Assembly: GCA_016208645.1 (NCBI GenBank) | Contig: JACQXP010000106.1 | Location: 1-43,879, forward strand | Reading direction: 5' to 3' | DNA from: Candidatus Methylomirabilota bacterium | Lineage (GTDB): Bacteria > Methylomirabilota > Methylomirabilia > Methylomirabilales > 2-02-FULL-66-22 | DNA length: 43,879 nucleotides | Shown: piece by piece, positions 1 to 43,879 of the stretch | How positions within the stretch are numbered: the first letter of the stretch is position 1 | How the letters are laid out: each line of letters starts with the position of its first letter | The notes under the pieces: model-generated | Seen by the model: only the letters and a program-made list of their open reading frames with translations | What the model was told of the DNA's origin: nothing | Database searches by the model: none | Translations under genes and position numbers: made by a program

Positions 1-116
1 CGGGCAGAGGCCCAGCCGTGGGGTGGGACGGGGTGGTCCGCCACCAGTCTTGGGGCCCGCAGTTGTCAGACCCAACGCGAACTTCGGAACCCTTCGATAA
101 TCCTGAATAAATTCTC

Positions 117-144
117 TTGACACGGCGTTTTGGCCATGTATATT
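117..144 (+). promoter_or_regulatory. candidate sigma70-type promoter of the mra/dcw operon
   Basis: TTGACA (117-122), 16-nt spacer, TATATT (139-144) preceded by TG (137-138, extended -10). Locally AT-richer, about 85 nt upstream of the mraZ ATG. Confidence 0.5.
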
Positions 145-153
145 GTCGCCGCT

Positions 154-212
154 AAGTGGGATGAAGTGGGAGAAAATGGTTTAACATCCCATCTCAGTCC
201 CATCCAGTGGGG
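154..212 (+). promoter_or_regulatory. MraZ-box-like operator repeats
   Basis: AAGTGGGA (154-161), AAGTGGGA (164-171) and AAATGGTT (174-181) at an exact 10-nt period just downstream of the -10. These are followed by inverted TCCCAT (187-192, 198-203) and GTGGGG (207-212). Confidence 0.5.
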
Positions 213-227
213 TTTGTGAGACGCGCC

Positions 228-659
228 ATGTTCCGAGGCCAATTCGAACACGCCATAGACGACAAGGGGCGCCTCAGCATCCCGGCGAAGCTCCGCGAGG
301 CGCTCAGGAAAGAGAAGACGCTGGTGCTGACCAGCTTCGACGCGTACATCACCGCATTTCCGATGAAGGCGTGGCGGGTCATCGAGGACCGCATCCGTTC
401 CAATCCGACGTTCAAGCGGGACATGCGCGACTTCCTTCGGGTGGTCTACTCGTCGGCGGAGGATGTGGAGATTGATCCCCAGGGGCGGATCCTGATCTCG
501 CAGGCCCTGCGCCAGCGCGCCGGGATCACGCGGGACGTGGTGATCCTGGGCGTCATGGACCAGATCGAGATCTGGGACAAGGCCCGCTGGACGGAGAAGG
601 CGGGGGCGGCCCCCTCGCCCGAGGAACTCTCGGCCAAGCTGGGCGAGCTGGGCGTCTAG
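228..659 (+). CDS. mraZ: transcriptional regulator MraZ
   Basis: N-terminus MFRGQFEHAIDDKGRLSIPAKLR and a second half with DPQGRILISQALR, the two MraZ/AbrB-like repeats. It is the first gene of the dcw cluster. The ORF-track start at 207 (GTG) is possible, but ATG 228 gives the canonical MFRG start. Confidence 0.93.
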   Translation: MFRGQFEHAIDDKGRLSIPAKLREALRKEKTLVLTSFDAYITAFPMKAWRVIEDRIRSNPTFKRDMRDFLRVVYSSAEDVEIDPQGRILISQALRQRAGITRDVVILGVMDQIEIWDKARWTEKAGAAPSPEELSAKLGELGV

Positions 660-907
660 AGAACGACATGCCGACCCAATGCAACCGCAAATGAACGTCC
701 GCCCGTGGCGGATCTTGCCAGGCCGTAACCTTTGCGAACCGGGCGGATCCGCCAATGGCGCGACAGATGAACGCAGATGGGCATGTCAATAACGAAAAGC
801 AATACCGGCGACGCTCGAGTGAGACCCGAGCGATTGCCGGGTGTGCGCTGTCCGTTCTCCCAGGCGCCGATGCCCGGTGAGGACGGGCGGTGGTAAAGGG
901 AGGACAC

Positions 908-1114
908 ATGGCACAGCCACGGCAGGGGCAACCGGCGCGCAAACGTCGCCGGACCGCACGACGGTGGACCCTGGGGGCCACGGCACCCGGCTGGCTCCGC
1001 CGGGTCTGGGAGGACCGCCTCCGGGAGGTTCCAAAGCCGGACGATCTCGGTGCCAGGCGAAAGAAGGTCTCGGATCTGGACCCGGCTCACATCCGACGCA
1101 TCGCCTATCTCTAG
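908..1114 (+). CDS. hypothetical small basic protein (68 aa), uncertain
   Basis: ATG 908 is preceded by AAGGGAGGA. The stop TAG (1112-1114) lies inside the SD of the next gene, suggesting coupling. Very Arg/Lys-rich, no recognisable family, only moderate GC3. Confidence 0.3.
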   Translation: MAQPRQGQPARKRRRTARRWTLGATAPGWLRRVWEDRLREVPKPDDLGARRKKVSDLDPAHIRRIAYL

Positions 1115-1124
1115 GAGGAGACCC

Positions 1125-1496
1125 ATGCTGGTTCGCTGGTCGGAACCCCACAAGGTAGCCGTCATCGATCCGCAGGGCGACCTGGGCATCCGCACCATGG
1201 TGGAGATCAAGAATACCGTCGGCGCCCTGCTGCGCGACGGCTGCCGAACGCTGATCGTGGATTGCCGCGGGGTCCAGCGCGTGGAGGCGATGGGCCTGGG
1301 CGTCCTGGTGGAGCGCCTGTGCCGCGCCCGCGACCTGGGCGGCACGCTGGCGCTGGCCGGCGTGGGCCCGGAACTGGCGGGACGGATGCAGGAGCTGCGC
1401 GTGGATTCCCTGTTCCAGGCATTCGAGTCGGTCCAGGCTGCCCTGAATATCCTGGTCGGGATCCAACCCGAGGCGGTGGCAGCCCTGGCCGCCTAG
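1125..1496 (+). CDS. STAS-domain protein (anti-sigma-factor-antagonist fold)
   Basis: ATG 1125 follows AGGAGG. The sequence ...[24 protein letters not shown]... matches the SpoIIAA/RsbV-like core, but with EAMG where DSSG is expected. Confidence 0.8.
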
Positions 1497-2425
1497 TGAT
1501 CGGACACGCCCCGGTCCTGCGAGCGGAGGTCCAGGCGCTCCTCCAGCCCAGGCCGGGGGGTCGGTATCTGGACGCCACGGTCGGCCTGGGCGGGCATGCG
1601 GAGGCCATCCTCCGGGCCAGCGAACCGACCGGGACGCTCCTCGGGATCGATCGGGATGGCGAGGCCCTGGGCCTGGCGAGCCAACGACTGGCGCCGTACG
1701 GGCCGCGCGTGAGGCTGCTCCAGGGACGCTACGAGGCGCTGGCGGACCTGGTGGCCGCCGAAGGAGGATTCGACGGCATCCTGTTCGACCTGGGGGCCTC
1801 ATCGCTGCAACTGGATTCGGCGGCCCGCGGCTTCTCCTTCGGGCGCGAGGGGCCCCTGGACATGCGGATGGACCAGAGCGGCGGGGAGACGGCGGCGGAC
1901 CTGGTGAACCGTCTCCCGGAGCGGGACCTGGCGGACCTGATCTTCCGCTGGGGCGAAGAGCGATGGTCCCGGAAGATCGCGCGCGCCATCGCGGAGGCGC
2001 GCCGGCGCGAAGCGATCCGGACGACCACCGCCCTGGCAGACATCGTGGCCCGCGCCATTCCCAGGGGGGCCTGGCCGCGACACATCCATCCCGCGACCCG
2101 CACGTTCCAGGCGCTGCGCATCGCCGTGAACGAGGAGCTGACGGGGCTCGGCCCCGCCCTGGAGGGGGCCGCGGATCTCCTCCGGCCCGGCGGGCGCATG
2201 GCGGTCATCAGCTTCCACTCGCTGGAGGATCGCATCGTGAAACAGACCTGGCGGCGGCTGGAGGCGTTGGAGCGGGGCCGCATCCTGACGAAGCGGCCCG
2301 TCACGCCCGGCGAGGCCGAGATCGCCGCCAACCCGCGGGCGCGCAGCGCGAAGCTGCGGGTCATGGAACGGGCACCCGGGGCCCGGGCCCGGGGGATTCC
2401 GGACTCCTTCGGAGAGGCGGCCTGA
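1496..2425 (+). CDS. rsmH: 16S rRNA (cytosine1402-N4)-methyltransferase RsmH
   Basis: HAPVLRAEV...[16 protein letters not shown]...[11 protein letters not shown]...FRWGEER...[11 protein letters not shown] are typical MraW/RsmH motifs. GTG 1496 overlaps the STAS stop by 1 nt. The ORF-track start at 1262 is an upstream artefact. Confidence 0.9.
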
Positions 2426-2426
2426 C

Positions 2427-2789
2427 GTGTCGCAGGCGATCGGCAGCACCAGCCCCGGCGTCCGGGTCGCCCAGCGGCCCGTGGCGCGGCCCCCCGCGGC
2501 CCGGTGGGAATGGCTGGCGGTCCTCTCGCCCGCGGTCCTGGGCCTCCTGATCCTGGCGGCGGCCCTGCTCTACGTGTGGCAGCACACCAGCGTGGTCCGG
2601 CTGGGCTACGAGATCGAGCGGCTGCGGGAGCGCCAGGCGGCCCTGGTCCAGGAGAACAAGGGCCTGCGGCTCGAGCTGGGGCAGCTCCGCTCCCTCCGGC
2701 GCGTGGAGGACATCGCGCGCAGGCGTCTGGGGATGGTGGCACCCAAGCCGGGACAGGTCGTGGTGATCCCGGAGCCGGTGGTCCAATAG
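2427..2789 (+). CDS. ftsL: cell division protein FtsL-like (single TM helix plus coiled coil)
   Basis: Sits between rsmH and ftsI. Has a TM segment WLAVLSPAVLGLLILAAALLYVW followed by a heptad-like region LGYEIERLRERQAALVQENKGLRLEL. Confidence 0.75.
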   Translation: MSQAIGSTSPGVRVAQRPVARPPAARWEWLAVLSPAVLGLLILAAALLYVWQHTSVVRLGYEIERLRERQAALVQENKGLRLELGQLRSLRRVEDIARRRLGMVAPKPGQVVVIPEPVVQ

Positions 2790-2845
2790 GCCCATGTACA
2801 CCCCGCAATGATCGGCCGGCACGGCAGGGAGGAAGCCTGACAGAC

Positions 2846-4543
2846 ATGCGGCGTCGCATCCTCGGCATCTTCCTCCTGCTCTTCCTGAGCCTCGGCGGCG
2901 TTGCGGCGAAGCTCTTCTTCCTCCAGATCCAGCAGGGCGACCGCCTGGCGGAGGGCGCCACCAAGCAGTACCAGCGGCGCCTGCCGGTCCTCTCTCGCCG
3001 GGGCACGATCTCCGATCGGACCGGCCGCGAGCTGGCCGTGAGCCTGAAGGTCACCTCGGTCTTCGCCCAGCCGGCCGCCATCGAGGATGCGGCCGGGACG
3101 GCCAAGACGCTGGCCCCCATCCTGGGCCAACCCGCCAAGGACGTCCTGGCCCGGCTCACCACCGACAAGCCCTTCGTGTGGCTGGAGCGCCAACTGGACC
3201 CGCCCAAGGCGGCGGCCATCACCGACCTGAATCTCCGGGGCATCGGTCTGTTCCCGGAGAGCCGCCGGTACTATCCCCGGCAGGAGCTGGCGGCCCACGT
3301 CCTGGGCCTGGTAGGCCTGGACGACCGCGGCCTCGAGGGGCTGGAGCACCAGTACGACGGCCTTTTGGGGGGCCAGCCGCAGTTCGTGGTGGCCCAACAG
3401 GACGCCCTGGGACGGATCATCTTCCGCCAGGAAGAGTCGAGACCGCAGGCCCCAATCTTTGACCTCACCCTGACCATTGACGAGGTGATCCAGTACATCG
3501 CCGAGCGGGAACTGGCCCGCGCGGTGGAGCGCTCCCGGGCCAAGGCCGGAACCGCGATCGTGATGGATCCCTCGACCGGCGACATCCTGGCCCTGGCGAA
3601 CCAGCCGACCTATGATCCCAACACCTATCGCAAGACCACCAGCGCCGCCCGCCGCAACCGGGCCGTCACCGATGCCTTCGAGCCCGGCTCGGTCTTCAAG
3701 GTGATCCTCCTGGCCGGCGCCCTGGAGGAAGGGGTGGTCCGCCCGGGCGACCGGTTCCACGGGGAGAACGGGGCCATCGAGGTGAGCGGCGTCACCATCC
3801 GGGATCACGAGAAGTACGGGTGGCTGACGGTCCAACAGATCCTGGCCCAGTCCAGCAACGTGGGCGCCATCAAGATCGGGCAGAAGCTGGGCAAGAGCCT
3901 CTACTACCACTACATCAGCGGCTTCGGCTTCGGCAGCCCGACGGGGCTGGACCTGCCCGGGGAGACGCCGGGCCTCATGCGGCGCCCCCGGGGCTGGTCG
4001 GCCCTGTCCCTGTCGGTCCTGTCCCTGGGGCAGGAGATCTCGGTGACACCCGTGCAGATCGCCGCGGCCTTCTCGGCCGTGGCCAACGGCGGGAACCTGG
4101 TCCGTCCCCACGTCGTGCGCGGCCTGCGGTCGGTGGACGGCTCGCTCTCCCGCCAGGTGGAGCCGGTGGTGATCCGCCGCGTCATCTCCCCGGAGACGGC
4201 GCGGATGCTCCTGGACATGCTGCGGGGCGTGGTGGAGGAGGGCACGGGCAAGGAAGCGGCCCTGGAGGAGTATAGCGTGGCGGGCAAGACCGGTACGGCA
4301 CAGAAGCTGGATCCCGCCACCGGCCGCTATTCCCACCAGAAGGTCGTGGCCTCTTTCGTCGGCGCGGTTCCGGCCGAGGCCCCCCGGCTGGTGATCCTGG
4401 TACTGATTGACGAGCCCGAGACGCTCCGCTGGGGCGGCTCCGTCGCCGCGCCCACGTTCCGGGAGATCGCCCGGGACGCCCTGAAGTATCTTCAAGTGCC
4501 GCCCTCGCCGGCGCGCGACGTGCGGCTGGTCCGCGCGAGCTAG
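2846..4543 (+). CDS. ftsI: peptidoglycan D,D-transpeptidase FtsI (class B PBP)
   Basis: ATG 2846 follows GGGAGG. N-terminal TM anchor, then SVFK (SxxK), SSN (SxN) and KTGT motifs. The ORF-track start at 2504 overlaps ftsL and is rejected. Confidence 0.92.
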   Translation: MRRRILGIFLLLFLSLGGVAAKLFFLQIQQGDRLAEGATKQYQRRLPVLSRRGTISDRTGRELAVSLKVTSVFAQPAAIEDAAGTAKTLAPILGQPAKDVLARLTTDKPFVWLERQLDPPKAAAITDLNLRGIGLFPESRRYYPRQELAAHVLGLVGLDDRGLEGLEHQYDGLLGGQPQFVVAQQDALGRIIFRQEESRPQAPIFDLTLTIDEVIQYIAERELARAVERSRAKAGTAIVMDPSTGDILALANQPTYDPNTYRKTTSAARRNRAVTDAFEPGSVFKVILLAGALEEGVVRPGDRFHGENGAIEVSGVTIRDHEKYGWLTVQQILAQSSNVGAIKIGQKLGKSLYYHYISGFGFGSPTGLDLPGETPGLMRRPRGWSALSLSVLSLGQEISVTPVQIAAAFSAVANGGNLVRPHVVRGLRSVDGSLSRQVEPVVIRRVISPETARMLLDMLRGVVEEGTGKEAALEEYSVAGKTGTAQKLDPATGRYSHQKVVASFVGAVPAEAPRLVILVLIDEPETLRWGGSVAAPTFREIARDALKYLQVPPSPARDVRLVRAS

Positions 4544-4545
4544 CC

Positions 4546-6078
4546 ATGCGCCTGGACCAGCTCCTCTCGGGCTGGGCCGGGGCAGAGGTGACCGGTCCCA
4601 CCGCCGTCGAGATCACCGGCGTAGGCCACGATTCGCGGACGGTCGGCCCGGGGTCCCTGTTCGTGTGCATCCGGGGATTCCGGCAGGACGGTCACGCCTA
4701 CATCGCGGACGCCCGGGCCCGGGGCGCCGCGGCCGTCATGGTCGAGCAGGACCCCGCGGCGCTCCGCATCCCGGCGGGGATGACGGTGATCCGGGTGGGG
4801 AACACCCGCCTGGGCCTGGCCGCCGCGGCCGGCAAGTTCTTTGAGAACCCCAGTGCCTCCCTCCGCCTGATCGGCGTCACCGGGACCAACGGAAAGACCA
4901 CGACCGCCTATCTCGTGGAGGCGATCCTGGCGGCCGCGGGGCACACCGCCGGACTGCTCGGCACCATCGAGTACCGGTGCGGGGCGGTGACCTTCCCCGG
5001 AGAGCGGACCACGCCGGAATCGAGCGACCTGCAATCGCTGCTGGCCCGGATGCGCGATCTGCATGCCTGGGGGGCCGTCATGGAGGTCTCGTCCCACTCG
5101 CTGGCGCTCTCCCGGGTGGACGGGTGCGAGTTCGACGTGGGGATCTTCACCAATCTGACCCAGGACCACCTGGACTTCCACGGGACCATGGAGGCGTATG
5201 CCGAGGCCAAGGCCCGGCTGTTCCGGATGCTGGGGACGGACCGGCGGAAGCCGGGCGAGGCCGCGGCCGTGCTGAACGCCGACGATCCCCGGACGCCGCT
5301 CATGGCCCAGGCCACCCGGGCCCGCGTGATCCGCTATGGGATCGCGGCCGAGGCGGACCTCCGCGCGCGGGAGATGTCGCTGAGCCTGGCCGGGATCCGG
5401 GCGACTGTCACGTCGCCCTGGGGGGCCATGGAGATGGCCTCTCCCCTCGTCGGGCAGTACAACGTCGCCAACTGCCTGGGGGCCGCGGCCGCGGCCCTCC
5501 ACCTTGGCGTGGCCCCTGACCAGGTGATAACGGGGATCGCCAACCTTCGCGCCGTGCCGGGCCGCTTCGAGAAGGTGGAGGCGGGGCAGCCCTTCGGGGT
5601 CGTCGTGGACTATGCCCACACGCCGGATGCGCTGGAGCGGGTCCTCCAGACCGCCCGGGAGTTTGCGCGGGGCCGGGTCATCGCGGTCTTCGGCTGCGGC
5701 GGGGACCGGGACCGGGGCAAGCGCCCCCTGATGGGCGAGGCGGCGGCCCGCCTGGCGGACTTCGTGGTGGCGACCTCGGACAATCCGCGGAGCGAGGACC
5801 CGCTGGCCATCCTGGCGGAGATCGAGGCCGGAATCAAAAAGGCGTACGGCGGCTCCGACCGGCATGTTACAATTCCTGATCGCCGCGAGGCCCTGGGGGC
5901 CGCCCTGGCCCGGGCGCGGGCGGGCGATCTCGTGGTGATTGCGGGCAAGGGGCACGAGACCTACCAGGTTCTCCGAGACCGCACGATCCCCTTCGACGAT
6001 CGGGTGGTGGCGAAAGAGGCGTTGGCGACCCTGGGGTACGCCGGGCAGGGGCCCGGGGTGGTTTCCGGGGGCCGCTGA
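4546..6078 (+). CDS. murE: UDP-MurNAc-L-Ala-D-Glu--2,6-diaminopimelate ligase MurE
   Basis: GVTGTNGKTTT P-loop and a DNPRSEDP motif (DAP-type). Position after ftsI. Confidence 0.95.
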   Translation: MRLDQLLSGWAGAEVTGPTAVEITGVGHDSRTVGPGSLFVCIRGFRQDGHAYIADARARGAAAVMVEQDPAALRIPAGMTVIRVGNTRLGLAAAAGKFFENPSASLRLIGVTGTNGKTTTAYLVEAILAAAGHTAGLLGTIEYRCGAVTFPGERTTPESSDLQSLLARMRDLHAWGAVMEVSSHSLALSRVDGCEFDVGIFTNLTQDHLDFHGTMEAYAEAKARLFRMLGTDRRKPGEAAAVLNADDPRTPLMAQATRARVIRYGIAAEADLRAREMSLSLAGIRATVTSPWGAMEMASPLVGQYNVANCLGAAAAALHLGVAPDQVITGIANLRAVPGRFEKVEAGQPFGVVVDYAHTPDALERVLQTAREFARGRVIAVFGCGGDRDRGKRPLMGEAAARLADFVVATSDNPRSEDPLAILAEIEAGIKKAYGGSDRHVTIPDRREALGAALARARAGDLVVIAGKGHETYQVLRDRTIPFDDRVVAKEALATLGYAGQGPGVVSGGR

Positions 6079-6090
6079 TGGAGTCTCTCC

Positions 6091-6861
6091 GTGTTGGCAC
6101 GAATCAACGGGCTGGACACCTACTTCAGCGTGGAGGGCCGGGGCGAACCCGTGGTCCTGCTCCACGGGTGGGGGGCCTCCAGCCAGAGCTTTGGCGGCCT
6201 CACGGCGGCCCTGGCGGAGGCCTTCCGCGTCCTGGCCGTGGACCTTCCCGGCTTCGGGTGGAGCCAGGCCCCGCCGGTCGCCTGGGGAATCGCGGACTAT
6301 GCGGGGCACGTCCTGCGGCTGCTCCAGGAGGCCGGGGTCGGCCGGGCGGCCCTCCTCGGCCACTCCTTCGGGGGACGGATCGCCATCGCGCTGGCGGCCA
6401 GGCAGCCGGCGCGGGTCTCCCGGCTGGTCCTGGTGGCCAGCGCCGGGATCCGGCCGCGGCGGCGCGCCGGCTACTATGCCCGCGTGGCCGCGGCCAAGCT
6501 GGCGAGGAGGTTTTTCTCCCTGCCCGGCTGGGGGGCCACCGGCGAGCGGATCATCGCGAGGGTGTCCGGGCGGCTCGGCTCCCGGGATTACCGCAGGGCG
6601 GGGCCGATGCGGCCCACCCTGGTGAAGGTGGGGAACGAGGATCTCACGCCCCTCTTGCCGGCGATCCAGGCGCCCACGCTGATCCTGTGGGGGGACCAGG
6701 ACCAGGAGGTGCCGAGGAGCGCGATGGAGACCGTGGCCGCCGGGATCCCGCGATCGCGCCTGGTGGTGTTCGGCGGGGCCGGTCATTTTCCCTTCCTGGA
6801 CGTGCCGGAGAAGTTCTGCGGGATGGTGAAAGACTTCTTGCAGGTGGGAGGAATGGCGTGA
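6091..6861 (+). CDS. alpha/beta-fold hydrolase
   Basis: HGWG oxyanion motif, GHSFGG nucleophile elbow, and C-terminal GAGHFPFLD (His of the triad). GTG 6091. Its stop overlaps the murF start (GTGA). Confidence 0.85.
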   Translation: MLARINGLDTYFSVEGRGEPVVLLHGWGASSQSFGGLTAALAEAFRVLAVDLPGFGWSQAPPVAWGIADYAGHVLRLLQEAGVGRAALLGHSFGGRIAIALAARQPARVSRLVLVASAGIRPRRRAGYYARVAAAKLARRFFSLPGWGATGERIIARVSGRLGSRDYRRAGPMRPTLVKVGNEDLTPLLPAIQAPTLILWGDQDQEVPRSAMETVAAGIPRSRLVVFGGAGHFPFLDVPEKFCGMVKDFLQVGGMA

Positions 6862-8534
6862 CCGCCTCGCCGATGCGCTGGGCGAGGGACGCCGTCGGCT
6901 GGGCGGCCCGGCTCCTGCTGCCGTACGCGGTGGTCGTCGCGGCGCGCCACCTGGATTGCGTCTATATCCTGCAACTGGAGCGGTACAAGCCCGACCGGTA
7001 CGCCCGCTGGCTGGGGCTGCACCGGCGGGCGGCCCTGCCGGGCCTGGAGATCGGCCTGCAGATCCTGACGGTGGCTCTGGCACTCGTCCTGGGCCAGGTC
7101 GGGATCCACTGGCTGGCCGCCTACGGCGTGTGGCTCGCCACCGGGCACGTCATCCTGGCGCGCCGCCGGTCGCTCCAGGTGAGCCAGCGCCTCCAGTACA
7201 CGCCGAGGGCGATCCGCGTCCTGCTGGCGGCCTTCGGTATCGGCGCGCTGCTGGTGGGCGGCCTCCTTGCGCTCGTCGGGCACCTCCCGGCGCCGGGTGG
7301 CCTGCTTCCCCGCTGGATCCTGGGGGGCATCGGTGGCCTGGCCCTGGCGGGGATCCTGGCGCCCCTCGCCGTCTGGGCCGCGGCGGCCGCGCTGAGCCCG
7401 GTGGAGCGCGGGATCGCACGAACGTTCCTGGTCGAAGCGGAGCGCCGGATGCGCGCCTACCCGGGCCGGGTCATCGGCATCACCGGCAGCTACGGGAAGA
7501 CCACGACCAAGTTCATCGCGGCCGATCTTCTGGCCTCGCGCTACCGGGTCCTCAAGACGCCCGATGGCGTGAACACCACCATGGGGATCACGCGGGTGAT
7601 CCGGGAGGACCTCCGCGACGAGCACGAGCTGTTCGTGGTGGAGGTGGCCGCCTACGGGCCCGGGGAGATCCGCGAGGTCTGCGACATCCTGCGGCCCCGG
7701 CTGGGGATTCTCACAGCCGTGGGGGTGCAGCACCTGGAGCGGTTCGGGACCGAGGCGGCCATCGCCGAGGCGAAGTACGAGCTGCTGGCGGCGCTGCCGG
7801 CGGACGGCACGGCCGTGGTGAACGCCGACGATCCGGTGTGCCTGGCGCTGGCGGCGCGGGCCCGGTCGGACGGCAAGCGGGTGCTGCTGTACGGGATGGG
7901 GGAGGCGCCGCGGGACCTGGCGGTGCGGGCCACCGAGGTGCACAGCAGCGCCCGGGGCACCAGTTTTCGCGTCGTGACGGGCGACGGCGAGGCGGTTCCT
8001 TTCCAGACCCGGCTGCTGGGACGCTGGAACCTCTCCAACATCCTGGCCGCCATCGCGGGGGCGCGGGAACTCGGCGTGCCGTTCCCGGCGCTGCGCGAGG
8101 CCGTGGCAGGGCTCGCCCCCCCGCCCAAGCGGCTGGAGGTCCGGGAGGAGGGCGGCATCGTCAAGATCCTGGACGTGGCCAACGCCAACCCCCGGGGGGC
8201 GCAGATGGCCCTGGAGGTGCTCGCCCAGTTTCCGGGCGGAGCGCGGATCCTCATCACGCCGGGCATGGTCGAGCTGGGCCCCATCGAGGCGGAGGAGAAT
8301 CGCCGCTTCGGCCAGGCGGCCGCGGCGGTGTGCGATCACGTGGTCCTGGTCGGGCCGGAGCAGACGCGCCCCATCCGGGACGGCCTCCTCCAGCAGGGCT
8401 TCCCCGCGGATCGGATCCTGACCGCCCGGAACGCCGACGAGGTGGCGGAACGCCTGGCCGCGATCGTGCGACCGGGAGACATCCTGCTGTACGAGAACCG
8501 CTTGCCCGACACCTACCTGGAGGTCGGGACGTGA
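6858..8534 (+). CDS. murF: UDP-MurNAc-tripeptide--D-Ala-D-Ala ligase MurF with an N-terminal polytopic membrane region
   Basis: GITGSYGKTTTK P-loop and PGMVELG (MurF-type DMLELG-like) motif. The first ~190 aa form 4-5 hydrophobic helices instead of the usual soluble domain 1. GTG 6858 (alternative ATG 6873). The 818-aa ORF-track version starting at 6078 overlaps the hydrolase and is rejected. Confidence 0.8.
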   Translation: MTASPMRWARDAVGWAARLLLPYAVVVAARHLDCVYILQLERYKPDRYARWLGLHRRAALPGLEIGLQILTVALALVLGQVGIHWLAAYGVWLATGHVILARRRSLQVSQRLQYTPRAIRVLLAAFGIGALLVGGLLALVGHLPAPGGLLPRWILGGIGGLALAGILAPLAVWAAAAALSPVERGIARTFLVEAERRMRAYPGRVIGITGSYGKTTTKFIAADLLASRYRVLKTPDGVNTTMGITRVIREDLRDEHELFVVEVAAYGPGEIREVCDILRPRLGILTAVGVQHLERFGTEAAIAEAKYELLAALPADGTAVVNADDPVCLALAARARSDGKRVLLYGMGEAPRDLAVRATEVHSSARGTSFRVVTGDGEAVPFQTRLLGRWNLSNILAAIAGARELGVPFPALREAVAGLAPPPKRLEVREEGGIVKILDVANANPRGAQMALEVLAQFPGGARILITPGMVELGPIEAEENRRFGQAAAAVCDHVVLVGPEQTRPIRDGLLQQGFPADRILTARNADEVAERLAAIVRPGDILLYENRLPDTYLEVGT

Positions 8535-8541
8535 GACTGCC

Positions 8542-9801
8542 ATGAAGCGCGTCGGCCTCATCTTCGGCAGCCGAACAGTGGAGCACGAGATCTCCGTGAC
8601 CACCGCCAGCAAGGTGTACGAGGTCCTGCGCCAGGTGCAGGCCGACTACGAGCCGGTGCTGCTCTACATCAACAAGAGCGGGGCGTGGCTCTGCGGGAAG
8701 GCCGTCTCGCGCCTGCTCACGGTCGAGGCCGAGGGCCGGACCTGCGAGGATCTGCCGCGCCGGAAGAGCTTGCAGCAGTCCTTCAAGCAGGAGCTGGAGC
8801 GCCTGGAACGCGGGACGGGATCGGGGGAGGTGGAGCAGCTCTTCCTGCCCCCGGATCCCTCCCTCGGCGGCCTCTGCGGCAATCCCGCCCGGGCAGGATG
8901 GTTCCGCCGGCAGCTCCAGGCGCGCCTGGATATCGCCTTCCCCGTGGTCCACGGCACCCACGGCGAGGACGGGACGCTCCAGGGGCTCTTCGAGCTGGCC
9001 GACCTGCCCTATGTGGGCCCGGGCGTGGCGGCATCGGCCGCGGGCATGGACAAGATCCTGTCCAAGCTGCTCTTCCGCGGGGCCGGGCTGCCGACGGTGG
9101 AGGCGACGTGGTTCACGCGGCGGCAATGGCTCACGGACGAGGCGGCCGTCTGCGCGAGGGTGGAGTCCGCCCTCGCCTACCCGGTGGTGGTCAAGCCGGC
9201 CGTGGCGGGCAGCAGCGTGGGCATCGGGAGGGCGACCAGCCGACCGGAGCTCTCGCAGGTCGTGCGCCAGGCCATGCAGTTCAGCGCGCGGCTCCTGGTG
9301 GAGCGGGCGGTGGAGGACCGGCTGGAGGTCCAGTGTGCCGTCCTGGGGAATCACGACCTCACGGTCTCCGAGTGCGAGGAGCTCTTGGGGACGGGCAGGA
9401 TCGTCAGCTTCGAGGACAAGTATCTCCGGCGGGCGGAGCGGCCGGAGGAGGCGGACCTGGCCCCGAGCCATATCCCCGCCCGCATCCCGGAGGATCTGGC
9501 GCGGCAGGTGAAGGAGTTGGCGGCCGGCGCCTTCCGGACACTGGATGCCCGGGGGATCTCGCGGGTGGATTTCCTGGTGGATCGGCCCACCCTGCGGCCG
9601 TACGTCAATGAGGTCAACACGCTGCCCGGATCCCTCTGCCTGCGCCTGTGGGAGCGGAGCGTCGTCACGCCGGTCGAGCTCATCCGCCGGCTGCTCGCGC
9701 TGGCGGTGGAGGCCCACGCGGAGAAGGCCGCCACGCGCTTCGAGTCGGAAGAGGGCCGGGCCGTGGTGGACAAGAAGCACCTGATGAGTCCCAGGAAATA
9801 G
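8542..9801 (+). CDS. ddl: D-alanine--D-alanine ligase (long form with internal insertion)
   Basis: FGSRTVEHEISV, HGTHGEDGTLQGLFEL, ATP-grasp core, EVNTLPG. About 419 aa, longer than usual. Confidence 0.9.
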   Translation: MKRVGLIFGSRTVEHEISVTTASKVYEVLRQVQADYEPVLLYINKSGAWLCGKAVSRLLTVEAEGRTCEDLPRRKSLQQSFKQELERLERGTGSGEVEQLFLPPDPSLGGLCGNPARAGWFRRQLQARLDIAFPVVHGTHGEDGTLQGLFELADLPYVGPGVAASAAGMDKILSKLLFRGAGLPTVEATWFTRRQWLTDEAAVCARVESALAYPVVVKPAVAGSSVGIGRATSRPELSQVVRQAMQFSARLLVERAVEDRLEVQCAVLGNHDLTVSECEELLGTGRIVSFEDKYLRRAERPEEADLAPSHIPARIPEDLARQVKELAAGAFRTLDARGISRVDFLVDRPTLRPYVNEVNTLPGSLCLRLWERSVVTPVELIRRLLALAVEAHAEKAATRFESEEGRAVVDKKHLMSPRK

Positions 9802-9884
9802 TTCGACGTTCAATGTGCAATGTTCAACGTTGAACCTCGAACCTCGAACCTGGAACCTTGAACGTCGAACCTCGAACGTTGAGC
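9801..9884. repeat. 7-nt-period array, inverted layout: GTTCNNN x4 then NNNGAAC x8
   Basis: Reads gttcgac gttcaat gtgcaat gttcaac | gttgaac ctcgaac ctcgaac ctggaac cttgaac gtcgaac ctcgaac gttgagc. It starts on the last nt of the ddl stop. A GGCCTCGCCGAGGCC palindrome follows (9885-9899). Confidence 0.9.
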
Positions 9885-9923
9885 GGCCTCGCCGAGGCCT
9901 GAGAGGATTCGAAAGAACGAACC

Positions 9924-11006
9924 ATGCTGTATCACCTGCTGGTCCCGCTGGCCAAGACGTTCGGGCCGTTCAACGTCTTCCGGTATGTCACGTTCCGGAC
10001 GGCCGGGGCCTTCCTCACGGCCCTGGTCGTGGCCATGATCCTGGGGCGGCCGATCATCCAGAAGCTCTCGACCATGCGCGCCCGGCAGGTGATCCGGGAC
10101 GATGGGCCCCAGACCCACCTGAAGAAGGCCGGCACGCCCACCATGGGCGGCGTCCTGATCCTGCTGGCGGTGGCCTCGGCCACGCTGCTCTGGGCGCAGC
10201 TCACCAACCGGTTCATCTGGCTGGCCCTGCTCAGCATGCTGGCCATGGGGGCGGTGGGTTTCGTGGACGACTACCTGAAGCTCAAGCGGGCCACCAGCAC
10301 GGGCCTCCGCCCGCGGCAGAAGTTCTTCTGGCAGGTCCTGATCGGCCTTCTGGTGGGGGGCTACCTGTACTTGTTTCCCACCGACCAGTTCACGACCAAG
10401 CTGGCGATTCCGTTCCTGAAGCGCTGGCTGCCGGAGCTGGGCCTCTGGTACATCCCCTTCGCCATGGTGGTCCTGGTGGGCTGTTCGAATGCAGTCAACC
10501 TGACGGATGGCCTGGACGGCCTGGCCATCGTCCCCACGCTGATGGCGGCGGCGACTTTCACCCTGTTCGCCTACGTGGCGGGCCACGCCACCATCGCCCG
10601 CTACCTCCAGGTGATCTTCGTGAAGGGGTCGAGTGAGCTGCCCATCTTCGCCGCCGCGCTGGTGGGGGCCAGCCTGGGCTTCCTCTGGTTCAACGCGCAC
10701 CCGGCCCAGGTGTTCATGGGGGACACGGGATCTTTGGCGCTGGGCGGGGCGCTGGCCACCGTCGCCCTGGTGACCAAGAACGAGCTGATCCTGGTGGTGG
10801 CCGGGGGCTGCTTCGTGGTGGAGGCCCTGTCGGTGATCGTCCAGGTGTTCTGGTTCCGGCGGACCGGCCGGCGGATCTTCCGCATGGCGCCCATCCACCA
10901 TCATTACGAGCTGAACGGTCTTCCGGAACCCAAGATCATCGTCCGGTTCTGGATCGTGTCCTTCGTGTTGCAGGTCATCGCGCTGACGACGCTCAAACTG
11001 AGGTGA
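9924..11006 (+). CDS. mraY: phospho-N-acetylmuramoyl-pentapeptide transferase MraY
   Basis: MLYHLL...FNVFRYVTFR...GTPTMGG...NAVNLTDGLDGLA...HHHYEL are canonical MraY motifs. Confidence 0.96.
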   Translation: MLYHLLVPLAKTFGPFNVFRYVTFRTAGAFLTALVVAMILGRPIIQKLSTMRARQVIRDDGPQTHLKKAGTPTMGGVLILLAVASATLLWAQLTNRFIWLALLSMLAMGAVGFVDDYLKLKRATSTGLRPRQKFFWQVLIGLLVGGYLYLFPTDQFTTKLAIPFLKRWLPELGLWYIPFAMVVLVGCSNAVNLTDGLDGLAIVPTLMAAATFTLFAYVAGHATIARYLQVIFVKGSSELPIFAAALVGASLGFLWFNAHPAQVFMGDTGSLALGGALATVALVTKNELILVVAGGCFVVEALSVIVQVFWFRRTGRRIFRMAPIHHHYELNGLPEPKIIVRFWIVSFVLQVIALTTLKLR

Positions 11007-11069
11007 GAGCGGAGAGCCGCGAGCCGAGAGGGGAGAAGGCAGAAAGCAGAAGGCAGAAGGCAGACGGAG
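11007..11069. repeat. 7-nt-period array, 9 units (GAGCCGA / GAAGGCA type)
   Basis: Reads gagcgga gagccgc gagccga gagggga gaaggca gaaagca gaaggca gaaggca gacggag. It starts 1 nt after the mraY stop and runs into MurD-homologous sequence. Confidence 0.9.
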
Positions 11070-11151
11070 CGGCTTTGCCGCCTGCAAGGTCCTGGCGGAG
11101 CGCGGGGCCGCGGTCCTGGCCACCGATCGGAACCCGGCCGAGCAGCTCCGC

Positions 11152-12399
11152 GTGGACCTGGCGGAACTCGCGCGGCGCGGCGTCCGCCTGGAGACCGGCG
11201 GGCACAGGTCGGAGAGCTTCCTGGAGACGGATCTCCTGGTCATCAGCCCGAGCGTGGACCTCCGGTTTCCCCTCCTGGAGCAGGCCGTCTCCCGGGGGAT
11301 CCCGGTGTGGAGCGAGGTGGAGCTGGCCTATCGCCTCACGTCGGCCCGCTTCCTGGCGGTCACGGGGACGAACGGGAAAAGCACGACGACGAGCCTCCTG
11401 GGCGCCATGGTCGAGGGCGCGGGGTTTCCCTCTGTGGTGGCGGGCAACATCGGCACGGCGCTGTGCGAGGTGGTGCCGGGTCTCACCCCCGCCCACTGGG
11501 TGGTGGCCGAGCTGTCCAGCTTTCAGCTCGAGACGATCGTCACGTTCCGCCCCCACGTGGCCGTGCTGCTGAACCTGGCGCCGGACCACCTGGACCGCTA
11601 TGCCGCCGCGGCGGACTACTACGCGGCCAAGGCCCGGATCTTCACCCACCAGGCATCCGAGGATGTTGCCGTCCTGAATGCGGATGATCCCCTGGTCCTG
11701 GAATACGCGCAGGGGATCCGATCCCGGGTGCTGATGTTCAGCCGGTCCCGGACGATGGGGGACGGGGCCTTCCTGCGGGGGGACCGCCTGGCCGTGCGCC
11801 GGCAGGGACGGACCGAACCGGTCTGCGCGACGTCCGCGATCCGGATCCAGGGCGTCCACAACCTCGAGAACGCGCTGGCGGCCGCGGCCGCGGCCGCCGC
11901 CATCGGGGTCCCGGCCGGGGCCATGGCGGCCGCCCTGGCGAGCTTCCCGGGCCTGCCGCACCGGCTGGAGCTGGTGGCGGAGGTGGACGGGGTCCGGTAC
12001 GTCAACGACTCCAAGGGGACCAACGTGGGGGCGGTCCTCAAGTCCCTGGAGGGATACGCGGGCGGGGTGATCCTCATCGCCGGCGGCAAGGACAAGGGCG
12101 GGGACTTCGCGCCGCTCAGGCCGCTGGTGGAGACCCGGGTGAAGACGCTGATCCTGATCGGCCAGGCCCGGGGGAAGATCCGCGCGCAGCTCCACGGCGC
12201 CTGTCCCATGGAGGAGGCGCCGTCGCTCGAGGCGGCGGTCGCGCACGCCACGGGCCTCGCAGCACCGGGGGACACGGTGCTCCTCTCCCCGGCCTGCGCC
12301 AGCTTCGACATGTTCCGGGATTTCGAGGACCGGGGCGAGGCGTTCCGGCGCGCGGTGCGGGAGGTGCAGTCTCGGAGGGATGCCGTTGGACGTCGCTGA
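11152..12399 (+). CDS. murD: UDP-MurNAc-L-Ala--D-Glu ligase MurD (5' end unresolved)
   Basis: AVTGTNGKSTTT P-loop and Mur ligase C-terminal domain. GTG 11152 is the first canonical start, but in-frame MurD-like sequence (GRRSGFAACKVLAERGAAVLATDRNP) continues upstream to about 11059 with no ATG/GTG/TTG. Confidence 0.85.
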   Translation: MDLAELARRGVRLETGGHRSESFLETDLLVISPSVDLRFPLLEQAVSRGIPVWSEVELAYRLTSARFLAVTGTNGKSTTTSLLGAMVEGAGFPSVVAGNIGTALCEVVPGLTPAHWVVAELSSFQLETIVTFRPHVAVLLNLAPDHLDRYAAAADYYAAKARIFTHQASEDVAVLNADDPLVLEYAQGIRSRVLMFSRSRTMGDGAFLRGDRLAVRRQGRTEPVCATSAIRIQGVHNLENALAAAAAAAAIGVPAGAMAAALASFPGLPHRLELVAEVDGVRYVNDSKGTNVGAVLKSLEGYAGGVILIAGGKDKGGDFAPLRPLVETRVKTLILIGQARGKIRAQLHGACPMEEAPSLEAAVAHATGLAAPGDTVLLSPACASFDMFRDFEDRGEAFRRAVREVQSRRDAVGRR

Positions 12400-13597
12400 G
12401 CGGTGGGCCGGTCCGGCCGCAAGCCCGGCCGGCGGACGGGAGGCCGGCGGGCCCGCCGGTCCCACCCGGAGCTGGAGGGCGCTCCTGCCGAGCCGGACAG
12501 CCGGGACCGACCGGGCCCCGTCCGACCGGTTCTTGCTGGTGGTGACCCTCGTCCTGGTCGGGGTGGGGATCGTGATGATCTACAGCGCCAGCGCGATCCG
12601 CGCCCAGGAGCGCTTCGGCGATCCCACTTTTTTCCTGAAGAAGCAGCTCGTCTATGCCTTCCTGGGCCTGCTGGCCATGGCGTGGGCCGTGGGGCGGGAC
12701 CTGAAGACGTTCCAGCGGCTGACCCCGATCCTGTTCCTGGGGAGCCTCCTGCTGCTGCTCCTGGTGCTGGTGCCCCACATCGGGATCCGGATCAACGGCG
12801 CCCGCCGGTGGATCCGCTTCTTCGGTCTCTCCTTCCAGCCGGCCGAACTCGGGAAGCTGGCGGTGGTCCTGTTCCTGGCCAGCTACTTTGCGAGGCGACA
12901 GGACCGCCTGGGCAGCTTCCTGGATGGATTCCTCCCGCCGCTTCTGATGACCGGGCTGGTCGCGGGACTGATCATCATCCAACCGAACTTCGGGACGGCC
13001 GGCATCCTGCTCTTCGTGGCGGGCCTGCTGTTCTTCGTCGGCGGGGCGCGGATCGGCCATCTCCTCGCCACGGCCGCCCTGGCCCTCCCCGTCCTGCTGG
13101 TGCTGGTCCTCCAATCGTCCCACGGGCGGACGCGGCTGCTGGCGCTGGTGGATCCCGCCCGGGTCTCCGCCAAGGCGACGTACCAGTTGGCCCAGTCCTT
13201 CTACGCGCTGGGACCCGGGGGGCTTCTGGGACGAGGCCTGGGCGACAGCATGCAGAAGCTCTTCTTCCTGCCGGAGCCGCACACCGACTTCATCTTCGCC
13301 ATCGTGGGCGAGGAGATGGGCTTCGTGGGAGCCATCCTGGTCCTCGTGCTGTATGCGCTGTTCCTCTGGCGCGGGACGCGGGCGGCGCTGCGGGCAGGCG
13401 ATCCGTACGCCAGCTATCTGGCCATGGGGATCACCGGGCTGGTGGTCGGCCAGGCCGCGCTCAACATGGCGGTGGTGAGCGGCCTGCTGCCCACCACGGG
13501 CGTGCCGCTGCCGTTCGTGAGCTTCGGCGGATCGTCGCTCACCCTCACGCTCTTCGGGGTGGGGGTGTTGTTGAATGTCTCGCGGCGCTCCGCGTGA
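12380..13597 (+). CDS. ftsW: peptidoglycan glycosyltransferase FtsW (SEDS family)
   Basis: Polytopic membrane protein with IVMIYSAS, QPAELGKLA, DFIFAIVGEEMGF and PFVSFGGSS. Overlaps the murD end by 20 nt. Confidence 0.9.
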   Translation: MPLDVAERWAGPAASPAGGREAGGPAGPTRSWRALLPSRTAGTDRAPSDRFLLVVTLVLVGVGIVMIYSASAIRAQERFGDPTFFLKKQLVYAFLGLLAMAWAVGRDLKTFQRLTPILFLGSLLLLLLVLVPHIGIRINGARRWIRFFGLSFQPAELGKLAVVLFLASYFARRQDRLGSFLDGFLPPLLMTGLVAGLIIIQPNFGTAGILLFVAGLLFFVGGARIGHLLATAALALPVLLVLVLQSSHGRTRLLALVDPARVSAKATYQLAQSFYALGPGGLLGRGLGDSMQKLFFLPEPHTDFIFAIVGEEMGFVGAILVLVLYALFLWRGTRAALRAGDPYASYLAMGITGLVVGQAALNMAVVSGLLPTTGVPLPFVSFGGSSLTLTLFGVGVLLNVSRRSA

Positions 13598-13607
13598 CCC
13601 GGTGCAT

Positions 13608-13712
13608 GTGGCGATGGAAAATGGAAAATGAAAAACCGACAACTGACAACGCAAAACCGAAAACGAAACTTGACCGGTTGTCCGTTGTCGGTTGTCAGTT
13701 TTGCATTGGCAG
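13608..13712. repeat. 7-nt-period array, about 15 units, inverted layout
   Basis: Reads gtggcga tggaaaa tggaaaa tgaaaaa ccgacaa ctgacaa cgcaaaa ccgaaaa cgaaact tgaccgg | ttgtccg ttgtcgg ttgtcag ttttgca ttggcag. The right-arm units are reverse complements of the left CNGACAA units. Confidence 0.9.
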
Positions 13713-13727
13713 TGGAGAGGAGGACGT

Positions 13728-14825
13728 GTGCGGGTCGTGATCACGGGCGGAGGGACGGGCGGCCACCTCTTCCCCGCGCTGGCGGTGCACGGGGCACTGA
13801 TCCGACGGCGCCCGGAGGCAGAGGTCCTCTTCGTGGGGGCGTCGGAGGGGGTCGAGGCCACCATCCTCCCGCGGCTGGGTCACGCCTTTCGTGGCCTTCC
13901 TGTCCACCAGGTCAAAGGGAGGAGATGGCGTGGTCAAATGGCAGCTCTGCTGGCGCTCCCGGCGGTGGTTCGTCAGGCGTCCGGACTTTTGCGGGAGTTT
14001 GGCGCGCAGGCGGTCCTGGGGGTGGGCGGGTATGCCTCTTTTCCGACGGTTCTGGCCGCGCGCCTGAGGCGCATTCCGACGGTGATTCACGAACAGAACG
14101 CGTACCCCGGGCTGGCGAACCGATGGCTCGGCAGGATCGCCTCGGCGGTGGCGGTCTCGTTCGAGGCGGCCGCGGGCTTCTTTCCGGCCGGGCGCGTCAG
14201 CGTGGCGGGGAATCCGGTGCGGCCCGAGATCCGGCCGGGAGATGCCGGGGAGGCGCGCCGGCGACTCGCGCTCTCGCCCGGATCCTTCACGGTCCTGATC
14301 TTCGGGGGAAGCCAGGGGGCCCATCGCGTCAACGCGGCCGCGATCGACGCGCTGTCACGGCTGGCCGCGAGCCGGGGCCGGATCCAGTTCCTGCACGCCA
14401 CGGGGGAGCGTGAGGTGTCCGAGGTGCGGCAGGCATATGAGCAGCACGGGTTCCCGGCGCGGGTGGAACCGTTCTTCCAGGATATGGCCACGGCGTATGC
14501 GGCGGCGGACTTCGTCATCGCCCGGGCGGGCGCCAGCACCATCTTCGAGCTGGCGGCCGTGGGGAAGCCCGCCCTCCTGGTGCCCTACCCCTATGCGGCC
14601 AACGATCACCAGCGGCTGAACGCCGAGGCCATGGTGAAGGCCGGGGCGGCCTGGACCGTGCCGGACCAGTACTGCGACGGCCAGCGCATCGCCGCCACCG
14701 TTGAGGCGGCCCTGGAGAAGCCGGACGTGCTCCGGCGCATGGGAGAGCAGGCCCGGGGTCTGGCGCGGCCCGATGCCGCCGACCGGATCGTGGACTTGTT
14801 GGAGCGGGTCGCTAAGGAAAGCTAA
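13728..14825 (+). CDS. murG: UDP-GlcNAc--MurNAc-pentapeptide GlcNAc transferase MurG
   Basis: [21 protein letters not shown]-terminus. GTG 13728 follows GGAGAGGAGG. The ORF-track TTG 13692 lies inside the repeat array. Confidence 0.93.
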
Positions 14826-14830
14826 AGAAC

Positions 14831-14862
14831 GTTCGACGGTTCGACAGTTCGGTGGTTCTGGG
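14831..14862. repeat. 8-nt-period array GTTCGNNN x4
   Basis: Reads gttcgacg gttcgaca gttcggtg gttctggg, starting 6 nt after the murG stop. It shares the GTTCGAC core with the 9801 array. Confidence 0.8.
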
Positions 14863-14893
14863 GAGACCCGAACGCATTCAATCCGGGGTGGTC

Positions 14894-16303
14894 ATGTTCA
14901 AGCGGATCCGGCGGATTCACTTCGTGGGCATCGGCGGCGTGGGGATGAGCGGCATCGCCGAGGTCCTGCATAACCTCGGCTACTCGGTCAGCGGCTCCGA
15001 CAGCAAGGAGTCGGAGAACACGCGGCGCCTCACGTCGCTGGGGATCCCGGTGGCCATCGGCCACCGGGCCGAGAACATCGGCGGGGCCGACGTGGTGGTC
15101 CGCTCCTCGGCGGTGGCGCCGGACAACGCGGAGCTGGCGGCGGCACGCCAGCGATTGATCCCCGTGATCCAGCGGGCGGAGATGCTGGCCGAGCTGATGC
15201 GGATGAAGTACGGCGTGGCCGTGGCCGGGACCCACGGGAAGACCACCACCACCTCCATGGTGGCGGCCGTCCTGGCCCGGGGCGGGCTGGATCCCACCAT
15301 CGTCATCGGCGGGCGCCTGAACGCCCTGGGCACCAATGCCAAGCTCGGTCGAGGGGACTTCCTGGTGGCAGAGGCGGACGAGAGCGACGGCTCGTTCCTC
15401 AAGCTGTCACCCACCATCGCGGTGGTGACGACCATTGACGCGGAGCACCTGGATTACTACCGGGACCTGGCGCACATCCAGGACACCTTCGTTGAATTCA
15501 TCAACAAGGTGCCGTTCTACGGCCTGGCGGTCCTGTGCCTGGACCAGGAGAACATCCAGAGCCTGCTGCCCCGGGTGGAAAAGCGGTTCGTCACCTATGG
15601 CCTGCGGAGCCAGGCGGACTTCCTGGCCCAGGACATCTCGTTCAAGGGGATGACCTCGGACTTCCTGGTGGCCTGGAAGCGCCGGCCGCTCGGCCGCCTC
15701 CAGTTGCAGGTGCCGGGGCTCCACAACGTGTACAACGCGCTGGCGGCCACGGCCGTGGGCCTGGATCTCCAGGTCGACTTCGCCGCGATCCAGGACGCCC
15801 TGGGCGAGTTCACGGGCGTCGCGCGGCGCTTCCAGATCCTGGGAGAGCCCAACGGCATCCTGGTGGTGGACGACTACGGCCATCACCCGGCGGAGATCCA
15901 GGCCACGCTGAACGCGGCCAAGACGGGGTTCGGGCGGAACCTCATCGCCGTGTTCCAGCCGCACCGCTACACGAGGACGCAGGCCCTATTGCACGAATTC
16001 GCCACCGCCTTCTACCAGGCGGACCGGCTGTTCGTCACGGAGATCTACCCGGCCGGCGAGCGGCCGATCCCGGGCGTCCATGGGGGACAGATCGCGGACG
16101 GGGTCAAGGAGCACGGCCACAAGAGCGTCACCTACGTCCCGGAGAAGGAGGACCTGGTGGCCGCGGTGGCCGCGGTGGCCCGCCCGGGGGACATCGTCCT
16201 GACCATGGGCGCGGGGGACATCTGGAAGATCGGGGAGGAGATCGTCCGGAAATTGGCCCCCCTCACCTCCGCCTCTCCCCCAGTGGGGGAGAGGAATGGG
16301 TGA
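14894..16303 (+). CDS. murC: UDP-N-acetylmuramate--L-alanine ligase MurC
   Basis: [25 protein letters not shown] and [14 protein letters not shown] 14894 is preferred over the ORF-track 14852, which abuts the repeat. Confidence 0.95.
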
Positions 16304-16308
16304 GGGGG
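16258..16308 (+). other. 51-nt near-perfect stem-loop spanning the murC stop codon
   Basis: Outer stem CCCCCTCACC (16258-16267) pairs with GGTGAGGGGG (16299-16308). Inner stem CCTCTCCCCC (16272-16281) pairs with GGGGGAGAGG (16285-16294). 3-nt loop and a symmetric 4x4 internal loop. Confidence 0.85.
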
Positions 16309-16318
16309 TGGAGCGGGG

Positions 16319-17227
16319 ATGATCGCCACGAAGGACCTCGCGGAAGAGCTGCGCGCCACGCTCCGGGGGAACGTGCTGGCGCACGAGCCCATGGTGCGGC
16401 ACACCTCGTTCAAGATCGGAGGGCCGGCCGATCTCTTGGTCATCCCCGAGGATGTGGAGGATCTGAAGGTGGCGATGGCCTTCGCCCGATCCAAGGGGCT
16501 GCCGTCGTGGGTGCTGGGCAGCGGGAGCAACACCCTCGTCCGCGACGGGGGCATCCGGGGGATGGTGGTCCTGCCCAGCGCGTTTCAAGCGCTCGCGCGG
16601 GCGGGCAACGAGGTGACGGCCGGCGCCGGTGTCCGAGTCAGCCGGCTGCTCGCCTTCTGCAGCAAGCAGGGCCTGACCGGATTGGAGATCCTGAGCGGCG
16701 TGCCCGGTACGGTCGGCGGTGCCGTCTGGGGGAACGCCGGCGCGTGGGGCGGAGCGACGGCCGACCACCTGGCTCGCGTACAGGTGGTCACGGACACCGG
16801 AGAGGAACTGACGCTCGAGCGGGAGGCGATCCCCTTCCGCTACCGGTTCTCCGGCCTGCCCAAAGGATCGGTGATCGTCCAGGCGACCTTCGCCCTGGCC
16901 CCGGGGGACCCGGCCGCCATCCGGCAGCGGATCTCCCGGTGGCTGGTCCAGCGGAATGCCACCCAGCCCGTGGAGTTCCGATCGGCGGGCTCCATCTTCA
17001 AGAACCCGCCCCGCGACTTCGCGGGGCGGCTGGTAGAGGCGGCCGGGGTGAAGGGCACCCGGATCGGCGGCGCCATGATCTCCGAGAAACACGGGAACTT
17101 CTTCGTGAACCTGGGAGATGCCCGGGCGGCCGACGTGCTGGCACTGGTGGCGCTGGCCCGGGAGCGGGTTCGCCAAACGGCAGGGATTGATCTGGAGTTG
17201 GAGATTCGGGTCGTCGGCGAGGACTAG
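16319..17227 (+). CDS. murB: UDP-N-acetylenolpyruvoylglucosamine reductase MurB
   Basis: HTSFKIGGPADLL, GSGSNTLV and GSIFKNP motifs. FAD-binding PCMH type. Confidence 0.93.
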   Translation: MIATKDLAEELRATLRGNVLAHEPMVRHTSFKIGGPADLLVIPEDVEDLKVAMAFARSKGLPSWVLGSGSNTLVRDGGIRGMVVLPSAFQALARAGNEVTAGAGVRVSRLLAFCSKQGLTGLEILSGVPGTVGGAVWGNAGAWGGATADHLARVQVVTDTGEELTLEREAIPFRYRFSGLPKGSVIVQATFALAPGDPAAIRQRISRWLVQRNATQPVEFRSAGSIFKNPPRDFAGRLVEAAGVKGTRIGGAMISEKHGNFFVNLGDARAADVLALVALARERVRQTAGIDLELEIRVVGED

Positions 17228-17310
17228 AAACTGGAAGATGGAAACTGGAAACTGGCAGCAGGCAGTTGGTTCTTCAGCATCCAATTTCCAATTTCCAGTT
17301 TCCGATTTCC
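17227..17310. repeat. 7-nt-period array, 12 units, inverted layout (GAAACTG ... AATTTCC)
   Basis: Reads gaaactg gaagatg gaaactg gaaactg gcagcag gcagttg gttcttc agcatcc aatttcc aatttcc agtttcc gatttcc. It starts on the last nt of the murB stop. Confidence 0.9.
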
Positions 17311-17319
17311 GGAGTTGCC

Positions 17320-18144
17320 GTGATTAGAGACTACCACACGCCCCGCTGGCGGGGCGGGCAGGGGAGGCGGGGGCGCGAGCGCTATCCGCGCCTGGCGCGC
17401 CTGCTCAAGATCCTGGGGGTCGTGCTCGTCCTCGCGGGGACCGGCGCCGGCCTCTGGGAAGGGTACCGGGCGGTCCTCCGCCTGCCCTACTTCCGGGTCG
17501 CGGAGATCCAGGTCGAGGGCAACCTCCAGGTGGCGAGCCAGGACATCATCGCCGGCCTGGCCCTGGCCCCGGAGACCAGCATCCTGGAGGTGGATCTCCC
17601 CGCCTTGGCGGGGCGCCTGCTGGAGAACCCTTGGATCAAGGAGGCCTCGGTGGGGCGGCGGCTCCCGCTCTCGCTCACCATCCGCGTCGTGGAGCGGATG
17701 CCGGAGGCGGTCTTCATCGCGGACCGGCGCTACCTGCTGAGCGCCGACGGCGTGATCCTGGCAGAGCTGGCCGAGGACGAGCTGCCCACGCTCCCGACGC
17801 TGCGTGCCGCCAGCCCGCGGCAGGTCACCATCGGCCAGCGAATCCTCACCTCGGAGATGGCCCAGGGCCTGTCGGTCTGGCGTCAGTTCCAGCTCGCCAA
17901 CGCGCTGCAGGAGGAGAAGGCCCACGAGATCGCGATGACGGGGGACGGGAGCTACGTGGTGAACCTGGGACAGCAGATGCCGGTGATCCGGCTGCGGGCC
18001 CAGGACATGGAGGGGCAACTGGGCCGGCTGGGCGCCGCGCTGTCCGCCAGCGGCCAGGCCCTGGAGCGGTTCGGTGACGTGGATCTGCGCTTTCGCGACC
18101 GGGTGATCTTCAAGCTCGCAGCGGGGACGACGGTCCGGCCGTAA
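17320..18144 (+). CDS. ftsQ: cell division protein FtsQ (POTRA domain)
   Basis: Basic N-terminus, TM segment LLKILGVVLVLAGTGAGLW, then POTRA-like FRVAEIQVEGNLQVASQDI. GTG 17320 is preferred. The ORF-track start 17266 lies inside the repeat array. Confidence 0.85.
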   Translation: MIRDYHTPRWRGGQGRRGRERYPRLARLLKILGVVLVLAGTGAGLWEGYRAVLRLPYFRVAEIQVEGNLQVASQDIIAGLALAPETSILEVDLPALAGRLLENPWIKEASVGRRLPLSLTIRVVERMPEAVFIADRRYLLSADGVILAELAEDELPTLPTLRAASPRQVTIGQRILTSEMAQGLSVWRQFQLANALQEEKAHEIAMTGDGSYVVNLGQQMPVIRLRAQDMEGQLGRLGAALSASGQALERFGDVDLRFRDRVIFKLAAGTTVRP

Positions 18145-18266
18145 CCCGGCATGGCCGGGGAACCAAGGAGAACACGCTTTCAAAAATATCGAATGTCGAA
18201 CAGCATTTTCCGCATAGCGTCAACTGAACGGGTCGAGCGACGGGGACGCAGAGGGAGGTGATGGGG

Positions 18267-19505
18267 ATGGCCAAGAACACCGGTGTGGTGGTTGGCCTGG
18301 ACATCGGCACGACGAAGGTCTGTGCCATCGTGGCCGAGAAGAACGGCGACGGGGTCGTGGACGTCATCGGCCTCGGCCACAGCCCCTCCCGGGGGCTGCG
18401 CAAAGGGGTGGTCGTCAACATCGAGGCCACGGTGGATTCCATCCGGCGGGCCCTGGAGGACGCGGAACTGATGGCGGGCGTGGAGATCCGGTCGGCCTTC
18501 GTCGGGATCGCCGGCGGCCACATCAAAGGGATCAACAGCCGCGGCGTCATCGCCATCGCGGGCAAGAACCGGGAGGTCACCCGCCAGGACATCGAGCGGG
18601 TCATTGATGCGGCCAAGGCGGTGGCCTTGCCGGTAGATCGCGAGGTGATCCACGTCCTGCCGCAGGAGTTCATGATTGATGACCAGGGCGGCATCCGGGA
18701 GCCGCTGGGGATGAGCGGCATCCGCCTGGAGGCCGAGGTCCACATCGTGACCGGGGCCGTGGCCTCGGCCCAGAACATCATCAAGTGCGCCAACAAGGCG
18801 GGACTGGAAGTGCAGGACATCGTCCTCCAGCAACTGGCCAGCTCCGAGGCCACCCTCACGCCGGAGGAGAAAGAGCTGGGCTGCGTCCTGGTGGACGTCG
18901 GTGGGGGCACCACCGACGTGGCGGTGTTCGTGGAGGGCAGCGTCTACCACACCGCGGTGCTGGCGGTGGGGGGCGACCTGCTCACCAACGACATCGCCAT
19001 CGGGCTGCGGACGCCCCACCCCGAGGCCGAATCCCTCAAGCGGAAGTACGGCTGCGCCCTGGCCAGCATGACCCGCCCGGACGAGAAGATCGAGGTCCCC
19101 AGCGTGGGTGGCCGCCGGCCGCGGGTCCTGTCGCGCCAGACGCTGTGCGAGATCATCCAGCCCCGCCTGGAGGAGCTGTTCTCCCTGGTGGATCGGGAGG
19201 TGCGGCGGGCCGGCTACGTCGGGCGGGTGAACGGGGGCGTGGTGGTTACGGGCGGCTCCTCCATCATGGAGGGCGTGCCCGAACTGGCGGAGCAGGTGTT
19301 CGATATGCCCGTGCGCCGCGGCATCCCGCGGGGCGTCGGGGGCCTCACGGACGTGATCAGCAGCCCCATGTACGCCACCGGGGTGGGCCTGGGCCTCTAC
19401 GGGGCCGCCCACCGGGACCGCCGCAAGTTCCGGCAGGTCACGGACCGGAACATCTTCGACAAGGTGGTCGCGCGGATGAAGGAGTGGTTCGGGGAAATCT
19501 TCTAA
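18267..19505 (+). CDS. ftsA: cell division protein FtsA
   Basis: [17 protein letters not shown] and the actin/Hsp70-fold motifs [10 protein letters not shown] and [18 protein letters not shown] at 18251-18258. Starts at 18258/18261 are also possible. Confidence 0.93.
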
Positions 19506-19521
19506 GAAGGGAGGAGAGCGC

Positions 19522-20685
19522 ATGACCATCAAGCTGGAGCTCGATTCGGATACGATGGCCAACATCAAGGTGATCGGGGTCGGCGGCGGCGGGTCGAACG
19601 CCGTGAACCGCATGGTCACGTCCAGCATGACCGGGGTGGAGTTCATCGTGGTGAACACCGACGTCCAGGCGCTGCGCCATTCGCCGGTCGAGTGCAAGCT
19701 CCAGATCGGGGAGAAGCTGACGAAGGGGCTGGGCGTGGGGGCCGACCCGGAGAAGGGCCGCAAGGCGGCCATCGAGGACACCGACAAGATCCTCCAGCAC
19801 CTCCAGGGGGCCGACATGGTCTTCCTCACGGCCGGCCTGGGCGGTGGCACCGGGGGCGGCGCGGCGCCCATCCTCGCCAACCTGGCCAAGGAGATGGAGA
19901 TCCTGACGGTGGGCGTGGTGACGAAGCCCTTCGTCTTCGAGGGGAAGCGGCGGGCCGAGCAAGCGGAGCGGGGCCTGGAGGAACTCAAGGCCACCGTGGA
20001 CAGCCTGATCATCATCCCCAACCAGCGGCTGATCAATCACGCCAGCAAGAACACCGGGGTGAAGGAGGCCTTCGCCATGGCGGACAACGTCCTCCGCCAG
20101 GCGGTCCAGGGCATCGCCGACATCATCGTGAAGCCCGGCTACATCAACGTGGACTTCGCCGACGTCCGGACGGTGATGTCGGAGCGGGGGATGGCCATGA
20201 TGGGGATCGGCGAGGCCACGGGGGACAATGCGGCCGTGGACGCGGTGCAAAAGGCCATCAACAGCCCGCTGCTGGAAAATGTCTCCATCAAGGGGGCGCG
20301 GGGGGTCCTGCTGAACTTCACCCATGCCTCGACCATGCCCATCTACCAGTTGAACGAGGCCTCCAAGATCGTCCACGACATGGTGGATCGGGACGCCAAC
20401 ATCATCTTCGGCGACGTCCTGGACGACGAGATGGGCGAGGCGGTCCGGGTGACGGTCATCGCCACCGGCTTCGACGGGGTGAACTCCGAGGCGGTGGAGG
20501 AGGCTCCGCGGGTCACGGAGCTCCGGCCCTATGCACAGAAGGCGGCGGCCGTGGCGGCGGGCGGGTCAGATCGGGGCACCTTCCTCCGCAAGGGCAAGAA
20601 GGCCGCCGGACCCCAGTTGGCCCTCGAAGAGGTCACCGAGGAGGTCCTGGACATCCCGACATTTCTTCGCCGGCAGGCCGACTGA
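19522..20685 (+). CDS. ftsZ: cell division GTPase FtsZ
   Basis: [17 protein letters not shown], the tubulin signature [12 protein letters not shown], and NVDFADV. Confidence 0.97.
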
Positions 20686-20716
20686 CGCGGCGAGCGTAGG
20701 CCTCGGGCGCCGGCGG

Positions 20717-20745
20717 TTGACCGACGCTCTGAAGTGCGGCAGAAT
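20717..20745 (+). promoter_or_regulatory. candidate promoter for the MNT/HepT pair
   Basis: TTGACC (20717-20722), 17-nt spacer, CAGAAT (20740-20745), 32 nt upstream of GTG 20777. Confidence 0.35.
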
Positions 20746-20776
20746 CTGGGCATCGCCTGAGGAGTAGGGCAGACCA

Positions 20777-21187
20777 GTGATACCGGTGCCGTCGATTTCA
20801 CCTGAGATCTTCAGGTCGTTCGGAATCCGGCTCGCGTACCTCTTCGGATCGCGGGCAGCGGGACGACCGGCGGAACAGAGCGACGCCGACGTGGCGATCC
20901 TGCTGTGCGAGCCGCACAGCCTGGACGATCTCTGCCGTGCCGTGGCCGACCTCGAGTCGGTGGTCGGCAGGACCCTCGGGTGCGCGGCGCATGTCATCCC
21001 CTTGAATGGCGCATCCGCGTTGCTGCGCTTCGAGGCGATTCGACACGGTCGGGTGCTCTTTGCCGCCGATGGAGCCGAGCGGATCCAGTTCGAGGTTCGG
21101 ACCCTGAGAGAGTACGAAGAGTTCCGCCGACGTCAGGACCTGTACTATCGCGCCATGCTCACCAGGCTCGTCGGGGTGGCCCCGTGA
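20777..21187 (+). CDS. mntA: nucleotidyltransferase-domain antitoxin (MNT/MntA-like)
   Basis: The minimal-NTase motif GS-x9-D-x-D is present in LFGSRAAGRPAEQSDADVAIL. Its stop overlaps the start of a HEPN gene (GTGA). Confidence 0.8.
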   Translation: MIPVPSISPEIFRSFGIRLAYLFGSRAAGRPAEQSDADVAILLCEPHSLDDLCRAVADLESVVGRTLGCAAHVIPLNGASALLRFEAIRHGRVLFAADGAERIQFEVRTLREYEEFRRRQDLYYRAMLTRLVGVAP

Positions 21188-21606
21188 TTGCGGCCACACC
21201 GATACGGGAGCGCCTGCTCGAGATCGAAGCCAATGCTCGGCTGCTGGCGGAACTTCGGGCCACCCCTGTCGAGGCGTTCGTCCGCGAGCCGAAGGTCTAC
21301 AAGCTTGCCGAGCGCTGCTTCCAGGTCGCTATCGAGTGCATGATCGACGTTGCTGACCACCTGATCGCCGAGCGTGGTTGGCCTCGGCCCGAGAGCGGGC
21401 ACGAAGCGCTTCGTACCCTCGGAGCACAAGGGGTACTTCCCCTGAGTTTTGCCGAGCGGATCGCACCCATGGCCGGCCTCAGAAACCTGCTGGTCCACGG
21501 GTATATGGCCATCGACCGGCGGAAGCTTCATAGCCACTTGTCCCGGGTGGAGGATTTCCGCGAGTTCATCCGACACGTCGAGGCGTACCTGGCGGCCTCC
21601 CCCTGA
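21184..21606 (+). CDS. hepT: HEPN-domain toxin (DUF86/HepT-like)
   Basis: R-x4-H HEPN motif in GLRNLLVHGY, about 140 aa, and a 4-nt overlap with the upstream NTase gene. Confidence 0.85.
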   Translation: MIAATPIRERLLEIEANARLLAELRATPVEAFVREPKVYKLAERCFQVAIECMIDVADHLIAERGWPRPESGHEALRTLGAQGVLPLSFAERIAPMAGLRNLLVHGYMAIDRRKLHSHLSRVEDFREFIRHVEAYLAASP

Positions 21607-21863
21607 CGCCTCTCGCCCCCAATCTCTGTTGCCTGCATCTCGATCGTTCGCTCCTCTCTCCCCTTGAGCCCCTCTGCCGCCCGTGATCCTTTGCCAAAAC
21701 ATAGAAGGGAAGTGTGTTTGTTGGTGCAAAAGCAACTCCACGCCAGTTTCTCTGCTCCAGGCCCGACCGGCGCGGCCCCCCGCGATTTACCAAGAGGGAG
21801 GTCACCACTCCCAGATTTGAGTCTATTCGGAGGCAGACGAACATCGCCGGACACTCCTCCGGG

Positions 21864-22271
21864 CTAGATGAACGAGACCTTATGGGTAGCCCCCGTCACC
21901 ACGAAGACCCGCTCGTTGTTCGACTCGGTGTCCGCCGGGATGACGAAGAACCCCGGCCGACTGGAATCATACCCCTGGGTGGTGCCAACAAGGATCTCTC
22001 CGTCCTTGAAGACCACCCGGATCTTTCGTCCCACCGCAGGCTTTTCGCGGTCGAACTCCTGGCGGCGCTTGTACGGCTGCGGTCTTCCCGCGAGGTTCTT
22101 GACGAAGAATATGGCCTTGAGGTCGGCGACGCGCACCTCCACAGGCTTTGATTGCGGGGGAGCGTCCGCGGGCGTGAGGTGCAAGGTTGGCTTGGTTTGG
22201 AGGAAGTCCCCAGTGAAACCCTTGAGGATCCGGCCATCCTGATAGTGAACCACGACCTTATTCTGGCCCAT
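21864..22271 (-). CDS. hypothetical protein, two internal beta-rich repeats (135 aa)
   Basis: ATG 22271 follows AGGAAGGGGGGAAG on the minus strand. KVVVHYQDGRILKGFTGDF...PAD...VRVADLKAIFFV repeats as KIRVVFKDGEILVGTTQGY...PAD...VFVVTGATHKVSFI. I cannot name a family. The ORF-track start at 22373 looks over-extended. Confidence 0.6.
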   Translation of the reverse strand: MGQNKVVVHYQDGRILKGFTGDFLQTKPTLHLTPADAPPQSKPVEVRVADLKAIFFVKNLAGRPQPYKRRQEFDREKPAVGRKIRVVFKDGEILVGTTQGYDSSRPGFFVIPADTESNNERVFVVTGATHKVSFI

Positions 22272-22672
22272 CGGTCTTCCCCCCTTCCTGCATGCCACAT
22301 CCCCCGTCGCAAGTGAAGGGCGAAGCAATTCTCTGGGTCGTGGCACTGGGCCACCCGAAATGGCCGCTGGCAACTGGCGTGAGGCCGCTGTGGCAGGGTA
22401 ACAACCCCGTCATCCCGCGTCAAGCGGCCGACACCCGGCGGGAATTGGGAACTCGGTGGTCCAGGAAGGATAGGCGTGGGCGTGAGGGGCGGCGCGCCGG
22501 TGGCGGAGACCCCGCGGGCCATGGACCTCCGAGCGTACGCGCCGAAGGCGGCCGCAACAGCGGCAGTCGGTGTGGATCGCGACGCCTTCCTTCGGTTTGT
22601 GGGACGTAGGGCGGGTATCGCGGTTTTCCTGGACGGGGGCTGGAGGGGCGACGGGGTGGTTGGACGCTCTGG

Positions 22673-22948
22673 TTACTCATAGATGACCTGATGCCGTCCG
22701 ATGCTGTGAAAGAGGACCTCGTCGGCTTCAAGAAACTCGAACACAACACGGATGTCGTGCGTGACGGAAAAAGCCCACAGATCTTTCAGTCGGCCCGACA
22801 GTTTGTGCGTGCGCAAGCGGGGATCAAAGGGGTTCGCACGAAAGATGCGCTCTCGGGTTTCGGCCATCTTCTGGGTTTCGGGTGGGAGGCGCTTGTACTG
22901 ACGGGCGAAGTGGGAGGTTACCCGGATGGTCGCAACCGGGCGCTTCAC
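22673..22948 (-). CDS. RelE/ParE-superfamily type II toxin
   Basis: 91 aa with ...HKLSGRLKDLWAFSVTHDIRVVFEF..DEVLFHSIGRHQVIY, the typical RelE/StbE-like C-terminal pattern. GTG 22948 overlaps the antitoxin stop (GTGA). Confidence 0.8.
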   Translation of the reverse strand: MKRPVATIRVTSHFARQYKRLPPETQKMAETRERIFRANPFDPRLRTHKLSGRLKDLWAFSVTHDIRVVFEFLEADEVLFHSIGRHQVIYE

Positions 22949-23208
22949 CGGAGGTCCGAGAGAGAGTTGATCTTCCGGGTCTTGCCCCGTTTGTGTTCTT
23001 CGCGACCCTCGGCCACCACCCGAAGGAGATGCTCCTCTTCGAGCTCTCGCAAGCGGGTTTGCATGCTCTCGAAGGTCTCATAATCGAGCAAGACGGCGAC
23101 CGGCCGTGAACGCTGGATCAACGTCCAAGGCTGCCTGTGCTCCCGCAGATCCTTGACGACCTGGGTTACCCCCTGGCGCAGGGTGCTGATGCTGATGATC
23201 TTTGCCAT
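22945..23208 (-). CDS. Phd/YefM-family type II antitoxin
   Basis: MAKIISISTLRQGVTQVVKDL...RPVAVLLDYETFESMQTRLRELEEE is the Phd/YefM N-terminal fold pattern. ATG 23208 follows GGGGAGG. The 217-aa ORF-track version is over-extended. Confidence 0.8.
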   Translation of the reverse strand: MAKIISISTLRQGVTQVVKDLREHRQPWTLIQRSRPVAVLLDYETFESMQTRLRELEEEHLLRVVAEGREEHKRGKTRKINSLSDLR

Positions 23209-23238
23209 CCTTTTAACCTCCCCACTGAGTGTACTGTC

Positions 23239-23267
23239 AACATATAGGCTAGCGATACAATTGTCAA
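23239..23267 (-). promoter_or_regulatory. candidate promoter of the Phd/RelE operon
   Basis: The minus strand reads TTGACA (23267-23262), 17-nt spacer, TATGTT (23244-23239). A second TTGACAGTACAC lies just downstream and could be an operator half-site. Confidence 0.45.
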
Positions 23268-23488
23268 GGCATGACCTGAGAGCCGAGAGTCGGAGGCCCG
23301 CTGGGCGGCCGAGAATCATGATCTGCCCTCGCGCACTTCTGGTGCCCCCTTGCACCTCCGCACCTCTGCTCCCCTGCATCGCTGCCCAGGGCACAAAGGT
23401 ACAAACACCTTGAACTCCCACGATTGCGCTGGTAGCATGCTTTCCACGTCCGGCCAGGGGAGCCGGACGGCCTTCCTGTGGTGAGCGC

Positions 23489-25222
23489 ATGATCTGGCAA
23501 TTCAAAGAGAAGGCGCGCCAGCGTCTGGCCCAAGAGACCGGAGCGGTCGTCAAGGACTGGGGCGGCCGCCTCCGCATCGCCCTGGTGTTTCCCAACACCT
23601 ACTACGTGGGGATGTCCAACCTCGGGTTCCAGACCATCTACTGGCACCTGAACCAGCGCCCCGGCATCGTCTGTGAGCGGGCCTTCCTTCCCGACCCCGA
23701 GGATCTGCCGGAACACGACCGCCTGCGGGTCCCCATCCTCAGCCTGGAGTCGCAGCGGCCCCTCGCCGAGTTCGACTGCGTGGCCTTCTCCACGACCTTC
23801 GAGAACGACTACCTCAACATGCTCAGGATCCTGGACCTGTCGGGGATCCCGGTCCGGGCGGCCGACCGGGGGCCGGGCGACCCCCTCGTGACCATGGGCG
23901 GCGTCTGCGCCTGGGCCAATCCGGAGCCTCTGGCTCCCTTCGTGGACTGGTTCTTCCTGGGGGAGGGGGAGGAGTCCAGCCACGAGGTCTTCGATCTGTG
24001 GCAGCAGGTCCGCGAGGGGGAGCGCCAGCCGGAGGCGGCGCGGGAGGAGTTCTTCCGGGCCCTCCCAGGGATCGAGGGGATCTACGTCCCGCGGTTCTAC
24101 GACGTGAAGTACCACGAGGACGGGAGCGTGGCCGACGTCGTTCCCTACGACGGGGCACCGCTGCCCGTGCGGAAGCGGCGCCTGGCACGAACCGACGACT
24201 ACGACACGGTCTCCATGGTCCGGACGGCCAACACCGAGTTCGGCGAGATGGCCCTCCTGGAGGTGGGGAAGGGGTGCGGCCGGGGCTGCCGCTTCTGCAT
24301 GGAGGGCGAGATCTATCGCCCGGTCCGGCACCGGCACATCGACGCCATCCTGCGCGCCGCGGAGACGGCGCTCCAGCGCGGGAAGCGGATCGGGCTGGTG
24401 GGCGCCTGCGTCTCCGACTACCCCTGGATCGACGAGCTGATGGCGGCCCTGCGGGCCAGAGGGGTGGACGTCTCCCTCTCCTCGGTCCGGGCCGACAGCT
24501 TGAGCCCCGGCCTGGTCCAGGGGCTCTTGGAGAGCGGCTCGCGGACGCTGACCATCGCCCCCGAGGCCGGGACGGAGCGTCTCCGGACGGTGATCCACAA
24601 GAGCCTCACCGATCAGCGCCTGTTCGAGGCGGTGGACCTCATCGCCGATTCCGGCGTCCCCCGGGTGAAGATGTACTTCATGATCGGCCAGCCGACGGAG
24701 ACGGCCGAGGACGTCGCCGGCATCATCGAGATGGCCAAGAAGGCCCGGCACCGCATCCTGCAGAAGCGGCGCGATCCCAAGAGCCTGGCGGAACTCACCG
24801 TGGGGGCGAGCTGCTTCGTGCCCAAGCCCTGGACCGCCTTCCAGTGGTGTGCCATGGCGGAGGTCCGGGCGTTGGAGGAGAAGATCCACCATCTCCAGCG
24901 GGAACTCCCGCGGGTCGGCATCCGCTTCACCCACGACGTCCCCAAGTGGGCCTTCCTCCAGGGAGTGCTGGCGCGGGGGGACCGCCACGTCGGAGACCTG
25001 TTGTCCCTGGCGCTCACGCACCGGGGCGACTGGAAGCGGGCCTTTCGGGAGTGGCCCCGCAACGCCGACTTCTACGCCTGTCGGGAGCGACCACTCACGG
25101 AACGGTTCCCCTGGGACCACTTCGAGGTCGGGACCAAGCGCGAGCGCCTGGAGATCGAATATCAACGCGCCATGGGCGTTGTGCCCGAGCGGCCGGTGAA
25201 GTGGAAGGCCTCGCTGGCGTGA
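23489..25222 (+). CDS. radical SAM protein with an N-terminal B12-binding-like domain (TIGR03960-like by recollection)
   Basis: CGRGCRFC (CxxxCxxC) cluster motif. N-terminal IALVFPNTYYVGMSNLGFQTIYWHLN. Confidence 0.88.
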   Translation: MIWQFKEKARQRLAQETGAVVKDWGGRLRIALVFPNTYYVGMSNLGFQTIYWHLNQRPGIVCERAFLPDPEDLPEHDRLRVPILSLESQRPLAEFDCVAFSTTFENDYLNMLRILDLSGIPVRAADRGPGDPLVTMGGVCAWANPEPLAPFVDWFFLGEGEESSHEVFDLWQQVREGERQPEAAREEFFRALPGIEGIYVPRFYDVKYHEDGSVADVVPYDGAPLPVRKRRLARTDDYDTVSMVRTANTEFGEMALLEVGKGCGRGCRFCMEGEIYRPVRHRHIDAILRAAETALQRGKRIGLVGACVSDYPWIDELMAALRARGVDVSLSSVRADSLSPGLVQGLLESGSRTLTIAPEAGTERLRTVIHKSLTDQRLFEAVDLIADSGVPRVKMYFMIGQPTETAEDVAGIIEMAKKARHRILQKRRDPKSLAELTVGASCFVPKPWTAFQWCAMAEVRALEEKIHHLQRELPRVGIRFTHDVPKWAFLQGVLARGDRHVGDLLSLALTHRGDWKRAFREWPRNADFYACRERPLTERFPWDHFEVGTKRERLEIEYQRAMGVVPERPVKWKASLA

Positions 25223-26085
25223 CCCGTTCACCGGTTCACCGTCTCCCCGATTCTCCGGTTCTCGTCCAATCCGAGATATTTCAGGAGTCGGACAGGGTCG
25301 CACACGCCTTCAGCACGCGGCAGGGTGGGGTGAGCCGGGCGCCCTTCGCCACGCTCAACCTGGGGACGAGCGTCGGCGACGATCCCCAGGCGGTGGAGGA
25401 GAACCGGCGCCGCTTCTTCGGGACATTCGGCATCGAGCCGTCGCAGGTGGTCCGGGTCAAGCAGGTGCATGGCGACGGGGTGCTGGTGGTGGATGAGACG
25501 CTGGTGGCCCGCCGGGGGTTCCCGCGCCTCCTCCTGGATGAGCGCTACGAATACGATGCGCTGATCACCAATCTCCCGGACTTGGCCCTGGTGGTCTCCA
25601 CGGCCGACTGCCTGCCGCTCTTGGTCCACGACCCGGTCCGCGGGGCCGTGGCGGCCGTGCACGCCGGCTGGCGGAGCACGGCCAAGCGGATCACCGCACG
25701 GGCGCTCCTGGCCATGACGGTCGCGTACGGGACGAATCCCGGGGACTGCCGGGTGGCCATCGGGCCCGGCATCCGCGGCTGCTGCTACGAGGTGGATGCG
25801 GCGGTGACCGATGCCATGCGGGCTGCCCTACCCGCCTGGGAGGAGCACGCCGCGGCGTCCCGACCCGGTCACGTCCGGCTGGACCTGGGAGGGGTGAACC
25901 GCGCCCTGCTGGAGGGTGCGGGCGTCCGCCCGGACCGGATCGACGACGTGGGCCTCTGCACCGCCTGCCGGCGGGACCTGTTCTTCTCCCATCGGGCGGA
26001 GAAGGCGCGAACCGGCCGGATGATGAATCTCATCCTATTGAGAGCCGAGAGCCGAGAGCCGAGAGCTGAGGGCCGAGAGGCGTGA
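25219..26085 (+). CDS. pgeF: purine nucleoside phosphorylase / peptidoglycan editing factor PgeF (YfiH/YlmD, DUF152)
   Basis: AFSTRQGGVS..PFATLNLG...VKQVHG...DALIT...TADCLPLL...AVHAGWR...CCYEV...CT..FFSHR are classic YfiH motifs. GTG 25219 overlaps the rSAM stop. The last ~16 codons are encoded by the repeat array. Confidence 0.85.
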   Translation: MTRSPVHRLPDSPVLVQSEIFQESDRVAHAFSTRQGGVSRAPFATLNLGTSVGDDPQAVEENRRRFFGTFGIEPSQVVRVKQVHGDGVLVVDETLVARRGFPRLLLDERYEYDALITNLPDLALVVSTADCLPLLVHDPVRGAVAAVHAGWRSTAKRITARALLAMTVAYGTNPGDCRVAIGPGIRGCCYEVDAAVTDAMRAALPAWEEHAAASRPGHVRLDLGGVNRALLEGAGVRPDRIDDVGLCTACRRDLFFSHRAEKARTGRMMNLILLRAESREPRAEGREA

Positions 26086-26123
26086 AGCGTGAAACGTGAG
26101 GCGAGAGGCGAGATAGGGGAGAG
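26040..26123. repeat. 7-nt-period array, 12 units (GAGAGCC x5 then GTGAAGC/GAGAGGC types)
   Basis: Reads gagagcc gagagcc gagagcc gagagct gagggcc gagaggc gtgaagc gtgaaac gtgaggc gagaggc gagatag gggagag. It contains the pgeF stop (26083-26085) and ends at the msrP SD. Confidence 0.9.
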
Positions 26124-26125
26124 TT

Positions 26126-27079
<954 letters not shown>

Positions 27080-27170
27080 GACAATGCGAAATGCGGAGTG
27101 CGGAGTGCGGAATGGGCTGTCGCGGGTCGGCGTGAGGATTCCGCATTCCGCATTCGCCATTCCGCATTCT
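27080..27170. repeat. 7-nt-period array, about 13 units, inverted layout (CGGAATG ... GCATTCC)
   Basis: Reads gacaatg cgaaatg cggagtg cggagtg cggaatg ggctgtc gcgggtc ggcgtga ggattcc gcattcc gcattcg ccattcc gcattct. It starts 1 nt after the msrP stop. Confidence 0.9.
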
Positions 27171-27196
27171 CTCTCGGCGTCCCTGCCTGATTCCCT

Positions 27197-27835
27197 ATGA
27201 GCCGCCGCGCCCGCATCCTGCTCAAGAGTGTGGTGTGGATCCTCTGCCTGCTCCCGCTGGTCGTCCTTGGCTATCGCGCCGCCACCGGGGACCTGGGCGC
27301 GAACCCCATCAGTTTCGTCACCAACTGGCTCGGCCAGTGGACGTTCCGGCTGCTCCTCCTCACCGTGGCCCTGACGCCCATCCGCGTGCTGTTCGGGATC
27401 TCCTGGCCGATCAGCCTGCGCCGCCTGCTGGGCCTGTTCGCCTTCTCCTACGCGTGCCTGCACTTCAGCATCTGGATCCTGGTGGATCACTTCTTCAACT
27501 GGGACCAGATGATCGCCGACATCGTGAAGCGACGGTACATCACCGTCGGCATGTTGGCCCTGACCCTCCTGGTGCCGCTCGCCGTCACGTCCACGAACGC
27601 CATGGTGCGACGCCTGGGGGGGGCCGCCTGGCGGCGCCTGCACCGGCTGGTCTACGTCGTGGGCGTGCTGGCGGCGCTGCACTTCCTGTGGCTGGCCAAG
27701 AAGGGCCGGATTGACCCGTACGTCTATGCCGCGATCCTGAGCCTCCTCCTGGGCATCCGCCTCTGGGACGCCGTCCGGCGCGCCCTGCGGAAGCGCCGGC
27801 ACGAGCAGGCCGCGAAGGAACCTGCCCTGGCGTAG
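27197..27835 (+). CDS. msrQ: protein-methionine-sulfoxide reductase heme-binding subunit MsrQ (YedZ)
   Basis: About 6 TM helices of the ferric-reductase-like domain, conserved His in hydrophobic segments (CLHFSIW, LHRLVYV, ALHFLW), directly downstream of msrP. Confidence 0.88.
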   Translation: MSRRARILLKSVVWILCLLPLVVLGYRAATGDLGANPISFVTNWLGQWTFRLLLLTVALTPIRVLFGISWPISLRRLLGLFAFSYACLHFSIWILVDHFFNWDQMIADIVKRRYITVGMLALTLLVPLAVTSTNAMVRRLGGAAWRRLHRLVYVVGVLAALHFLWLAKKGRIDPYVYAAILSLLLGIRLWDAVRRALRKRRHEQAAKEPALA

Positions 27836-28188
27836 CCATCGGCCCACAGTTCTGCCAAAGAGAGGGACGTAGCAGACTTATCAGACTTGTGTCAATGGGC
27901 TTGGAGGAGGGAGGATGCGTCGAGAGGCACGTTCTTGTCGGTTCAAAGCTCCAGGACGATCCGCACGCGCCGTTCGAGCTCGCTTAGGAGCACGACGGGA
28001 AGGACACCGATCTCTCGCTTGAACGATTCGTTGCTCTGCTCGCTCAAACGTGGTAGGTTCGCCCACCAACGGCGTCCGGGAGAATGCCTCGATTCAATGG
28101 GTGCCCGCCTGGCGGGGACGGGGACCACTTCTGGACAGGCGGTTTTGGACGGTCCGGGGTACGGAAGGGCCCTTCTGGGAGGAGCGCG

Positions 28189-29859
28189 ATGCGCAGCGAC
28201 ACGATCAAGCGGGGGTACGAGCGGGCGGGGCACCGGAGCCTGCTCCGCGCGGTGGGGCTCAGCGAGTCCGACTTCAACAAGCCGTTCATCGGCGTGGCCA
28301 ACTCGTACGTGGACATCATCCCGGGCCACGTGCACCTGCAGGAGATAGGGAAGGTCGTCAAGGAGGCCGTCCGCGAGGCGGGGGGCGTCCCCTTCGAGTT
28401 CAACACCATCGGCGTGGACGATGGCATCGCCATGGGGCACGGGGGGATGCGCTACTCGCTGCCCAGCCGGGAGCTGATCGCCGATGCCGTGGAGACCATG
28501 GCGCTGGCCCATTGCCTCGACGGCCTGGTCCTCATCGCCAACTGCGACAAGATCGTGCCCGGGATGCTGATGGCCGCCATGCGGCTCAACATCCCCTGCA
28601 TCTACGTGAGCGGCGGGCCCATGGCCGCCGGCAAGCTCTCCGATGGCCGGGTGATCGACCTGGCCACGGTGTTCGAGGGGGTGGGGGCCTTCTCGGCCGG
28701 CAAGATTGACGAGGCGGCCCTGCTGGAGCTGGAGCGGAAGGGCTGCCCCACCTGCGGCTCCTGCTCCGGCATGTTCACGGCCAACTCCATGAACTGCCTG
28801 GCGGAGGCGCTGGGGATGGCGCTGCCGGGGAACGGGACCGTCCTGGCGGTGGATCCGAAGCGGAAGGATCTGTACCGGACCGCCGGCCGACAGATCCTGA
28901 AGCTCGTGGAGACGGACCTGAAGCCGCGCGACATCGTGAACCGCGAGAGCGTGGACAACGCCTTCTGCCTGGATATGGCCATGGGCGGCTCCACCAACAC
29001 GGTGCTCCACACGCTGGCCATCGCCCACGAGGCGGGGGTGACCTATTCCCTCGACCGGATCAACCAGCTTTCCGATCGCGTCCCTTACCTCTGCAAGGTG
29101 AGCCCGGCCGGGCATCACCGCGTGGAGGACGTGGACCGGGCCGGCGGGATCAGCGCCATCCTGAAGCGGCTGGCGGACAAGGGAGACGTCCTGAGGCTTG
29201 GCCGCCCGACCGTGACCGGCAAGACGCTGGGCGAGAACATCCGGGAGGCGGCGGTGCGGGACCCGGACGTCATCCGGCCGCTGGAGAATCCATACCGGAA
29301 GACGGGCGGGCTGGCGGTGCTGTTCGGCAACCTGGCGCCCGAGGGTGCCGTGGTCAAGGCGGGGGCGGTGGCCCCCGAGATGCTGCGGCACGAGGGGCCG
29401 GCCGTGATCTTCGAGTCGCAGGACGACGCGCTGGCCGGGATCCTGGCCGGCCAGGTGAAGCCCGGCGACGTCGTCGTGATCCGGTACGAGGGTCCCCGGG
29501 GCGGGCCGGGCATGCAGGAGATGCTCTCGCCCACCTCGGCCATCGTCGGGCGTGGGCTGGGCAAGGCCGTCTCGCTCATCACCGACGGCCGGTTCTCGGG
29601 CGCGACCCACGGCTCCTGCATCGGCCACGTCTCCCCCGAGGCGGCGGCCGGCGGCCCCATCGCCCTCCTGCGACCGAGCGACCGGATCCGCATCGACATC
29701 GAGAAGCGGCTCCTGGAGGTGGATCTCTCGGAAGCAGAACTGACGGCACGGCGCGCGGCCTGGAAGGCGCCCGACCCTCGGGTCAAGACGGGCTGGCTGT
29801 ATCGCTACTCCAGGATGGTCACCTCGGGTAGCCAAGGGGCGATCCTCAAGGTCGAATAA
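28189..29859 (+). CDS. ilvD: dihydroxy-acid dehydratase IlvD
   Basis: [52 protein letters not shown] 28189 follows GGGAGGAG. The ORF-track start at 28084 is rejected. Confidence 0.96.
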
Positions 29860-29886
29860 CGCCTCGAAATGCACGCATCGTAGTGT

Positions 29887-29926
29887 GGGGGCGAGCCCGA
29901 CATTCGGGTTCGCCCCCGCTATTTTT
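29887..29926 (+). terminator. intrinsic terminator after ilvD
   Basis: 13-bp stem GGGGGCGAGCCCG / CGGGTTCGCCCCC (one G-U pair), 5-nt loop ACATT, then GCTATTTTT. Confidence 0.7.
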
Positions 29927-30034
29927 GCGGGGGGCAAGTCCGGCTTGCTTTCCGCACCCCACCTGTGGCAGGGTACGCGGGACCTTGGGGTGATCCCGGG
30001 GGCGCCCGCTGCCCCATCCTGATCAGGAGAACCC

Positions 30035-31270
30035 ATGCAGCGCTCGGTGGACGTGGCAGTGCCCCTGGGCGCGGGTGAGCGGACCGATCGGGCGTATATC
30101 GCGCGCCTGGTGGCCCTCTTCTGCGCCGGGTGGGCGGTGGTCTATGCCGACCGGACGGTCCTGTACCCTCTTCTCTCGGTGATCGCCAGGGAGTTCGGGC
30201 TCAGCGGGGTCCAGACCGGGCTCATCACCGGGGCCTACTTCACCCTGTACGTCTCGGCCCAGCTCGCCTCCGGCCTCCTGGCCGAGCGGTTCGGCCTGAA
30301 GCGGATGCTTGTCCTCTTCTCCCTGCTGTCGGCCGTGGGGGTCGCGGGGTTCGGCGTCGCGGCGGTGAACTACCTGGCCCTCCTGGCGGTGGCGGGGCTC
30401 CACGGCGCGGGGGCAGGGGCGTACTACACGATGGCCTACAGCATCACCATCCACACCGTGCCGAATTCCCTGCGCGGGATCGCCTCGGGCGTGGTCAACG
30501 GCGGAATGTCCCTGGGGCTGGCAGCCGGCTTGGCGCTGGCCGGACCGTTCTATCAGGCGACGGGGAGCTGGCGGGCCCCGTTCCTGATCCTGGCGGTCCC
30601 CACGTTCCTGGTGGCCGCGCTGTACCAGGGAACGATCCGAGAGGTGCGGTTGTCCGCGCGACGCTCGGTCCCCCTGATGACGATGCTCCGCGATCCCACG
30701 CTCCTCCGCATGAACCTGGCGGGCTTCTGCGTCCTGTACGGGTGGTGGGTCCTGCTGTCGTGGGGGCCGGTCTTCTTCCAGACGGAGCGGGGGGTCAGCC
30801 TGACGATGTCGGGCATGTACACCCTGGTGATCGCCATCACCGCCATTCCCTCGGGCTTGGTCCTGGGGCGCCTGTCCGACCGCGTCGGTCGCAAGCGCAT
30901 CATCCTGGGGCTGTTCCCCTTGATGGCACTGACCCTGGTTGCCGTGGCCCAGGTGCATTCGCGGAACGGGATGCTGCTGGCGCTCATGGCGTATGGCCTG
31001 GTGGGAAAGCTCGCCTGGGACCCCGTGGGCATCGCCTGGCTGGGGGATTACATGTCGCGGACTCGGCCGGAAGCCGTGGGGGCGGCAGTGGCCCTGTTCT
31101 CTTTCACCAGCGTGTTGTCGGCGGTCGTCGGGCCGCCCCTGACCGGATGGATCAAGGACCTCACCGGATCGCTGGCCGGTGGGTTCTACCTGGCGGCCGC
31201 GGTGGCCCTGGTCGGGTTCTTCCTGTCCCTCGGTCCGGCGGACAGCGGCCGCTGGGGGACGAACCCGTGA
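30035..31270 (+). CDS. MFS transporter
   Basis: About 12 predicted TM helices. MFS-like loop GLLAERFGLKRML between TM2 and TM3, and a second-half RLSDRVGRKR. Confidence 0.85.
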   Translation: MQRSVDVAVPLGAGERTDRAYIARLVALFCAGWAVVYADRTVLYPLLSVIAREFGLSGVQTGLITGAYFTLYVSAQLASGLLAERFGLKRMLVLFSLLSAVGVAGFGVAAVNYLALLAVAGLHGAGAGAYYTMAYSITIHTVPNSLRGIASGVVNGGMSLGLAAGLALAGPFYQATGSWRAPFLILAVPTFLVAALYQGTIREVRLSARRSVPLMTMLRDPTLLRMNLAGFCVLYGWWVLLSWGPVFFQTERGVSLTMSGMYTLVIAITAIPSGLVLGRLSDRVGRKRIILGLFPLMALTLVAVAQVHSRNGMLLALMAYGLVGKLAWDPVGIAWLGDYMSRTRPEAVGAAVALFSFTSVLSAVVGPPLTGWIKDLTGSLAGGFYLAAAVALVGFFLSLGPADSGRWGTNP

Positions 31271-31314
31271 GGATCCCGAGTCGTCATGCGGAGCGGGCAG
31301 ACGGAATCGGCGAC

Positions 31315-32658
31315 ATGATTGCGTGCCGCAGGAGGGCGGGCGCCGCCTGCCTCTGTGCCCTGATCCTGGCCGCCCTGCTCCCGGCAGGCCAGGTCCGGGC
31401 CGAGACGCCGCGGCCTCCGGGGATCCGGATCCTCGTGGTCAAGACCGAGGCCGAGGCGCGCGACGCCATTGCGGCCTACACGGCCGGAACCCCCTTCGAC
31501 CGGCTCGTCCGCGAACGCTCCATCGGCCCGGAGCGGGAGCGGGGCGGATACCTCGGCCGGCTGAACCCGGCCAGCCTGGCGCCGGCGGCCCGAGCGCTTG
31601 TGAGCAAGACGCCGCGGGGACGCCTGACCCCGCTCTTCCGCACCGAGAACGGGTTCGCCGTGATCCAGGTGGTCACGGCCCAGGAAGAGCAGGAGCTGGA
31701 GGCGCGGGCTCGGGCGGAGCCCGAGGCGCGCGAGCTGCTCCAGCGGGGGACCCAGCTCGCGCAGGCGGGGGATCTCGAGGGGGCCCAGCCCCTCCTCCGG
31801 CGGGCCCTCGAATTGAACCCCGACCTGGAGGACGCGCACTTCAACCTGGCCATGATCTACCGGAAGCAGGGGAACCTTGAGGCGGCCATTGCGGCGATGC
31901 GGCAGGTGACCCAGCTCCATCCCGACGACTTCGAGGCGCAGATGCGCCTGGGCGCCTGGTTGTTCGAGCGACGCCGGTACCCGGAGGCCTCCGAGGCATA
32001 CGAGCGGGCGGCGACGCTTCAGATGGGGTCGCGGGACGCGTGGCTGAAACTGGCGCAGGCCTACGAGGCTGCCGGCAAGGCCAGGGCCGCGGTGGGGGCC
32101 TACCGGCAGGCCATCACGCTCCAGGCGGGGAATGACCCGGCCCTGTATGAGGCATGGCTCCGGGCGGCCATGCAGGCGAAGGATGGCCCGGCAGCGGTTG
32201 CGGCGGCGCGGAAATTTCAGGCGCTCCGACCCGGCCACGAGGGGTTCCTGGCGCTGGGCGAGGCCCTCCTGCTGAACAGTGAGGCCGAGGCGGCGGTCCA
32301 GGAATACCAGAAGGCCGTGGCCCTGTCACCCTCGTCCGCAGCGGCCCATGCCGGGCTGGGCGCGGCCTCCCTGCGGGTGGGCCAGGCCGAGCCTGCGGCG
32401 GAGCACTTCCTGCGGGCGGTCCAGCTGGAGCCCCAGAACCCGGCCCACTACCGGACCCTGGCCCGCCTGTACGAGGGGCAGGGGCGCCTCGATCTCGCCG
32501 TCGTGGCCTTGCGGGACGGGGTGAGCGCGGCCGCCCTGTCGTCGCCGAAGCTGCAGGCCGAGGTGGCCGAGGAACTCGCCGCCCTCTATGAACGCGCCGG
32601 CATGGGCCGCGAGGCCGCGCTGGAGCGACTCCGGGTACAATCTCTCCGCAGCCCCTGA
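31315..32658 (+). CDS. secreted parvulin-like PPIase domain / TPR-repeat protein
   Basis: Signal peptide MIACRRRAGAACLCALILAALLPAGQVRA. PpiC-like segment (IRILVVKTEAEA...GGYLGRL...ENGFAVIQVV) followed by multiple TPR-like repeats. GTG 31267 is an alternative start. Confidence 0.75.
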   Translation: MIACRRRAGAACLCALILAALLPAGQVRAETPRPPGIRILVVKTEAEARDAIAAYTAGTPFDRLVRERSIGPERERGGYLGRLNPASLAPAARALVSKTPRGRLTPLFRTENGFAVIQVVTAQEEQELEARARAEPEARELLQRGTQLAQAGDLEGAQPLLRRALELNPDLEDAHFNLAMIYRKQGNLEAAIAAMRQVTQLHPDDFEAQMRLGAWLFERRRYPEASEAYERAATLQMGSRDAWLKLAQAYEAAGKARAAVGAYRQAITLQAGNDPALYEAWLRAAMQAKDGPAAVAAARKFQALRPGHEGFLALGEALLLNSEAEAAVQEYQKAVALSPSSAAAHAGLGAASLRVGQAEPAAEHFLRAVQLEPQNPAHYRTLARLYEGQGRLDLAVVALRDGVSAAALSSPKLQAEVAEELAALYERAGMGREAALERLRVQSLRSP

Positions 32659-32712
32659 TATCCGTCCGCTCGCTCGCAGGAGTCCGTGACTCCCCTTTCG
32701 GAGAATTTCCGC

Positions 32713-32742
32713 TTGACAGAGGAAGGGGGTCACGGGTAGACA
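32713..32742 (+). promoter_or_regulatory. candidate promoter of the gntR-headed operon (TTGACA-N18-TAGACA)
   Basis: CGCTTGACAGAG...GGTAGACA. The same core recurs at 41023-41055. It is flanked and overlapped by the inverted repeat GTGACTCCCCTTTC (32686-32699) / GAAGGGGGTCAC (32722-32733). Confidence 0.45.
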
Positions 32743-32771
32743 GTATGCTGTATACACCGATTGGAGGTCGC

Positions 32772-33500
32772 GTGGCCCAGCCCGCCCCCGTCCTGCCCCT
32801 GGAGAACCACCAGTCGCTGCGCGAGCGGATCGTCAACCGCCTGCGCCAGGCGATCATCGCGGGGGACCTCCCCCCCAAGACCCGCCTCATGGAACCGGAA
32901 CTCGCCAGGCGACTGGGCGTCAGCCGCACCCCCCTGCGCGAGGCGATCCGCCACCTGGAGGCGGAAGGCCTGCTGGCCGCCGTCCCCCGCGTGGGCACCT
33001 TCGTCACCGAGGTAAGCCCCCGGGACGTGGAGGATACCTACGCCATCCGCGGGGTCCTGGAGGGGCTGGCGGCGCGACAGGCGGCCGAGAATCCCGACCC
33101 CGCCAAGGCCGAGCGGCTCCGGGCCATCCTGGCCGAGTTGGCGCGGAAGACGTCCGACTACCGCTTGTACCACGCGGCGGCCGGGCGGTTCCACGAGGCG
33201 ATCTTTCTCCTCTCGGGGAACCAGCGCCTCCAGGCCATGTACCACTCCCTGACCCATCAGGTCGCCCGGTTCCGCACCCTCTCCCTGGCCGTGCCCCAGC
33301 GCCCGAAGGTGTCCTTCCGGGAGCACCGGCGGATCGCCGAGGCCATCCTGCGCGGTCGGGGGGCGGAGGCGGAGCGACTGATGCGAGCCCATATCGAAGG
33401 CGCGCGGGCAGTCCTCAGGAAGCGCATCACCCCCCAAGAAGGCGGGCTGCGGCCCAGGAGTAGACCCAGGGGGAAATCCACAGCGAGGAAACGAGGATGA
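32772..33500 (+). CDS. GntR-family (FadR/FCD subfamily) transcriptional regulator
   Basis: Winged HTH LMEPELARRLGVSRTPLREAIRHLEAEGLL plus a C-terminal FCD-like helical domain. GTG 32772 has GGAGG 5 nt upstream. ATG 32745 (ORF track) is the alternative. Confidence 0.88.
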   Translation: MAQPAPVLPLENHQSLRERIVNRLRQAIIAGDLPPKTRLMEPELARRLGVSRTPLREAIRHLEAEGLLAAVPRVGTFVTEVSPRDVEDTYAIRGVLEGLAARQAAENPDPAKAERLRAILAELARKTSDYRLYHAAAGRFHEAIFLLSGNQRLQAMYHSLTHQVARFRTLSLAVPQRPKVSFREHRRIAEAILRGRGAEAERLMRAHIEGARAVLRKRITPQEGGLRPRSRPRGKSTARKRG

Positions 33501-34912
33501 GCTCAACACGAGTCGACGCGGACCCCGGATCACTCACTGCCTACGTCGCCGAATTCATCGCCTCCACGCAGTACGCGGATCTCCCGAAGAATGTCGTGCA
33601 GCTTGGAAAGAAGTCCATCCTCGACGGGCTGGGGCTGGCCCTGGCTGGCTCCGTGGCGAAGAGCGGAGAACTTGTCCGTCGACACCTGCAGGGCCTCGGG
33701 AGCGCCAGCGCCGTGGCCAGCGTCATCGGAGCCAGCCTGCGGGTGCCGGCCCGCTTCGCGGCCTTCGCCAACGGCACCGCCATCCATGCGGACGATTATG
33801 ACGACACCCAGTTGGCCGTGGCCAAGGACCGGGTCTACGGCCTGCTCACCCATCCCACGGCCCCGGCCCTGCCGGCGGTGCTGGCGGTGGCAGAGCGAGA
33901 CGGCCGCTCGGGCAAGGACCTGCTGACCGCGTATCACGTCGGCGTAGAAGTGGAGTGCAAGATCGCTGAAGCGATTCACCCGCGGCACTACCAGCACGGG
34001 TTCCACTCCACGGCGACCTGCGGGACGTTCGGCGCGGCGGCCGGGCTGGCCAACCTGTGCGGACTGCCCGCCGAGGTCGCCTGCGTTGCCCTGGGGATCG
34101 CCGGCAGCCTGTCGGCCGGACTCCGGGAGAACTTCGGGACGATGACGAAGCCCCTGCATGCGGGCCGCGCCGCGGAGAGCGGCGTCATCGCGGCGGAGTT
34201 CGCCGCCCTGGGCTTCACGGCGACCCCCACGATCCTGGAGGCGCCCCGGGGGTTCTTCCGGGCCGCGGGCGGGGGCCACGACGAGGGGGCCATTCGAGGG
34301 AGGTTGGGGAACCCCTGGACCTTCGCGAATCCGGGGGTGTCCATCAAGCCGCATCCTTCCGGGTCGCTGACCCACCCCGGCATGACCCTCATGCTCTCGC
34401 TCATCACGCAACATGAGATTCGACCCAACCAAGTTGAGCGCGTGAGGGTCGGCACCAACCAGAACATGCCCAATGCCCTCATCCATCACCGGCCCAGGAC
34501 GGAACTCCAGGCGAAGTTCAGCATGGAGTTCTGCATGGCCATCCTGCTCCTGGAGCAGAAGGCCGGACTGCCCGAGTTCACCGATGAAGTCGTCAACCGG
34601 CCGGACGTGCAGGCGATGATCCAGAAGGTGGACTTCGGCGTCCATCCCGACGCCGAGGCCGCCGGCTATGACAAGATGACGACGATCATCGAGATCACGC
34701 TCACGGGCGGGCGAACGATTTCCGGTCGCGCCGATTTCGGCAAGGGCAGCCCGGCGAATCCGATGAGCTACGAGGAGGTGGCGGACAAGTTCCGGGGGTG
34801 TGCCGCCTTCAGCCGGTGGCCGTCGGACAAGACAGAACGGGTCATCAACTTGGTCAAGCGGCTGGAGGACCTTCCTGACGTGCGGGAGCTGACCGCGCTG
34901 CTCTCGCGCTAG
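33497..34912 (+). CDS. MmgE/PrpD-family protein (2-methylcitrate-dehydratase-like fold, substrate unknown)
   Basis: About 470 aa. N-terminal ...YVAEFIASTQYADLPKNVVQLGKKSILDGLGLALAGS and HPSGSLTHPGM are typical of the family. The ATG overlaps the gntR stop (ATGA). Confidence 0.88.
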   Translation: MSSTRVDADPGSLTAYVAEFIASTQYADLPKNVVQLGKKSILDGLGLALAGSVAKSGELVRRHLQGLGSASAVASVIGASLRVPARFAAFANGTAIHADDYDDTQLAVAKDRVYGLLTHPTAPALPAVLAVAERDGRSGKDLLTAYHVGVEVECKIAEAIHPRHYQHGFHSTATCGTFGAAAGLANLCGLPAEVACVALGIAGSLSAGLRENFGTMTKPLHAGRAAESGVIAAEFAALGFTATPTILEAPRGFFRAAGGGHDEGAIRGRLGNPWTFANPGVSIKPHPSGSLTHPGMTLMLSLITQHEIRPNQVERVRVGTNQNMPNALIHHRPRTELQAKFSMEFCMAILLLEQKAGLPEFTDEVVNRPDVQAMIQKVDFGVHPDAEAAGYDKMTTIIEITLTGGRTISGRADFGKGSPANPMSYEEVADKFRGCAAFSRWPSDKTERVINLVKRLEDLPDVRELTALLSR

Positions 34913-35032
34913 GCGACCGCCCCAGGCTCGGCAGTGTGGCGAAGGCGGATTGGTTTCCTGCTTTCATCCGAGGATGAGGGGCCCGGAAGGGCTCGTGTCG
35001 AGTCCTTCAGGGGCTCCGGGAGGAGGTGCCCG

Positions 35033-36007
35033 ATGAGAACGCATTGGAGGCTGAGTGTTGCGATCCTGATCGCGGTGGGCCTGACCATGGGCCTGGGGAA
35101 CGTGGGCGAAGCCGCGAAGTTCCCGGAGAAGCCGATTACCCTGGTGGTCCACGCCTCGGCGGGTGGGGGCAGTGACATCTTCGCCCGAACGCTGGCAGCC
35201 GCCTTCGAGAAGGAGAAACTGGTCCCCCAGCCGATCGTCGTGGAGAACAAGCCGGGCGGCAGCGGCGCCATCGCCTTTGCCTACGTCGGGGGCAAGAAGA
35301 AAGACCCCTACTACCTCCTCACGGCCGTGACCAGCTTCCTGACCACGCCCATCCTCAGGAAGTCACAAGTCACCTACAAGGATTTCACCCCGATCGCCAA
35401 TTTCGCCTTTGACGAGTACGTGGTGATCGTCCGGGCCGAGTCGAAGTACAAGTCCATGAAGGACATCGTGAGCGACGCCAAGGCCAATCCCAAGAGGATC
35501 ACCGTGGGGGGGACCCAACTGGGCTCGTCCGACTCGATCTGCGCGTACCTCATCGAGAAGGCGGCGGGGGTCCAGTTGAACTACATCGTGTTCAACAGCG
35601 GCGGGGAGGTCAATGCGGCCCTCATGGGCGGGCACATTGACATCGCCGTTGCCAACCCGGGCGAAGCCCTGGAGCTGGCGAAAGCGAACAAGGTGCGGAC
35701 GCTCGGCGTCTTTTCGGAGAAGCGACTCGCCGGGGCCCCCGATGTCCCCACCCTGAAGGAGCAAGGGCTCAACGCCGTCTACGTGCAGAATCGGGGACTC
35801 GTGGCTCCGGCCGAGATCCCCGAGGAGGCGCGCAAGGTGCTGGAGGAGGCGCTCCTGAAATACACGAAGACCGACGTCTTCAAGAAATACGTCAAGGAGA
35901 ACATGCTCTCCGAGGCCTGGATGGACGGCTCGACCTTTGGCAAGTGGCTGGACGGGGAACATGCCCGGTATCAGGAAGTGCTCAAGGCGATGGGCCTGTT
36001 GAAATAG
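35033..36007 (+). CDS. tctC: tripartite tricarboxylate transporter substrate-binding protein (TctC/Bug family)
   Basis: Signal peptide, then FPEKPITLVVHASAGGGSDIFAR...ENKPGGSGAIA, a Bug-family signature. ATG 35033 follows GGGAGGAGG. Confidence 0.9.
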   Translation: MRTHWRLSVAILIAVGLTMGLGNVGEAAKFPEKPITLVVHASAGGGSDIFARTLAAAFEKEKLVPQPIVVENKPGGSGAIAFAYVGGKKKDPYYLLTAVTSFLTTPILRKSQVTYKDFTPIANFAFDEYVVIVRAESKYKSMKDIVSDAKANPKRITVGGTQLGSSDSICAYLIEKAAGVQLNYIVFNSGGEVNAALMGGHIDIAVANPGEALELAKANKVRTLGVFSEKRLAGAPDVPTLKEQGLNAVYVQNRGLVAPAEIPEEARKVLEEALLKYTKTDVFKKYVKENMLSEAWMDGSTFGKWLDGEHARYQEVLKAMGLLK

Positions 36008-36100
36008 CCACGAGGCCAAACCGGGCGGAGCGCGCGACGGCTGCTCCGCCCGGCCCGCTGTGCGCTTCGGCCTCCCCGTAGAGGAAAGGCAGGTCCGGCG

Positions 36101-36559
36101 ATGCGACGGGCCGACCAGGTCACCGGCATCATCGTCTTGGTGTTCTCGCTCACCCTCATGGAAGGGTCCCGACGCCTGCCCCCCAGCGCCACATTCGGGC
36201 CGGGGGCCGGGTTCCTGCCCTTCTGGCTCGGGGCGCTCATGGCCGTTCTTTCCGCCCTGCTGCTGGTCAAGGCCTGCCTCCAGCCGGTGGCTTCGGCGGA
36301 CACGGCCCTCTTTCCGAATCGCCGGGTGCTGATTCCGGTGGGGGCAACCATCGGGAGCCTGGCCGCCTATATTCTCGTGCTGGACCGGCTTGGCTTCCTG
36401 CTCGGCACGGGGCTCCTCACCGCGTTCCTGCTCGGCGTCGTGGAGCGCGAACGGTGGTTCACGACCGTACTGGTGGCCGTGCTGAATGCCGTTGGGCTGT
36501 ATGTCGTGTTCCACCTGTTGTTGGGCGTGAGCCTTCCGAAGAGTGTCCTTGGTTTTTAG
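36101..36559 (+). CDS. tctB: tripartite tricarboxylate transporter small membrane subunit TctB
   Basis: 152 aa with 4 TM helices, located between tctC and tctA. Confidence 0.8.
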   Translation: MRRADQVTGIIVLVFSLTLMEGSRRLPPSATFGPGAGFLPFWLGALMAVLSALLLVKACLQPVASADTALFPNRRVLIPVGATIGSLAAYILVLDRLGFLLGTGLLTAFLLGVVERERWFTTVLVAVLNAVGLYVVFHLLLGVSLPKSVLGF

Positions 36560-36670
36560 GGCAGCCATGCGCCTTTCGCGGGCTTCCGTTTCGCACGCGA
36601 TCGCAGGCTGACGATACTGCACCGCAGCTCCATCGGTAAATTCGCCGCGCTGCGGGTGGGAAGAAATCCG

Positions 36671-38185
36671 ATGGATGTCTTCCAGAACATTCTGATGGGC
36701 TTTCGGGTGGCCCTCTCATTCCAGAATCTCCTCTTCTGCTTCGTGGGCGTCACGCTGGGCACCCTGATCGGCGTGCTGCCGGGCATCGGACCGGTCACCG
36801 GCGTGGCGATCCTCATCCCCATCACGTTCGGCCTGAATCCCACCACGGCGATCATCACCATGGCCGGGGTCTACTATGGGGCCATGTACGGCGGGTCCAC
36901 CACGTCCATTCTCATCAACGTCCCGGGCGAATCGTCGTCGGTCATGACCACCCTGGACGGCTACCAGATGGCCCGGAAGGGACGGGCCGGCCCCGCCCTG
37001 GGCATGGCCGCCTTCTCGTCCTTCATGGCGGGAACCCTTGCCGTGGTCCTGCTCACCTTCATCGCCCCTCCATTGGCCAGCGTCGCCCTCTCCTTCGGGC
37101 CGCCGGAGTATTTCGCCTTGACCTTCATGGGGTTGACCCTGGTGACCAGCCTGTCCGGGCAGTCCATGCTCAAGGGCATCATGAGCGGCGTCTTCGGCCT
37201 GATCGTGGCCTGTGTGGGCCTCGACGCCATCAGCGGCGAGGAGCGATTCACGTTCGGCAACATCTACCTGCTGGACGGGATGGGCTTCATCGGGGTGGCG
37301 GTGGGGCTCTTTGCCGTGGCCGAGGTGCTGGTCAACTTGGAAGAGCCGATGGAACAGGTGTTCGTCCAGACCGCGCTCAGCCTGCGGACCCTGTTCCCGA
37401 ACCTGCAGGACTGGAAGGATTCGCTGGGACCCATCGGGCGAAGCTCTCTGCTGGGTTTTTTCATCGGCGTCCTGCCGGGGGCAGGGGCGACCATCGCCTC
37501 CTTCATGTCGTATGCGATGGAGAAGAAGCTCAGCAAACACCCGGAGAAGTTCGGTACCGGGATCATCCAGGGCGTGGCCGCGCCGGAAGGCGCCAACAAT
37601 GCCGCCGCCGGAGGGGCGATGGTCCCGCTCCTGACCCTGGGCATCCCCGGCTCGGGGACCACGGCCGTGCTCTTGGGCGCGCTCCTCATCCATGGGCTGC
37701 GACCGGGTCCTCTGCTGTTCCAGAACAACCCCGATTTCGTCTGGGGCGTGATCGCCAGCATGTACATCGGCAACGTCTTGCTGCTCGTCCTGAATCTCCC
37801 GTTGGTCGGGATCTGGGCCAGCATGTTGCGCGTCCCCTACCGGATCCTCATGCCTCTCATCGTGACGATCTCCGCCGTGGGCGTGTTCGCCACGGACAAC
37901 AATATCTTCGACATGTGGGTCATGTTCGCCTTCGGCATCATCGGGTACCTGATGCGCAAGCTCGAGTTTCCGGCCGCACCGGCGGTGCTGGGCCTGGTGC
38001 TGGGCCCCCTGGTGGAACGATCGCTTCGCCAGTCGCTGACCATATCGCACGGCGACCTGTCCATTTTCTTCACGCGTCCGATCTCTGCGCTGCTGACGAT
38101 CTGCGCCCTGCTGTCGCTCTTCGCCCCTGTCGTTCGCGCCGTCTGGCAGTCGCGCAGGATGTCACCGATGGAGATGAAACCGTAA
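36671..38185 (+). CDS. tctA: tripartite tricarboxylate transporter large permease TctA
   Basis: About 504-aa polytopic protein with GTLIGVLPGIGP, GAMYGGSTTSILINVPGE and GVLPGAGATIASF. Confidence 0.93.
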   Translation: MDVFQNILMGFRVALSFQNLLFCFVGVTLGTLIGVLPGIGPVTGVAILIPITFGLNPTTAIITMAGVYYGAMYGGSTTSILINVPGESSSVMTTLDGYQMARKGRAGPALGMAAFSSFMAGTLAVVLLTFIAPPLASVALSFGPPEYFALTFMGLTLVTSLSGQSMLKGIMSGVFGLIVACVGLDAISGEERFTFGNIYLLDGMGFIGVAVGLFAVAEVLVNLEEPMEQVFVQTALSLRTLFPNLQDWKDSLGPIGRSSLLGFFIGVLPGAGATIASFMSYAMEKKLSKHPEKFGTGIIQGVAAPEGANNAAAGGAMVPLLTLGIPGSGTTAVLLGALLIHGLRPGPLLFQNNPDFVWGVIASMYIGNVLLLVLNLPLVGIWASMLRVPYRILMPLIVTISAVGVFATDNNIFDMWVMFAFGIIGYLMRKLEFPAAPAVLGLVLGPLVERSLRQSLTISHGDLSIFFTRPISALLTICALLSLFAPVVRAVWQSRRMSPMEMKP

Positions 38186-38320
38186 TCCGGAGGAATGACC
38201 AAGGTTGCCGGAGAAGATCGCGCGTCTGGGGATGGAGCGGCCCCCCTGCCTGGTGCCCATGGAAGGAGCGAGGGCTGCCCGCGCGCCCCTGAAGCCGCTC
38301 ACGGTCGTGTTTCGTCCAGC

Positions 38321-38377
38321 GTGATGTCGCACACCATTGGTCATTGAAAATTGGTCATTGGTCATTGTGATGTCGCA
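38321..38377. repeat. 5-unit heptamer array (CATTGGT) bracketed by an 11-nt direct repeat
   Basis: GTGATGTCGCA (38321-38331), then cattggt cattgaa aattggt cattggt cattgtg (38335-38369), then GTGATGTCGCA (38367-38377). It ends at the SD of the next gene. Confidence 0.85.
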
Positions 38378-38394
38378 GACAGGAGGAAGCGACC

Positions 38395-39369
38395 ATGCAG
38401 ATTGCCGGGATCATCGGAGGCGCACGCAAGGTCGTCCGCATCCTCGCGCGGGTCAGGGAAGGGGAGAAGGTCCTGATCGCGGCCGACACCGACACCCCCG
38501 TGGTCGCCGAGGCGCTGGCGACGGCCGCGCTGGAGATCACCCCCGAGGTGGTGACCACGATGATGACGCCCCGGGCCGTGGATGGCGACGAGCCGCCGGC
38601 CGTCGTGGCGGCGGCCCTCCTGGCGGCCGAGGTGGCGCTCATACCCGTGAGCTACTCGATCAGCCACTCGACGGCCGTCCACACCGCGCTCACGCACGGG
38701 ACCCGAGTCCTGTCGCTGCCGGCCACCACCCCCGACCAGCTCGTCCGGGGAGGCGCCGAGGCGGACTTCGAGGCGGCGTCGCCCATCGTGCGGAAGATGG
38801 GCGAGCGCCTGTCCGCGGCCTCCGCGGCGCATCTCACGACGCCGGCGGGCACCGACTGCACCTTCGACCTCCGCGGGCGCTCCGGGAACGCGCACGACTG
38901 CATCCTGGATCGCCCCGGCAAGTTCTCGGCCTTTCCCAATATCGAGGCCAACATCTCTCCCGTGGATGGAACGGCCGAGGGGGTGATCGTCTTCGACGGC
39001 AGCATTCCCAACCTTCGCCTGGGCCGCTTGCGCGATCCGGTGAGGTGCACGGTGAAGAAGGGGAATATCGTGAAGGTCGAGGGCGGCCCCGAGGCCGACA
39101 TGATCCGAAAGGTGTGGGCCGGGATGAAGGATTCGGCGGTGTACAACATCGCGCAGCTGGCCATCGGCCTGAACCCCGCCATCCCCATGCTCACCGGTGT
39201 GTGGGCCCAGGACCATGGCGCCTTTGGCACCGTGCACATCGGCATCGGGACCAGCGCCAATCTCGGTGGAACGACGAAGGCGGCCTGCCACTTCGACGGC
39301 ATGATGTACCGCCCGACACTGACGCTGGACGGTCGTGCGGTCCTGGAGGGTGGAGAGCTGCGAATCTAG
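38395..39369 (+). CDS. M29 aminopeptidase-T-fold / NicX-like metalloenzyme (function unknown)
   Basis: About 324 aa. By recollection the C-terminal half (...GVIVFDGSI...VKKGNIVKVEGG...IAQLAIGLNP...HIGIGTS...CHFDG...) is colinear with the 2,5-dihydroxypyridine dioxygenase / aminopeptidase T family. Confidence 0.65.
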   Translation: MQIAGIIGGARKVVRILARVREGEKVLIAADTDTPVVAEALATAALEITPEVVTTMMTPRAVDGDEPPAVVAAALLAAEVALIPVSYSISHSTAVHTALTHGTRVLSLPATTPDQLVRGGAEADFEAASPIVRKMGERLSAASAAHLTTPAGTDCTFDLRGRSGNAHDCILDRPGKFSAFPNIEANISPVDGTAEGVIVFDGSIPNLRLGRLRDPVRCTVKKGNIVKVEGGPEADMIRKVWAGMKDSAVYNIAQLAIGLNPAIPMLTGVWAQDHGAFGTVHIGIGTSANLGGTTKAACHFDGMMYRPTLTLDGRAVLEGGELRI

Positions 39370-39426
39370 TGCGGCGTCCCAGAAGTTCGCGGCATGAGGG
39401 GGCGCCCCCCGGAGAAAGGAGATCCC

Positions 39427-40275
39427 ATGCACATTGACCCGCGGAAATGCGTGGCCTGCGGGAACTGCCTGGCCGTGTGCCCCGTCAGCGCCATTTACAT
39501 TGATTCGGTGATCCGCCGCGCGACGGTCAACCTGGACGAGTGCGTGGAGTGCTACGCCTGCCACAACCGCATGAGCAAGGAGGACCTGAACCCTACCCTG
39601 GTCCGGACCATCCGGGGATTCTTCAAGCTGCTCCGGATCCGCTTCGACCCGGAGCCGGACGTGTGCCCCACCTCCGCCTTCGCGCCCCAGAAGCTGGCGT
39701 GGCCCCGCAGCATCCGCCAGGCCTTCAGCGATCCCTGCGTCCCGCACGAGAGCACGGGGGTCTACGGCCGCGGGACGGAGGAGGTCAAGACCAACGACGT
39801 CACGAACCGCGTGGGACCCGGCGAGGTGGGGTTCACCGTCGAGTTCGGGCGACCGGCGGTGGGGGCCCGGTTCCGGGAGGTGCAGGCGGTGACCATGGCC
39901 CTGGCCCGGATCGGCGCCACCTTCGAGAAGAACAACCCGGTCACGGCGCTGATGCCGGATCCGACGACCGGGGCCATCAACCCGGAGATCCTGGACGAGA
40001 AGGTGCTCTCCGCCATCGTCGAGGTGAAGACGCCGGAGGCGCTGCTGCCGGCCGTCCTCCGCACGGTGGAGGAGGTGTCGGCCACCCTGAACACCGTGGT
40101 CAGCGTGGGGGTGGCGGTCCGCTGCGACGGCGACGGCGAAAACCGCGTGGAGAAGGCGCTGGCCGGCGAAGGCTACCCGGTGTTCCGCGGCAAGACGAAC
40201 CTGGGATTGGGCCGCCTCACGAACCCGGAGGCCCAGGCCAAGACAGCCGGGGCGGCCGCCCCGGCCGGGCGATAA
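39427..40275 (+). CDS. uncharacterised ferredoxin-fusion protein, copy 1 (module gene A1)
   Basis: CVACGNCLAVCP (CxxCxxCxxxCP), then CVECYAC with the fourth Cys-Pro (DVCP) 34 residues later. A ~200-aa C-terminal domain follows (HESTG.YGRGTEEVKTNDVT...KTNLGLGR) that I cannot assign. ATG 39427 follows GGAGAAAGGAG. Confidence 0.8.
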   Translation: MHIDPRKCVACGNCLAVCPVSAIYIDSVIRRATVNLDECVECYACHNRMSKEDLNPTLVRTIRGFFKLLRIRFDPEPDVCPTSAFAPQKLAWPRSIRQAFSDPCVPHESTGVYGRGTEEVKTNDVTNRVGPGEVGFTVEFGRPAVGARFREVQAVTMALARIGATFEKNNPVTALMPDPTTGAINPEILDEKVLSAIVEVKTPEALLPAVLRTVEEVSATLNTVVSVGVAVRCDGDGENRVEKALAGEGYPVFRGKTNLGLGRLTNPEAQAKTAGAAAPAGR

Positions 40276-40300
40276 CCCCGATGTCTGACGGGAGCAGACG

Positions 40301-40981
40301 ATGACCAACACCCTTCACCGCTATGGGCCTCCGGAAAGCTTCCGGGACGACTTCATCGTCTTCATCCGGAACTCCAATGGGCGGAACGACGTCGGCTCCA
40401 TTCCGAAGCTCAAGGAGTTCCTGCGCACGGCGCTGCGGCACCGGCCGGTGACGATCTCGCAGTACCGGTTCGGCTCGACCGTCCGGCCGGCGGATCACCT
40501 GAACCCGCGCATCCACTGGACGCGGCCGGTCCAGGACCTGACGGCGGAGCAGATCATCGAGGCCATCACCAAGGATCACACCGTGGGGGCCATCTTCGAC
40601 TCGGAAGCGGCCATGGAGGCCTTCCTGCGGGAGGTCAAGGCGGCCGACTGGGGTCTCTCGGTGAACGTGGCCGGCCTCACGGCCCCGGTGCACGCCTGCG
40701 CCAAGCGGGCCGGCATCGTCCGGCACAGCGTGGAATACTCGCTAGGCTTCCAGGGGGCGCTGGACCGGCTGCCGGAGCGGCCGGTGCTGGAGCTGTCCAC
40801 CATGTGCGGCCACAGCATGCTGTCGCCGAACCTGGCGCGCAAGATGCTCGAGTGGGTCCGCGAGGGGCGCCGCACGCCCGAGCAGGCGGCCGCCTACCTG
40901 GGCCGGTTCTGCTCCTGCGGGATCTTCAACCCCGCCCGCGCGGTGCGCCTGCTGGAGGCGGCCCAAGGGGGGAACGGGTAG
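40301..40981 (+). CDS. uncharacterised Cys-rich protein, copy 1 (module gene B1)
   Basis: 226 aa with MTNTLHRYG..., RHSVEYSLGF, LELSTMCGH and FCSCGIFN. All four blocks are conserved in the paralog at 41978. Starts 25 nt after A1. Confidence 0.8.
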   Translation: MTNTLHRYGPPESFRDDFIVFIRNSNGRNDVGSIPKLKEFLRTALRHRPVTISQYRFGSTVRPADHLNPRIHWTRPVQDLTAEQIIEAITKDHTVGAIFDSEAAMEAFLREVKAADWGLSVNVAGLTAPVHACAKRAGIVRHSVEYSLGFQGALDRLPERPVLELSTMCGHSMLSPNLARKMLEWVREGRRTPEQAAAYLGRFCSCGIFNPARAVRLLEAAQGGNG

Positions 40982-40987
40982 CCCGTG

Positions 40988-41015
40988 CCTGCCCGGCCGG
41001 GGCAGGGAAGATTTT
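40988..41015 (+). terminator. weak terminator-like hairpin after B1
   Basis: CCTGCCC / GGGCAGG 7-bp stem with a 5-nt loop. The TTTT run begins 5 nt after the stem. Confidence 0.3.
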
Positions 41016-41025
41016 CGGGCCGCGC

Positions 41026-41055
41026 TTGACAGAGCGTCCGTAAGAGTGGTAGACA
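41026..41055 (+). promoter_or_regulatory. candidate internal promoter (TTGACA-N18-TAGACA), twin of 32713-32742
   Basis: CGCTTGACAGAG (41023-41034) and GGTAGACA (41048-41055) are identical to the gntR promoter core. An AT-rich leader with three CGAAAA repeats follows. Confidence 0.45.
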
Positions 41056-41138
41056 CAACGAAAATCTCGAAAAGTTTTTTCACGATACGAAAACCCTGGG
41101 GTCCCCGGCGGACCGGCCCGAACGCAGCGGAGGCTGTT

Positions 41139-41951
41139 ATGCAGATAGACCACGGCAAGTGCGTGGCGTGCAGCAACTGTATTCCCGTGTGCCCGATGGG
41201 CGCCATCTATATTGACCCGGCCGTGAACCGGGCGACCGTGAATCTGGACGAGTGCGTGGAGTGCTTCACCTGCTATCGGGGGATGAGCAAGGAACACCTG
41301 AACCCGACCCTGGTGCGGACGATCCGGGGTGTTTTGAAATACCTCCGGATCCGCTTCGACCCCGAGCCGGACGTGTGCCCGACGGACGCCCTCACCCCCC
41401 AGGCGCTCACCTGGCCCCGCATCGTGCGCCAGGCCTTCAGCGATCCTTTGGTCCCGCACGAGTCCACGGGGATCCACGGCCGGGGCACGGAAGAGGTGAA
41501 GACCAACGACGTGACCGGCCGGGTGAACGAGGGCGAGGCGGGCTTCACCATCGAGTTCGGGCGGCCCGGGGTGGGGGTCCGGTTCCGGGACATCCAGAAG
41601 ATGACCATGGCCCTGGCCCCGCTGCCGATCACCTTTGAGAAGAAGAATCCGGTGTTCAGCCTGATGAGCGACCCCGCCACCGGAACCATCCGCGAGGACA
41701 TCCTGAACGAGAAGGTCCTCTCCGCCATCGTGGAGCTGAAGACGGCGCTGGAGCACGTGCCGCAGGTCCTCCAGGTGGTGGAGGAGGTCGCCCAGGATCT
41801 GGAGACCATCCTGTCCATCGGGGTGGCCACGCGCTGCGATGGCCAGGGGGACAACGCCCTGGAGCCGATGCTCAAGCGTGAAGGCCACGAGTTCTACCGC
41901 GGAAAGACCAACCTGGGCCTGGGCCGGCGGCCGGCAGCCGTCTCCGCCTGA
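41139..41951 (+). CDS. uncharacterised ferredoxin-fusion protein, copy 2 (module gene A2)
   Basis: Colinear with A1 at roughly two-thirds identity by eye: CVACSNCIPVCP, CVECFTC...DVCP, HESTGIHGRGTEEVKTNDVT, KTNLGLGR. ATG 41139 follows GCGGAGG. Confidence 0.8.
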   Translation: MQIDHGKCVACSNCIPVCPMGAIYIDPAVNRATVNLDECVECFTCYRGMSKEHLNPTLVRTIRGVLKYLRIRFDPEPDVCPTDALTPQALTWPRIVRQAFSDPLVPHESTGIHGRGTEEVKTNDVTGRVNEGEAGFTIEFGRPGVGVRFRDIQKMTMALAPLPITFEKKNPVFSLMSDPATGTIREDILNEKVLSAIVELKTALEHVPQVLQVVEEVAQDLETILSIGVATRCDGQGDNALEPMLKREGHEFYRGKTNLGLGRRPAAVSA

Positions 41952-41977
41952 CCCGGCCCGCAGAGGAGCGATACGCC

Positions 41978-42699
41978 ATGACCAACACGCTGCACCGGTT
42001 CGGGAGCCGGGACAGCCTTCGGGACGACTACATCATCTTCGCCATGGCGGCCCGGGGGATCAACGACCAGGGGGCCCCGCCGAAGCTGCAGACCTTCCTC
42101 CGCCTGGCGTTGAGACACCATCCCATCAACGTCGGCAACGCCGTCAAGGGGGGGATCTTCCGGGCCTCGAAAGCCCTCACCCCCCTGGCCCACTGGCGCC
42201 GCCGGGAGTTCATTGCCCCCGAGGAGGTCGTCGAGAGCGTGGACACCTGCACCACGGTCTCCGCGGTCTTCGACGATCCCGCGAACCTGGAGGCCTTCCT
42301 GACCGAGCTGAAGGCGGCCGACCTGGGCATCTCCATCAACATCGCCGCCCTCACGGACGAGGCCCGGACGTGCTGCCAGCGGGCCGGGATCACCCGCCAC
42401 AGCGTCGAGTATTCCCTGGGGTTCCACGGGGACCTGAACCGGCTGCCGGACCGCCACGTCCTCGAACTCTCCACCATGTGCGGCCACGGGATGGTCGCCC
42501 ACAACCTGGCCAAGAAGATGCTGGATTGGGTCAAGGAGGGGCGCCGGGATCCCCGGCAAGCCGCCACCTACCTCGCCAAATTCTGCACCTGCGGCATTTA
42601 CAATACGACCCCACCTACCTCGCCAAATTCTGCACCTGCGGCATTTACAATACGACCCGGGCCATCCGCGTCCTCGAGGAAGCGCGGGTGGGGAAGTAG
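41978..42699 (+). pseudogene. module gene B2, frameshifted by a 47-nt tandem duplication (or assembly artefact)
   Basis: Colinear with B1 up to ...YLAKFCTCGIYNTT (42610). The proper C-terminus RAIRVLEEARVGK* (42658-42699) is in another frame. Deleting one 47-nt copy restores a 224-aa ORF. Confidence 0.8.
42564..42657 (+). repeat. exact 47-nt tandem duplication (2 copies)
   Basis: CCACCTACCTCGCCAAATTCTGCACCTGCGGCATTTACAATACGACC occurs at 42564-42610 and again at 42611-42657. Confidence 0.97.
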
Positions 42700-42826
42700 G
42701 AACGCCGTCCCCGCCGGGCGTCCGGTCCCCCAGATCCCGAGGGAGGCGAGGAGGGGAACGGGCGCGGCAGCCGTGGGGACGGTTGCCTTTGCGGCTGCAA
42801 CCTGTGTACAGAGAGGAGGGGGCAGA

Positions 42827-43831
42827 ATGCGTGCTGTGGGAGGCGTGGGCAGGCTTTTCCGCTGGGGGGGCATCCTGGCGCTCGGGCTCGTCCTCGTGGG
42901 GATCACGGGGGGGCAAGCCTGGGCTGCCACGGTCATCCGGCTCGGCCACGTGGCCTTTCCGGGCTCGCTCTTCGACATCGTGACCACCAGGTACGCCAAG
43001 GAGGTGAACGAGGCCCTCAAGGGCCGGGTGGAGATCAAGGTCTTCCACTCGAGCCAGCTTGGCACCGATGAACAGATGATCAAGGGGATCAAGGTCGGCG
43101 CCCCCGAGATGTTCATCCCGTCCACCATCATGAGCACGGTGGACCAGCGGTACGGCGTCTTCGAGATGCCCTACATCATCGTCAATCGTGCCCACATGAA
43201 ACGGGTGACGGAGCACGCCCAGGTTCAGAAGGCCCGCTTCGAGGGGCTCCCGGCCAAGGGGATACGGCTCCTCGGGGTGTGGGAGCACGGCTTCCGCCAC
43301 ATCACCAACACCGTCCGGCCCATCGTGAAGCCCGACGACTTGAAAGGAATCAAGCTTCGGGTGCCCGGCGGCATCTGGCGGGTCAAGATGTTCAAGGCGT
43401 ATGGGGCCAACCCATCGCCCATGCCCTTCGCCGAGGTCTACTCGGCCCTTCAGTCCGGCGTGATGGATGCGCAGGAGAACCCCTTCCCGCAGATCTGGTC
43501 GGCCAAGTTCCACGAGGTTCAGAAGTACCTCTCCCTGACCGGCCACGTCTATTCCCCCGCCTACCTGGTGGTGGGCGAGGAGTTCTGGCAGAAGCTCCCC
43601 AAGGATGTCCAGGCGACGATTGCCAAGATCTCCTGGGGGATGGGGGACTTTGCCCGTTCGGAGGGCGAGCGGTTGGACAAGGAACTGATGGCGAAACTGG
43701 CCCCCCCGATGAAGGCCAACGAGGTGGACAAGGAGGCCTTCATCAAGGCGTCGGCGGCCATCTATGAGGAGTTCGGCACGCAGGTGGCTGGGGCCGCCGA
43801 ACTGATCAAGCTGTTCCAGTCGCTCCGGTAG
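42827..43831 (+). CDS. dctP: TRAP transporter substrate-binding protein (DctP family)
   Basis: Signal peptide (GILALGLVLVGITGGQAWA), then IRLGHV..., EVNEALKGRVEIKVFHSSQLG, FEMPYI, LRVPG and ENPF, which are DctP-family patterns. ATG 42827 follows GAGAGGAGGGGG. It appears as the tail of the 617-aa ORF only because of the upstream frameshift. Confidence 0.9.
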   Translation: MRAVGGVGRLFRWGGILALGLVLVGITGGQAWAATVIRLGHVAFPGSLFDIVTTRYAKEVNEALKGRVEIKVFHSSQLGTDEQMIKGIKVGAPEMFIPSTIMSTVDQRYGVFEMPYIIVNRAHMKRVTEHAQVQKARFEGLPAKGIRLLGVWEHGFRHITNTVRPIVKPDDLKGIKLRVPGGIWRVKMFKAYGANPSPMPFAEVYSALQSGVMDAQENPFPQIWSAKFHEVQKYLSLTGHVYSPAYLVVGEEFWQKLPKDVQATIAKISWGMGDFARSEGERLDKELMAKLAPPMKANEVDKEAFIKASAAIYEEFGTQVAGAAELIKLFQSLR

Positions 43832-43879
43832 CCGTGCCGTCACGAAGGTCCCCGGCGCTCCTCCTGGGGGGAGGAGCCC

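Follow-up and report, generated by a model that had tools for sequence, protein, structure and literature searches.

Short tandem arrays resembling STRR and REP elements occupy gene junctions in GC-rich Methylomirabilota

INTRODUCTION

What are the head-to-tail arrays of short units that occupy so many gene junctions in this locus, how do they change among relatives, and do they matter to the genes that they separate? The question is raised by the window, by which we mean the whole stretch of 43,879 nucleotides that was analyzed, and especially by its dcw junctions, for which the spacer between ftsW and murG serves as an exemplar. Heptamer repeats have been known in cyanobacteria since 1990. 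REP/BIME and Correia (NEMIS) elements are dispersed palindromic intergenic elements that lie in operons, are co-transcribed and vary in their presence between strains; REPs are associated with a RAYT transposase, and Correia elements have terminal inverted repeats and a TA target duplication. The hairpins of REP and Correia elements either shield the mRNA that lies 5′ of them or serve as cleavage sites for RNase III.

RESULTS

Arrays with a 7-nt period far exceed expectation

The window has a GC content of 68% and comes from an uncultured member of the Methylomirabilota (NC10/Rokubacteria-type); the genomes closest to it are metagenome-assembled genomes (MAGs) of Candidatus Methylomirabilota / candidate division NC10. 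Almost every gene in the window is on the same strand. Relatives were assemblies labelled L001, L002, L081, L082, L084, L085, L087, L161, L162 and L163.

We scored periodicity at each lag within 21-nt stretches, in which at least 17 self-matches were needed, against a null of first-order Markov simulations. We find 11 lag-7 periodic segments, compared to 0.02 expected for the whole window and 0.002 expected for intergenic DNA alone, and 9 of the 11 are non-coding. The same analysis of the window yielded no periodic segments at lags of 4, 5, 8 or 10–13. Tandem Repeats Finder (TRF) called seven period-7 sites in the window, with matches of 74–93%, so that the arrays are imperfect repeats, and at least six unit families are present in the 44 kb. 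The lag-7 enrichment that the earlier note proposed to check is strong in the window as well as across 179 kb of sequence from relatives, and the non-random nature of the periodic arrays is confirmed. Rfam 15 gave no match at the gathering score anywhere in the window, and a tRNA scan of the window found nothing.

All of the arrays listed in the earlier note exist, and their positions agree with those given there to within a few bases, based on reading of the sequence and on TRF; the one described as having an 8-nt period, at 14831, is borne out by a TRF call (14831–14851). The proposal of a common period and a common placement also holds: short-unit tandem arrays fill intercistronic spacers. 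The claim that the unit sequence differs between arrays proved half true, in that different junctions share a small number of clade-specific families and the GTTCGAC core occurs at both period 7 and period 8.

Arrays at the dcw junctions

The elements found from ddl to ftsQ are the following.

9802–9884, forward strand: ddl-mraY array of GTTCRAY heptamers, 5′ arm 9802–9828, reverse complement 9829–9884 (GTTGAAC/CTCGAAC)
9885–9899, forward strand: GC-rich stem-loop GGCCTCGCCGAGGCC, a separate 6-bp hairpin directly 3′ of the ddl-mraY array
11005–11067, forward strand: mraY-murD array, a purine-rich single arm of GAGAGCC-type units grading into CAGAAGG units
11068–11151, forward strand: truncated murD 5′ end, the array being fused straight to codon 19 (…SGFAACKVLAERG)
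13614–13634, forward strand: first block of the ftsW-murG element, three ATGGAAA-type units (TRF 13614–13700)
13635–13706, forward strand: ftsW-murG hairpin, with an ACYGACA heptamer arm, a loop and a reverse-complement arm GTTGTCN
14831–14874, forward strand: murG-murC element, four 8-nt units GTTCGNNN and one reverse-complement unit CCCGAACG (TRF period 8)
16257–16308, forward strand: REP-like GC-rich palindrome CCCCTCACC…CTCTCCCCC / GGGGGAGAG…GGTGAGGGG, which spans the murC stop codon
17228–17312, forward strand: murB-ftsQ array, AAACTGG heptamer arm 17228–17269, reverse-complement arm 17280–17312

Array starts lie 0–5 nt past the upstream stop codon in six of nine cases, in agreement with the earlier claim that most begin near a stop, and the stems of the inverted pairs start 0–4 nt 3′ of the stop codon. 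Thus the ddl-mraY array (TRF period 7, 9832–9877) adjoins the ddl stop TAG (9799–9801), and the mraY-murD array (TRF 11005–11064) begins within the mraY stop TGA (11004–11006). The murB-ftsQ stem (TRF 17223–17310) starts 4 nt past the stop TAG and ends 8 nt short of the GTG start, and the ftsW-murG hairpin terminates in CAGTTTTGC, just 5′ of the murG ribosome-binding site.

In the window, the start codon of murD is gone, along with the first 18 codons. No in-frame ATG, GTG or TTG for murD occurs before 11152, while V/M-xELDLRGKRVTVVGLAR precedes SGFAAC in the MurD of L081, L082, L087, L085, L002 and L161; compared to the relatives the deletion amounts to 58 nt, with CGG at its flanks.

Arrays outside the dcw junctions

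The remaining elements of the window are the following.

23278–23298, forward strand: weak GAGAGCC-like run of about 2.5 units, 5′ of a radical-SAM gene and below the TRF threshold
25223–25262, forward strand: weak 8-nt stretch of the CCGGTTCA type, lying 3′ of the radical-SAM stop and 5′ of the PgeF domain (TRF, 75% matches)
26040–26123, forward strand: pgeF-msrP array, a single arm of GAGAGCC (five units), GTGAAGC-type and GAGAGGC units that ends in the ribosome-binding site GGGAGAG
27080–27171, forward strand: msrP-msrQ array, AATGCGG arm 27080–27115, reverse-complement arm 27136–27171 (TRF 27083–27169)
38321–38377, forward strand: CATTGGT array, heptamers at 38335–38367, 25 nt 5′ of the next start codon

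The three GAGAGCC-like units reported earlier at 23278–23298 do exist, if weakly. The 25223–25262 stretch may be coding, as an N-terminal PgeF extension from GTG 25219; it is in frame and equally long in L161, for which the gene call has an ATGA start/stop overlap. The pgeF-msrP array (TRF 26040–26103) begins inside pgeF, as had been claimed: the open reading frame reads 45 nt into it, which yields a 15-residue tail, the PgeF Pfam domain is over by residue 251 of 267, and a GTGAAGC unit holds the stop TGA. A composite of very similar make (GAGAGCC, then GTGAAAC/GTGAAGC, then GGAAGGC) is found at the mraY-murD junction of L087.

The array at 38335 lies 150 nt past the tctA stop, the position that the earlier note gave, and has an exact 11-nt direct repeat, GTGATGTCGCA, on either side (38321–38331 and 38367–38377). 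Its unit, CATTGGT, is one that we take to be a cyclic permutation of STRR2, TTGGTCA (Mazel 1990). A small open reading frame at 38195–38347, which would place this array at a stop, was rejected, with a GC3 of 0.60 compared to 0.85–0.93 in real genes. Farther on, at 42564–42657, there is a perfect, frameshifting 47-nt duplication.

Inverted pairs are predicted to form hairpins

Four elements (9802–9884, 13635–13706, 17228–17312 and 27080–27171) pair a forward array with its reverse complement. All four of these pairs, which the earlier note had singled out, are real, with predicted RNA hairpins of −38 to −57 kcal/mol and z from −2.95 to −4.4: −38.9 kcal/mol at ddl-mraY (z −3.6), −43.1 at ftsW-murG (z −2.95), −38.0 at murB-ftsQ (z −4.4) and −57.4 at msrP-msrQ (z −3.6), the last with 18 consecutive base pairs. 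The murC-murB palindrome likewise folds at −47 kcal/mol (z −4.1). The hairpin model leaves five arrays of the window uncovered, because these have neither a reverse-complement arm nor a significant fold. The mraY-murD array has no reverse-complement partner and its fold is not significant (z −1.6), nor is that of the CATTGGT array at 38335 (z −1.6). RNAalifold on the murB-ftsQ alignment (three sequences with repetitive arms) gave one compensatory pair in 30, several broken pairs and a positive covariation term; we do not claim selected pairing, because a covariation test on three sequences with repetitive arms is uninformative.

Several other identities for the arrays were considered and set aside. 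A scan for consensus promoters and terminators found none in the arrays except one weak terminator-like site at 13671–13694, with the tail TCAGTTTTGC; the scan gave 3 terminator-like sites, compared to 8.8 expected from shuffles, and spacers with promoter- or terminator-like sequence hold no arrays. We therefore rejected the arrays as intrinsic terminators (GC-rich stem and U-tract), with that single weak site lying within an array, and as promoters, of which the scan places none in the arrays. Nor do target-site duplications give a sign of transposition: direct repeats flank the 38335 array and none of the others. No transposase linked to the arrays was found, and no Y1 transposase occurs among the 29 window proteins scanned against Pfam.

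Arrays appear to have been gained within a sub-clade and turn over rapidly

The comparative series spans identities of 99.6%, about 93% and about 80%. Arrays of matching families are found at matching junctions in no fewer than eight assemblies made independently in different projects (L001, L081, L082, L084, L087 and L161–L163). The arrays are therefore not assembly artefacts, a point on which the earlier note had wanted a check, since independent assemblies carry them at the same dcw junctions.

The clade sample of 179 kb contains 34 arrays of period 7, 9 of period 8 and 8 of period 6, and arrays of period 4, 5, 10 or 11 were not seen in either the window or this sample. With six dcw junctions occupied, the density in the clade is about 19 arrays per 100 kb, approximately 8 times that in 2.25 Mb of unrelated dcw loci, and the unit families of the clade are absent from 149 unrelated loci. 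Within the clade, the GAGAGCC and GGAAACT families and the GTTCGAC family (as a 7-mer or an 8-mer) recur at non-orthologous junctions of relatives. More distant relatives have short, plain spacers of 4–40 nt, a distribution that suggests gain of the arrays within a sub-clade.

Sequence comparison indicates that the arrays gain and lose whole units, vanish in some relatives, and swap families, or a family for a palindrome, at one junction. For close-range comparison of copy number we used L161–L163, which are 99.6–99.8% identical to each other. Over 15,890 nt (99.6% identity), 58 substitutions and a single indel separate L161 from L163, and the indel is exactly 7 nt, or one unit, inside the ddl-mraY array; copy number, which the earlier note proposed to examine, thus varies even between such close genomes. 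Between L161 and L162, an extra copy of the palindrome is the sole structural difference. Among lineages about 7% diverged, unit counts differ widely: the 3′ arm at ddl-mraY has 8 units in the window, 6 in L081 and 15 in L161, and the mraY-murD array has 9 in the window, about 27 (in two modules) in L081 and about 16 in L161. The purine-rich family at mraY-murD is invariably on the sense strand. The GTTCRAY family is found at ddl-mraY in L081, L082 and L161 as well, while the adjoining stem-loop GGCCTCGCCGAGGCC is missing from that position in L081 and L161; in the more distant L085 the ddl-mraY spacer is 4 nt.

Turnover is also apparent at the junctions that follow murG. The murG-murC element exists in fuller versions, of 4+4 units in L084 and interrupted by loop inserts in L081 and L161; murB-ftsQ of L161 carries almost the same element, and the two L161 elements have both termini in common (AAGAACGTTCGAC … CCGAACGCTTT). 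At murC-murB, a GGAAAYT heptamer hairpin is present in L081, L082, L001 and L161, but a REP-like palindrome in the window and L087; a pattern search for the palindrome finds one copy in the window versus 0.01 expected, and finds it also in L001, L082 and L087. The murC tail is touched by an array in L081 and L161. The native C-terminal codons of MurC, CGGAAGCTGGAG, resemble a proto-repeat of the GGAAGCT unit. At murB-ftsQ, the window, L081 and L082 have a GGAAACT 7-mer hairpin, and L161 and L087 have a hairpin of the 8-nt unit GTTCGNNN.

Divergence at most junctions is close to the synonymous rate, with 85–92% identity between the window and L081 compared to 85% at 4-fold sites, ftsW-murG excepted; arm sequences are still recognizable where identity at 4-fold sites is only 60–67%. 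The ftsW-murG element is identical at 118 of 118 positions between the window and L081, and its flanking genes are locally 3–8% diverged. Strong purifying selection on this element (P about 5e-9 against the 15% divergence at 4-fold sites) was considered and downgraded to some constraint at one junction, because the local flanks are only 3–8% diverged and the rate at the other junctions is near the synonymous one; the sequence comparison thus points to some constraint at ftsW-murG only. The arms of this hairpin are retained in L082 and L087 with different loops, and its ATGGAAA-type units are kept in L081, L087, L082 and L001, with a single unit in L161. The hairpin, of 117 nt, is entirely absent from the close relatives L161–L163. 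Because it is wholly lost in a close relative, individual copies, and presumably every copy taken singly, are dispensable.

DISCUSSION

Origin and possible role of the arrays

The explanation that we favor, with confidence only somewhat better than even, is that the arrays are clade-wide STRR/REP-like elements that change by slippage of units, disperse among junctions and form co-transcribed intercistronic hairpins. Short-unit arrays (7 nt, less often 8), usually a forward array with its reverse complement, would have colonized the spacers of co-transcribed genes. Since the arrays run from a stop codon to the next ribosome-binding site in operons, they are probably part of the polycistronic mRNA. 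There the arms would pair into a long imperfect hairpin, such that an insert of 80–120 nt is looped out; the loop-out would bring the stop codon and the next start together, and inserts would therefore be tolerated in essential operons. Such a hairpin could be a barrier to 3′ exonucleases and/or a double-stranded substrate for RNase III, like those of REP, Correia and STRR elements, and might adjust the relative stability of the neighboring cistrons. By this analogy the arrays may have a role in mRNA stability, processing or coupling. The single-arm arrays of the GAGAGCC type, which abut ribosome-binding sites on the sense strand, may instead serve as an unstructured leader. That they act as Shine-Dalgarno multimers is a minor possibility; their units have GAGAG/GAAGG and rarely GGAG/GGAGG. 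As to the 7-nt preference, it probably stems from slippage rather than from a lineage-specific reader, since period 7 is the commonest in unrelated phyla too.

The arrays might also lack any function, as by-products of replication slippage and debris of hairpin-prone template switching in tolerant spacers, with no selection for the hairpins, and we regard this as possible, although on the unlikely side. The unit indels, copy-number changes, losses and family replacements among close relatives are as expected on such a view, as are the divergence of most junctions at about the synonymous rate, the resemblance of the MurC codons CGGAAGCTGGAG to a GGAAGCT proto-repeat and the ability of distant relatives to live with spacers of 4–40 nt. 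Period 7 is moreover the commonest in unrelated phyla, which speaks for a general mutational bias (see also Mrazek 2007 as cited in PMC4679880). However, simple slippage does not make a reverse-complement array beside a forward one, and most elements of the clade are two-armed; the same few unit families appear at different junctions; and the ftsW-murG element has no change in 118 nt. Occupancy, furthermore, outlasts the occupant: three lineages about 7% apart keep hairpins at murG-murC, murC-murB and murB-ftsQ. Finally, if any period that is not a multiple of 3 were tolerated, periods of 4, 5, 10 and 11 should appear, but none do. An improbable alternative is that the units are landing pads, with about 7 nt bound per subunit or domain on mRNA or ssDNA by cold-shock proteins, S1 or a CsrA-like protein that sets the translation or stability of the downstream cistron, the hairpin arm competing for binding. 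The conserved family cores with 1–2 variable positions (GGAAA-NN, GTTCGA-N(N), GAGAGCC) would fit, as would the purine-rich single-arm arrays, which without exception occupy the sense strand and lead into the ribosome-binding site, the preference for a 7-nt period across phyla, and the proposals of S1, Csp and CsrA for TAACTGA (PMC4679880) and of a partner for the Nostoc heptamers (bioRxiv 10.1101/2022.06.06.494920). Yet a single reader is unlikely for at least six unrelated units in one 44-kb window, families are freely exchanged for each other or for a GC-rich palindrome at one junction, one core occurs at both period 7 and period 8, and in the window the arrays have no linked gene for a candidate protein. 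A bolder version, which we hold to be slightly more doubtful still, is that a conserved machine reads the 7-nt period in intercistronic cassettes across phyla, where loading of a universal binder of single-stranded nucleic acid with a footprint of about 7 nt per domain, such as Csp or S1, would open the hairpin and set the cistron ratio. Loading would be cooperative on one arm, the ratio could vary with, for example, temperature or growth rate, and interchangeable unit families would be equivalent solutions to one structural requirement; this reading would also cover the heptamer-array hairpins in unrelated dcw operons of the Clostridia type.

Two further explanations fare considerably worse. 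If the arrays were contingency loci, in which unit slippage toggles flanking genes in the style of phase variation, one would expect a unit such as 7, which is not a multiple of 3, one-unit variation in nature such as that between L161 and L163, and contact with coding sequence, as occurs at the pgeF tail in the window, at the murC tail in L081 and L161 and at the murD 5′ end. The frame-shift risk raised in the earlier note is real, however, only at gene ends (the pgeF tail, and the murC tail in relatives) and does not apply elsewhere; the arrays are past stops or in dispensable tails, so frame changes matter little. Imperfect repeats (74–93% matches) suppress slippage, there is one unit indel per 58 substitutions, the flanking genes are essential housekeeping genes, and the arrays are not flanked by promoter hexamers and do not lie between −35 and −10. 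Because they are imperfect repeats between housekeeping genes, we do not consider the arrays to be phase-variation loci, a reading that is very unlikely. An artefact of metagenome assembly has next to no probability: two indels are suspicious (the 58-nt loss of the murD start beside an array and the 47-nt duplication at 42564–42657), and exact copy numbers in the window assembly may for that reason be unreliable, but the recurrence of these families at these junctions in eight or more independent assemblies refutes an artefact as the source of the arrays themselves.

The clade adds a GC-rich, uncultured phylum with unusually dense heptamer repeats, and the comparative series documents a single-unit slip, drift in copy number, loss, family replacement and exchange for a palindrome within an essential operon. 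Two questions become testable with metagenomes and metatranscriptomes that already exist, namely whether the arrays are neutral or functional and whether 7 nt is a ruler of slippage or of a protein. On the practical side, the arrays overlap the termini of pgeF, murC and murD and coincide with indels, and will therefore mislead gene callers and assemblers on these MAGs.

Comparison with known repeat systems

For Methylomirabilis or Rokubacteria, literature searches on heptamer or tandem repeats gave nothing relevant, and a 2025 survey of short tandem repeats does not discuss heptamers (PMC12699852). The arrays are not CRISPR, as the earlier note had stated, since their units are 7–8 nt and contiguous, with no spacers, and no Rfam match was found. 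The nearest described analogue named in that note, the STRR heptamers, also held up under comparison. The 7-bp STRR repeats form intercistronic hairpins, as at hupS-hupL, for which transcript stabilization or translational coupling has been proposed (PMC2670836). The arrays share with them tandem 7-bp units, several families per genome, intergenic and intercistronic sites, and the hairpin arrangement. They differ in their host, a Methylomirabilota with 68% GC, in mostly other, clade-specific unit sequences, and in the 8-nt variants of the same core and the exchange with a GC-rich palindrome that are seen in this clade. Because the host belongs to Methylomirabilota/NC10 and the units are clade-specific, the elements are STRR-like rather than STRR proper.

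The high GC content, which the earlier note contrasted with that of the cyanobacterial genomes, is not exceptional. Heptanucleotides are the commonest class of long simple-sequence repeat in many bacteria, among them GC-rich Burkholderia, Xanthomonas and actinobacteria, according to Mrazek (2007) as cited in PMC4679880 and PMC4692102, and polymerase slippage has been proposed as the origin of the heptamer preference (PMC4679880, PMC4692102). Like the arrays studied here, these repeats are over-represented in intergenic DNA, include some inverted pairs and have a proposed slippage origin; whole-unit variation among close relatives, as expected from heptanucleotide slippage, is found between L161 and L163 and among the window, L081 and L161. 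The GGGAATC repeats of Xanthomonas and the GGGGATT repeats of Nostoc are, however, each dominated by one G-rich, quadruplex-prone unit, whereas the arrays of the clade belong to many families, mostly without G-runs, and inverted hairpins are the rule.

The TAACTGA repeats of marine Beggiatoaceae, cyanobacteria and Bacteroidetes (MacGregor 2015) resemble the arrays in lying a few nucleotides 5′ of start codons, also before essential genes, and in the post-transcriptional roles proposed for them, for which S1, Csp and CsrA have been put forward as readers (PMC4679880); a binding partner has likewise been proposed for the Nostoc heptamers (bioRxiv 10.1101/2022.06.06.494920). The unit CAACTGA/ACTGACA of the window is one base off TAACTGA. 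The TAACTGA repeats have a single unit sequence, with 2–6 copies at each site and hardly any in inverted orientation; the window arrays, in contrast, are of multiple families, with 4–15 units that mostly occur as pairs of forward and reverse-complement arrays.

The elements are also palindromic and dispersed, as are REP and Correia elements, although the arms of the latter are unique sequences and those of the clade are tandem 7–8-nt units of variable length; the palindrome at 16257–16308 fits the definition of a REP (an imperfect palindrome of 20–40 nt) better. The judgment that the arrays are not classic REPs was correct, but they behave in a REP-like manner, and at orthologous junctions they trade places with a REP-like palindrome. 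Our best reading is that the arrays are STRR/REP-like, a known kind of repeat that is new in GC-rich Methylomirabilota.

Period-7 arrays occupy gene junctions of the dcw cluster

The window (43,879 bp, GC 68%) carries the dcw cell-wall/division cluster on its + strand. Almost all window genes lie on one strand, so tests of junction type and orientation have no power here.

Genes of the window (dcw genes identified by Pfam)
8542-9801, +, ddl
9924-11006, +, mraY
end at 12399, +, murD
12380-13597, +, ftsW
13728-14825, +, murG
end at 16303, +, murC
16319-17227, +, murB
about 17320-18144, +, ftsQ
after ftsQ, +, ftsA, then ftsZ
between dcw cluster and radical-SAM gene, small toxin-antitoxin island
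23489-25222, radical-SAM gene
end at 26085, pgeF
26126-27079, msrP-like gene
27197-27835, msrQ-like gene
3' of the msrQ-like gene, ilvD, an MFS transporter, tctCBA and others

An unusual insert for a dcw cluster lies between murE and murF (6078-6956), the counterpart of an alpha/beta-hydrolase family gene in the relative L163 (2325-3095). The lower-GC island between ftsZ and the radical-SAM gene (20777-23211) encodes an MNT-type nucleotidyltransferase and a HepT ribonuclease on the + strand, and DUF6982 and a YafQ/Phd-YefM toxin-antitoxin pair on the - strand; at this position three near-identical relatives (L161-L163) have an 84-residue gene and DUF6982 only. A gene containing a perfect 47-nt tandem duplication (42564-42657) is frameshifted as it stands; removal of one copy yields a 224-residue ORF (41978-42699), 54% identical to a paralogue at 40301-40981, and the frameshifted gene is either a pseudogene or an assembly artefact.

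Arrays called by Tandem Repeats Finder, with hairpins folded as sense-strand RNA (z-scores against dinucleotide shuffles)
9832-9877, period 7; hairpin 9802-9884, -38.9 kcal/mol, z -3.6
11005-11064, period 7
13614-13700, period 7; hairpin 13635-13706, -43.1 kcal/mol, z -2.95
14831-14851, period 8
17223-17310, period 7; hairpin 17228-17312, -38.0 kcal/mol, z -4.4
25222-25261, period 8
26040-26103, period 7
27083-27169, period 7; hairpin 27080-27171, -57.4 kcal/mol, z -3.6
38335-38367, period 7

The units and coordinates proposed in an earlier note, made from the sequence alone, hold up both on rereading and in these calls. The lag-7 periodicity is real and far above chance: a self-match scan that required at least 17 matches per 21 nt found 11 segments at lag 7 in the window, 9 of them non-coding, compared to 0.02 in first-order Markov sequences, and 0 in the window at lags 4, 5, 8 and 10-13. 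The note had also proposed four hairpin-capable pairs, and indeed all four, each a forward array, a short loop and a reverse-complement array, fold significantly into predicted long imperfect hairpins, with stems that run from 0-4 nt past the upstream stop to 7-25 nt short of the next start. The single-arm arrays (11005-11067, 26040-26123, 38335-38367, 14831 and 25223-25262) gave no significant fold; the 8-nt array at 14831 has one reverse-complement unit only. On the sense strand, both arrays of the GAGAGCC type are rich in purines, and each continues into the ribosome-binding site of the gene that follows.

Contact between arrays and coding sequence is confined to gene ends. As the note had claimed, the 26040 array begins inside pgeF: the ORF enters it by 45 nt and stops at a TGA within a GTGAAGC unit. 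PgeF is 267 residues long, and its Pfam domain reaches no further than residue 251. The 25223 stretch shares the reading frame of a possible N-terminal PgeF extension. A consensus scan of the window found no consensus promoters in the arrays and a single, weak terminator-like match (13671-13694), and Rfam gave 0 matches for the arrays. Spacers with promoter- or terminator-like sequence, such as 29859-30035, carry no arrays. The CATTGGT array is flanked by an exact 11-nt direct repeat, GTGATGTCGCA (38321-38331 and 38367-38377), whose copies can pair with each other via G-U wobbles; it is the only window array with anything like a target-site duplication.

Arrays recur in relatives and change by whole units

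Close relatives by MurG in species-representative genomes are Candidatus Methylomirabilota MAGs only (amino-acid identity 82% for locus L001, 70% for L002 and 68% for L003; all others <45%). A metagenome scan added L081 (88%), L087 (82%), L082 (79%), L084, L085, L086 and L088, and a protein search added a 96%-identity cluster annotated as candidate division NC10 MAGs, with contigs L161, L162 and L163 (99.6-99.8% mutual identity; about 92-96% to the window). Once genes were mapped, orthologous junctions were compared side by side. Arrays of the same kind are present at the same junctions in L081, L082, L087, L001, L084 and L161-L163, and this recurrence in the relatives' assemblies leads us to reject an assembly artefact, which the earlier note had named as a possible refutation, as the source of the arrays. 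Exact copy numbers in the window assembly do need care, because it contains two disruptive indels, at the murD start and at the 47-nt duplication. Counting Tandem Repeats Finder arrays with at least 3 copies, we obtained totals for periods 7, 8 and 6 of 34, 9 and 8 in 179 kb of the clade, and 52, 16 and 47 in 149 unrelated dcw loci (2.25 Mb), a roughly eight-fold higher heptamer-array density in the clade.

The arrays change by whole-unit slippage, undergo loss and replacement, and form dispersed families. The alignment of L161 with L163, 15,890 bases long, shows 58 substitutions and a single indel, whose length of exactly 7 nt corresponds to one unit of the ddl-mraY array. The 3' arm of that array has 8 units in the window, 6 in L081 and 15 in L161; the counts for mraY-murD, in the same order, are about 9, 27 and 16. 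At ftsW-murG, the window and L081 share an identical 117-nt hairpin, and L082 and L087 have recognisable versions of it; L161-L163 lack the hairpin and retain just one ATGGAAA unit. At murB-ftsQ, a GGAAACT heptamer hairpin (window, L081, L082) is exchanged for a GTTCGNNN octamer hairpin (L161, L087), and ddl-mraY of L087 has a CATCAGC/GCTGATG hairpin. Unit families are clade-specific (0 in the 149 unrelated loci) and recur at non-orthologous junctions: GAGAGCC at mraY-murD, pgeF-msrP and, in L002, murB-ftsQ; GGAAACT/ATGGAAA at three junctions; and GTTCGAC at four, as a 7-mer or the 8-mer GTTCGACN. The murG-murC and murB-ftsQ elements of L161 have both ends in common (AAGAACGTTCGAC … CCGAACGCTTT), and further nested palindromes lie inside the loops of some hairpins. 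In the more distant L085, L003, L086 and L088, spacers are mostly short and plain, with as little as 4 nt at ddl-mraY, and thus the long array-filled spacers are derived.

At murC-murB, a GGAAAYT heptamer hairpin (L081, L082, L001, L161) is replaced in the window and L087 by a GC-rich REP-like palindrome (window 16257-16308, CCCTCACC…CTCTCCCC / GGGGAGAG…GGTGAGGG, -47 kcal/mol, z -4.1). The window copy overlaps the murC stop and encodes the last ~15 residues of MurC. The palindrome is also present in L161 (about 5915-5950), L162 (about 4780-4860), L082 (7227-7247), L087 (12540-12560) and L001 (4073-4091), and L087, L082 and L001 carry it at murG-murC. L161 and L162, 99.8% identical, differ in structure only by one additional copy after murG, which suggests that the palindrome is currently mobile.

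Arrays at the ends of murC and murD

In L081 (12587-12690) and L161 (about 7500-7600), the 5' arm of the murC-murB array is in frame as a C-terminal MurC tail of 7-residue repeats (…KLEAGNW KLETGSR KLETGNR…), and the TAG stop falls within the loop of the hairpin; as called, L161 MurC has 502 residues, versus 483 for the window ORF. The native C-terminal codons, CGGAAGCTGGAG, resemble 1.5 copies of GGAAGCT, the head unit of this array, and the array may possibly have been seeded locally from them. NCBI contigs L162 (4747-6581) and L163 (11114-12880) have no murC called between murG and murB, while L161, 99.6-99.8% identical to them, has the 502-residue MurC; a frameshift or masked bases near repeat elements may account for this.

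In the window, murD has neither a start codon nor codons 1-18, which encode V/M-xELDLRGKRVTVVGLAR with part of the GxGxxG loop, and no in-frame ATG, GTG or TTG precedes 11152. Six relatives, L081 and L161 among them, have 58 nt more between the heptamer array and AGCGGCTT; the missing stretch (junction at 11067/11068, region 11005-11151) is flanked by CGG. The loss is either a real deletion at the array edge, a minority variant or an assembly error.

Constraint, proposed function and the 7-nt period

At 4-fold degenerate sites, the window is 85% identical to L081 and 60-67% identical to L082 and L087. Junction identities to L081, gaps excluded, are 0.92 (ddl-mraY), 0.97 (ftsW-murG), 0.88 (murG-murC) and 0.85 (murB-ftsQ). 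The one exception is ftsW-murG, where all 118 array positions agree; this is suggestive but not overwhelming because its flanks are locally just 3-8% diverged. Overall identity to L082 and L087 is 68-74%, and the arms can still be recognised there, although repetitive sequence aligns easily. RNAalifold found 1 compensatory pair in 30, which does not demonstrate covariation in the arms. A persistent pattern is that a junction is occupied by some hairpin even where the occupant differs. We conclude that constraint on the arrays is weak to moderate.

Lying inside operons, the arrays would be transcribed with the neighbouring genes. The two arms could then pair and loop out the insert, which would restore the proximity of the stop codon and the next initiation site, and by analogy with REP, Correia and STRR hairpins the resulting long duplex might act as an exonuclease barrier or RNase III substrate. 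We favor this model because of where the stems lie with respect to stop and start codons, the prevalence of inverted pairs, the interchange of arrays with the REP-like palindrome, the promoter- or terminator-like spacers without arrays, and proposals made for STRR hairpins (PMC2670836). It leaves the single-arm arrays unexplained.

The preference for 7 nt is common to unrelated phyla. Among tandem periods across the 149 outgroup loci, 7 is the most frequent. Heptamer arrays also lie in intercistronic spacers of unrelated Clostridia-type dcw loci of low GC (L079: 592-664, 7623-7660, 11136-11264, 14473-14650, 19676-19721; L106: 387-727, 2835-3096, 4861-4888; L022: 8765-8845; L029: 7421-7633; and L074), often forward plus reverse-complement (GGAGGTT x6 then AACCTCY; GAATAGT … ACTATTC), and in L079 two such pairs flank a common core of about 60 nt. 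This breadth fits a general cause such as polymerase slippage, an idea for heptamers that PMC4679880 and PMC4692102 credit to Mrazek et al. 2007. A universal binder with a 7-nt footprint is a less likely candidate cause of the same preference. A strict 7-nt ruler is disfavoured by the occurrence of the same core at period 8.

Comparison with known repeat systems

The arrays are not CRISPR, as the earlier note had argued, and we also rejected an intrinsic terminator, an Rfam family and a contingency locus. No transposase was linked to them, and a literature search returned no paper connecting Methylomirabilota, NC10 or Rokubacteria with such repeats. REP and Correia elements, dispersed palindromes, behave similarly, but the arms of the window arrays are internally periodic. 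The closest systems are the cyanobacterial STRR, which the note had named as nearest analogue, and the broader class of heptanucleotide long simple-sequence repeats: the window arrays share with them 7-bp units, multiple families, intergenic location, hairpins between cistrons and length variation between related species. They are not STRR in the strict sense, since taxon and unit sequences differ. Within that comparison, the main use of the clade's arrays is as an unusually dense, well-sampled natural series.

Follow-up and report, generated by a model that had tools for sequence, protein, structure and literature searches.

The window that we analyzed, a stretch of 43,879 nucleotides from a Candidatus Methylomirabilota bacterium, carries four consecutive genes on the + strand that form two paralogous pairs, A1-B1 and A2-B2. 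A GntR/FCD regulator stands at the head of the locus, followed in order by PrpD/MmgE, by TctC, TctB and TctA, which together make up a tripartite tricarboxylate (TTT) importer (35033-38185), by a NicX/M29-like gene, by A1, B1, A2 and B2, and by DctP (Table 1). In contigs carrying the same locus, the gene tables show DctP followed by DctQ and DctM. This order agrees with an earlier note on this DNA, which had placed the two pairs downstream of TTT genes, between a NicX/M29-like enzyme and a TRAP binding protein.

Table 1. Features of the A1-B1-A2-B2 locus, in positions of the window
Feature	Positions	Strand	Description and basis
GntR/FCD regulator	32772-33500	+	Head of locus; profile match / contig gene tables
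PrpD/MmgE-family protein	33497-34912	+	Profile match / contig gene tables
TctC	35033-36007	+	ORF; Pfam TctC on ~93% identical locus L009
TctB	36101-36559	+	ORF; Pfam TctB on ~93% identical locus L009
TctA	36671-38185	+	ORF; Pfam TctA on ~93% identical locus L009
NicX/M29-like protein	38395-39369	+	Directly upstream of A1; Peptidase_M29 26.4 bits; PF26233 on L009 counterpart
A1	39427-40275	+	282 aa; ORF
B1	40301-40981	+	226 aa; ORF
B1-A2 spacer	40982-41138	+	157 bp; letters read directly
A2	41139-41951	+	270 aa; A1 paralog; ORF
B2	41978-42699	+	B1 paralog, frame-shifted; ORF, alignment, counterparts in related contigs
47-bp unit, perfect tandem duplication	42564-42658	+	TRF
DctP-family TRAP solute-binding protein	42827-43831	+	TIGR00787, 228 bits

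The Peptidase_M29 score of the NicX/M29-like protein is slightly below the 27-bit cutoff, and its counterpart in L009 is annotated as NicX (PF26233). This neighbor is specific to the lineage, and it is absent from the recurrent neighbors of A-B in other lineages. The spacer between B1 and A2 is fairly AT-rich and carries a GC hairpin (cctgccc-ggcc-ggggcagg), then a short T run, and then a TTGACA hexamer; a GGAGG lies 5 nt 5' of the A2 ATG. Because a consensus scan flagged nothing in this spacer, we only infer from its letters that it may be the boundary of two transcription units.

As written, the ORF of B2 runs from 41978 to 43831, in frame into DctP. TRF finds a period of 47, with 2.0 copies and a 100% match, and the repeated unit, CCACCTACCTCGCCAAATTCTGCACCTGCGGCATTTACAATACGACC, spans the FCTCGIYN motif of B2. 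The duplication shifts the frame, which is lost after KFCTCGIYNTT, and so fuses the B2 ORF to the TRAP binding-protein gene; the true C-terminus, RAIRVLEEARVGK, is in another frame and ends at a stop at 42699. In seven contigs that have the same locus at ~93% nucleotide identity, the unit is single and B2 is intact, with 224 aa. Deleting one copy from the window also gives a B2 of 224 aa; it is close to P0111 from an NC10 MAG, the protein that related contigs encode at this position of the locus. The duplication is either an artifact of an assembly join or a very recent lesion. The size of about 225 aa proposed earlier for gene B holds for B1, but B2 has no intact ORF here.

A1 and A2 share 68% identity over 263 aa (E 2e-136), and B1 and B2 share 55% over 210 aa (E 1e-87), in line with the two-thirds and one-half estimated by eye in the earlier note. 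That note described the four genes as a tandemly duplicated module. The paralogous pairs are real, but they are not sister copies: in the tree, B2 clusters with ordinary Methylomirabilota B proteins, at 67-83% identity, and B1 forms a separate long branch. B1 and B2 are old paralogs and no recent tandem copy. When each window gene is compared to its counterpart in contig L009, dN/dS is 0.15 for A1, 0.16 for B1, 0.10 for A2, and 0.047 for the repaired B2. All four genes are under purifying selection (dN/dS 0.05-0.16 vs. L009), so that the idea of an old duplication with both copies retained finds support, with the caveat that B2 is frame-shifted here.

Judged from sequence searches, A-B is a widespread gene pair without a known family. 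The pair occurs in at least 570 GTDB species and 861 clusters at 50% identity. In nearly all of ~200 loci, drawn from several phyla, A and B share a strand, with A immediately 5' of B. Of the 76 cases measured, 43 have stop and start codons that overlap by 4 nt, and the pairing is also seen when the search starts from A. Lack of co-occurrence had been named as a way to refute the system, and what we observe is a nearly absolute association; two Acidobacteriota loci have B and no A within 10 kb. Neither the C-terminal domain of A nor any part of B has a match in Pfam-A, NCBIfam 2026 or the PDB, by sequence or by profile. Foldseek against the PDB gave no match for either one (for the B1 AF2 model, none at E<1e-3), Pfam and profile searches gave no CCG or LUD domain, and no cofactor-binding family is recognizable in A or B. 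Only A residues 1-50 match the Fer4 families, and the description of the rest as unassignable stands. Public records name these proteins only "ferredoxin" or "hypothetical protein".

Protein A1 consists of an N-terminal 2x[4Fe-4S] ferredoxin followed by a ~200-aa domain of no known family. Its ferredoxin cysteines are C8, C11, C14, C18 and C39, C42, C45, C80, and the second motif is split just as had been noticed from the letters: C39-x2-C42-x2-C45, then 34 residues, then C80-P81. The Pfam matches Fer4_10 (37 bits) and Fer4 (35 bits) are both above threshold, and they cover residues 1-47 only. A1 has 6112 homologs. In a sample of 85 diverse A proteins all eight cysteines are invariant, and 23 have the insert; relatives L096 and L098 have C-x5-C in place of C45-x34-C80, that is, ~29 fewer residues. 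The same 85 proteins have ~30 invariant polar or Gly positions in the C-terminal domain. Homolog alignments place among the invariant positions P93, R94, R97, and S101; a block of G114, R115, G116, T117, E119, K121, T122, N123, and R128 (GRGTEEVKTNDVT.R in A1); E191 and E199; and, near the C-terminus, K256, N258, G260, L261, and G262. The blocks quoted in the earlier note all fall in invariant columns. The AF2 model of A is poor, with a mean pLDDT of 62 and values under 50 for residues 85-125.

Protein B1, whose AF2 model has a pLDDT of 81, has a strictly conserved N-terminus, MTNTLHR.G, and two further motifs, MCGH (C169, H171) and FCxCG..N (C204, C206). Over 112 diverse members of the B family, C169, C204, and C206 together with H6, H142, and H171 are 93-96% conserved, and in members 27-50% identical to B1, these residues and R7 are kept at 93-100%. 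Four conserved cysteines plus a histidine had been proposed. That count is right between B1 and B2, but the family-wide set is three Cys and three His, as C133 is a Cys in only 42% of the 112 members. The likeliest role of this Cys3/His center would be to hold an Fe-S cluster whose iron is open or His-ligated; it could equally be a structural Zn site.

Genes that recur beside A-B encode importers (TTT, TRAP or ACS-type MFS), GntR/FCD regulators, an amidohydrolase, and partners of the NAD(P)H flavoprotein/polyferredoxin kind. An ACS-type MFS gene immediately precedes A in 33 of 82 GTDB loci, and among 55 random metagenome loci that span at least 5 kb, 23 have a TTT, TRAP or MFS importer. The order A-B-DctPQM is found in the window and in loci L098 and L224, and Sporomusa termitida has A'-B'-TctC with TctBA. 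The amidohydrolase (PF01979) immediately follows B in 16 of the 82 loci, and it is present in 11 of the 55, in both subfamilies. Also recurrent or adjacent are a beta-hydroxyacid dehydrogenase (HIBADH family), a class-V aminotransferase, LutAB, LarA, and GlcD. Pyr_redox_2, Fer4_11 and Prismane-like genes adjoin the pair in 8 of the 55 loci. Two fusions connect the family to electron-transfer modules: P0272 is B plus Fer4_11 (a 4Fe-4S dicluster domain), and L171 is Pyr_redox_2 plus Fer4_20 plus 2x[4Fe-4S] plus the A C-terminal domain. On the other side, ~40% of the loci of at least 5 kb lack these recurrent neighbors altogether, and some pairs lie among housekeeping genes (L001, with NUDIX, radical SAM, and PhoU). 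The neighbor sets are heterogeneous, and therefore do not imply any single substrate.

We lean toward a reading in which A and B would be two subunits of one cytoplasmic Fe-S oxidoreductase whose substrate is a small organic anion taken up through the importer next to it. The suggestion of a redox enzyme for an imported organic acid gains support from importers that recur in unrelated lineages, from the NAD(P)H-flavoprotein/polyferredoxin partners of some relatives, and from the two fusions. The tight pairing of A with B, the conservation in both proteins, and the purifying selection on all four window genes also speak for it. In this enzyme, the two [4Fe-4S] clusters of the A N-terminal domain would be an electron wire, exchanging electrons with a soluble carrier, which in some relatives would be an FAD protein that depends on NAD(P)H and has additional Fe-S domains, its gene either adjacent or fused. 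The unique C-terminal domain of A and B would together build the catalytic site, with B contributing the putative Cys3/His center, and the conserved basic and acidic residues of A would suit an anionic substrate or cofactor. Each of the two old pairs has its own importer, with TTT preceding A1-B1 and TRAP following A2-B2, and the pairs probably serve two different but related substrates. Weighing against the oxidoreductase reading are the equally conceivable Zn site in B, the absence of a recognizable cofactor-binding family, the poor model of A, the two Acidobacteriota loci with B alone, the loci devoid of recurrent neighbors, and the heterogeneity of the neighbor sets.

Since the ferredoxin is the only recognizable domain, A-B could instead be a non-catalytic electron-transfer module, a specialized ferredoxin with an accessory subunit that feeds or drains neighboring redox enzymes. 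In Dehalococcoidia, the gene immediately before the pair encodes an aldehyde:ferredoxin oxidoreductase and the genes after it are LutA/LutB-like, and in several anaerobe loci the pair comes with Pyr_redox_2, Fer4_11, and a small Prismane/CO-dehydrogenase-family protein. But most loci (MFS-A-B, A-B-DctPQM, A-B alone) have no other adjacent redox enzyme, and the ~400 residues outside the ferredoxin, with enzyme-like invariant polar positions, go far beyond what a carrier needs. We regard this reading as unlikely.

The family-wide count of exactly three Cys in B brings up a different chemistry, that of an Fe-S (de)hydratase or lyase without a redox function, similar in type to aconitase or serine dehydratase, in which a three-Cys [4Fe-4S] cluster of B would bind a hydroxy acid and the clusters of A would be structural or regulatory. 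Neighbors that handle hydroxy or oxo acids (HIBADH family, 2-Hacid_dh, AP_endonuc_2, LutAB, LarA, HpcH, and class-V aminotransferase) would go well with it. Yet all eight ferredoxin cysteines are invariant, and with fusions and partner genes providing NAD(P)H/FAD electron input, a redox-neutral enzyme makes little sense; we hold this to be quite improbable. It is highly improbable that the pair controls the adjacent transporter without metabolizing its cargo, whether by sensing redox state or a metabolite or as a metal/Fe-S delivery factor. The pair does adjoin importers and GntR regulators, and the helical C-terminal part of B has weak matches to small winged-helix-like domains: 5 of 63 members match FeoC (E 0.009) and 7 of 63 a SHOCT-like domain. 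But none of those matches reaches any threshold and they are inconsistent, DNA-binding and signaling domains are absent, there are pairs without a transporter, and the partner flavoproteins suggest a sustained electron flow.

Returning to the two-subunit oxidoreductase, its parts can be compared with several known systems. Residues 1-50 of A and C80-P81 carry both Cys motifs of a bacterial 2x[4Fe-4S] ferredoxin (Pfam Fer4/Fer4_10/Fer4_7), a domain fused in many Fe-S enzymes; unlike an ordinary one, the A subfamily of the window has its second motif split by ~29 extra residues, and the ferredoxin accounts for less than 1/5 of the A+B mass. Dihydropyrimidine dehydrogenase (DPD; PreT/PreA) and GltD-type reductases have, like L171, Pyr_redox_2, Fer4_20 ("DPD domain II"), and 2x[4Fe-4S] ahead of the catalytic part, a wiring also echoed by the separate Pyr_redox_2 and Fer4_11 partner genes of some loci, and an amidohydrolase often comes after A-B as dihydropyrimidinase does after DPD. 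However, A-B has no DHODH-like FMN barrel, the post-ferredoxin domain and B have no detectable relation to DPD, and the window genes themselves have no flavoprotein module.

6-Hydroxynicotinate reductase (Hnr; EC 1.3.7.1; UniProt Q0QLF4) of Eubacterium barkeri is a ferredoxin-dependent enzyme, and it is followed in its pathway by enamidase and then by 2-(hydroxymethyl)glutarate dehydrogenase. Its subunit of ~53 kDa reportedly contains a covalent flavin as well as two [4Fe-4S] clusters and one [2Fe-2S] cluster. By this description, the likeness to A-B would lie in two [4Fe-4S] plus one small cluster, in a mass near that of A plus B, and in an operon with an amidohydrolase and a HIBADH-family dehydrogenase downstream. 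Together with the L171 fusion, which mirrors the NAD(P)H-FAD-Fer4_20-2x[4Fe-4S] wire of DPD/GltD, with the amidohydrolase genes downstream of B, with the HIBADH-family genes of several loci, and with the NicX-like gene next to A1, it suggests that A-B might be a ring reductase whose substrate is a carboxylate, N-heterocyclic or otherwise unsaturated, the amidohydrolase then opening the reduced product, by the same logic as DPD with dihydropyrimidinase or Hnr with enamidase. We find this doubtful. The amidohydrolase is missing from most loci, and where present its closest PDB matches are of the Arg-carboxypeptidase/prolidase type (3BE7, 3MTW), with no enamidase among the matches at E<1e-5; the HIBADH-family protein is of a generic kind, its top match being tartronate semialdehyde reductase; and IMG names A "ferredoxin" and B "hypothetical". 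Compared by description, Hnr is one polypeptide that carries a covalent flavin, whereas A and B are two proteins, with no fusion of the two in 117 sampled loci. Homologs of 6-hydroxynicotinate reductase (sequence ZP_08628994.1) are described in aerobic soil bacteria, the Bradyrhizobiaceae, where the importer is an ABC transporter, unlike those of A-B (PMC3511419).

For the oxidoreductase that we favor, the three conserved Cys of B with a nearby conserved His recall the three-Cys or Cys3His proteins: IspH/IspG, aconitase-type dehydratases, 4-hydroxybutyryl-CoA dehydratase, and mitoNEET. IspG and IspH receive electrons from ferredoxin or flavodoxin and do their chemistry at a unique iron. PDB searches and Foldseek give B, with its putative cluster, no sequence or fold similarity to any of these. 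Finally, although A and B have neither a CCG nor a LUD domain and their Cys pattern differs, they would resemble the LutABC/GlcF-type hydroxy-acid oxidoreductases in being Fe-S proteins with no obvious organic cofactor that are tied to the use of small hydroxy acids, and in Dehalococcoidia the LutA- and LutB-like genes lie immediately 3' of A'-B'.

Of the roughly 500 residues that make up A, the ferredoxin-fused protein, and B, its small Cys/His-rich partner, about 400 fall outside any described family or solved fold. The earlier note had called the C-terminal domain of A and the whole of B unassignable, and that description has held: in Pfam-A (a 2025 copy and a newer precomputed set), NCBIfam (June 2026) and the PDB (2026), searched by sequence and in the last case also with Foldseek, there is no match beyond the ferredoxin. 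We first consider what is conserved in each protein, and then what the genes around them say about function.

The sole part of A with a family match is residues 1-50, assigned to the 2x[4Fe-4S] ferredoxin families. A1 scores above the Pfam gathering cutoffs for Fer4_10 (37.0 bits, cutoff 25.5), Fer4 (35.3, cutoff 21.1) and Fer4_7 (31.2, cutoff 27), A2 scores similarly, and the eight Cys ligands of a dicluster ferredoxin are present. The first cluster motif is canonical (C8, C11, C14, C18-P19; residue numbers follow A1 and B1), and the second reads C39, C42, C45, then 34 residues, then C80-P81. Not one of the eight Cys varies (100% conservation) in an alignment of 85 A proteins that share 35-65% identity with A1. 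The 34-residue stretch between C45 and C80 is the mark of a subfamily, an insert found in 23 of the 85; in relatives that do not carry it the fourth Cys of the second motif comes five residues past the third.

For the C-terminal ~200 residues of A, four diverse sequences searched with E-values up to 10 find no Pfam family (none at E<0.09), and the NCBIfam and PDB matches of A lie on the ferredoxin part only, with none on residues ~85-282. The AlphaFold2 model of A is poor (pLDDT 62), its one confident part being a beta-alpha-beta-beta-alpha-beta unit at residues 130-250, and outside that unit it is too poor for a meaningful Foldseek comparison; the best Foldseek match in the PDB to this low-confidence model is a generic ferredoxin-like fold (PII/CutA/ZipA, E 7e-3). 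The domain, which includes the loop GRGTEEVKTNDVT, is well conserved. Positions conserved at 90% or more in the 85 sequences are P93, R94, R97, S101, G114, R115, G116, T117, E119, K121, T122, N123, R128, G141, R142, P143, N170, P171, E191, S195, E199, K256, N258, G260, L261 and G262; H107 (78%) and C233 (34%) are more weakly kept. We also considered the domain as a paralog of B, and rejected this at an hhalign probability of 0.1%.

B1, B2 and 63 diverse B members report nothing above threshold against Pfam, NCBIfam and PADLOC, the precomputed Pfam field is '-' for all B homologs, and phmmer and hmmsearch of the PDB, using the sequence and two profiles, reach a best E-value of 0.16. The AlphaFold2 model of B is usable (pLDDT 81): a ferredoxin-like alpha+beta domain forms its N-terminal part, and the Cys motifs lie in a helical part at the C-terminus. 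Its Foldseek matches in the PDB all have E>1e-3, the best (E 1.6e-2) being to generic ferredoxin-like alpha+beta folds (MupZ/NDK). Among 112 B proteins, 27-50% identical to B1, we observe 85-98% conservation at M1, T2, L5, H6, R7, G9, D17, G118, S120, H142, S147, G149, G152, M168, C169, G170, H171, C204, C206, G207, N210 and R213. Because C133 is a Cys in only 42% of these proteins, the family-wide candidate ligands of B are three Cys and three His, and not the four Cys and one His that had been read from the two copies in the window. Few parts of B are as well conserved as its first nine residues, which persist even where identity falls to ~30%, and such conservation in remote relatives suggests that the N-terminus (Thr2 after Met removal, His6, Arg7) belongs to the active or metal site.

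Positions and gene orders of the features discussed. L-numbers are contigs or loci that carry relatives; A' and B' are relatives of A and B.
Locus	Feature	Position	Strand	Remarks
Window	TctC	35033-36007		upstream of A1
Window	NicX/M29-like gene	38395-39369	+	ORF
Window	A1	39427-40275	+	282 aa, ORF
Window	B1	40301-40981	+	226 aa, ORF
Window	B1 residues 1-9	40301-40327		M-T-x-T-L-H-R-x-G
Window	B1-A2 spacer	40982-41138		157 bp
Window	A2	41139-41951	+	270 aa, ORF
Window	B2	41978-42699	+	ORF; genuine end
Window	B2 residues 1-9	41978-42004		M-T-x-T-L-H-R-x-G
Window	Frame-shifted B2 ORF	41978-43831		617 codons
Window	Tandem duplication in B2	42564-42658		perfect, 47-bp unit
Window	DctP-family TRAP binding protein	42827-43831	+	TIGR00787, 228 bits
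L095	B + C-terminal Fer4_11 fusion	937-2172		411 aa
L096	B + C-terminal Fer4_11 fusion	3824-5059		411 aa; order Fer4_11, Pyr_redox_2, A', B'::Fer4_11
L171	Flavoprotein-A fusion	8814-10940	-	708 aa
L113	A-B-A-B array	3451-6304		
L174	A-B-A-B array	3069-5898		
L098	Gene order			SDR-A'-B'-DctPQM; 2-oxoacid:ferredoxin oxidoreductase nearby
L224	Gene order			class-V aminotransferase, A, B, DctPQM
L225	Gene order			AP_endonuc_2, A, B, amidohydrolase, cupin
Sporomusa termitida	Gene order			TctBA/PdxA divergent from sigma-54 activator; then A'-B'-TctC, PanB-like gene; pair at CP036259 ~129,175-130,526
Dehalococcoidia	Gene order			aldehyde:ferredoxin oxidoreductase, A', B', LutA-like, LutB-like, LarA, PPDK, two GlcD-like genes

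In the window, an importer lies beside each pair: the tripartite tricarboxylate importer (TTT) precedes A1-B1, and TRAP comes after A2-B2. Upstream of the NicX/M29-like gene are GntR/FCD and PrpD/MmgE genes, and then TctC/TctB/TctA. This gene order is common to seven contigs at ~93% nucleotide identity, some of them from NC10 (Methylomirabilota) MAGs, and identity reaches 96.5% for a contig of 2.9 kb that belongs to a groundwater MAG of Methylomirabilota. Compared with their counterparts in L009, the same locus at ~93% identity, dN/dS is 0.15 for A1, 0.16 for B1, 0.10 for A2 and 0.05 for B2 (repaired), that is, all four genes are under purifying selection. The spacer between B1 and A2 is unusually AT-rich for a ~67% GC sequence (positions 1-32000, covered by an ORF list and base composition, have a GC of 0.63-0.73), and one can read in it a GC hairpin, a short run of T behind it, and then a TTGACA hexamer. 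It may be a terminator and a promoter dividing two transcription units; a consensus scan of the spacer called neither. A search upstream of A1 and A2 for riboswitches or other known RNAs, from which a ligand might be named, gave none.

B2 had been taken for an intact ORF, but a perfect tandem duplication of 47 bp interrupts it and shifts its frame. The duplication falls exactly on the FCTCGIYN motif, the frame is lost after ...IYNTT, and reading continues, in frame by chance, into the DctP gene! The genuine C-terminus, RAIRVLEEARVGK, is in another frame. In 7/7 contigs with the same locus the unit is single and B2 an intact gene of 224 aa, and among the four genes dN/dS is lowest for B2 once repaired. 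We therefore take the duplication to be either a contig-join artifact or a very recent lesion. Had two contigs sharing an exact 47-bp overlap been joined without merging it, just such a duplication would result.

How old are the two pairs? The identities estimated by eye, about two-thirds for A1/A2 and half for B1/B2, compare well with the computed 68% and 55%. In a neighbor-joining tree, B2 falls within the clade of ordinary Methylomirabilota B proteins, to which it is 67-83% identical. B1 shares a long branch of its own with one B1-type gene, from locus L007 in another MAG, where that gene stands singly after an MFS and a TPR/rotamase gene. The B1 branch is 50-58% identical to all other B proteins. 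Thus, the proposal that the duplication is old stands; the tree rules out a recent duplication in situ, and the two pairs are, on this phylogeny, old paralogs side by side. A-B-A-B tandem arrays also occur in unrelated metagenomic contigs (L113 and L174), and several unlinked paralogous pairs in Methylomirabilota MAGs (L022/L026, L017/L059).

Beyond the window, A and B are found together almost universally, whether loci are reached from B, from A or by random sampling. In all but a handful of 95 loci reached via B, A is directly upstream on the same strand, and the stop of A overlaps the start of B by 4 nt in 43 of the 76 cases measured. In a random sample of the whole family, obtained by scanning a metagenome collection with a degenerate DNA motif, 117 of 120 matches were true B genes, and A was upstream wherever the contig reached. 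Two A proteins used as starting points both had a B gene directly downstream. As exceptions, A is 2-6 kb from B in three loci, and two Acidobacteriota loci, L039 and L041 (B at 10001-10678), lack an A gene within 10 kb of B. In these two the gene directly upstream of B encodes a PQQ-dependent dehydrogenase with a cytochrome c domain, and in five related loci that dehydrogenase is found just upstream of a normal A-B pair. At the level of genes, A and B have the conserved adjacency, order and translational coupling expected of a heteromer.

We examined neighbors in 82 non-redundant GTDB loci and in 55 loci of 5 kb or more drawn at random. In 33 of the 82 the gene directly before A encodes an MFS of the anion:cation symporter type, whose best NCBIfam match is TIGR00893 (D-galactonate transporter, E 1e-82). 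In 16 the gene directly after B encodes an amidohydrolase (PF01979), and 8 loci, Acidimicrobiia included, have the two together. The 55 random loci include a TTT, TRAP or ACS-MFS importer in 23, an amidohydrolase in 11, a GntR/FCD regulator in 8, a Pyr_redox_2, Fer4_11 or small Prismane/CO-dehydrogenase-family protein in 8, and a beta-hydroxyacid dehydrogenase (HIBADH family) in 4. The NicX-like gene is adjacent only in this lineage, and we discard it as a general partner. In five anaerobe-type loci (L107, L110, L122, L193, L208) the pair is accompanied by Pyr_redox_2, a Fer4_11 protein resembling CooF and a Prismane/CO-dehydrogenase-family protein that is short (~437 aa), sometimes also with a class-V aminotransferase.

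Two fusions act as Rosetta stones. One joins B to a C-terminal Fer4_11 polyferredoxin (P0272/P0393); in its loci Fer4_11 and Pyr_redox_2 are also encoded as genes of their own upstream of A'. The other, in L171, attaches an NAD(P)H flavoprotein module to the A subunit within one natural protein: Pyr_redox_2, Fer4_20 (domain II of dihydropyrimidine dehydrogenase, DPD) and 2x[4Fe-4S] precede a C-terminal domain of the A type, and a B gene comes next.

Importer neighbors, NAD(P)H-FAD and polyferredoxin partners and these fusions all lend support to the proposal, made from sequence alone, of a redox enzyme for an imported organic acid. We lean towards A and B together being one Fe-S oxidoreductase that would reduce or oxidize an imported small organic anion. 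The argument for a single oxidoreductase is the obligatory pairing and frequent translational coupling, the invariant eight-Cys ferredoxin, the invariant polar residues, as in an enzyme, across the ~400 residues outside it, and the NAD(P)H-FAD and polyferredoxin modules that are fused to the pair or lie next to it; that for an organic anion is the recurrent adjacency of three unrelated classes of carboxylate importer and of carboxylate-responsive regulators. Electrons would pass through the two cubane clusters of A, between a ferredoxin (or NAD(P)H flavoprotein) and an active site built from the charged C-terminal domain of A and the Cys3/His center of B, where the anion would react. The neighbors give a loose indication of C2-C6 hydroxy-, oxo- or amino-/amido-carboxylates and single out no one compound. 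Set against the same invariant polar residues, a pure electron-transfer module, for which the ferredoxin might speak, seems to us unlikely. With NAD(P)H-FAD modules adjoining or fused in some relatives, we give little credence to a redox-neutral Fe-S dehydratase, and very little indeed to a sensor or chaperone.

In a narrower form of the oxidoreductase reading, A-B would reduce a ring or an enoate and the amidohydrolase would then open the product, in the manner of DPD or the Eubacterium barkeri 6-hydroxynicotinate reductase (Hnr, EC 1.3.7.1). We rate it improbable, and lower it because the best PDB relatives of the amidohydrolase are the Arg carboxypeptidases 3BE7 and 3MTW and because the HIBADH-family dehydrogenase is generic, with no support for an Hgd-like identity. 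Enamidase (PDB 2VUN) is not among the 24 PDB matches of the amidohydrolase at E<1e-5, and an enamidase-like identity is not supported. Indirectly against homology to Hnr, public records name A and B only 'ferredoxin', '4Fe-4S binding protein' or 'hypothetical protein'. The PDB matches of A and B include no Hnr entry, and the possible link to Hnr is the main route by which the pair could prove already characterized.

Returning to the Fe-S oxidoreductase, it is conceivable, though we hold it with some doubt, that A-B is the catalytic core of a previously unrecognized class of Fe-S enzyme, with two folds that have no characterized relative. The active site would then combine the Arg/Lys/Glu-rich domain of A with the Cys3/His3 center and invariant MT.TLHR N-terminus of B, and the enzyme would carry out a ferredoxin- or NAD(P)H-driven reduction, or a reductive C-O/C-N cleavage, of a common small carboxylate in many soil Acidobacteriota, Methylomirabilota and anaerobes such as Dehalococcoidia and Negativicutes. 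If true, this would be a missing step in the turnover of organic acids or N-heterocycles in soils and sediments.

The family is large. Clusters at 90% identity number 4293 for B and 6112 for A, B alone forms 861 clusters at 50% identity (E<1e-3), and B relatives are confirmed in at least 570 stretches of GTDB species-representative genomes. Among the matches listed, carriers are Methylomirabilota, many Acidobacteriota, Acidimicrobiia, Desulfuromonadaceae and Eremiobacterota, and, for a shorter subgroup, Dehalococcoidia (Chloroflexota), Negativicutes and other Bacillota, and Desulfobacteraceae, often with several paralogous copies of the pair per genome. A tblastn search of a plasmid collection with B1 and the A C-terminal domain gave no match. 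Given how closely the pair is tied to carboxylate importers, knowledge of its reaction would give a function to thousands of 'hypothetical' genes, and could expose an unknown Fe-S-dependent step of organic-acid metabolism in abundant, mostly uncultured soil and groundwater bacteria. Experimental access is offered by the adjacent solute-binding proteins and by one cultured carrier, Sporomusa termitida (Negativicutes, shorter subgroup).

In comparison with known systems, the GltD/DPD-type NAD(P)H Fe-S flavoprotein reductases differ in having Fer4_20 and Pyr_redox_2, which are absent from A1, A2, B1 and B2 and occur near the pair only in the L171 fusion and as separate neighboring genes elsewhere. 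The LutABC/CCG-type hydroxy-acid oxidoreductases have CCG (PF02754) or LUD (PF02589) domains, whereas A and B have neither, such domains being present only in neighboring genes of one locus, L102. The operon partner of Hnr is an enamidase, and the amidohydrolase beside A-B is nearer to Arg carboxypeptidases. What is new is that the proposed catalytic parts are absent from Pfam-A, NCBIfam and the PDB despite wide distribution and strong conservation; what is familiar in kind is a ferredoxin-wired Fe-S enzyme encoded beside a solute importer.

Follow-up and report, generated by a model that had tools for sequence, protein, structure and literature searches.

A frameshifting 47-nt tandem duplication in a Methylomirabilota scaffold is probably an assembly artefact

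The B2 gene in the 43,879-nt stretch of DNA analysed here (the window) is frameshifted by an exact 47-nt tandem duplication, and comparison with related assemblies suggests that the second copy is probably an artefact of scaffold joining and most likely absent from the organism. In the organism itself B2 would be intact (224 aa), and the dctP that follows it would be translated separately. The two explanations raised in the preliminary description, a very recent mutational event and an assembly artefact, both still stand and are the only serious ones.

The 47-mer CCACCTACCTCGCCAAATTCTGCACCTGCGGCATTTACAATACGACC occurs in two head-to-tail copies on the forward strand, at 42564-42610 and 42611-42657, that are 100% identical (TRF: period 47, 2.0 copies, score 190), far above the chance expectation of about 4e-19 exact tandem repeats of such length from base composition; the back-to-back duplication first noticed in the letters alone is confirmed as a real feature of the deposited sequence. 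Period-47 identity spans 48 positions, leaving the junction ambiguous by one base (C), equivalent to 1 nt of microhomology, and the repeat edge is marked by a mismatch between 42563 (G) and 42610 (C). No 12-mer of the unit was found elsewhere in the window, and the junction between the copies contains no Ns. Read in the native frame, copy 1 gives B2 residues 196-211, (A)TYLAKFCTCGIYNTT, and copy 2 is extra sequence, absent from all relatives, that shifts the frame by +2. The unit does encode the FCTCG motif that had been described as conserved, covering C203 and C205, which are invariant in our family alignment, together with near-invariant G206 and N209. A local repeat search returned no flanking direct repeats, and folding of the DNA gave no significant hairpin at the duplication (fold z-score -0.62). 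With 1 nt of microhomology as the only such feature, nothing in the DNA favours slippage.

The duplication separates B2 from its own end. Residues 1-211 are in frame and intact from 41978 to the end of copy 1 at 42610, and the native 3' end, RAIRVLEEARVGK plus stop, now lies out of frame at 42658-42699, where it is readable in another frame as the preliminary description had reported; it contains near-invariant R212 as well as most of the terminal helix predicted for residues 210-222. Also as described there, the raw frame continues through a 127-nt spacer into dctP, producing a 617-aa in-silico ORF that starts at ATG 41978 and ends at 43831 on the forward strand and comprises B2 residues 1-211, 72 out-of-frame codons and DctP. 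Deletion of one copy in silico yields the expected 224-aa protein, which shares 54% identity with its paralogue B1 (226 aa) and stays colinear with that protein as far as the C-terminus. This repaired B2 is identical at 224/224 residues to the B2 of contig JACQZA010000444.1, and all eight nucleotide differences between the two genes are protein-silent. Among the matches listed, repaired B2 has more than 100 orthologues that are 68-98% identical to it, nearly all of them with a length of exactly 224 aa. Its pN/pS against four relatives is 0.05-0.15, which indicates that B2 is under strong purifying selection and rules out long-standing decay; we found neither relaxed selection nor a lesion common to relatives. 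The window does carry a private synonymous T (GAT, Asp) at 42526 on the forward strand, 38 nt upstream of the duplication, where 7/7 relatives compared have C.

We compared copy number across assemblies, and found that 15/15 related loci are single-copy (NCBI, ENA, JGI and Logan assemblies; 74-99.9% nucleotide identity across regions), with BLAST alignments that split exactly at the duplication and overlap by 48 nt on the subject side. Each of the ten loci carrying the best match has one copy (NCBI Rifle MAGs, ENA MEGAHIT assemblies and a JGI metagenome), and the 47-mer is present once in the GTDB species representatives. A 33-mer spanning the junction, GCATTTACAATACGACCCCACCTACCTCGCCAA, is absent from 241 million JGI metagenome records, and a window-specific 30-mer from the spacer likewise had no match in the JGI metagenome scan. 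The out-of-frame tail occurs in no protein of a 5.8-billion-sequence collection, in which only the in-frame B2 segment was matched, and exact look-up returned no identical protein on record for the 617-aa ORF, DctP or B1. The closest comparison is with JACQZA010000444.1, a contig of the candidate division NC10 MAG SR1-18-Sp65_coassembly_NC10_67_11 (PRJNA640378, 11x coverage as given in its name; hereafter the sister MAG), which is 99.1-99.8% identical to window positions 7866-43879 and contains one copy of the 47-mer; the block identical in both around the duplication site is 158 nt long. The comparison of orthologous loci proposed in the preliminary description thus gives one copy everywhere, including in this near-identical contig. 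The single-copy loci, the absent junction 33-mer and the absent tail protein together indicate that the duplication is private to one scaffold: a single assembly shows it, and the population's other, independent assemblies contradict it.

A single-copy version of the window's own haplotype exists, as shown by contigs from Logan run SRR12113406. This run encodes window-exact proteins, with contig L017 99.83% identical to the window and L020 99.82% identical over 4.4 kb. Contig L016 (k=31) carries B2 as a single copy and passes across the site without a break. The window and JACQZA010000444.1 differ at 13 sites between 41355 and 42723, and L016 agrees with the window at 12 of them; the exception is 42526, where it has the common allele rather than the window's private T. 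A well-covered 47-nt tandem duplication would branch a k=31 graph, and the unbroken path is therefore evidence for one copy and moderate evidence against the duplication. It is not decisive, because a k=31 path could switch haplotype between 42469 and 42526 and because a low-coverage loop could be pruned from the graph. From 42724 onward L016 is 77.6% identical to the window: where its positions 1501-1949 align with window 42724-43062, sequence identical through the end of B2 gives way to a spacer and dctP that are 77.6% identical. Either the k=31 path is chimeric or a co-occurring lineage has a recombination breakpoint directly downstream of B2; the divergence implies that the population's assembly graph branches within about 70 nt of the duplication, where contigs tend to end.

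A scaffold join offers a plausible route to the duplication. The sister MAG was assembled with MEGAHIT at default settings, and its contigs were joined by the scaffolding function of IDBA-UD. If the window scaffold came, as we infer, from PRJNA640378 and the same MEGAHIT and IDBA-UD-scaffolder pipeline, two contigs truly overlapping by 47 nt (or more) would have been abutted by the scaffolder at 42610/42611, and the part of the overlap left unremoved would remain as an exact, N-free tandem duplication. Against this reading, an unsupported duplication cannot arise within a pure de Bruijn contig, so an artefact needs a join at exactly this position. The IDBA code probably handles non-positive gap estimates by trimming the estimated overlap without a sequence check; too low an overlap estimate would then leave an N-free duplication, and too high an estimate an N-free deletion. 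We also considered a link between k-mer size and the repeat, which gave no clean signature: the identical block is 158 nt and, to our knowledge, 47 is neither a MEGAHIT default k nor k-1. 

The sister MAG itself contains two private, N-free, frame-shifting deletions. One removes 122 nt from A1 with 2 nt of microhomology (window 39683-39802 region), leaving A1 called at 154 aa versus 282 aa elsewhere. The other removes 164 nt with 0 nt of microhomology (window 26149-26312) and hits the start of an Oxidored_molyb gene at 26126-27079 (an MsrP/YedY-like molybdopterin oxidoreductase), which is uncalled there. L017 retains those 164 nt, and the 935 nt that come after them match the sister MAG with 100% identity, so that at least this deletion looks like an assembly error; both deletions are probable mis-joins in the public contig JACQZA010000444.1. 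Between the window and the sister scaffold there are three large gene-breaking indels against 151 substitutions (35.6 kb), a ratio that suggests far more such lesions than natural variation under purifying selection would produce. Local assembly errors are prominent in IDBA-UD output, and scaffold joins that retain duplicate sequence despite contig overlap have been described (Chen et al., 2020, Genome Res, PMC7111523). The window case would resemble those errors in keeping a duplicate at a join and in giving a wrong gene sequence in an unpolished MAG, although the published duplicates have Ns between the copies whereas the window copies abut directly.

The main alternative is a genuine and very recent duplication, by replication slippage or unequal exchange in the strain, which we regard as possible though somewhat doubtful. 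Native B2 would then be truncated after residue 211, as a fresh pseudogene or a segregating loss-of-function allele, and its loss would be tolerated because the paralogous A1-B1 pair, including the 54% identical B1, is intact. The zero divergence between the copies is what a very recent event predicts, but no other assembly has the duplication, and the low pN/pS together with a protein identical to that of the sister argues against relaxed selection. A 94-nt duplication can be assembled faithfully from 150-nt reads and in high-k de Bruijn graphs, which speaks for a real event; against it, the window-haplotype Logan contig is single-copy and unbroken. The junction without Ns and a repeat length outside the MEGAHIT k values also fit a real event, against which stand the 1 nt of microhomology and the lack of slippage-promoting secondary structure. 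The private SNP 38 nt upstream speaks for the event as well: it could mark a distinct duplication-bearing haplotype, from which L016 may have switched before reaching the duplication. The A1 lesion in the sister strain could mean decay of duplicated modules, but at least one comparable sister-MAG lesion is contradicted by an independent assembly. Spontaneous short tandem-duplication frameshifts (slippage pseudogenes) are likewise exact, head-to-tail, not a multiple of three, located in coding sequence and undiverged between copies; they usually use several bases of flanking microhomology, however, whereas the window case has 1 nt, and it differs from them further in showing no population or phylogenetic recurrence and no other gene decay. 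If real, the duplication would be an ordinary fresh frameshift of a known kind, causing loss of function beside an intact paralogue. A stronger version, in which sister populations are independently inactivating different members of the duplicated A/B enzyme module (B2 here, A1 through the 122-nt lesion in the sister), is unlikely; were it true, the two lesions would show paralogue loss in progress, or else a knock-out allele that is unstable and can revert. Still more improbable is a reversible on/off switch in which the duplication is one of the states, with the copies reverting by recombination and both alleles present in the population. Exact 47-nt tandem copies are inherently unstable, and both states do exist among near-identical sequences, but the duplication occurs once, on one scaffold, with no recurrence among thousands of homologues and no repeat tract that would make it frequent.

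The apparent B2-DctP fusion is without biological meaning whether the duplication is an artefact or genuine, because dctP is equipped with a ribosome-binding site, a start codon and a signal peptide of its own. The dctP gene (42827-43831, forward strand) encodes a 334-aa TRAP transporter solute-binding subunit (Pfam DctP 2e-78, NCBIfam TIGR00787) with its own ATG and an N-terminal signal peptide ending AWA, and relatives call it as a separate 334-aa gene. The 127-nt spacer before it (42700-42826, forward strand) holds a Shine-Dalgarno sequence, GGAGG, at 42815-42819. Promoter and terminator scans of the spacer detected nothing, and Rfam had no match over the whole window, spacer included; a regulatory RNA or attenuator in the spacer was dropped after these empty searches. 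That the 617-aa product is a real functional fusion protein is effectively refuted by comparison, and we give it practically no weight. The raw frame is indeed open from 41978 to 43831, but 48% of 72-codon windows in any frame are stop-free in this 68% GC window, and such read-through is expected of GC-rich DNA. The fusion is absent from relatives, where B2 (224 aa) and DctP (334 aa) are separate wherever both genes are complete, and no protein of the 5.8-billion-sequence collection spans the junction. Its 72-codon linker would be made of out-of-frame and intergenic sequence, the signal peptide of DctP would end up inside the protein, and dctP retains a GGAGG and an ATG of its own.

Repaired B2 is a typical full-length member of an uncharacterised family of 200-230-aa Cys/His-motif proteins, here called B, with 4,033 matches in a word-indexed search and 682 clusters at 50% identity in an exhaustive search. 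In an alignment of 88 sequences, R7, C168, G169, C203 and C205 are invariant and H6, H141, M167, H170, G206, N209 and R212 nearly so; repaired B2 matches the family over its full length and has R7, MCGH (167-170) and CxCGxxNxxR (203-212), including all five invariant residues. B2 as written in the window keeps the invariants but loses R212 and most of helix 210-222, the terminal helix of a confident AlphaFold model (pLDDT 94.3). No Pfam or NCBIfam model matched B1 or B2, a PDB search gave no sequence match, and no PDB fold matched the model significantly (best E 0.013); we could assign the B protein no function from these searches.

B2 lies in a repeated pair of genes. Its upstream partner A2 (41139-41951; 270 aa), identical in protein sequence in JACQZA010000444.1, has an N-terminal 4Fe-4S dicluster domain, and the preceding pair consists of A1 (39427-40275; 282 aa, 68% identical to A2, with an N-terminal 4Fe-4S dicluster domain, intact in the window) and B1 (40301-40981), all on the forward strand. 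NC10 relatives share the gene order TctC-TctB-TctA-NicX-like-A1-B1-A2-B2-DctP-DctQ-DctM-AlkZ-like. The module at 38395-42699, a NicX-like (M29-like) protein followed by two A/B pairs of a 4Fe-4S protein and a 224-226-aa B protein, sits between neighbours that include TctCBA and TRAP DctPQM transporters and a PrpD/MmgE gene. These neighbours suggest organic-acid catabolism, and the module may be an uncharacterised Fe-S enzyme of that process. In a more distant relative (L012 2211-4841, Logan SRR24079482), PrpD/MmgE and mandelate racemase/muconate-lactonizing-enzyme genes lie between A1-B1 and A2-B2, so that the two pairs may act as independent units.

The duplication matters mostly for quality control. 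If uncorrected, the record gives rise to either a spurious pseudogene or a spurious 617-aa "fusion protein", and hides an intact member of a widespread, uncharacterised Cys/His-motif family that always adjoins a partner with a 4Fe-4S domain, in a conserved NicX-like/Tct/TRAP cluster of NC10 bacteria. More generally, apparent gene inactivation in a scaffolded MAG of low coverage can stem from an N-free duplication or deletion.

The window also contains intergenic tandem arrays of 7-nt units (one of 8 nt) at 9832-9877, 11005-11064, 13614-13700 and 17223-17310, with further arrays at 25222-25261, 26040-26103, 27083-27169 and 38335-38367. Two array pairs are mutually reverse-complementary and would fold into long hairpins; one combines AATGCGG (27083-27114) with ATTCCGC (27138-27169), the other ACTGGAA (17223-17255) with TCCAATT (17280-17310). 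Compared with JACQZA010000444.1, the heptamer hairpin arrays appear hypervariable. That contig has largely or entirely different heptamer arrays at 11030-11065 and 17229-17320, differs by one 7-nt unit at 26060, carries an extra 110 nt of GGGGGTC-type repeats upstream of ftsZ (~19510) and is missing the array at 38332-38367, which in the window is flanked by the 11-nt direct repeat GTGATGTCGCA. Between ftsZ and a radical SAM gene, within an otherwise conserved dcw (cell division, cell wall) cluster, the region 21620-23400 contains two gene pairs, one nucleotidyltransferase/HepT-like and the other made up of a YafQ-like toxin and its Phd/YefM antitoxin, as identified from gene calls on Logan contigs L018 and L020.
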